IMG/VR virus record: IMGVR_UViG_3300027958_000007
From: a virus
Length of the DNA: 35,263 nt
Direction: 5' to 3' (one strand)
The stretch's first letter is position 1; each line of letters opens with the position of its first letter. Shown piece by piece: positions 1 through 35,263 of this stretch. The notes under the pieces are model-generated. The model was not told the DNA's origin. It saw only the letters and a program-made list of their open reading frames with translations, and made no database searches. A program made the translations under genes and the position numbers.

Positions 1-127
1 CCTGCGCCATTGTGAGCGGTCTGGCTGACGGAGGAAAGCTTTTAATATTTTTTGATGGGTTGTTTGCATTGATTTGTTTTGATTATTGGCAGATATTATG
101 GGCTAAAACGATGATGGTGCTTGCTAC
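1..127. repeat. Terminal direct repeat, copy 1 (identical to 35137-35263). Indicates a circular or terminally redundant genome with a unit length of 35,136 bp.
   Basis: Bases 1-127 match 35137-35263 base for base when read directly. Confidence 0.95.
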
Positions 128-176
128 GATAACCGCTAGAAAATAAATTCTCATGGGTTTGCGTTAATAATTACCG

Positions 177-374
177 CTATTTTTTCGTTCTGATCTCCCC
201 GCTAAGCACTTTTTTAAATTTTTCTAAGTCGGCATAAGTAAACACCCGGTAGTTGTTGAGCGGGTTGCGCCGATCCGGTAACACGCCACGCTTTTGGTAA
301 TTTCGGATCGTGTTGTGAAACACACCGGATAACTCAGCGAATTTGCTTATGTTTAAGAGTTTCTTGTTTTCCAT
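177..374 (-). CDS. MerR/excisionase-type HTH DNA-binding protein
   Basis: 65 aa. MerR-like HTH pattern: ISKFAELSGVFHNTIRNYQKRGVLP...YRVFTYADLEKF. Confidence 0.6.
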   Translation of the reverse strand: MENKKLLNISKFAELSGVFHNTIRNYQKRGVLPDRRNPLNNYRVFTYADLEKFKKVLSGEIRTKK

Positions 375-582
375 TGCTTTTCTTGGTTTCTTTAATTTTT
401 ACAATCTCGGCAAATTTCTCATGCACCCGGTCAAACATTTCCCAGCCGATCCAAAAGGGCAGTTTCACAATCCAAAAGGTGACGATAAATCCTTTCTCGG
501 GGCTGTGTTCAAGCCGTATTTTGCCATATAAGGCCTTGGCGAGTACAGATGTTTTTACAATGGTTTTTGTTGCCTTTATCAT
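334..582 (-). CDS. Hypothetical protein with a hydrophobic segment
   Basis: 82-aa ORF in the gene-dense minus-strand series. Hydrophobic stretch FIVTFWIVKLPFWIGW. Overlaps the downstream HTH gene by 41 nt. Confidence 0.4.
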   Translation of the reverse strand: MIKATKTIVKTSVLAKALYGKIRLEHSPEKGFIVTFWIVKLPFWIGWEMFDRVHEKFAEIVKIKETKKSNGKQETLKHKQIR

Positions 583-616
583 AGTTTATGATGGTTAATA
601 AATTATGTCAAATGCC

Positions 617-763
617 TTAAAAATAGGGTGTTGCTGGGGAAATTTCGCACATTTCCTCTTCGATCAAATCAATCTCTTTTTTAATCTCATCCTGTATTTT
701 TTGGTCATTTGTGCGCCTAAGCTCCAAAATTAGCAATTTGCGTTGTTGTTTTAAATTATTCAT
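617..763 (-). CDS. Small coiled-coil protein (48 aa), absent from the >=60-aa ORF track
   Basis: Hand translation: MNNLKQQRKLLILELRRTNDQKIQDEIKKEIDLIEEEMCEISPATPYF. It fills the gap between the DnaB stop (777) and the next gene. Confidence 0.45.
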   Translation of the reverse strand: MNNLKQQRKLLILELRRTNDQKIQDEIKKEIDLIEEEMCEISPATPYF

Positions 764-776
764 AGTTTTTTAAAAT

Positions 777-2060
777 TTATCGTCCATCTTTAAATTTTCC
801 GATATATCCGTCAAAACTTAATTGCACCGACCCAGTAATCCCAAATCGTTGTTTGGTAATTAAAGCGTCAATGAATACCGGCCGACGCTCTCGTTTCTTT
901 TGGTCTCGCGTTTCCCGATCATCGATGTTGATGAGCTTAATCGCTAAATCCGATGTAAATTCAATGTCTCCACTGCCCTTGTAGCCCCCAGTCTCGCTAT
1001 TTTTGGCATTTGCGGACTCGTTGGAAATTGATGAAATCGCGATCACGGGGATATCCAGCATCCGGCACAATTCTTTCAATTCGTTCACATTGGCGGATAT
1101 CCGCTCGATGGCAGTCTTAAATCTCAAGTCCGAAATCATTTGCAAATAGTCTATCACGAACAAGGCCGGTTTGCGCAACAAGGATTCTTTAATCATTGCC
1201 AGCCGTAATTTCTGCATATCCCGCATATTGTCGTAAATCGTCAACTCCATTTCGTAAACCTGTGCCTTGGCTATTTCGATCCTCTCAATTTCGGCTTGCG
1301 TCAAATCGCCTTTCAGCATTTTCATCTGGTTGATCTCGGCCAGTAAGGCAATCAGCTTCATGTAAATTTCATTTGACCCCATTTCCAGGGAAAACATCAC
1401 CACCCGCTTTTTAGCCTTTAAAATATTGGCCATGATATTTATCGCCAAGGATGTTTTGCCTGCTCCGGAATATCCGCCGATAATCGTGAGTGTCCTTGGC
1501 AATATGCCCTCGCAAATAAAATCCAAGTTATCAAATCCCGTTGACATGCCAACATAACTTTCACCGGTGGCTAGTCTCGCCCTAACTTCCTTTTCATTTT
1601 TTTCATATTCCCTTACTCCGTCCTTGGCTCCAACGGTATTGCCGGAGAATATCGACAACTCGGATAGCCCGCCGATATGATCCGCGATATTCTGCTCAAT
1701 ATTTTTATATTCAACCGACTCAATCGATCCGTAAGCCTTTTTAATATAGCTTATCGCCATACTCACCCGGTGCAATTCATCCACTGCCCTTTTCCAGTCT
1801 TGCCCGGTTAAGTAAATATTCACGAAATCATGCACCCGGATCTCTGCGTGGGTGAGTAGTGACCCAATGGTGTTTCGTGACATGACCGACTCCTTGATAA
1901 TTTCAAAGGGTTTGCTAAAAAATTGGAAATCAGTCTGGTTGAGGGAATTTATCAGCTCGATAGCCTTGTCCTTGGAAAAGTCGTTGATTATCGATCCAAC
2001 GACTTTACGCTCAAGTTCTTTCGATAGTCCGTTAAGCTTGGTTAGTTTTTTGTGGATCAT
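777..2060 (-). CDS. DnaB-family replicative DNA helicase
   Basis: 427 aa. Walker A GGYSGAGKTSLAINI, Walker B-like FVIDYLQMI, and RecA-type C-terminal domain with a DnaB-like N-terminal domain. Confidence 0.9.
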   Translation of the reverse strand: MIHKKLTKLNGLSKELERKVVGSIINDFSKDKAIELINSLNQTDFQFFSKPFEIIKESVMSRNTIGSLLTHAEIRVHDFVNIYLTGQDWKRAVDELHRVSMAISYIKKAYGSIESVEYKNIEQNIADHIGGLSELSIFSGNTVGAKDGVREYEKNEKEVRARLATGESYVGMSTGFDNLDFICEGILPRTLTIIGGYSGAGKTSLAINIMANILKAKKRVVMFSLEMGSNEIYMKLIALLAEINQMKMLKGDLTQAEIERIEIAKAQVYEMELTIYDNMRDMQKLRLAMIKESLLRKPALFVIDYLQMISDLRFKTAIERISANVNELKELCRMLDIPVIAISSISNESANAKNSETGGYKGSGDIEFTSDLAIKLINIDDRETRDQKKRERRPVFIDALITKQRFGITGSVQLSFDGYIGKFKDGR

Positions 2061-2653
2061 TTTGTTTGCGATATTTGTTTATTTCTCTCCCTAGCCCTTT
2101 GAGTTGCCTCCCTCGCCCGTTGGATATCCTCCGGCATGACATAAACCCTACCCGGTACTGCTGACTCCGGGTCAAACCTCGGCAGCGATAGCGTGCCGGG
2201 GGTTTGACTTTCGTTTTTTGAAAAATTTTTTTTCCCTTCTTTTTCTTCTTTTCTTTCTTCTCTTTCTTTAGATGTGGTTGATGGTTTGTTGATGATTTGT
2301 TGATTTGCTGGTTGATTTGCTGGTTGATTTTTTTTAGATGGTTGATAATCACTCCATTTTAACACGGTTATAATTGAATATTTGTTGGTTGATTTGATGG
2401 TTATTTGGCTGGTTGATTTTAGCTTATTTATGCAAGTGCGCATTGTTTGCTGGGAAATTTTGAGTTTTTCCGACCACTCAATTCTCCCAAAAATGCATTG
2501 ACCACTTTTTATCTTAATGCCACGCCACTCTTTATCCTCCCAACTCGCCGACAATAAAATATGCAACCAAACTGATTTTACATTTGGATCATCATACCAC
2601 TCCCAGTCCATAAATTTTTTATACAATTTTATCCACCCAGTTATTTTTTCCAT
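2057..2653 (-). CDS. Replisome organizer / DnaD-like replication initiator
   Basis: 198 aa. N-terminal WIKLYKKFMDWEWYDD... region resembles phage replisome-organizer winged-helix domains. ATGA 4-nt overlap with the helicase gene. NQPA/KE-rich low-complexity linker. Confidence 0.55.
   Translation of the reverse strand: MEKITGWIKLYKKFMDWEWYDDPNVKSVWLHILLSASWEDKEWRGIKIKSGQCIFGRIEWSEKLKISQQTMRTCINKLKSTSQITIKSTNKYSIITVLKWSDYQPSKKNQPANQPANQQIINKPSTTSKEREERKEEKEGKKNFSKNESQTPGTLSLPRFDPESAVPGRVYVMPEDIQRAREATQRARERNKQISQTK
2276..2420. repeat. Iteron-like array: six exact GGTTGAT and two TGTTGAT copies, with three longer copies (GCTGGTTGATT)
   Basis: GGTTGAT starts at 2276, 2310, 2322, 2340, 2387 and 2411. 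TGTTGAT starts at 2288 and 2298. The array is flanked by a 37-nt homopyrimidine tract (2234-2270) and an A5T8 run. Confidence 0.6.
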
Positions 2654-2657
2654 TTTA

Positions 2658-2894
2658 TTATAACCCCCAATAATTATCTTCGGTCTCTTTTTTTGTCTTG
2701 TAAACTATCTTTTCCTTAATCACTATTTTCGTCGGGATTATTGGCTGCTCGGCTCGCACTATTTTGGCATAATCTTTTAATAAGTTACTCATCGGTTCTT
2801 GCCATTTTTCTCCGGGCTTTTCGATGATTTCATGCTGGATAAATTGATAAATTTCGTTACGCTTTTGCTTTGTTGTGAGTATTTGTTCTGCCAT
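2658..2894 (-). CDS. Hypothetical early protein
   Basis: 78-aa ORF, tightly spaced within the operon. Confidence 0.5.
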   Translation of the reverse strand: MAEQILTTKQKRNEIYQFIQHEIIEKPGEKWQEPMSNLLKDYAKIVRAEQPIIPTKIVIKEKIVYKTKKETEDNYWGL

Positions 2895-2919
2895 ATAAAT
2901 TAAAATTAAAAAATAAAAA

Positions 2920-2995
2920 ACCTAGATTGGTGTCCAATAGCCCATCTTCACAAAAGGCGTCTTGAAAACCACTCTAGGTATTTCATGTGAAGATG
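2920..2995 (-). terminator. Interleaved inverted repeats followed by a U-run: candidate intrinsic terminator or attenuator
   Basis: Stem A is 2920-2930 with 2969-2979 (11 bp, 1 mismatch). Stem B is 2943-2952 with 2986-2995 (10 bp). On the minus RNA the A stem is followed by UUUUUUAUUUUUU. Confidence 0.45.
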
Positions 2996-3012
2996 TATTT
3001 TGGTTACTGTAT

Positions 3013-3384
3013 TTATTTTATTTTATCACCGCGCCCCTTATTGTCAACTGTGGATAATCTGTGCAAATCTTCCCATTTTTCTTCAAAAGTCCTGACCGAC
3101 TTGTGCCTGCCTCTCCCGGAATGGTAGCGCGGATCGGCCATGATAGCCCTCAGCGTGGGAAAATAAACATCTTCGCGGTATAAAACCGTGACGCCTTGAT
3201 ATGGATGATCAATACAAGTGGTGATTGTAAGCTTGCCCAGGCGTCCAAAATGGACGATGGCGCGGTCTTTACCCCGAGCGAGGCATATTTCCCCGGTCGT
3301 GCGGTTCAGCGCCACCTTAGTCCATTTTTGGAGGCTGGCATACTTCATAATTAACGCAAGTGGATGATTGTTTGGTACAGCCAT
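3013..3384 (-). CDS. Hypothetical protein
   Basis: 123-aa ORF between the SSB gene and the terminator-like element. No family recognised. Confidence 0.5.
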   Translation of the reverse strand: MAVPNNHPLALIMKYASLQKWTKVALNRTTGEICLARGKDRAIVHFGRLGKLTITTCIDHPYQGVTVLYREDVYFPTLRAIMADPRYHSGRGRHKSVRTFEEKWEDLHRLSTVDNKGRGDKIK

Positions 3385-3389
3385 AACAA

Positions 3390-3860
3390 TTAAAAAGGGA
3401 TCTTTGACGGATCAATCCCAGTAACCTCATTTACCGGCTCGACTGGAACGGCGGCTTGCGGTTGAGCGGCTGGTTGCGTCGCCATAGGCGCGGTGCTTTC
3501 ATCCGGATATTTATTGGCTCCGGCTCCGGATGGTTTTTGCCCCATCTGTATTTGACTGGCGATAATCTCGGTCACATATTTTGTCGTACCGTCCTTGCCC
3601 TCGTATTTTCTTGTCTCGATCTGTCCCTCGATGTAAATTTCTTGACCCTTAACGACATATTGGGCAAAAATCTCAGCTAATTTGCCCCACATAATGATGT
3701 TGTGGAATTGGGTTTTTTCGATTTTCTCGCCGGTGTTTTTATCTTTCCAGCTTGAATTGGTGGCGAGTGAGCATTTTGCCACGGTCTGACCTGTTTTGGT
3801 TGTTGTCATTTCCGGTGTGTGACACACTCGGCCGACCAAAATACACTTATTTATATTCAT
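3390..3860 (-). CDS. ssb: Single-stranded DNA-binding protein
   Basis: 156 aa. OB-fold pattern (NKCILVGRV...TQFHNIIMWGKLAEI...VYIEGQI), a P/A/Q-rich linker and the C-terminal tip DPSKIPF. Confidence 0.9.
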   Translation of the reverse strand: MNINKCILVGRVCHTPEMTTTKTGQTVAKCSLATNSSWKDKNTGEKIEKTQFHNIIMWGKLAEIFAQYVVKGQEIYIEGQIETRKYEGKDGTTKYVTEIIASQIQMGQKPSGAGANKYPDESTAPMATQPAAQPQAAVPVEPVNEVTGIDPSKIPF

Positions 3861-3882
3861 TGCGTTTGTAAATTTATTTTAA

Positions 3883-4389
3883 TTATCTTTCTTTTACTTC
3901 CCGCATCACCACCCCAGCGCCTTTGCGTTGGGTGATTTTCGGGTCGCGGACTGCGGCCGTCACTTGCTCCATTGTGAGCGTACCTTTGGCGGACAGTTTC
4001 GCGAGGTCTTTTTCCAGCTTCACTTTGCCAACTTTGAAATATTTGAAAGCGTCATCGCCCAATACCTCAAAAACATTTTCTGGCCGGTACTCTTTGGCCT
4101 GCGATCCATAACTCCGCTTGACCTCCCACTCCCGGATCTCGCCGGTTTCTTGATCGGTGATTGAGTATGATATCAAGTCAATTTGCTTTTGATCCATAAT
4201 TTCAACCGCACGCTCCTTGACCTTTTCCTTGGCTTCTTCAAGTATTTTTTCGGTATTCCGGATGAGCAGCAAGGCCTCTGCGACCTTGCTGGTATCATTC
4301 AGATAGAACCGTATTTTTTCAATGAGTCCTTTTTCTTGTTCCATAGTATTAGCAGTTATCGCAATCGCAAGTATAATCCAAAACATCAA
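3883..4389 (-). CDS. Hypothetical recombination-module protein (possibly Gp157-like)
   Basis: 168-aa ORF between the Sak4-like ATPase and SSB genes. Coiled-coil N-terminal half. The start may instead be the internal ATG at 4344. Confidence 0.4.
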   Translation of the reverse strand: MMFWIILAIAITANTMEQEKGLIEKIRFYLNDTSKVAEALLLIRNTEKILEEAKEKVKERAVEIMDQKQIDLISYSITDQETGEIREWEVKRSYGSQAKEYRPENVFEVLGDDAFKYFKVGKVKLEKDLAKLSAKGTLTMEQVTAAVRDPKITQRKGAGVVMREVKER

Positions 4390-4476
4390 TTCCCTTGCTG
4401 TCTGCGCTCACTTTCATATTCTTATCATAAATTTTGGTGCGGTTTTCAATCCCAGTAGTTATTGATTGATTATTAG

Positions 4477-5505
4477 TTACGCTGGCAATTCTACTTGGTC
4501 GATATCCACATCTTCAACTTCGCCATCGACCGGGGCGACGGGTTGGTCAACGCTTTCAATTTCCGCTTGGCGCGCTTTCTTTTCCTCTAAAACTTGAGCG
4601 CCTGTCTTTGGTTTCTTGGCTGCGTCGGCTTTGCGCTTGGCTTGCAATTCTTGGAGTTGAGTGACGATTGACATCATTTTCTTGGCTGGCATCGTCTGCA
4701 AATCTCCGTATGTTTTAATGACCCAATCCTCAGTCCCACCCATCTCGGCTAATATCGCTGACAAAGCAATTCTCGCCTCGGACTTTTCTTTCATTTCTAC
4801 CTCGACCATGCTGGCGGCACCACTCTCGCACCAAGTCCGGATCGTTGACCCCGTCTCTTCGCTGATAACAAAGTCCGGTTTCCCAGCAAATAACCCGGTT
4901 CGATCCTTTGACGCAACTGCCATGTGCTTGATGTCAATATCCAAAACCAAGGTCAACTCATAATCAACACCGTCTCGGGTGATGGCTTTCAATCCAACTT
5001 TCTCCGGGACTTGGCGACCATTCTTTTCAACCAAAACATAATCCTGTTTAGTCCGCATCGTCGCGATGATGTGGACAGGGGATTGCAACATCTTTTCAAT
5101 AAACTTGTTGTGTCTTGGGGTTAGTTTCGCCCAATTAGTAAAGCTGTTGCCAGCCATTTGGCTATGCACATCCAAGATGCCACCTTTTCCATCCCATTCA
5201 TGGGTGATTGAGTCAATAATTATCGCTTCCATTCCGGCGGTTTCACACTCTTCAATCGCTTCGATATATCTCTCCGGGGTGAAAGGCGCCTCAAGCGGTC
5301 TCACATTGTAATCCCCGAGGCTCGAGTATAAATCACCCGATCCATGCTCTGTGTCGAGGATGGCAATTTTCGACCAATCTCCGACTAACCCTTTCGCCAG
5401 CTTCAACGCTGACATGGTTTTCCCGCTTCCGCTTGACCCTGCAAGGCCAACTCGGATTTTGGCTTTTCGCCTCTCCGCTTTCCGGAGTCCGTTTTGTTGT
5501 GTCAT
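4477..5505 (-). CDS. Sak4-like / AAA_24 RecA-fold ATPase (ssDNA annealing/recombination)
   Basis: 342 aa. Walker A GLAGSSGSGKTMSAL, followed by ILDTEHGS and IIIDSITHEW, adjacent to SSB. Acidic C-terminal tail. Confidence 0.7.
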   Translation of the reverse strand: MTQQNGLRKAERRKAKIRVGLAGSSGSGKTMSALKLAKGLVGDWSKIAILDTEHGSGDLYSSLGDYNVRPLEAPFTPERYIEAIEECETAGMEAIIIDSITHEWDGKGGILDVHSQMAGNSFTNWAKLTPRHNKFIEKMLQSPVHIIATMRTKQDYVLVEKNGRQVPEKVGLKAITRDGVDYELTLVLDIDIKHMAVASKDRTGLFAGKPDFVISEETGSTIRTWCESGAASMVEVEMKEKSEARIALSAILAEMGGTEDWVIKTYGDLQTMPAKKMMSIVTQLQELQAKRKADAAKKPKTGAQVLEEKKARQAEIESVDQPVAPVDGEVEDVDIDQVELPA

Positions 5506-5550
5506 GTTTTTGTTATTATTATTTAGTAACCTTTATCAATCTTATCATAA

Positions 5551-5844
5551 CTAAATTATTGTGCAAGATTGAAATTCATCCCAGGTGAGAATGACCAAAT
5601 TTTCACCTGCATATTCACTTTCGGGGTCTGTGCTGATCACCTCGATGGTGACTTCAAAATATAATTCCCGGAAATCGTCACCGAGTTGCTTGTGTAGCAT
5701 CTCATTTTCTTTTTCCATCTGTGATGCCTGCATCCCGATAAAGCAATCGGCATGACTATGCACTTGTAGTACCTTACCGGAAAATCCCAGCTCGTCGCTT
5801 TTTATCACTTGTCCCTCTTCGGGTCTTTTGATCACTGTTATCAT
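5551..5844 (-). CDS. Hypothetical early protein
   Basis: 97-aa ORF. Its start overlaps the upstream ORF by 71 nt; an alternative ATG lies at 5733. Confidence 0.45.
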   Translation of the reverse strand: MITVIKRPEEGQVIKSDELGFSGKVLQVHSHADCFIGMQASQMEKENEMLHKQLGDDFRELYFEVTIEVISTDPESEYAGENLVILTWDEFQSCTII

Positions 5845-6067
5845 CGTCTTTGTTTTTAATAATTAGTTTTTGCCCTAAATAGAAATCTGTGCCGTTTTGT
5901 TCCCCAATATATCCGTCAACACTTTGATCGGCAATCATCCACGCCGCCTGACCAAACATCTCTATCGCTTGGCCGGAGCCGATGACGCGGAAATTTCCGC
6001 CGGTCGCTCGCAAGTGTCTGAGTTCCGGATCAGTGATCGCATCGTTGATCCATCCAAATATACTCAT
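5774..6067 (-). CDS. Hypothetical early protein
   Basis: 97-aa ORF with a charged C-terminal tail that overlaps the next gene. Confidence 0.45.
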   Translation of the reverse strand: MSIFGWINDAITDPELRHLRATGGNFRVIGSGQAIEMFGQAAWMIADQSVDGYIGEQNGTDFYLGQKLIIKNKDDDNSDQKTRRGTSDKKRRAGIFR

Positions 6068-6071
6068 AAAT

Positions 6072-6257
6072 TTATTCTAAGAATAATTTTTTTAGATCTC
6101 CGGTGGCTTCATCGACTCGGTGAATGACATACCCCTCTGACTTTAATATATTCATCATTGCCTTAATGTCATCATCCGCCTCGCTCTCAAATTCCGTAAC
6201 CTCATCGTTTTCAATATCGATCCGCATCACCTTATATTTTGACATAATTTTATTCAT
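6072..6257 (-). CDS. Hypothetical small acidic protein
   Basis: The track ORF 6072..6353 is trimmed to the internal ATG at 6257 (or 6245), so that it follows the upstream stop at 6250. Confidence 0.4.
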   Translation of the reverse strand: MNKIMSKYKVMRIDIENDEVTEFESEADDDIKAMMNILKSEGYVIHRVDEATGDLKKLFLE

Positions 6258-6492
6258 TATCAATAAAATACCGGTAACAGAAATCGTGACCGATCTCACC
6301 ATCCTCGCGCCACGCACCTTGCGGGTACATTTTGCACGGGATAAAATCAACACACTTTTCTAAATCTTCAACCTTGTCTTGATCAATTTTTTTCCAACCC
6401 AATTCGACAATCGTGTTGGCGTTCAATGTGAGTCTCGGTTTACACTCTAAAAACCGAGGATCCTCCATCGCACTGTGCAATGTTTCGTGCAT
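6250..6492 (-). CDS. Hypothetical early protein
   Basis: The track ORF 6250..6531 is trimmed to the ATG at 6492, just after the upstream stop at 6497. Confidence 0.4.
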   Translation of the reverse strand: MHETLHSAMEDPRFLECKPRLTLNANTIVELGWKKIDQDKVEDLEKCVDFIPCKMYPQGAWREDGEIGHDFCYRYFIDNE

Positions 6493-6496
6493 AGTT

Positions 6497-6712
6497 TTAT
6501 TTTTTGTTAATCTTTTTAATAGTGAGTACAAGTGTGGCGATATTATTGACCATACTCGTGAGCTGTGGTTTGAATATTCCGACCGCCTCCGGGGTTTCTA
6601 ATTGTAAGAGGGCGCAATCGAATATCAAACAAAATTCTTCCCAAGTCAAGTCCCGATATTGTCGTGACATTTCCATGCGCTCACTGACAAAATCAAAATT
6701 TCTTTTTTTCAT
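6497..6712 (-). CDS. First gene of the early operon, hypothetical
   Basis: 71 aa. Preceded by the SD-like AAAGAGGTG 7 nt upstream and by the promoter at 6781-6808. Confidence 0.55.
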   Translation of the reverse strand: MKKRNFDFVSERMEMSRQYRDLTWEEFCLIFDCALLQLETPEAVGIFKPQLTSMVNNIATLVLTIKKINKK

Positions 6713-6780
6713 GGTTTACACCTCTTTTCCATTTGTTTTCGTTCTTATTTTTTTAGTAAGGTTTGCTAACCTTTATATTC

Positions 6781-6808
6781 AGTATAACAGTGTAAAAATA
6801 TCCGTCAA
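6781..6808 (-). promoter_or_regulatory. Sigma70-type early promoter with an extended -10
   Basis: Minus strand: TTGACG (6808-6803), 16-nt spacer, TGT-TATACT (-10 at 6786-6781). It sits directly downstream of the late terminator. Confidence 0.6.
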
Positions 6809-6815
6809 GTCCAAC

Positions 6816-6841
6816 AAAAAAACCCCATTTTATGGGGTTTT
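6816..6841 (-). terminator. Rho-independent terminator closing the late (structural/lysis) operon
   Basis: CCCCAT/ATGGGG stem with a 3-nt loop (6823-6837). On the minus RNA it is followed by U7. An A-run and a T-run flank it. Confidence 0.8.
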
Positions 6842-6888
6842 CGTGCAAAAGAAAGTTTAGCATCGATGCCTAAAACCAGTATATCAAA

Positions 6889-7089
6889 TTATTTCTCAGT
6901 AAGCAATTTATACCCGGTGCGGAAAAGTGAGATAGTTGATGATTTCAAGGCTGATATCAAAAAAAGATTTGTAAAAACATCAACCCCTTGCGTATCGGCG
7001 TAAACACATATCCCCAGAAAAACAGTAACAAAGGTTTTTATAAAAGACGAGACATGTCGGCCGGCCGGGCTTTTGAAAAATTTTTCCAT
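6889..7089 (-). CDS. Small membrane protein, holin candidate
   Basis: 66 aa with two hydrophobic segments (FIKTFVTVFLGICVY and LFLISALKSSTISLF). Last gene of the lysis cassette. Confidence 0.45.
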   Translation of the reverse strand: MEKFFKSPAGRHVSSFIKTFVTVFLGICVYADTQGVDVFTNLFLISALKSSTISLFRTGYKLLTEK

Positions 7090-7093
7090 AATA

Positions 7094-7417
7094 TTATTTA
7101 TCCATATTTTTTAAGTGCATATCAAGGATGGTGGCGGTGCGCTCAAGCTGTTTTGTAATTATCTGATGTTCCGCTGAATTTTCCTTGGTCTCGCTTTCCT
7201 GCAATGTTTTCAGTTCACCCATACTCTGTTCGATGGTATGTAAGTGATTTGATTTGATATTGTTGATATCATATTCAATCGACTTGATCGGGAATATCAC
7301 GAAAGCGATAAATGAATAAACAACGGCCACGATAGCGACAATCTGCGCGATCTCATTTTGCAATACTTTTTTGATTTTATTGTGGTCATCCGCTCGTCGC
7401 TGTGGTGTTTCTTCCAT
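7094..7417 (-). CDS. Single-pass membrane protein with a coiled-coil tail (holin or lysis accessory)
   Basis: 107 aa. TM segment IAQIVAIVAVVYSFIAFVIFPI, immediately downstream of the endolysin candidate. Confidence 0.45.
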   Translation of the reverse strand: MEETPQRRADDHNKIKKVLQNEIAQIVAIVAVVYSFIAFVIFPIKSIEYDINNIKSNHLHTIEQSMGELKTLQESETKENSAEHQIITKQLERTATILDMHLKNMDK

Positions 7418-7422
7418 GGTTT

Positions 7423-7950
7423 TTATTTCGCTTTAAAAATTCGATAGGAAAAATATTTGCTTCGCCAGTTTTCGTCATGCACAAGTTTTTCATAATAATT
7501 TATGGCACGCTTTATTCCTCCCAACGGATCGAGGATATAATTTCCAGCCGGATCATAAACTCTAACAACAAAGTGCTGTTGTTTCCCGGCACGGTATGAA
7601 TAATCGACTTCTTTTATGGTAGGGGTCTTAATACCCATATCCTCCGGCGCCTCTCCGATGTTCCTAAATACGCCCTTATATTCCCAATCTAATTCGTCAC
7701 AAACCTTTTGCAAAATAAGCGATGCGCCAGTAAAACATCCAGCTTTTTTCAGTCGCTCATTCATTTCCGGCGGGGTGATCTCTTTGCCGGTCAAAAATTG
7801 ATAGACGCTCGTTATCGAAGTCAAAAGGCATCCATCGCTTGCGATAGTGCAATCTTTGCTATTACCTAAAAATACCTTTGGATAATCAAGTTGGCTGTAA
7901 ATTTTAAGCGTGCGCGGTTCTTCGTAGCCGCATTTTGGGCATTTTTGCAT
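7423..7950 (-). CDS. Putative endolysin: papain-like (C39-like) cysteine peptidase with an N-terminal CxxC
   Basis: 175 aa. Candidate catalytic Cys in ASDGCLLTSITSV and a downstream QHFVVRVYD His. Position lies between the tail fibers and the holin-like genes. Confidence 0.5.
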   Translation of the reverse strand: MQKCPKCGYEEPRTLKIYSQLDYPKVFLGNSKDCTIASDGCLLTSITSVYQFLTGKEITPPEMNERLKKAGCFTGASLILQKVCDELDWEYKGVFRNIGEAPEDMGIKTPTIKEVDYSYRAGKQQHFVVRVYDPAGNYILDPLGGIKRAINYYEKLVHDENWRSKYFSYRIFKAK

Positions 7951-7968
7951 ATTGGTTTTGATTAAAAA

Positions 7969-9033
7969 TTATGCCGTGCGCACCCAACGATGAACGATGA
8001 TAAACGGCTGCAAATTATTATGAGCTGCTCCACTACCCGCGTTTTGGTTTGTAGCTATGGCATTGGATGTCGAATAATTCTGGTCTCCGGTTGTGCTTCT
8101 TGGTTTTGGTTGTGCGCCGGATGAATCAGTATAGTCGCTGTTGTTATAAACTGAATGGGAGTGAGCATTTTGGATGTGGGTATGCACTGGCATTTCCGCC
8201 TCAGTGAGAGTATGCGTTTTTTCTCCGCCAGTTTCGCCCAGCGCATCAAACTCGGTTTGCCCAGCATCAATTGCGACGGTCACTCGGCCTGTCCCATGCG
8301 CTGCCCAAGTTCCGAAACCGAGCAAGGTGTTTGGGTTTGTTGCAACATTAAATTCCCGAATAGTTCCGACTGGGTTCAAATAGCTTCCGATAGCTGCCTT
8401 TAAATTCAGAAACGATAGATATTTCAAGACATAGGATCCAGTGCTATCCAAAAGCGGCAATCGATCATTATCTGCCGGAGTTGTTTTTGCACTGACATTG
8501 TTCATCGTGTTTTCCAAATCCAAAATCATTTGAGTCCGGGTGTCAGTTATTTCAGAGGTAGTGATAGATATTGCTCCGTCAGCCACGGCAATGTTTCCAA
8601 GTCGCATATATGGGTTGGACGCTCCTATCTCACCCTCGATATCATTATCGGTGGGCGCGGTAGGGGACGCGGTCGGCGCGCCCTCGACTACGACAAGTTT
8701 GGCGACATTGCTTATCGTGGCATCCGGTGAGACTGCCAAATCAATATATAAAACAACGGCGTCAATTCTGCCGTTACCGCTTGAATTTGATGAAATTGCC
8801 AGCGTCGTATCGGCGGTTATCCTGACCGGATAAACCATTTCCGCCCCGGCTTTTTGCAAATAAGCATGCCCAAGCGCGATCAAAACTGACATGTTTGGAA
8901 CCGATTGCTGCTCAATATTAAGATCTCCGGCATCTTTACCAACTACGCCCGGAGTCTTGATGAGCTGGTTTGCTGCAAAATTTATGATTTCCTCGGGGTG
9001 TTGAGTTCCGCCCGAGCGCATTGTTTGAAGCAT
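7969..9033 (-). CDS. Tail fiber protein with a C-terminal phage tail-collar (MdpB-like) domain
   Basis: 354 aa. Collar-domain motifs GGEKTHTLTEAEMPVHTH ... GSGAAHNNLQPFIIVHRW. Confidence 0.75.
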   Translation of the reverse strand: MLQTMRSGGTQHPEEIINFAANQLIKTPGVVGKDAGDLNIEQQSVPNMSVLIALGHAYLQKAGAEMVYPVRITADTTLAISSNSSGNGRIDAVVLYIDLAVSPDATISNVAKLVVVEGAPTASPTAPTDNDIEGEIGASNPYMRLGNIAVADGAISITTSEITDTRTQMILDLENTMNNVSAKTTPADNDRLPLLDSTGSYVLKYLSFLNLKAAIGSYLNPVGTIREFNVATNPNTLLGFGTWAAHGTGRVTVAIDAGQTEFDALGETGGEKTHTLTEAEMPVHTHIQNAHSHSVYNNSDYTDSSGAQPKPRSTTGDQNYSTSNAIATNQNAGSGAAHNNLQPFIIVHRWVRTA

Positions 9034-9043
9034 ATTTTTAAAT

Positions 9044-9286
9044 TTACGAAATTATGATGCTTTTTTCTATGTCGTTTTTCATTTTCGATGTGATTTCACT
9101 AAGTGCGGCGGTTTCTGCGTCGTTTTTGGCTTGAATATTAGTTTTTATGATATCTCGCTGTCCATCTCTGAATTTTTTTACCAAAGGATCAATGATCGCA
9201 ATCTTAAAATATACAGCAACGGGCTGTTTATTTTCTGTCATGTATTTTGTCAGCTCGTCCGGGATTTCGATTGTATATTTTGCCAT
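9044..9286 (-). CDS. Hypothetical protein (possibly fiber-associated)
   Basis: 80-aa ORF directly upstream of the collar-domain fiber gene. Confidence 0.45.
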   Translation of the reverse strand: MAKYTIEIPDELTKYMTENKQPVAVYFKIAIIDPLVKKFRDGQRDIIKTNIQAKNDAETAALSEITSKMKNDIEKSIIIS

Positions 9287-9413
9287 AAGGTTATTTTAAA
9301 AATTACTATCTTTAAATTTTTTTATAGCCATTCGCGCCTCTGGCTCAGTGTTAAATCTGCCGATGTGTTTAGTTTTTCCTGCCCCGGGTATTGACACTAA
9401 CCTGCCCATAATC

Positions 9414-9638
9414 TTAATACAAATTTTGCCAAACAGTGCCATCATATATTCTTGCCTTTGATAAAGAGCTATCAAAATATATTTGTCCTCTCTCTGGTAT
9501 TGTTGGGGGTGATACATAAACCGGGATAACCAGTTTGCCTGTGGACGGAAAAGTTAAATTTCGCAATGTTTGACGCTCAAGCATCCCGATCCTGTTTTCA
9601 AATCCTTTCAAAATTTCAATAATATTTTTCTCGTTCAT
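9414..9638 (-). CDS. Small fiber-like protein
   Basis: 74 aa. C-terminal GQIYFDSSLSKARIYDGTVWQNLY resembles tail-fiber repeat motifs. Its start overlaps the Tal stop. Confidence 0.5.
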   Translation of the reverse strand: MNEKNIIEILKGFENRIGMLERQTLRNLTFPSTGKLVIPVYVSPPTIPERGQIYFDSSLSKARIYDGTVWQNLY

Positions 9639-10672
9639 TATATTGGATATGCGGTTAAGTTCACTTTGCCTGATTGATCCAAAGTCCGACGCAAAACCCT
9701 ATAACTTCCGTCGATATTTTCTTGCTCGATTATTATTTTAATTTTATCACCAACTTGGTAATCAGTAAACAAAGGCGAGTCAAAGCGCAAATCAATATTT
9801 ATTGTTTTTCTAGGGAAAGTCCACTTGAGCAAATATTTATCGCCCTTATCTTGTAATGTCGTCGTTTCTTGAATATCTTTTTCGCTAGTAGTTTCTTGCA
9901 ATAGCCCATAAGAATTTTTGTAGGCATTATCAGCGTCGCGGGTGACTGAGACGATATCATCTCCAAAATTTTCTCCAAGCACGACAATTTGATTGACCAT
10001 CCCGAGCAACCCATTTTCGCTGATTTGATATCCGTCAATATTATGCCCATATTCTGCGACCACATTTGCTCGGGTGCTGCCTCTCTCCGGATAAAAAATA
10101 TTAAAGACTTTCCCGGTGTCTATGTCAAAATCAAAACCATTGACAATTTCTTTGTTACTCAGCTTTTCGATTGCCGTCTTGATATTTTCAAAGCGATAGG
10201 TACGGTCTCGGTTGACTGTCGTGGGATCAGTTCCCCGGGTTATCCCCATATCACCATAAGTCAATGCCTGTGTGTAGGAAATTAAGTCCCATGCAATATC
10301 CGACGCATCCGTGGATGAATAAAATTTATATTCTTCGGTGATCCGCTTATCGAGCAACGAGAAAAACCCCTTGCTGTTTATTGAAATTGATCCGCCATCC
10401 TCCTTGCCCGAATTTGTTTGCATCTCATCAATAAACCCGGAATAAAGCAGATTGCCACTGGCATCATATAAATATATTTCACGATATCCCAACTTAAAAA
10501 GATCATAGGGCGTGATTGAAAATTTGTCCAAAACCGACTGTAACATTTGACGGTTAAAAGAAAATTGACCGGTTCGATCGTTGTTTAATTCCTCGGCAAT
10601 TGAAAAATTATCGAAAGGAACCTCCCACTTTTGCGATGCGTCTGCATTTTGAATAATTAAGCTAAAATCCAT
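9638..10672 (-). CDS. Tal-like tail-tip protein (prophage endopeptidase-tail N-terminal type)
   Basis: 344 aa, in the canonical position after Dit. Confidence 0.55.
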   Translation of the reverse strand: MDFSLIIQNADASQKWEVPFDNFSIAEELNNDRTGQFSFNRQMLQSVLDKFSITPYDLFKLGYREIYLYDASGNLLYSGFIDEMQTNSGKEDGGSISINSKGFFSLLDKRITEEYKFYSSTDASDIAWDLISYTQALTYGDMGITRGTDPTTVNRDRTYRFENIKTAIEKLSNKEIVNGFDFDIDTGKVFNIFYPERGSTRANVVAEYGHNIDGYQISENGLLGMVNQIVVLGENFGDDIVSVTRDADNAYKNSYGLLQETTSEKDIQETTTLQDKGDKYLLKWTFPRKTINIDLRFDSPLFTDYQVGDKIKIIIEQENIDGSYRVLRRTLDQSGKVNLTAYPI

Positions 10673-10676
10673 ATTT

Positions 10677-11510
10677 TTATATTCCGAGGTAGCTGTCCCT
10701 ATAAATTATTTCAGTGCGGGCGTCATCATCGTATGTCACTGCCGATGTCCTAATCGAGTTTGCTCCGGGCGCCAGTATCAACCAATCGCCGGAAGCAGCC
10801 CCACGGATATTCGATGTGCCATTAAGCAGCACCGTACGATTATAAACATCGATTTCGATATAGTCTCCATTTGCTAAATCGTAAGTCAAAGATAATGTTT
10901 CCCCTGTAGTTTCATTCGAGATGCTCGGGTTTTCAATTGCCCCATATATTTTGATAATAGGGTAAATATTCGCGTTGCCGGAGTTGGATATTTCCTGCGC
11001 TCCAGCGTCTCCGTTGGCCAAAGACATCGGCATCTCAGCTGGAATTTCAGTCCCTCCGCCTGAAAATGCGGGAATTGATATCGTTTGCTCATTTTGCCCG
11101 ACTAAAAATGGATAAGGCGCCACGAGTTCGATCCGGAAATCTCCACGGGTCAGTCTGCCGGACTGGTATGGCATATCCAAGGCCGTTGAAGCAATTGTCT
11201 CGGCTTGTAATACTAATCCCGCCCGAGTGTTTATTTTAGTGGTCACAAGTCCGCCATCATAATTCAAGGCCGACGACAAAAGGCGCCGTTTTAAATCATA
11301 ATCCTCGGCAGTTGTTCCGAGGATATATCCCTCGATCGTCATAATCCTGCGCCCGAATTTGTGCATGCCTAGTGCGGCACCATGATAATTCCCGCGATTT
11401 TGTATATCAACGCGCACCTCCGGAAAGCCAAAACCACTCAGTCTGGTGAATAAATATCCGCCAACATATTGCCCCAGCAAAAGCCCGTTTATTTCAATTG
11501 ATGCGATCAT
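10677..11510 (-). CDS. Distal tail protein (Dit)
   Basis: Canonical position after TMP. The track ORF is trimmed to the ATG at 11510 (MIASIEINGLLL...), 5 nt after the TMP stop. Confidence 0.65.
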   Translation of the reverse strand: MIASIEINGLLLGQYVGGYLFTRLSGFGFPEVRVDIQNRGNYHGAALGMHKFGRRIMTIEGYILGTTAEDYDLKRRLLSSALNYDGGLVTTKINTRAGLVLQAETIASTALDMPYQSGRLTRGDFRIELVAPYPFLVGQNEQTISIPAFSGGGTEIPAEMPMSLANGDAGAQEISNSGNANIYPIIKIYGAIENPSISNETTGETLSLTYDLANGDYIEIDVYNRTVLLNGTSNIRGAASGDWLILAPGANSIRTSAVTYDDDARTEIIYRDSYLGI

Positions 11511-11514
11511 AAAT

Positions 11515-13389
11515 TTATGCGTTCCTATAATTAAAAGCCAACCGCTCATTCAAAACATCAATATCAAGCGTGTCAGCGACATTATTCGTGATATATTGAT
11601 TGATTATTTTTTGGCCTCCAACTTGATCCGGGGTATCCCTTGTTAAATTTATTCCACTTGTTATTCCGGCGATATTCGATGCGAGTTCACTTGAAAAAGA
11701 GGGTATAGCCACTTTTTTCAATTCATCCGTCGAAAAGGCGACAACTTCGCGCAATCTGTCTGCTATTGATGGGCTGTTTCGCTCATCTTTATCAAAGGCG
11801 CTGGATATCGCGTGCCTGATTTTGTCCGCTAATTCCTTGGCTTTATTCCACATATCCGTGAATCGTCCAACAAAAAAATCATATAAGCCATTCAGATATT
11901 GCTTGACCCCCTCGATTGCGGTTGCGAATATCGCCTTGATATCATTCCATCTCGCCTGCGTTGCCGACTTTATCAATTCCCACATTGCGCCCCATTGTCC
12001 AGTAAATAGCAGATAGAAAAATGCCATCGTATCAGTGATTGCATTAAATACAAATTTGATATATTGCCAAATCGACGAAAAGGCCAGTTTCGCGGCGTTC
12101 CAAAGGTCTTTTCCCCATGCGTCCCACCCGGCCTTGAAAAGATCCATGGCCGCTCGGATCCATCCCAAAACTGTCGCGGTTGTTTCTTGGATGCCAAACC
12201 AATTTTCATTCCACATCTTTGAGAACAAGACAACGACAGCGATGATACCTGTAAATATTAAAATGATTGTGGCGTGCGCGATTAAAAATCCGATAACAAA
12301 CGCCGCCAACATGGCGCCGACTGCGATAAAAAATCCGTATAAAAATGCTTTGCGGTTTTCGACTGTTGAAAAAAATTGCACAATTATGTCAATCACCGGT
12401 TGCATTAAGGCTTTAGCCTTATCCCCGAAAGTTGATATCGCCGAAATTGTGTTTGTAATGAAATTGATGATGTCATCTTTATGCACCGCTAAATAGTCCA
12501 TGACCCGGGTGATGCCAGCTTTCACCCCATCGAATATCCCGGTCTTGGTCATAATCTCAACCGAGAAAATGGCAAAAGTGTCTTTCATATTTGACACTAA
12601 CTGGTTGAAAGTCCCGGCCTGATCGACAAAGGCGTTGGCAAATTTTCCGCTGCCATTCCCGGCCTCGGCGAACATCTTTTTCAGTACATCAAAACTGATC
12701 TCTCCATTTGAAATCATGTCACCCAACGCCTCACCGGATTTCCCGGTGCTTTGCTCCAACATCTTAAAAATAGGGATCCCAGCAAAAGCAAATTGTTTTA
12801 TATCAATCATACTGGCTTTCCCAACGGATCCGATTTGTTGCAAGTTGACGATAATGCGATCCAACTGTTCTTGACCTCCGCCAGTCGCCGCAATAGCTTT
12901 TCCAACATCCAAAAGCATCTTTTCGCTGTCCTGAGCATTCCCTGTGACGGCCGTCAATAGTTTGTTGGCGTTAATCAATCCCATCATTTCAAATGGGGTG
13001 CTTGCGGCATCCTTTTTGATCATTTCAATCGCTTTGTCGGCTTCCTCAACCGTTCCCAGAAGCGTTTTAAAGGCCATACGCTGGCTTTCCAAGTCTCCGG
13101 TCACTTTGATGGCTTTATAGCCGACAACTGCCATGGCGGCGCCAATAACGGCTAATCCGGTGGCTATGGCTTCGCCTGCACTGGCCATTTGAGATCCAGC
13201 GTTTTTGAAACTACTGCCCATACTGCCGACCTGACTTTTGACCTGCGAAATACCCGACTTCATATCTGAGATGTCGGCTTTAAATTTTGCAATCACGCTG
13301 CCAGCCTCGAGCGCCATATTTTTGACATTATCGCTTATTAAGAATCGCTTTGAGTTTATCGAAAGCCCCAGGTTCTGGGGTTGACTCAA
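11515..13389 (-). CDS. Tail tape measure protein
   Basis: 624 aa. Ala/Gly-rich helical sequence, central TM-like segments, and position after the G/GT chaperones. The start may instead be the ATG at 13317, after the T-frame stop. Confidence 0.85.
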   Translation of the reverse strand: MSQPQNLGLSINSKRFLISDNVKNMALEAGSVIAKFKADISDMKSGISQVKSQVGSMGSSFKNAGSQMASAGEAIATGLAVIGAAMAVVGYKAIKVTGDLESQRMAFKTLLGTVEEADKAIEMIKKDAASTPFEMMGLINANKLLTAVTGNAQDSEKMLLDVGKAIAATGGGQEQLDRIIVNLQQIGSVGKASMIDIKQFAFAGIPIFKMLEQSTGKSGEALGDMISNGEISFDVLKKMFAEAGNGSGKFANAFVDQAGTFNQLVSNMKDTFAIFSVEIMTKTGIFDGVKAGITRVMDYLAVHKDDIINFITNTISAISTFGDKAKALMQPVIDIIVQFFSTVENRKAFLYGFFIAVGAMLAAFVIGFLIAHATIILIFTGIIAVVVLFSKMWNENWFGIQETTATVLGWIRAAMDLFKAGWDAWGKDLWNAAKLAFSSIWQYIKFVFNAITDTMAFFYLLFTGQWGAMWELIKSATQARWNDIKAIFATAIEGVKQYLNGLYDFFVGRFTDMWNKAKELADKIRHAISSAFDKDERNSPSIADRLREVVAFSTDELKKVAIPSFSSELASNIAGITSGINLTRDTPDQVGGQKIINQYITNNVADTLDIDVLNERLAFNYRNA

Positions 13390-13696
13390 TCATACCGCTT
13401 TTTTCCAATTTCTTCAATTCGTTTTGAATATAATTTTGGAGTGTTTTTGGTTCTTTCATATGCGGGTTTGATATGATCGCCAATTGCATCAAACTTTCTT
13501 GCAATTTCCGACGCTTGATCATGTCGATGTACTCAATGGCTTCGTCCAAATAAACGGTGTCAAGAATGTCATTTTTTGACCAATGGTAATTGCTGGCCAA
13601 GGCATCAACGATGCTCTGCAAAAAGTGGTCAAGGGTTTGCTCAATCGGTTGGCTTTCGCTTTTTATTGCGTCGCTCTCAACCCTTTGATTTTTTTT
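13328..13696 (-). CDS. gpT-like -1 frame extension, expressed as a G-T fusion by programmed frameshift
   Basis: By hand translation, the -1 frame is open without stops from the slippery site to 13328. The track ORF 13328..13621 is the ATG/TTG-delimited part of this frame. Confidence 0.7.
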   Translation of the reverse strand, partial: KKNQRVESDAIKSESQPIEQTLDHFLQSIVDALASNYHWSKNDILDTVYLDEAIEYIDMIKRRKLQESLMQLAIISNPHMKEPKTLQNYIQNELKKLEKSGMIESTPEPGAFDKLKAILNKR

Positions 13697-14034
13697 ACGC
13701 TTTCAAATATCTTACTGACATTGTTTACTTCCAAAATTTCAGTGACAAGCTCAATAATTTCATCCAGTCCACACTCCATTAAAAAGTCCTCAGTAAAGTC
13801 CGGGTTGTCCACTGCCTTGACAACTACCCCGGAAACGGCTGGTAATATGCCAGCGATAATAAGCGGTAAAGTTTCCAATATCTTTTCGGACGGCAGTTTG
13901 TCGATGTTTGTCAATTGCTCGGGTAATCGCTGCAAGTCTGTCAATAACCCAATGATTTTTCGCAAGGGTAATTTTTTGATTGTGATTTTTAGGCCGTTGA
14001 TTGTGATATCTCTTTCTGTTTTGATTATTTTCAT
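13663..14034 (-). CDS. Tail assembly chaperone (gpG-like)
   Basis: 123 aa between the major tail protein and TMP genes. Contains the slippery site near its 3' end. Confidence 0.75.
   Translation of the reverse strand: MKIIKTERDITINGLKITIKKLPLRKIIGLLTDLQRLPEQLTNIDKLPSEKILETLPLIIAGILPAVSGVVVKAVDNPDFTEDFLMECGLDEIIELVTEILEVNNVSKIFESVKKIKGLRATQ
13690..13696 (-). promoter_or_regulatory. -1 programmed ribosomal frameshift slippery heptamer A_AAA_AAA
   Basis: mRNA reads GTA AAA AAA ATC in the zero frame, so the X_XXY_YYZ phasing is correct. The run of 8 A spans 13689-13696. Confidence 0.7.
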
Positions 14035-14084
14035 GTTTTTATTTGGGTGTCATTGCCGTTGTCGGCGCACCTCTTTAAAAAATA

Positions 14085-14600
14085 TTAAGCTGCTGAATCT
14101 CCCACGATACCTAGGTAATTTCCATTCGATTTGGTTGTGTCGATCAAAGCCTCAAATTCCACCTCCATAATTCTCTCGTCTTCTACGGTGTAATTTAATT
14201 CAACTTCGCCGGTCACAACTGCCTTGTAAACAACAACATCCTCATCCCGATTTGATGCGTCGTTTACCAATGGATGCAATACCAAAACCGCTGCCTTTGA
14301 CGCGAGTCTTGCGCCTGCGTTACTTCCGAGAGTCACTCGCTTGTCGCCTGACCCTGCTAGCGTTCCAAGTGGCATAACCTTTGCAAGGTTCGCAACCTGA
14401 GTCTCTGCTAGCGGCACCTTGATGGTCATTTTTTCACCAACCAAAGCTTTGTCAACGCAAGTATTGCCATACTGATCAACTACGATATCGGAATATTCCG
14501 GTGCATAGTTTACAGTGCAACCGCCTTTTGTGTGACCCAGCTCAGTGCCGCCAAAGGTGATTTTGCATGCTCCAATTTTCACATTTGCTACATCGCTCAT
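14085..14600 (-). CDS. Major tail (tube) protein
   Basis: 171 aa, directly upstream of the chaperone genes, with beta-rich composition. Confidence 0.65.
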   Translation of the reverse strand: MSDVANVKIGACKITFGGTELGHTKGGCTVNYAPEYSDIVVDQYGNTCVDKALVGEKMTIKVPLAETQVANLAKVMPLGTLAGSGDKRVTLGSNAGARLASKAAVLVLHPLVNDASNRDEDVVVYKAVVTGEVELNYTVEDERIMEVEFEALIDTTKSNGNYLGIVGDSAA

Positions 14601-15040
14601 ATTTTATCACCTCCTTTCTGTTTTAGTCCCATGTGCAATGTTGCGTGGCAACTCCTGCAAAGGACTGCTAGGTTATTTAAACAATCATTTGGCTGTCCTC
14701 CCTTTTCAAGGCAATTTCTCCCAATATTATCTATATGATGTATGCACAAATCTTTACTCCCACCACACTTTTCGCACTTCTTCCCTGCCCGCTCTACCGC
14801 TTTTATGGCGTTCTCCCCATTTCTATACACTTGGTTCCAAGAAATGCCATGAAATTCTTTAAATTTTTTTCGCGACTCTCTTAAATAGACTGCCGCTGGG
14901 TTATTTGACAAAATTATGCTCTCTCTTTTTTTAGCGCTATATTTTCTTTGCCTAGCTGCGCATTTTTTACGCAACTCAATTTTGTTTTTATAATAATACT
15001 CTCTGCATATAGCGTTATGCTCTTTTTTAGTTCTTTTCAT
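14597..15040 (-). CDS. HNH endonuclease
   Basis: 147 aa. CEKCGG...LCIHHID...NNLAVLCRSCHATLH matches the HNH/zinc-finger pattern. 4-nt overlap with the major tail gene. Confidence 0.85.
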   Translation of the reverse strand: MKRTKKEHNAICREYYYKNKIELRKKCAARQRKYSAKKRESIILSNNPAAVYLRESRKKFKEFHGISWNQVYRNGENAIKAVERAGKKCEKCGGSKDLCIHHIDNIGRNCLEKGGQPNDCLNNLAVLCRSCHATLHMGLKQKGGDKI

Positions 15041-15245
15041 AACATTTATCTCTATTTAAAACCAACTCGTCATTATTAGTGAGCTTTTTAATCAAACTCA
15101 CCGGGGTTTTATAACTGATCACATTCATCTCCCCGCACTTACATTTTATCATAATACGCCCGGCATAGATATATTCGAGCGCCAACAGCTTCCGGCAGTT
15201 GGTGCATCTGATCTCTTTCCAAAATTTATCGTCTTTTTTTATCAT
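15027..15245 (-). CDS. Com-like zinc-ribbon protein (Mu Com family pattern)
   Basis: 72 aa. EIRCTNCRKLLALEYIYAGRIMIKCKCGEMNVI parallels Mu Com (IRCKNCNKLL...IEIRCPRCK). 14-nt overlap with the HNH start. Confidence 0.6.
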   Translation of the reverse strand: MIKKDDKFWKEIRCTNCRKLLALEYIYAGRIMIKCKCGEMNVISYKTPVSLIKKLTNNDELVLNRDKCYEKN

Positions 15246-15249
15246 GATT

Positions 15250-16200
15250 TTATTCTATCATCATTATTTTAGGGGTGAATGTTGATGTCTTTGTCGTAAT
15301 TGCTATAAGAAAAAAGTCCATCGCTAAATTTGATATAGTACCCTCGACCACTCCAAGCGCGTCGCACTCAACCCCAACCTGACTAAATCTAGCTACCTTG
15401 TCCGTTACCGCCATCGTTGCTCCGTTTTTTCTTATATCGCCAATATATAAAGATGTCGCTATTGTATTTCTTTCCATAAAAACCCCGGAAGCCTCCGCCC
15501 CTATCGGAATATCCGTATAGCTATTTATGCCAGCCAGCGAAACATCGACAGCATTTACATTAAAATTTATATTCGCTCCATTTAAAAAATATCCAGTTAA
15601 AAATATCAAAGAACCTGTCGATTGGCTGTAACATTCGAAAATATTATTGGTATCGACTTTTACAAGGTTCGTTTTTTGCCAGCTTGCTCTTGCATTCGCG
15701 GAAATCCTATTATCCGTACTTCCGTTTGCCCTGGTATTTAGTATTTCATAAGTAAAGCTGGATGTCCTCCTTAATTCTATTATTGCACCTGCAATATTTC
15801 CAGCGTCAGTCGAAACACTTGATGATATGTCAATATCTTGCCAGCTCCCTTTTGACGCGGGCGTTTTATCAATTCCATTTGTAAAAAAAACAGCCTCATC
15901 TTCGGCGAATCCGACTATATACATTTTTGGGGTTTCAGCAGTTTCGTATATTTCAAAAATTTTGTTATCATCAACCCCAAAAATAGCCAAGCCCACATCA
16001 ACGCCAGTTACAATTCCAAATCGATTATCGGAACTTCCATTTTTTCTTATTCCGGCCGACCTGTCCGCGCCGTCAATACCTCCCGCCACGCGCAAGATAA
16101 CTCCCGTCGCGCCTGCCGAAACATAAGCCGACGCGTCTATGTCCACCCAAGATGAATAAACGGTGTTTACTATTTCAACTGGCTCAATCCAAGTTATCAT
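15250..16200 (-). CDS. Virion-module protein made of three internal repeats of about 100 aa
   Basis: 316 aa. Recurring motifs W/Y-x-DI(D/P), (R)xNG(S/A)(S/T)DNR-like, NN(K/I)FE(I/C)Y and hydrophobic x(V/T)G(F/Y) appear three times. Confidence 0.6.
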   Translation of the reverse strand: MITWIEPVEIVNTVYSSWVDIDASAYVSAGATGVILRVAGGIDGADRSAGIRKNGSSDNRFGIVTGVDVGLAIFGVDDNKIFEIYETAETPKMYIVGFAEDEAVFFTNGIDKTPASKGSWQDIDISSSVSTDAGNIAGAIIELRRTSSFTYEILNTRANGSTDNRISANARASWQKTNLVKVDTNNIFECYSQSTGSLIFLTGYFLNGANINFNVNAVDVSLAGINSYTDIPIGAEASGVFMERNTIATSLYIGDIRKNGATMAVTDKVARFSQVGVECDALGVVEGTISNLAMDFFLIAITTKTSTFTPKIMMIE

Positions 16201-16553
16201 TCAATGATAAAACCCTCACTGGCCAACTGCGCTATGCTGTCCAGCGTGGCTTGATAATCAATTCCCAATTCTTCGTCAGTCAAAGGGGTCGGGTCTTCCG
16301 AATTTAGTTCATACAAAGCCTTGTCCCGTAAACGAAAAATCAATCCGTGCAATTTATCAAATTGGATTTTGTTTTCTTCCGTCGTGGCTTTGACATCATA
16401 CCCTTGCCAAATTGATGAAAAACCATTCCGCCAATTATCGTAATACGCGGAAGTCAAAGCGTCGTGCAAGTCGTTAAAATACGGGTCAACCTCCCGCCTC
16501 AATTCTTCAAGGCCGATGAAGTCGAAATTTCGCACTGATGGAATGTAGGTCAT
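16197..16553 (-). CDS. Hypothetical protein (possibly a fiber chaperone)
   Basis: 118-aa ORF. ATGA overlap with the downstream gene. Confidence 0.5.
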   Translation of the reverse strand: MTYIPSVRNFDFIGLEELRREVDPYFNDLHDALTSAYYDNWRNGFSSIWQGYDVKATTEENKIQFDKLHGLIFRLRDKALYELNSEDPTPLTDEELGIDYQATLDSIAQLASEGFIIE

Positions 16554-16570
16554 ATTTTTTAATTAATTTT

Positions 16571-18133
16571 TTAGCCCAATTGAAAACTTAGCGAAATTAT
16601 CATACCTTTGGCCTTTGTGGTCTGAACGGCGTCCACATCAATAGCAATCAGGTCGTTGGTGGCCACATCGTCGTGTGTGGTATCAATAACCACCGGAGTT
16701 GTCGCCGTATCAGTTCCTGCCTCGGTACTATCCCAAGTCAATTTTGTACTCAACATATCCACGCTATCAGTTACATTCCTAATCTGTACATCCATCGTTC
16801 CAGTTATTCCCGCGGTTATCGCTCGGCCGTGTACGCCAACCAAATTCATCCCATTCAAAGCCGACGGGACTACAAAGTAGCATTTTCCGTCGCCGGTAGC
16901 CACATCGGTCGCAAAATCAAACACAATCATCTGCACGGTCTTAATCCCGAAGTTAGAACCCGCCAAAGCGTCCGGAGAAATCGCCCGCGCTTCATCCGTT
17001 CCCGTGTTGACTTCGCTTGCGATAGCAATTTCGACAATTCCCTCGACTGTCGTGCTTGCGCTTGGCTCATCTCCGCTATTCGTTCCGCTTGTGTTCCCTA
17101 TAACAACCTTTTCCGCGTCTGTTACATAATTGTCATCCGCGCTAAGTGCCGGGGCAAATGCGGTCGTGTCCTCTGCTGCTGCCGATCCCAATGCTGGCTT
17201 ATTCAAAATTTGAGCATCACCACTGACAGCGTCCCAATCTGCCTGCACATTTACCTCAGCCCCAGCGGCGATGCCATCAAGTTTGTTTTTATCTCCGGCC
17301 ACAAAAGACGCCGCCTCACTTGCTGCAAAAACCGGGTCGGTTTCCGCCGGGATATCCCCAACCGTGATAAATTCCGCATCATTATTCAAATCGCTCAAAT
17401 TATGGCCGTGTGCAACTGCCGCATACACTAAGTCGTGATTGTGATCGATTGCCGCATAGTCCAAGTCATGATTGTGAGCGATTGCGGCGTAAACTAGATC
17501 GTGATTGTGCGCGACAAGCGCGTATTCGGAGTGAGTATGGAATATTTCTGCATAAACCAAATCATGATTATGATCTGATGCCGCTTTTCCCGCTAAAACC
17601 AAGGTCAAATCTTCTTGATCTGCCAATGTTCCCGTAATATTCCCCCATTCTGCGCCGGATATTTTTGTATTGATCAAATCAATTAAATCGGTCTGCTCAT
17701 AAATATCGCCAAGAATATGCCCCCATTCTGTGGATGTAAAGACCTCAAGGAATGTCCGAACCTTGAAAGTAAAATTTATACTAAAAAGATGACGGTTGCT
17801 TTCGTCTTGCCCAAGTTGTGCTGGGAGTCCATTTGCAAAAACTTCCATCACATCAACACCGTCACTTTCCAAAACCAAATCATCACCTTGTCCATGCAAT
17901 AAATCATAAATATCGTTTGCCTTTGCCAACCCGGTCGAAAATACTGCGTCCCGGACTGAGATTTGCACCGCGATATCTTGGAGCGGTAAATATCTGTCTG
18001 GGGTTCCACCAGTCTGCGTGATCATCACGACATTATTCACATTGTCAGGCATCCGGCTAATAAAAATATCAACGGACTTGGTTCCGATGCCTTGATTTTG
18101 CAAATAGGTCGCTATGTTTCTCAGCAATATCAT
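16571..18133 (-). CDS. Fusion of a tail-terminator / minor-capsid-like N-domain to a fiber-like region
   Basis: 520 aa. Residues 1-128 resemble the minor capsid 2 / tail completion family (LQNQGIGTKSVDIFISRMPD). Then come EWGxIxG repeats, six HxH repeats, a KLDGIAAGAEVN fiber motif and a C-terminal beta-rich domain. Confidence 0.6.
   Translation of the reverse strand: MILLRNIATYLQNQGIGTKSVDIFISRMPDNVNNVVMITQTGGTPDRYLPLQDIAVQISVRDAVFSTGLAKANDIYDLLHGQGDDLVLESDGVDVMEVFANGLPAQLGQDESNRHLFSINFTFKVRTFLEVFTSTEWGHILGDIYEQTDLIDLINTKISGAEWGNITGTLADQEDLTLVLAGKAASDHNHDLVYAEIFHTHSEYALVAHNHDLVYAAIAHNHDLDYAAIDHNHDLVYAAVAHGHNLSDLNNDAEFITVGDIPAETDPVFAASEAASFVAGDKNKLDGIAAGAEVNVQADWDAVSGDAQILNKPALGSAAAEDTTAFAPALSADDNYVTDAEKVVIGNTSGTNSGDEPSASTTVEGIVEIAIASEVNTGTDEARAISPDALAGSNFGIKTVQMIVFDFATDVATGDGKCYFVVPSALNGMNLVGVHGRAITAGITGTMDVQIRNVTDSVDMLSTKLTWDSTEAGTDTATTPVVIDTTHDDVATNDLIAIDVDAVQTTKAKGMIISLSFQLG
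17402..17572 (-). repeat. Coding tandem repeat of about 33 bp (11 aa) encoding six HxH motifs
   Basis: DHNHDLVYAEIFHTHSEYALVAHNHDLVYAAIAHNHDLDYAAIDHNHDLVYAAVAHGHN. The repeated gtgattgtg.. units are visible in the DNA. Confidence 0.85.
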
Positions 18134-18137
18134 ATTT

Positions 18138-18533
18138 TTATATTTTACCGGTTAATTTACTGGCCACAAATTCCTTTCCAATCTTATTCCACATCGAGAT
18201 ATTCAGCCGCAACGGATCTTCGAGATATTTCTTTTTGCGCCCCTTTTGATAATTGATGATCGCGTGGCTACCATCTCGCCTAAACCCCTCATGCACATAA
18301 GCGGCGTAAGGCGTATTATAGGCCACGCAAACTGCGTCCTCGGCTGGTTCAAAAAATACATTTGCCGACGCCTGTAAGGTTCCCTTGTCGTGTGGCACTT
18401 CCATACGAGACAGTAACAACAAGCTATCCGCCATTTCCTCGCGGGCAACTAGCCACCATTTATCGACTTGCTTGTCGAGACTCGAAAGTCCTCGCAATAA
18501 ATCGCTGCCATCATAAGAAACACTAAATCCCAT
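18138..18533 (-). CDS. HK97 gp10-family head-tail joining protein
   Basis: 131 aa. VPHDKGTLQASANV...YAAYVHEG pattern. Confidence 0.65.
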   Translation of the reverse strand: MGFSVSYDGSDLLRGLSSLDKQVDKWWLVAREEMADSLLLLSRMEVPHDKGTLQASANVFFEPAEDAVCVAYNTPYAAYVHEGFRRDGSHAIINYQKGRKKKYLEDPLRLNISMWNKIGKEFVASKLTGKI

Positions 18534-18550
18534 ATAAAAAGAAAAAACAG

Positions 18551-18868
18551 TTATTCGTTGGTTTTCGTTAATAGCGCTTTTTTGTGGCTTATGTTTCCGG
18601 ATAAATCTCGTTTTATTTCTACCTTTACAACTTTATAATTACTGCCGCCATATACAATCACATCTTCCAGGTCAACCGTCTGATCTGCGCGCATCCAAAC
18701 CTCAGCGTCAATCGCATATTCCATCCCTGCATCATTGCGAATTGTCTTTGTGATATTTTGGAATCTCACCCCGATTGTCGTCCCGGTTGATATCACCGGC
18801 TTGCCCTCTAAATCAAAGCCCGTGCGGGACTTGATGACTGCAAACTGGTTTAAATATGTCTCAATCAT
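18551..18868 (-). CDS. Head closure / head-tail adaptor protein
   Basis: 105 aa. Call rests on position and size between the connector and the gp10-like gene. Confidence 0.55.
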   Translation of the reverse strand: MIETYLNQFAVIKSRTGFDLEGKPVISTGTTIGVRFQNITKTIRNDAGMEYAIDAEVWMRADQTVDLEDVIVYGGSNYKVVKVEIKRDLSGNISHKKALLTKTNE

Positions 18869-18872
18869 TTTT

Positions 18873-19589
18873 TTATGTTAGCCGACCGATTACAGTCCAC
18901 ATGCCTTTCAAGAGTCCCTTGGCTTCGTTTGATATCGCAACCTTGCCGGATCCAATCATGCCATCTGCAAAAGTTTCGGATAAATCACCGATGCTAAAAC
19001 TCTTTACGCCCTCACTCTGCATTTTCTGCCTTTCGCCTCCGCCATTCGATAAATACAGGACTTGCTCGATAGTTGCATATTTCACCTTTTTATCAATCGC
19101 CTCAACGACAATACATCGGCTGGTCGTATCGACTGCCGGGCTGAAATCTGTCTCGGTTTCAATCTCGCCGGTTGCACTCACAAAGTTTGCCACCTTGTAA
19201 GTGTTCCCCTTTCCGGCACCGTCAATGATGATGATTGCCCCGCCATTGAAATAATCATCCGGCAAAGTCTGCACATCTCGCAAGGCCGATGCGGTGATTT
19301 TTTTGGTGGCCACTGTCTCAACAACCCCATAAAACATTTCTTCATCTTTGGTCGGGTGTTTCAGTGATTGCTCAAGCCGAAAATACATCGCATCATCAAA
19401 CATCGACTTACTTCTAAATCTCAGCGTGTCGATATGTTTTGTGGCTAATTTCAAGATAGCTTCTTTTTGTTCGGTGGTTAGGGCAGTATAATTGGCAACA
19501 TCCTTGCGGTTCGCTAAGTAAGCATCAGCCTCGGCAGCCGTCACATAGCTGTCGGCGAGGGGATGGGTTGGTGTTGTTTCCAATGACAT
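18873..19589 (-). CDS. Head-tail connector (adaptor) protein with a C-terminal extension
   Basis: 238 aa. N-terminal DSYVTAAEADAYLANR...EQKEAILKLATKHID is typical of gp6/DnaT_2-like adaptors. Confidence 0.6.
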   Translation of the reverse strand: MSLETTPTHPLADSYVTAAEADAYLANRKDVANYTALTTEQKEAILKLATKHIDTLRFRSKSMFDDAMYFRLEQSLKHPTKDEEMFYGVVETVATKKITASALRDVQTLPDDYFNGGAIIIIDGAGKGNTYKVANFVSATGEIETETDFSPAVDTTSRCIVVEAIDKKVKYATIEQVLYLSNGGGERQKMQSEGVKSFSIGDLSETFADGMIGSGKVAISNEAKGLLKGMWTVIGRLT

Positions 19590-19609
19590 AAATTTATTTT
19601 AAAAAAGTC

Positions 19610-20638
19610 TTAAAATCTGTTTTTTTCTTGTTCGTTGTCGTGATAGCACATTTGCGCGACCAACTCATCAAAGGAATATTCCGACTTCCAATTCAGCTTT
19701 GTTTTCGCTTTGCTAGGATCACCAATCAGCAAGTCAACTTCGGCCGGACGGTAGAACTCTTTATTTATCTTTATTATAATCTTATTTGTGATTTTATCAA
19801 TACCGACTTCCTCCAATCCTGACCCAGCCCAGCCAATTTCCATCCCAAAGTGCGTTGCGGCCTTTTCGACAAATTCCCGGATAGTCCTAGTCTCGCCAGT
19901 CGCGATGACATAATCATCCGGCTGATCTTGTTGCAACATCAGCCACATCGCCATGACATAATCCCGAGCATGCCCCCAATCTCGTTTTGCGTCTAGGTTC
20001 CCCAGCTCCAAAACCTCCTGTTTTCCAGCCTTGATCCTCGCCAGCGCTTTGGTTATTTTACGAGTCACGAAGTTGGTGCCACGATGCGGGCTTTCGTGAT
20101 TAAAAAGGATGCCGCAAGATGCGTGCATGCCATAACTTTCCCGATAGTTCACGGTGATCCAATGGCCGAAAAGCTTGGCGACTCCATACGGTGATCGGGG
20201 ATGAAATGGCGTGGTTTCTTTCTGCGGAATTTCTTGGACTGCACCAAACATCTCGCTGGTTGACGCTTGGTAAAATCTGCATGTCGGCTTGTATTTTCTG
20301 ATAGCATCCAATAATCGCAAAACACCCAAAGCGTTTACATTCGCCGTATATTCCGGAATTTGGAAGCTGGCACCAACATGGCTTTGTGCAGCTAGATTAT
20401 AGACTTCGTCCGGCATAATCTCTCCAATCAATTTGTCAATCAAAGATGTGTCGCCCATTTCCCCATAATGCAATTTTACCGGGGCGCTAAATCTTGCCTC
20501 GGCTTCTTGCAAGCTCTCACCGCTGTTTGATCGGTGGATGCCGTGGACTTCATAGCCCATATTGGCCAGCAATTCGACCAAATAATAAGAGTCCTGCCCA
20601 CCACATCCGGTCACCAACGCTACTTTTCTTTTTTCCAT
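19610..20638 (-). CDS. gmd: GDP-mannose 4,6-dehydratase
   Basis: 342 aa. ALVTGCGGQDSYYL Rossmann motif, SPYGVAKLFGHW (YxxxK), FNHESPHRG and RDWGHARDYV. Confidence 0.9.
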   Translation of the reverse strand: MEKRKVALVTGCGGQDSYYLVELLANMGYEVHGIHRSNSGESLQEAEARFSAPVKLHYGEMGDTSLIDKLIGEIMPDEVYNLAAQSHVGASFQIPEYTANVNALGVLRLLDAIRKYKPTCRFYQASTSEMFGAVQEIPQKETTPFHPRSPYGVAKLFGHWITVNYRESYGMHASCGILFNHESPHRGTNFVTRKITKALARIKAGKQEVLELGNLDAKRDWGHARDYVMAMWLMLQQDQPDDYVIATGETRTIREFVEKAATHFGMEIGWAGSGLEEVGIDKITNKIIIKINKEFYRPAEVDLLIGDPSKAKTKLNWKSEYSFDELVAQMCYHDNEQEKNRF

Positions 20639-20796
20639 TTTATTATTATTTTATTGATTATTGCTTTTGTTGTTTGTAATATTGTGCGACACTTGAAAGC
20701 TGAACAGCAATGATGGTCTCGGTCTTTCAGCTTCCAAAAGTGCGGGTTTCCACAACTTTCTTTTCTCCGGCAATTATTGCAATTATATTTTTTCAT
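20620..20796 (-). CDS. Possible small Cys/His-rich protein (58 aa)
   Basis: MKKYNCNNCRRKESCGNPHFWKLKDRDHHCCSAFKC... It bridges the 144-bp gap between GT2 and gmd and overlaps both neighbours. This is the trimmed version of track ORF 20620..20922. Confidence 0.3.
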   Translation of the reverse strand: MKKYNCNNCRRKESCGNPHFWKLKDRDHHCCSAFKCRTILQTTKAIINKIIIKWKKEK

Positions 20797-21580
20797 TCCA
20801 TTTGATGGCGACAAACTCTTCCGGGTGTTCGCCATAAAAATGTTTAACTCCCTCGGTTGCGCTGGGGTCGTCATCCGTTTGGCTTTCATCCCAAGGCGTA
20901 ATTGCATCGCCGATCTCCTCACCGTTGCGCTGGCTATAAAATTTCAACTTTGCCTTTATCTGATCGGATGGCTTGATACAAGCGTAATGATAATATGGTA
21001 TTTTTGTCACGATGGTCTGCCCGACGCTGGTGATAAGCAAACCATTTGGCAATTCAACTGGGAAATCATGCGCGCCCCACCTTATCCCCGGCAAATTTTT
21101 AAAAAGTCGCACCGGTTCAGTTTCCCAAATTCCACCAAAGCGGACAAAGTCGGAGGTTTTCCAAAAATGGATCGGCTTGACTGTGAAAGCGTTGGCGTTT
21201 GGGTTCGCCTCGGCGCAATCTATCAAGTCTCGCAAATCCTTGTATTTCCATACTTCATCGCCATCAATTGGCAAAATATAATCAACGCCATCCCGGGCGA
21301 TATTTAGCGCAATGTTTTGAACTTCACTTTTTCCGCTAGAAAACCCGAATTGATTAAATAATATTTTGTGGCCAGCGGGATGGTTCTGCATAATTTCCCT
21401 AATTTTTTGGGCAGTTCCATCGATACTAAGCCCATCCGGTGTGCATTGGTGTTCATTGTGTTTGCAACAACTTTCAACGATAGCAATTTTTTCGATTTCC
21501 GGATGCCTGAGTAAAGAACGCAAGCATGCCCCGATAAATATTTCCTCATTCAAAACGCAAAGCGTGACGCCAATTTTCAT
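20783..21580 (-). CDS. Family 2 glycosyltransferase (GT-A fold)
   Basis: 265 aa. N-terminal IGVTLCVLNEE... and the DxD motif ILPIDGDEVW. Confidence 0.8.
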   Translation of the reverse strand: MKIGVTLCVLNEEIFIGACLRSLLRHPEIEKIAIVESCCKHNEHQCTPDGLSIDGTAQKIREIMQNHPAGHKILFNQFGFSSGKSEVQNIALNIARDGVDYILPIDGDEVWKYKDLRDLIDCAEANPNANAFTVKPIHFWKTSDFVRFGGIWETEPVRLFKNLPGIRWGAHDFPVELPNGLLITSVGQTIVTKIPYYHYACIKPSDQIKAKLKFYSQRNGEEIGDAITPWDESQTDDDPSATEGVKHFYGEHPEEFVAIKWNEKI

Positions 21581-21581
21581 T

Positions 21582-22742
21582 CTATTTTTGCATTAAGGAT
21601 TTGATAATATTTGCCACCCCCTGAGCGGTGTATTTTGCTTGCCAGCGTTTTGCATGGCGCGCCAGCTTCATCTCACGAATCATCCGGGTGCCTTGTCCCA
21701 ACTTGAATTTGTTATATTCAGCCCGCATCGCCTTTCGGACGCTTGCGATGGTTGGTTGAAATTGCGTGCCTAAATCAAGGCCAGCAAATTCCACATTGTC
21801 GTATCTCGGCTTTATACCTACGCAATCCAGCCGTTCCATCAAACTTTCATCAAAATATTCGTGCATGCCAGTGTGATCCGGGACAATTATTGGCATGCCG
21901 GTGGCCATGCACTCAAGGGGAGTCAATCCAAAACCTTCACCTCGAGATGGGAAAACAAAGCAATCCGATTTTTGCATCATATCGCGCAATTCATCCAGCG
22001 TGTAAATCTTTTTAATGACTTCTACTTTGGGATATTCTGAAAGCGATGTTGTTTTTTCCACGGTAGTCTTAAAAACTAGGCGCACTGGCTCATCCGCACC
22101 AAACTCATCATCAAATGCGTTTAGTACGATATCCCAGCCTTTACGGTATTTAAAAGCGTCGAAATGCAAGAATGTAAAAATATGATCATCCGGGCGGATC
22201 CTGTCTAATAAATAAAATTTGTCCGGCTCATAGCCAAGTGGGACAACATCACATTCCAAACCAAATTGGTTCTTTAAAATATTGGAGCAAAACCGAGACG
22301 GTACAATCCGGCGATCAGCTTTCGCCCACCACTCACCCCAAAACTCCGGATATTTTGTGGTCTCAAACATCGAAAAGATAATATTTTTTGGTGCCTTTGA
22401 ATAGACGAGTGTGTTTGGCAAATGGTAATTCAAACAAATTTCTTGACCCTCATATTCGTCATTTAAAAAAACACCATGCTTTTCAATATCTTTTTTTAGT
22501 AATAATGCGCTGGCCGAATATCCGTCATAAGCAAACATATTTGATGAGATAAAATGCACATTGATGAAATCCCTCAACCCCTTTTTTTTGGCTTCTAGCG
22601 CTCTTCGTTCCTCTTGCGCTATAAAAATCCTTTCTCTCGAATCAAGCCGCTTATACCCTTTCCGCCTTAACTCAAAGAATTGCGCGATGTTAATGTTTTT
22701 TTTCTCGATGTTTCCGTTGGGAGCTTTCAAGCACATTTCCAT
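21582..22742 (-). CDS. GT1/GT4-type glycosyltransferase (GT-B fold)
   Basis: 386 aa. FVFPSRGEGFGLTPLECMATGMPIIV (EX7E motif). Confidence 0.8.
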   Translation of the reverse strand: MEMCLKAPNGNIEKKNINIAQFFELRRKGYKRLDSRERIFIAQEERRALEAKKKGLRDFINVHFISSNMFAYDGYSASALLLKKDIEKHGVFLNDEYEGQEICLNYHLPNTLVYSKAPKNIIFSMFETTKYPEFWGEWWAKADRRIVPSRFCSNILKNQFGLECDVVPLGYEPDKFYLLDRIRPDDHIFTFLHFDAFKYRKGWDIVLNAFDDEFGADEPVRLVFKTTVEKTTSLSEYPKVEVIKKIYTLDELRDMMQKSDCFVFPSRGEGFGLTPLECMATGMPIIVPDHTGMHEYFDESLMERLDCVGIKPRYDNVEFAGLDLGTQFQPTIASVRKAMRAEYNKFKLGQGTRMIREMKLARHAKRWQAKYTAQGVANIIKSLMQK

Positions 22743-22803
22743 CTTTATTTTATTATAGTTTAGTTATGTTTTTATTTTATCACAAAAGGGGATTGACGCA
22801 ACT

Positions 22804-22833
22804 AAAAAAGGCACCCACGAGGATGCCTTTTTT
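22804..22833 (-). terminator. Intrinsic terminator downstream of the major capsid gene (probably leaky)
   Basis: GGCA(CC)/(GG)aTGCC stem flanked by A6 and T6. On the minus RNA the stem is followed by UUUUUU, 16 nt after the MCP stop. Confidence 0.65.
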
Positions 22834-22848
22834 ATATTCAATTTTCGA

Positions 22849-23751
22849 CTAGCTCTTCAAAATGACACAAAGGTCATCGCGCATGATCGCTACACCAAAC
22901 AAAGTGTCGAGTGTGATTTGATCAGCTAGGTTGGCAGCATCGTATGAATAAATCACGCGAATTATAATGCCATCCTTTTCAACATATCCAACCTTAACAC
23001 CGGGAGCCATAGGTTTTGCCAAGGCTCGAGTTGCCAACACCATAGCGTTTCTTTGGAAAGCCATGTTGTAAGTTGTTGCTGGGCTGCCATCTTCAACCGG
23101 AAAAATAGACTCCATAGTTCTGAAACCATAGATTTTTCCAAGTTCACCATCTTGCACAACTGCGCTTGATCCATACTTCTCAGTCGAAACAAATACGGCT
23201 TCCTCGACAATGTTATTCACATTTTCCGGAGTAATATACAGATATCTCTCCATTCGAGGTGCGCGACGGGTGGTCAAATCTGCGCGGGCTTGTTTAACTA
23301 GGTCGCCAGTCACCGCAACGCCTTGAGATCCAAGGGTGTGAGTGAAAGTCAACGCTAGGGTAGCCAATGCGGTTTCAATCTGCTCTGCCAAGGCGATCAT
23401 ACCATCTGCAATATACCCATCTTGGATAACTTGCTCACCGGTTGCCAACGTCTTGACGATATCTTCAACAGCAAAGGTAACTTCCCAGTGCTGATCGAGT
23501 GTCACATCGACTGTGGTCGCTGTTGGGTCTTGAACGGTTACTTTGGTATTCTGCAATTTTCTGTTTGCGGTTACTGCACCACGAACAGGAACTTTGATTA
23601 CATCGCCGATTTTTTGGCTGGTATAATCTGCGTCACGCGCTACATTTTTGGCAAGGTGTAGCTCGGCCTCTAAAGCTCCAAGAGCTTTGTTTGCGACAAT
23701 CTCGGGTACAAATGCACCACCCTTTGTCATGCCAATAGTTACTTCCGGCAT
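22849..23751 (-). CDS. Major capsid protein (HK97 fold, P22-coat/gp5-like pattern)
   Basis: 300 aa, directly after the scaffold gene. N-terminal pattern FVPEIVANKALGALEAELHLAKNVARD. Confidence 0.8.
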   Translation of the reverse strand: MPEVTIGMTKGGAFVPEIVANKALGALEAELHLAKNVARDADYTSQKIGDVIKVPVRGAVTANRKLQNTKVTVQDPTATTVDVTLDQHWEVTFAVEDIVKTLATGEQVIQDGYIADGMIALAEQIETALATLALTFTHTLGSQGVAVTGDLVKQARADLTTRRAPRMERYLYITPENVNNIVEEAVFVSTEKYGSSAVVQDGELGKIYGFRTMESIFPVEDGSPATTYNMAFQRNAMVLATRALAKPMAPGVKVGYVEKDGIIIRVIYSYDAANLADQITLDTLFGVAIMRDDLCVILKS

Positions 23752-23789
23752 TTTATTTGAATTTTAACTAATAAAATTTTGTTTTCGTT

Positions 23790-24482
23790 TTATGCTGGGT
23801 CGATATCATCGATGATTTTCCCCTCTTTGTACGCTTGCAAAATTTCTGCCTCATTCGCTTTGAAAAAGTCATGCTTTTGCAATTCTGAACGCTTAAAGGA
23901 TCTCACCGCCGCATTGCCTCCGTCTGGGGCGCCACCTCCACCGGCATTTCCGATATTGGCTGGCGTTGGTGCTGGGCTACCAAATAAATATGCTTTTTCA
24001 GTTTTCAATGCCTCAACGATTACCTTGACACTTGCCGCATCCACATCGCCATTCTCTGACAATTGGATTTTACTCATGTCGGTCAACTTTGTTACAGCGT
24101 CCAAATCGATAGCGCCTAATTTCATGGCCTCAGAAATCAAAGCGTTGGTTTTCACCGATGACTCAAATTTCTGCTTATAGGTCATGGCCTCTTCTTCTTT
24201 CGCTTTGGCCAGTTGTTCAAACTCACCTTTCTTTTTCATGTCAGCTTCTTTGCGGGTCGCTTCCTCAGCTTCACGCGCTGCGTTGGCTGCGGTATGCTCT
24301 CGCACTTTTGCTGCGACTACTTCGTAACTGTCATGGCGGATATATTTCACTCCGTCTTTTTCAATTACACCATCATGCGATGGGGTTGGCGCTGGTGCCG
24401 GTGCTGGCGTTGCCGCTGGCGCCGGAGTTCCGGCCGTTGGTGTTTCTGTCGCTGGTGCTGGTGCTGGGGTGATTTCTGGCAT
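23790..24482 (-). CDS. Capsid scaffolding protein with a Pro/Ala/Thr-rich N-terminus
   Basis: 230 aa. Charged helical core (EAEEATRKEADMKKKGEFEQLAKAKEEE), positioned upstream of MCP. Confidence 0.7.
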   Translation of the reverse strand: MPEITPAPAPATETPTAGTPAPAATPAPAPAPTPSHDGVIEKDGVKYIRHDSYEVVAAKVREHTAANAAREAEEATRKEADMKKKGEFEQLAKAKEEEAMTYKQKFESSVKTNALISEAMKLGAIDLDAVTKLTDMSKIQLSENGDVDAASVKVIVEALKTEKAYLFGSPAPTPANIGNAGGGGAPDGGNAAVRSFKRSELQKHDFFKANEAEILQAYKEGKIIDDIDPA

Positions 24483-24538
24483 ATTGTTTTTGGTTTAAAA
24501 GTTATATCGGATTTTTTCGCAACCCGCTTCGTGCCTAA

Positions 24539-24566
24539 ATTATAACACTATTTTTTTTTGACGCAA
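24539..24566 (-). promoter_or_regulatory. Sigma70-type promoter with an extended -10, upstream of scaffold/MCP
   Basis: Minus strand: TTGCGT (24566-24561), 16-nt spacer, TGT-TATAAT (-10 at 24544-24539), about 57 nt before the ATG at 24482. Confidence 0.6.
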
Positions 24567-24590
24567 ATAAAAAAATAAATTTTGTCAATA

Positions 24591-24628
24591 ACTTTTTTGG
24601 AAAAACTTTTTTGGAAAAACTTTTTGAG
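24591..24628. repeat. 14-bp tandem repeat ACTTTTTTGGAAAA, 2.7 copies
   Basis: Exact copies at 24591-24604 and 24605-24618, with a partial copy at 24619-24628. Confidence 0.9.
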
Positions 24629-24636
24629 TTGTGAGC

Positions 24637-24693
24637 GGGTAGGGACGGGGTGGGTCGCACGCGTAAGGGTGGGGGCTAGGGGTGGGGACAGGG
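24637..24693 (+). other. Two tandem canonical G-quadruplex motifs. The complementary strand is a C-rich, G-poor tract on the minus-strand RNA.
   Basis: Motif 1: GGGtaGGGacGGGGtGGG (24637-24654). Motif 2: GGGtGGGGGctaGGGGtGGGGacaGGG (24667-24693). Confidence 0.8.
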
Positions 24694-32441: not shown

Positions 32442-32470
32442 ATTGTATAACTTTTTTTAATGTTTGCCAA
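32442..32470 (-). promoter_or_regulatory. Near-consensus sigma70-type promoter
   Basis: Minus strand: TTGGCA (32470-32465), 17-nt spacer, TACAAT (32447-32442). Confidence 0.6.
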
Positions 32471-32483
32471 GGTTTGAAAAAAG

Positions 32484-32531
32484 AAAAACGGCATGATCGG
32501 GAAAAGATTTTAATTGACCGTTGCCGTTTTT
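32484..32531 (-). terminator. Rho-independent terminator ending the methyltransferase operon
   Basis: AAAAACGGCA (32484-93) pairs with TGCCGTTTTT (32522-31), with an inner CGG/CCG stem. On the minus RNA the stem is followed by UUUUUCUUUUUU. It starts 9 nt after the stop at 32540. Confidence 0.75.
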
Positions 32532-32539
32532 CAATTTGA

Positions 32540-32947
32540 TTATATATCTATACCGTTCGGGATGAAAGCCTCGGTCTTTTTGTCATACGATCCGCTAACT
32601 TTTCGCCGCTTAAATCTCACGCTCCAAATCGGGTCATAAACATTACCCTTTCTGTCTGTCACTTCAACAGTCTGCCCAATCATTAGCTGGCCGATTGCCG
32701 CCATGTCCAAGGCCTCCTTTTTATCGACCAACTCGGCTTTCGCCTCTTCAATCAGCTCCGGTAATTTTCCAAGGCCAGCGGCAACTGCGTCTTCAATCGC
32801 TTTCTTTTTATTCCTCAATTCCATCATGTCATTGATAAGCGTTTGATATGTCGGATTGACTGTTAATTCATCTTTGAAATTTTTTAGGTACTCTCGACAT
32901 TCGACTTTTTTTTGTGCTAACTCGTCATAAATCAATTGTAATTGCAT
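32540..32947 (-). CDS. Hypothetical coiled-coil protein
   Basis: 135-aa ORF, last gene before the terminator. Confidence 0.5.
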   Translation of the reverse strand: MQLQLIYDELAQKKVECREYLKNFKDELTVNPTYQTLINDMMELRNKKKAIEDAVAAGLGKLPELIEEAKAELVDKKEALDMAAIGQLMIGQTVEVTDRKGNVYDPIWSVRFKRRKVSGSYDKKTEAFIPNGIDI

Positions 32948-32951
32948 AATT

Positions 32952-33098
32952 TTATTTTGCCCTTTGCTTTAATTGCTTATTACGTTTTGACTCTGCTCTT
33001 TTCATCCACGCATCGCTCATAAACGGCGACACTCCGCGGGATACTTCTTCACGGCTCAACATTTTGCGAGCCATTTTTAGCTTTTGTTTGTGGTTCAT
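32952..33098 (-). CDS. Small basic protein (48 aa), absent from the ORF track
   Basis: Hand translation: MNHKQKLKMARKMLSREEVSRGVSPFMSDAWMKRAESKRNKQLKQRAK. It fills the gap between flanking genes exactly. Confidence 0.45.
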   Translation of the reverse strand: MNHKQKLKMARKMLSREEVSRGVSPFMSDAWMKRAESKRNKQLKQRAK

Positions 33099-33107
33099 AT
33101 TTTAAAT

Positions 33108-33818
33108 TTATTTTTTAGCCATCAATCGTCCAATAGGGACTACCGCATCGGGGTTAAGTGTAAATTCTGTAATGGTGAAATTTTTGTTTGCCAATAAGTC
33201 TCGCAACTTTTCCGCCCAGCCAAAATCAATGTGCCACTCCATCACAATTTTATCAATTTTAGCCCATTGCTCATCCGTGAAGCTTGCTAGGATGTGATAT
33301 TCGCTGCCCTCGCAATCAACCTTTAAAAAATCAATTTTATCCACATTCTCGAATATTGCTTCGGCTGGCCATGTTTCAATTTTCTCAACATTTTCACCAA
33401 ATGGATTTTCGCTTACCGAATAGCCTCCGGTGTTTAGTTGGCCTGTTGCCCCGTGATCAATAAAATACTCTCCTGCGGTTCCGGTGAGCGCTTTATTATA
33501 TAGCCGTATTCCACCCCGATCTTTTGCGTTCGCTCGCGTATTCATTTCGAGCAAATCAAAATTATCCTTGTCCGGCTCATACGCGTTTACGTCTGCCCCC
33601 TGCATTATCGCCCACACCATGAATGATCCGATGTGCGCACCAATATCGACGACAACATCGCCCGGTTTGATCTCATACCCGGCACCGGAATAAAAATGTT
33701 GGTTCCAAATTTCCTGCACGATATTCGGGTCATGGGTTCCGGGTCTGACATTAAAGTCCGCTCTGATTTCTTGTCCGCTAAATAATTTGTCAACGGCTGT
33801 AAAAATTTCTGTTTGCAT
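33108..33818 (-). CDS. FkbM-family SAM-dependent methyltransferase
   Basis: 236 aa. VVDIGAHIGSFMVWAIMQGADVNAYEPDKDNFDLLEMN and DFLKVDCEGSEYHIL are typical of Methyltransf_21. Confidence 0.8.
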   Translation of the reverse strand: MQTEIFTAVDKLFSGQEIRADFNVRPGTHDPNIVQEIWNQHFYSGAGYEIKPGDVVVDIGAHIGSFMVWAIMQGADVNAYEPDKDNFDLLEMNTRANAKDRGGIRLYNKALTGTAGEYFIDHGATGQLNTGGYSVSENPFGENVEKIETWPAEAIFENVDKIDFLKVDCEGSEYHILASFTDEQWAKIDKIVMEWHIDFGWAEKLRDLLANKNFTITEFTLNPDAVVPIGRLMAKK

Positions 33819-33822
33819 GCTT

Positions 33823-33906
33823 TTATTTAAAAATAATTAAAACCCAAAGGGTAAAAATAATCCAACCAAGGCGACTATGAATTTGTTGCAAAAGTTCTGT
33901 TTCCAT
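33823..33906 (-). CDS. Possible 27-aa membrane micro-protein
   Basis: Hand translation: METELLQQIHSRLGWIIFTLWVLIIFK. Its stop lies 4 nt before the FkbM ATG. Confidence 0.3.
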   Translation of the reverse strand: METELLQQIHSRLGWIIFTLWVLIIFK

Positions 33907-33908
33907 AC

Positions 33909-34043
33909 TTATTTTTTAATTATTTTTTTATATCTTTCCTTTTCCCGCGCAAGCTTGATGTGACACGGAGTCCCGCAAATTTTCTTTGCCGAACTGTGGG
34001 CAATAAATATTTTTCCGCAAACTTTACACTTGTTTTGGCTCAT
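33909..34043 (-). CDS. 44-aa zinc-ribbon protein, absent from the ORF track
   Basis: Hand translation: MSQNKCKVCGKIFIAHSSAKKICGTPCHIKLAREKERYKKIIKK. It starts 1 nt after the Dam stop codon. Confidence 0.45.
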   Translation of the reverse strand: MSQNKCKVCGKIFIAHSSAKKICGTPCHIKLAREKERYKKIIKK

Positions 34044-34044
34044 T

Positions 34045-34455
34045 TTATTTTCTAAAAACTACAACCATACTCGGAAATGGGGCAGAATTTTTACTATCAC
34101 CGAATTTTAATCGTCCTTTTAAAAATCTTATTTCTGTCTTTCCATAAATATAATCATGGAACCATCGCGTATCAGTCCGGGCGGGCAATAACATCACGCA
34201 AAAATCGCTTTCACTCGCTTTTTTAACCCATTCGCCAATCTTTCTGCCATACGGCGGATTGCACCAACATAAAGCCCCCCCCCAATCCTTTTTTAATCCA
34301 TCATCTTGCTCGGTGAAATAGCGGGCGCACTTCGCATTTTCTGCGGTAGCACACACATCAAGGTTAAACCCAAACTCCTTGTTCAATTTATCAAAGAAGT
34401 CTTGCGGAGTAGCCCACATATCTGTCTTACTGGAAAACATTAAATCGTTATTCAT
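34045..34455 (-). CDS. Phage-type DNA N6-adenine methyltransferase (Dam_N6_MTase family)
   Basis: 136 aa. MWATPQDFFDKLNKEFGFNLDVCA..., CNPPYG (NPPY motif) and LLPARTDTRWFH. Confidence 0.85.
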   Translation of the reverse strand: MNNDLMFSSKTDMWATPQDFFDKLNKEFGFNLDVCATAENAKCARYFTEQDDGLKKDWGGALCWCNPPYGRKIGEWVKKASESDFCVMLLPARTDTRWFHDYIYGKTEIRFLKGRLKFGDSKNSAPFPSMVVVFRK

Positions 34456-34490
34456 ATTTTTAAAACGCTAAAAATGTCACTGTATTATTA

Positions 34491-34865
34491 TTAACTATTT
34501 TGATTATCTCGACCAATTCTACTGGGTTTGATCCGACTAATTGGCATGCGGACTGGGTGCAACTCAGTGTCGCACTCGCTACAATTGCAAGGCCTATCGC
34601 TAAATTTTCCATGTATTTTTTTTAATGAGTCAATGCGTAATATAATTAGTTTTTTCCACAACAAAGCCTTTTTCTTATGAATATGCCATGTAGTGGATTT
34701 GATAATATCCAGCGCCTTTTGATCAGAAATCCGCCCCTCATTCATGTCATTGATCAGCGCGTTCAGCTCTTGCAATTCCCGGACAGATTTGGCCGTTGGA
34801 GATGCCCAAATCGTCCAGTAAAGTATTGCACACATCACGACCATAAAAACGATAATTTCGATCAT
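34491..34865 (-). CDS. Hypothetical membrane-anchored protein
   Basis: 124 aa. N-terminal TM segment IIVFMVVMCAILYWTIW and a C-terminal CNCSEC. Confidence 0.5.
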   Translation of the reverse strand: MIEIIVFMVVMCAILYWTIWASPTAKSVRELQELNALINDMNEGRISDQKALDIIKSTTWHIHKKKALLWKKLIILRIDSLKKIHGKFSDRPCNCSECDTELHPVRMPISRIKPSRIGRDNQNS

Positions 34866-34869
34866 AATT

Positions 34870-35205
34870 TTATTCGGATTGGGTTATCGGCGAATTAAAA
34901 AGCTCGCCCTGTTTTTTTGGGGCGCCAATTTCGGCTATGATCACGGTCTGCAAATAATCCGGCAAACTATCAAAAAAATCCGGCAACGCCTCAGCCCTAA
35001 ATCTGAAAAGCGTGTCTTCACCCGTTTCGCGGACTTCAATCATCTGCGGGAATAGGGCTGAGGCTTCTAAAATTAAGCGCTGTGCCTCGATAAGGGTTTC
35101 AATGCCCATTGATGTGTCTGAGAGTAAATCAATCGTCCTGCGCCATTGTGAGCGGTCTGGCTGACGGAGGAAAGCTTTTAATATTTTTTGATGGGTTGTT
35201 TGCAT
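34870..35205 (-). CDS. Hypothetical protein
   Basis: 111-aa ORF. Its start lies within the terminal repeat, equivalent to position 69. Confidence 0.5.
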   Translation of the reverse strand: MQTTHQKILKAFLRQPDRSQWRRTIDLLSDTSMGIETLIEAQRLILEASALFPQMIEVRETGEDTLFRFRAEALPDFFDSLPDYLQTVIIAEIGAPKKQGELFNSPITQSE

Positions 35206-35263
35206 TGATTTGTTTTGATTATTGGCAGATATTATGGGCTAAAACGATGATGGTGCTTGCTAC
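35137..35263. repeat. Terminal direct repeat, copy 2 (assembly overlap)
   Basis: Identical to 1-127. The start codon of ORF 34870..35205 lies inside the repeat. Confidence 0.95.

Follow-up and report, generated by a model that had tools for sequence, protein, structure and literature searches.

Glycan genes behind the capsid gene of an uncultured phage: a candidate virion glycosylation system

Organization of the Locus

The window, a 35,263-nucleotide stretch of viral DNA (IMG/VR record IMGVR_UViG_3300027958_000007), carries an exact 127-nt terminal repeat and is therefore a complete circular genome, of 35,136 bp, from an uncultured phage. Its sugar genes, encoded on the minus strand, separate the major capsid gene from a head-tail adaptor gene, with the scaffold and capsid genes upstream and the genes for Ad1, neck, and tail downstream, all on the same strand. 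The junctions between the cassette genes are 1 nt or overlapping. A sequence-only reading had placed three sugar genes between the capsid and head-tail genes on one strand, and both the open reading frames and their families (Pfam, PDB) confirm this arrangement. The features are as follows, in the direction of transcription, with the one gene outside the region last.

24539..24566, minus strand: sigma-70-like promoter, TTGCGT-N16-TGTTATAAT, extended -10 (consensus match only)
23790..24482, minus strand: scaffolding protein, 230 aa (PF06810, E = 4.6e-14; PHROG head scaffolding)
22849..23751, minus strand: major capsid protein, 300 aa, P22-coat-like/HK97 fold (PF11651, E = 1.3e-16; PHROG_283 major head protein, E = 1e-36)
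22804..22836, minus strand: intrinsic terminator/attenuator comprising an A-tract, a 7-bp G+C-rich hairpin, a tcgt loop, and T6 (sequence and folding)
21582..22742, minus strand: GT4-family glycosyltransferase, 386 aa (Pfam, AF2, synteny with the capsid gene)
20783..21580, minus strand: GT2-family glycosyltransferase, 265 aa (PF00535, DGD motif)
20620..20796, minus strand: 58-aa Cys-rich ORF, previously unannotated (frame and Cys/His pattern kept in relatives)
19610..20638, minus strand: GDP-mannose 4,6-dehydratase (GMD), 342 aa (PF16363, PDB GMDs, catalytic motifs)
18873..19589, minus strand: head-tail adaptor Ad1, the downstream edge of the variable island (PHROG_477, E = 9e-13)
33108..33818, minus strand: FkbM-type methyltransferase, 236 aa, outside the cassette (PF05050, E = 8.6e-12)

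The GC and GC3 values of the cassette lie within 1 SD of the remaining genome. No hydrophobic segment was predicted in the cassette enzymes (maximum KD19 = 1.46), all of which look soluble and cytoplasmic, and the genome encodes no flippase, polymerase, Gtr, or Wzx/Wzy components. No integrase or repressor was found among the genome ORFs of at least 90 aa, in agreement with the sequence-only reading, and as the genome is complete, lysogenic conversion is unlikely here.

The Scaffold and Capsid Genes Form a Putative High-expression Unit

The sigma-70-like promoter lies ∼55 nt upstream of the scaffold gene, in a block conserved in the window and in relatives L004 and L090. The terminator that had been proposed after the capsid gene is confirmed: the hairpin GGCATCC-tcgt-GGGTGCC with its T6 run (22827-22804) lies 13 nt past the capsid stop codon, and the 110-nt intergenic region has a folding energy of -24 kcal/mol (z = -4.96), matched by 0 of 200 shuffles. 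Moreover, a hairpin and T-run with different stem sequences occupy the same position in 58 of 82 relatives. No promoter belonging to the cassette genes themselves was detected. Bracketed by a promoter on one side and a terminator on the other, scaffold and capsid would therefore constitute a high-expression unit, with the cassette probably reached by read-through. The terminator was missed by a simple consensus scan.

GT4 Is Linked to the Capsid Gene across the Lineage

The first cassette protein matches Glycos_transf_1 at 52 bits (cut-off 26.4) and Glyco_trans_1_4 at 53 bits. Its original label, GT1, is the Pfam clan name; the family is CAZy GT4, with a GT-B fold and a retaining mechanism, and not CAZy GT1. 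The catalytic E269-x7-E277 is invariant in 70 homologues, and an N-terminal module of ∼57 aa is specific to the family. The AF2 model (pLDDT 94) has 3oy2, MshA, PimA, and WaaG as its top PDB matches. The best of these, 3oy2 from chlorovirus NY-2A, has 14% identity and a TM-score of 0.65, a likeness that is generic GT-B similarity.

GT4 adjoins the capsid gene in 49, and lies at most 1.5 kb away in 3 more, of 59 informative non-redundant capsid-anchored relatives (88%), a figure biased somewhat upward because the search patterns came from GT4-positive phages. When capsid-anchored and GT4-anchored loci are combined, the two genes are adjacent in 83/99 and GT4 is further downstream in 8/99, and true family members in GTDB genomes have a capsid gene directly upstream in every case (9/9). 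The identities of the capsid and GT4 proteins co-vary (Mantel r = 0.77, 0/999 permutations), and do so even among pairs whose capsid proteins are less than 60% identical (Spearman 0.67). GT4 is the only cassette component conserved lineage-wide, and as it is the sole gene between capsid and adaptor in several relatives (L006, L092, L094, and L095), it appears able to act alone. Judged by gene order and sequence divergence, GT4 is no moron but part of the head-module core in this lineage of uncultured siphophages; the same synteny and co-divergence are silent on its acceptor.

GT2, the Cys-rich ORF, and GMD Are Accessory

GT2 begins 1 nt after the GT4 stop codon and matches Glycos_transf_2 at 33.2 bits (cut-off 23.3), as an inverting GT-A enzyme; a search of PHROGs gave no match. 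Its D106-G-D108 motif is invariant. Only six homologues were found, all within the sub-lineage of the window. The AF2 model (pLDDT 75) is closest in the PDB to the peptide S-glycosyltransferases SunS and ThuS, followed by RmlT, TarS, and WrtF. The structural neighbors of both GT4 and GT2 are generic, with TM-scores of 0.5-0.65.

The 58-aa ORF fills an apparent 144-nt gap between GT2 and GMD, with an overlap of 14 nt at the GT2 stop and of 19 nt at the GMD start. It has the pattern CxxC...C...HxC, conserved with the reading frame in L004 and L090/L011, and accompanies GMD in the sub-clade of the window; no match was found in Pfam or PADLOC.

GMD matches GDP_Man_Dehyd (PF16363) over its full length (E = 2e-138), with the Aquifex GMD (2z1m, E = 1e-128) as its best PDB match, and both the catalytic STSE and PYxxxK are present. 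GMD yields GDP-4-keto-6-deoxy-D-mannose, from which GDP-fucose, -rhamnose, -perosamine, and -colitose are all derived; the genome carries no gene for a partner reductase or epimerase. When the window region was searched against 50,697 phage records, the only nucleotide matches were to cyanomyovirus GMD (∼66% over 495 nt), which reflects the general conservation of the enzyme. These viruses, such as Synechococcus phage ACG-2014f, are 200-kb myoviruses in which GMD has another genomic context.

The proposed gene-order comparison, which asked whether the cassette behaves as a moron, gives a divided answer: GT4 belongs to the head-module core, whereas GT2, the 58-aa ORF, and GMD are accessory additions restricted to the sub-clade of the window. 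A recent host-derived insertion with inactivated motifs, named at the outset as a finding that would refute virion glycosylation, is excluded because the motifs are intact, the GC and GC3 are genome-like, and the nearest cellular GMD is just 60-65% identical.

The Capsid-Adaptor Interval Is Hypervariable and Rich in Glycan Genes

With Ad1 taken as the boundary in 25 loci, the capsid-adaptor interval ranges from 1.2 to 10.9 kb among relatives. It holds GT4 alone, or GT4 with further glycosyltransferases, O-methyltransferases, GMD, or fused GT4-GT2 proteins; for example, the window has GT4, GT2, and GMD, L090 has GT4 and GMD, and L006 has GT4 only. The recognizable families are mostly GT-B, GT2, O-methyltransferases (Methyltransf_24, FkbM, and RMNT_CmcI), GMD, and PAPS-reductase-like proteins, together with a few unrelated genes (CHAP, GH25, and HNH). 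Some relatives have Rosetta-stone fusions (GT4-GT2, GT4-GT4-GT2), of which the GT4-GT2 type speaks for enzymes of one pathway that share a substrate. As gene content turns over rapidly, related phages would be expected to carry different glycans, so that the interval would resemble a serotype locus expressed on the virion.

A Model for Glycosylation of the Virion

We consider the chances about even that the cassette is a phage-encoded, cytoplasmic, late system for adding sugars to a virion protein, with the major capsid protein as the likeliest target. This suggests that phages of this lineage put sugars on their own particles, which to our knowledge has so far been shown for mycobacterial phages only. 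The conserved promoter and leaky terminator would make scaffold and capsid protein abundant and supply the enzymes in catalytic amounts by read-through, an expression ratio that we infer. GT4 would prime the acceptor with the first sugar from a nucleotide sugar and, in the sub-clade, GT2 would attach a further one. GMD and the 58-aa Cys-rich protein may divert host GDP-mannose into a GDP-6-deoxyhexose donor, with the 4-keto intermediate completed by a host reductase or a second activity of GMD.

The position of the cassette behind a conserved attenuator, the GT4-capsid linkage, the glycan-rich interval, and the intact motifs all fit this model. Two structural resemblances provide weak hints in the same direction, namely that of GT4 to a chlorovirus glycosyltransferase and that of GT2 to the peptide-glycosylating SunS and ThuS. 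The sequence-only reading had ranked virion glycosylation above seroconversion, an order consistent with the absence of integrase, the soluble enzymes, the late operon, and GT4-capsid synteny. Against the model, the search for an acceptor site gave no motif, and no Ser/Thr column separates the capsid proteins of GT4-positive from those of GT4-negative phages. Moreover, GT4, GT2, and GMD are the standard toolkit for O-antigen, capsule, and teichoic-acid synthesis, most characterized GT4 enzymes modify lipids or sugars, and a donor sugar is not completed by GMD alone.

Relationship to Known Protein Glycosylation Systems

Virion glycosylation has been reported for the mycobacteriophages Che8 (gp108-110), Corndog (gp38 and neighbors), and Myrna (Freeman et al. 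2023, Cell Host Microbe 31:1216, via PMC11256854, PMC11600133, and PMC12363180). According to these sources, soluble phage glycosyltransferases work with O-methyltransferases and have virion subunits as their proposed targets, as in the window, and the system occurs in both lytic and temperate siphophages with gene sets that differ between clusters; glycosylation is proven there and predicted only in the window. Mycobacteriophage glycans are reported to be located on a C-terminal extension, and the capsid protein of the window has no such extension, a point against its role as acceptor. Contrary to the earlier suggestion that mycobacteriophages carry these genes in a structural operon, the Che8 glycosyltransferase genes are distant from the capsid gene, close to the right end of the genome, whereas GT4 in the window follows the capsid gene immediately. 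The Che8 cassette comprises GT2 plus Methyltransf_24 (gp108), GT2, and GT25, with no GT4, and the cassette of the window differs further in including a nucleotide-sugar enzyme, GMD. Pairwise BLASTP of the Che8 glycosyltransferases against GT4 and GT2 gave E values of 0.03 or worse (no detectable homology), and tblastn of GT4 and GT2 against the 50,697 phage records produced no Mycobacterium phage match. The Methyltransf_24-type and GT2 modules of gp108 do recur in cassettes of the lineage of the window, where the toolkit is of the same kind. The best reading is that the two systems are analogous and not homologous.

Chloroviruses (PBCV-1 and relatives) glycosylate their capsid protein with their own glycosyltransferases and GDP-sugar enzymes, including a viral GMD. 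The combination of virus-encoded glycosyltransferases with GMD, and a major capsid protein modified independently of the host secretory machinery, are shared with the system proposed here. In contrast, chloroviruses belong to the giant viruses of eukaryotes, their capsid is of the double-jelly-roll type, and their glycosylation genes are scattered; PBCV-1 also encodes a second fucose-pathway enzyme, absent from the window genome.

In bacteria, the GT4 enzymes GtfA/GtfB glycosylate serine-rich-repeat adhesins in the cytoplasm; these and SunS/ThuS demonstrate that soluble GT4 and GT2 enzymes can glycosylate cytoplasmic polypeptides from nucleotide sugars. The similarity of GT2 to SunS/ThuS (PDB codes 7msn/7msk) has a TM-score of only 0.50 with 14-18% identity, and GT2 lacks a SunS-type TPR or peptide-binding domain, making the resemblance a lead and not a test.

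Alternative Targets and Functions

It is unlikely that the target is instead a glycan of the host envelope (LPS/O-antigen, capsule, teichoic acid, or S-layer glycan), remodeled by the enzymes in the course of infection, for which superinfection block, prevention of progeny re-adsorption to debris, or seroconversion in temperate relatives would be possible purposes. GT4, GT2, and GMD are typical of surface polysaccharide synthesis, with WaaG, PimA, TarS, RmlT, and WrtF among the structural neighbors; the fast turnover of the interval resembles that of O-antigen loci, and a distant family member resides in a 1.4-Mb Vitreimonas contig that is probably a prophage. Temperate phages are known to alter surface glycans with GT2-type enzymes, as in GtrABC glucosylation of O-antigen and modification of S. 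aureus wall teichoic acid by the prophage enzyme TarP, which is soluble. However, such systems depend on lysogeny and on expression by the prophage, their genes map close to att or immunity regions, and Gtr additionally needs the GtrA flippase, GtrB, and GtrC. The window has a complete genome without integrase and no membrane, flippase, or Gtr components, and its cassette, for which no separate promoter was detected, follows the capsid terminator inside the late structural operon. Moreover, GT4 is fixed beside the capsid gene and co-diverges with it, which is unexpected of an enzyme that tracks host surface chemistry, and several relatives keep GT4 without any other sugar gene.

Slightly less likely still is that the glycan goes to another phage protein and not to the capsid protein, the candidates being the scaffold N terminus, the tail tube/Ig-domain protein, and a fibre-like extension of the tail terminator. 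In mycobacteriophages, modification is reported for capsid and tail-tube subunits alike, and no acceptor motif was found in the capsid protein of the window. Residues 4-35 of the scaffolding protein are Pro/Thr/Ala-rich, with 93% P/T/S/A over 30 residues, and the termini are similar in L004 and L090 (the GMD-bearing clade). Nonetheless, P/T-rich scaffold termini occur in only 4/83 GT4-positive loci, plus one GT4-negative locus, and scaffolds normally exit the head. What stays next to GT4 is the capsid gene; the tail module is variable, and the adaptor family, for example, is present in only 35 loci.

It is very unlikely that the junction between capsid and adaptor genes is no more than a tolerant insertion hot-spot, collecting auxiliary metabolic genes or morons that tune host nucleotide-sugar metabolism or exopolysaccharide and act on no particular phage target. 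GT2, the 58-aa ORF, and GMD do come and go among close relatives, GMD is a known auxiliary gene of cyanophages, and CHAP, GH25, and HNH genes enter the interval in some relatives. On the other hand, GT4 is far from sporadic (88% of relatives) and diverges with the capsid protein, the cassette matches the genome in GC and GC3, glycan-related genes dominate the interval ORFs of recognizable family, and the GT4-GT2 fusions point to a single pathway and substrate.

Glycosylation of the phage DNA against restriction is scarcely credible: T-even and other phages do have GT-B and GT-A enzymes that add sugars to hydroxymethylated bases, but no hydroxymethylase, TET/5mYOX, or other base-modifying pathway was found in the complete genome, where a Dam-like N6-adenine methyltransferase is the sole DNA-modifying enzyme found, the cassette is late in timing and structural in position, and we know of no GDP-6-deoxyhexose that serves as a donor for DNA modification.

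A Methyltransferase outside the Cassette

If the virion is indeed glycosylated, the FkbM-type protein encoded at 33108..33818 is a possible O-methyltransferase and might, speculatively, O-methylate the glycan. A tie to the cassette is suggested by relatives, in which FkbM-type methyltransferases are found in four cassette ORFs; L140 carries a homologue of the window protein (E = 1e-22) within its capsid-adaptor cassette.

Organization of the Late Region

An exact 127-nt direct repeat at both ends of the window (1–127 and 35137–35263) revealed that the assembly is complete and circular (35,136 bp), and the same genome was also recovered from two metagenomes, one from JGI and one from ENA, as contigs of 35,244 and 35,277 bp. 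All of the genes lie on the minus strand, with the late region arranged as follows in transcription order.

Features of the late region
30917–29343 (−), terminase large subunit, first of the late region
29312–27867 (−), SPP1-type portal
27864–26140 (−), gp7-like minor head protein
24482–23790 (−), scaffold
23751–22849 (−), major capsid protein, P22-coat-like
22742–19610 (−), glycan cassette (GT4, GT2, and GMD), between the capsid and Ad1 genes
19589–18873 (−), head-tail adaptor Ad1
3′ of Ad1, in order: neck proteins, tail terminator with a fibre-like domain, tail genes, tape measure, Dit, Tal, and the replication module

Profile and structure searches confirmed the three sugar genes that the sequence-only reading had placed between the capsid and adaptor genes in the late operon, and with them the observation of a glycan cassette within the virion structural genes. 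The same reading proposed that a terminator after the capsid gene lowers cassette expression. A hairpin followed by six T residues was found at 22827–22804, 13 nt past the capsid stop codon, in a capsid-GT4 intergenic region that folds at −24 kcal/mol (z = −4.96), and a hairpin with a T-run is present in this spacer in 58 of 82 relatives, where the stem sequences are unrelated. The 784 nt upstream of the scaffold gene (24483–25266, −) contain no ORF of ≥50 aa on the minus strand. Within this ORF-poor and otherwise divergent region, a promoter-like element (TTGCGT-N16-TGTTATAAT, 24566–24539), located ∼55 nt 5′ of the scaffold gene, is conserved in the window and the related loci L004 and L090, and the three also share a leader hairpin (24526–24508) and a 47-nt block that carries a GGCT...AGCC hairpin (24821–24775). 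Rfam returned no match for the features of this region, nor for any family across the window as a whole. The hairpin and the promoter-like element appear to enclose the scaffold and capsid genes in a unit of high expression, and the cassette, like every neck and tail gene, would depend on read-through. The hairpin, its T-run, and the upstream promoter-like element support a lower expression of the cassette, with an expression ratio that we infer from these elements.

The Cassette Enzymes

The first enzyme of the cassette, 386 aa long, matched PF00534 with 52 bits (cut-off 26.4) and PF13692 with 53 bits (cut-off 27). Its initial label, GT1, agrees with the Pfam name Glycos_transf_1, but the CAZy family is GT4. 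An AlphaFold (AF2) model calculated from a 70-sequence alignment (pLDDT 94.2, pTM 0.85) has a canonical GT-B architecture of two Rossmann domains, and a Foldseek search with this model produced 419 PDB matches at E ≤ 1e-3. Its closest structural neighbors in the PDB are GT4 enzymes of the retaining type, namely that of chlorovirus NY-2A (3oy2), MshA, SenB, PimA, WaaG, and BshA. The E-x7-E motif (E269-GFGLTPL-E277) is located in the C-terminal domain, and both glutamates are invariant in 70 homologues.

GT2, a protein of 265 aa assigned to the inverting GT-A family CAZy GT2, matched PF00535 (Glycos_transf_2) over residues 7–149 by a modest margin (33.2 bits, cut-off 23.3) and had no match in PHROG. 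Six homologues were detectable, all within the sub-lineage of the window, and the DGD motif (D106-G-D108) is invariant in these. The AF2 model (pLDDT 74.7) adopts a GT-A fold, with the peptide S-glycosyltransferases SunS and ThuS as the best Foldseek matches, followed by RmlT, K4CP, TarS, WrtF, and SpsA, although the TM-scores of these neighbors are just ∼0.5.

GMD, a GDP-mannose 4,6-dehydratase (EC 4.2.1.47, extended SDR) of 342 aa, aligned to positions 1–332 of the 332 in PF16363 (E = 2e-138) and to eleven PDB entries of solved GMDs at E ≤ 1e-103, the best at 1e-128. The catalytic residues are present in STSEMFG (STSE) and PYGVAK (PYxxxK), and the NADP motif, at residues 12–19, reads TGCGGQDS as compared with the expected TGxxGxxG. 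The third glycine is Ser, Ala, or Cys in the phage clade (TGxxGQD[S/A/C]), whereas TGxxGQDG is found in 110 of 120 GMD homologues, including all of the more distant and largely cellular ones. The window enzyme is 77–92% identical to GMDs on phage-sized contigs; the nearest cellular GMDs (60–65% identical) come from many phyla, so that no donor can be named.

Between GT2 and GMD, a seeming gap of 144 nt is filled by a small Cys-rich ORF of 58 aa (20796–20620, −), which overlaps both neighboring genes, at the stop of GT2 and at the start of GMD. In L004 and in the related loci L090/L011, the ORF keeps its reading frame and CxxC...C...HxC pattern and always lies directly upstream of GMD; it is absent from other GMD-bearing relatives. 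Family searches gave no match for it, and PADLOC assigned neither this ORF nor GT4, GT2, or GMD to a defence system.

A FkbM-type (Methyltransf_21) methyltransferase is encoded at 33108–33818 (−), upstream of the terminase region and 11 kb from the cassette. As a homologue (E = 1e-22) is located inside the capsid-adaptor island of L140, another related locus, the window enzyme may be a displaced glycan O-methyltransferase. The hydropathy maximum (19-residue Kyte-Doolittle) is ≤1.46 for GT4, GT2, GMD, and this methyltransferase, with no hydrophobic segment in any of them, and the GC and GC3 values of the cassette are within one standard deviation of those of the other genes. As judged from their sequences, GT4, GT2, and GMD are intact, soluble enzymes sited in the late operon.

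Coupling of GT4 to the Capsid Gene

With GT4 as the query, 464 homologues were recovered from 5.8 billion proteins, many of them on contigs of 28–42 kb. In the contigs inspected, at 72, 44, 37, and 32% identity, the GT4 gene was always found directly 3′ of the capsid gene, with a gene content thereafter that differs between phages: GT2 and GMD in L004, none in L006, and, in L003, L008, and L009, extended runs of GT4 and GT2 genes together with methyltransferases and a cytidylyltransferase. IMG/VR was then scanned with the capsid and GT4 alignments, and 152 loci were analyzed by purpose-built HMMs. The capsid-anchored loci comprised 65 non-redundant capsid genes, 59 with sufficient downstream sequence; GT4 was located within 400 nt of the capsid gene in 49 of the 59 and within 1.5 kb in three more (88% together), and was absent in seven. 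Wherever GT4 adjoins the capsid gene, over all loci, the two are separated by a median of 90 nt. The GT4-negative phages group into approximately three clades, and their post-capsid genes include no glycosyltransferase and mostly match no Pfam family.

A scan of 185,579 GTDB genomes revealed only nine occurrences of the GT4 family, with a capsid gene directly upstream in 9/9. Eight of these are on contigs of ≤42.5 kb (phage-sized or shorter) binned in assorted MAGs, and the remaining GTDB matches are generic GT4s of ≤32% identity. The only chromosomal host link found is the ninth occurrence, L158, a capsid and GT4 pair at 8835–11050 of an alphaproteobacterial 1.41-Mb contig (DASPLQ010000012.1, Vitreimonas sp. 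MAG). This locus is probably a prophage; its position inside a megabase-sized contig suggests that at least one distant member of the family is probably temperate. Distant matches to the GT4 domain were also seen in reading frames of ∼1,000–4,400 aa (L162, L163, L166, L167, L171, L192, and other GTDB loci) in genomes of Bacillota, Poribacteria, Verrucomicrobiota, and Ignavibacteriae.

Pairwise identities of the capsid protein and GT4 co-vary (Mantel r = 0.77, reached by 0 of 999 permutations), with a Spearman coefficient of 0.67 for pairs in which capsid identity is below 60%. This co-divergence identifies GT4 as a vertically inherited part of the head module rather than a moron. Insertion as a moron, raised with the first description of the cassette, is contradicted for GT4 by its presence in most relatives, by the co-divergence, by a composition that does not deviate, and by a terminator that precedes the cassette instead of following it. 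The rest of the cassette, namely GT2, the small ORF, and GMD, occurs sporadically and is hence accessory, but its composition is ameliorated.

The Variable Island between Capsid and Adaptor Genes

In the 25 loci with the adaptor family of the window, the capsid and adaptor genes are 1.2 to 10.9 kb apart. The scan of this island, in which plain anchor GT4s (the conserved first gene) were left out, comprised 89 ORFs. Those with a recognizable family were mostly GT-B (15) and GT2 (10) glycosyltransferases and methyltransferases (six Methyltransf_24, four FkbM, and two rhamnosyl-O-methyltransferase/CmcI), together with three GMDs, two PAPS-reductase-like proteins, and a few scattered lysin-like and HNH genes. 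L004, with a capsid protein 82% identical to that of the window, has the same cassette set, whereas L090 (86% identical) has GT4, the small ORF, and GMD without GT2, and L006 (43% identical) has GT4 alone. Gene turnover in the island is fast and the gene content is hypervariable.

The anchor GT4 of several phages forms part of a fusion protein of ∼1000 aa, in GT4-GT2 or GT4-GT4-GT2 order, and the GT4-GT2 fusions provide Rosetta-stone evidence for one pathway shared by GT4 and GT2. An iterative GT2 HMM absorbed all GT4s through these fusions and was dropped in favor of single-sequence GT2 matches.

Comparison with Known Glycosylation Systems

Among tailed phages, covalently glycosylated virions have, to our knowledge, been proven for a few mycobacteriophages only, and virion glycosylation in Che8, Corndog, and Myrna is the closest functional precedent. 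In the accounts given by papers citing Freeman et al. (2023), the capsid and tail-tube subunits of mycobacteriophages are modified by phage glycosyltransferases acting with an O-methyltransferase, and this glycosylation blunts antibody recognition. The Che8 enzymes are gp108 (a GT2+Methyltransf_24/TylF fusion), gp109 (GT2-like), and gp110 (GT25), encoded at the right genome end, whereas the GT4 of the window is coupled to the capsid gene. Pairwise BLASTP of the window GT4 and GT2 against the Che8 enzymes gave no significant similarity (E of 0.03 or worse), and tblastn of both against INPHARED produced zero matches to Mycobacterium phages. An O-methyltransferase accompanies the glycosyltransferases of those phages; the FkbM methyltransferase of the window, 11 kb from the cassette, is a possible counterpart, and relatives have a Methyltransf_24, FkbM, or CmcI gene within the island. 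The window system thus differs from the mycobacteriophage type in the family of the priming enzyme, in the inclusion of a nucleotide-sugar enzyme, in a genomic logic of a capsid-coupled anchor and variable island, and in its uncultured lineage. Consequently, it is not a member of that type, but by analogy it may work in a similar way. Capsid glycosylation in chloroviruses provides a second analogy.

The lineage is considered entirely uncultured because its capsid protein is at most 26% identical to that of any isolate; the best identities to any cultured phage are about 25–26% for the capsid and ≤25% for GT4. A nucleotide search of 50,697 phage records matched GMD only, at ∼66% in cyanophages. 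Glycosyltransferase matches in Streptomyces phages were set aside as irrelevant, since Karimac gp43 neighbors ribonucleotide reductase and endolysin genes and not a capsid gene.

Proposed Role of the Cassette

Glycosylation of virion proteins, the interpretation preferred in the sequence-only reading, is partly supported and stays a prediction: the late operon, the capsid coupling, and the lack of a lysogeny module speak for it. GT4 would prime the glycosylation of a protein of the virion, with the capsid protein as the likeliest acceptor, GT2 would extend the glycan, and GMD would provide a GDP-6-deoxyhexose precursor. We give this reading as a whole about even odds. Because the genome encodes no reductase, the GMD product would still require one, which could be that of the host or a second activity of GMD. 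The main weaknesses of this proposal are the lack of an acceptor signature, the generic nature of the structural neighbors, and a synteny that reflects module membership rather than substrate.

Remodelling of the host envelope is an unlikely alternative. The genome has no lysogeny module and no membrane components for glycan export, both of which speak against it, and the cassette does not belong to the Gtr or TarP types of conversion system. A seroconversion cassette of Gtr type was rejected because the complete circular genome encodes no integrase among its ORFs of at least 90 aa and the cassette is in the late operon; moreover, no Pfam families of the GtrA flippase, GtrB, or polytopic GtrC were found, and the hydropathy values lack any such membrane segment.

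Somewhat less probable still is that another phage protein is the target. No Ser/Thr column discriminates 86 GT4-positive from eight GT4-negative capsids, a comparison of weak statistics with only about three negative clades, and no GT4 was found fused to a structural protein. The scaffold protein is rich in Pro, Thr, and Ala at residues 4–35 (93% P/T/S/A over 30 residues), similar to O-glycosylated linker sequences, and this N terminus is similar in L004 and L090 and not in most relatives, with no correlation to the presence of GT4. As an acceptor it was uninformative, being confined to the sub-clade of the window and yet also present in one GT4-negative phage. A plain hot-spot for accessory genes is improbable; the island does turn over rapidly, and the GT4 at its head has diverged together with the capsid gene. 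DNA glycosylation is very improbable, as the complete genome has no base-hydroxymethylation pathway.

A broader version of the virion proposal is put forward tentatively. An uncultured lineage of ∼35–42-kb siphophages, represented by hundreds of metagenomic contigs, would possess a "virion serotype locus" headed by a priming GT4 that is coupled to the capsid gene and has been passed on together with it since the lineage arose, with 0 to ∼9 extra island genes after it. A variable island behind the priming GT4 would then give each phage a different capsid glycan. If so, virion glycosylation would be ancient and widespread beyond phages of Actinobacteria, with an evolutionary origin separate from that of the Che8/Corndog enzymes. 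Were the capsid-coupled GT4 and its island to do the same job as the mycobacteriophage enzymes, virion glycosylation would be a common trait of environmental phages and of more than one origin. Phages would own a fast-evolving glycan locus comparable to bacterial O-antigen loci, with diversifying selection on virion glycans in non-animal environments and a role other than antibody escape, such as evasion of surface-recognizing defence, matrix adhesion or repulsion, or particle stability. Auxiliary metabolic genes annotated in viromics as "glycosyltransferase / cell-wall biosynthesis" would need to be re-read as structural-module genes. In the simplest relatives, a capsid gene and one 386-aa enzyme would suffice, which makes the system compact and directly testable, and a possible tool for glyco-engineering of phage or HK97-fold capsids.

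Host Clues and Additional Features

Some contigs of the lineage fall into MAGs of Patescibacteria, Omnitrophota, or Proteobacteria, and the host clues from these bins conflict, with four of Patescibacteria lineage in addition to Omnitrophota, Aquaspirillum, Bacteroidales, and Vitreimonas. Leaders poor in Shine-Dalgarno sequences suggested a Bacteroidota host; the conserved TTGnnn-N16-TGnTATAAT promoter is unlike those of Bacteroidota.

In the tail module, the tail terminator (16571–18133, −) consists of a PF12691 domain (residues 10–125) fused to a fibre-like extension of ∼390 aa, which contains HNHDLxYA repeats and matches tail-collar-fibre PHROGs; the L004 and L006 orthologues have a length of only 129–135 aa. 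An HNH endonuclease (147 aa) and a zinc-ribbon-like ORF of 72 aa are inserted into this module at 14597–15245 (−), between a 316-aa protein and an Ig-domain protein, and more small CxxC ORFs are found at 25452–25806. Nearly every gene of the window has an A/T-rich leader that lacks a Shine-Dalgarno sequence, the exception being the gene of the Ig-domain protein (14085–14600), probably the major tail protein, which has AAAGGAGGTG upstream.
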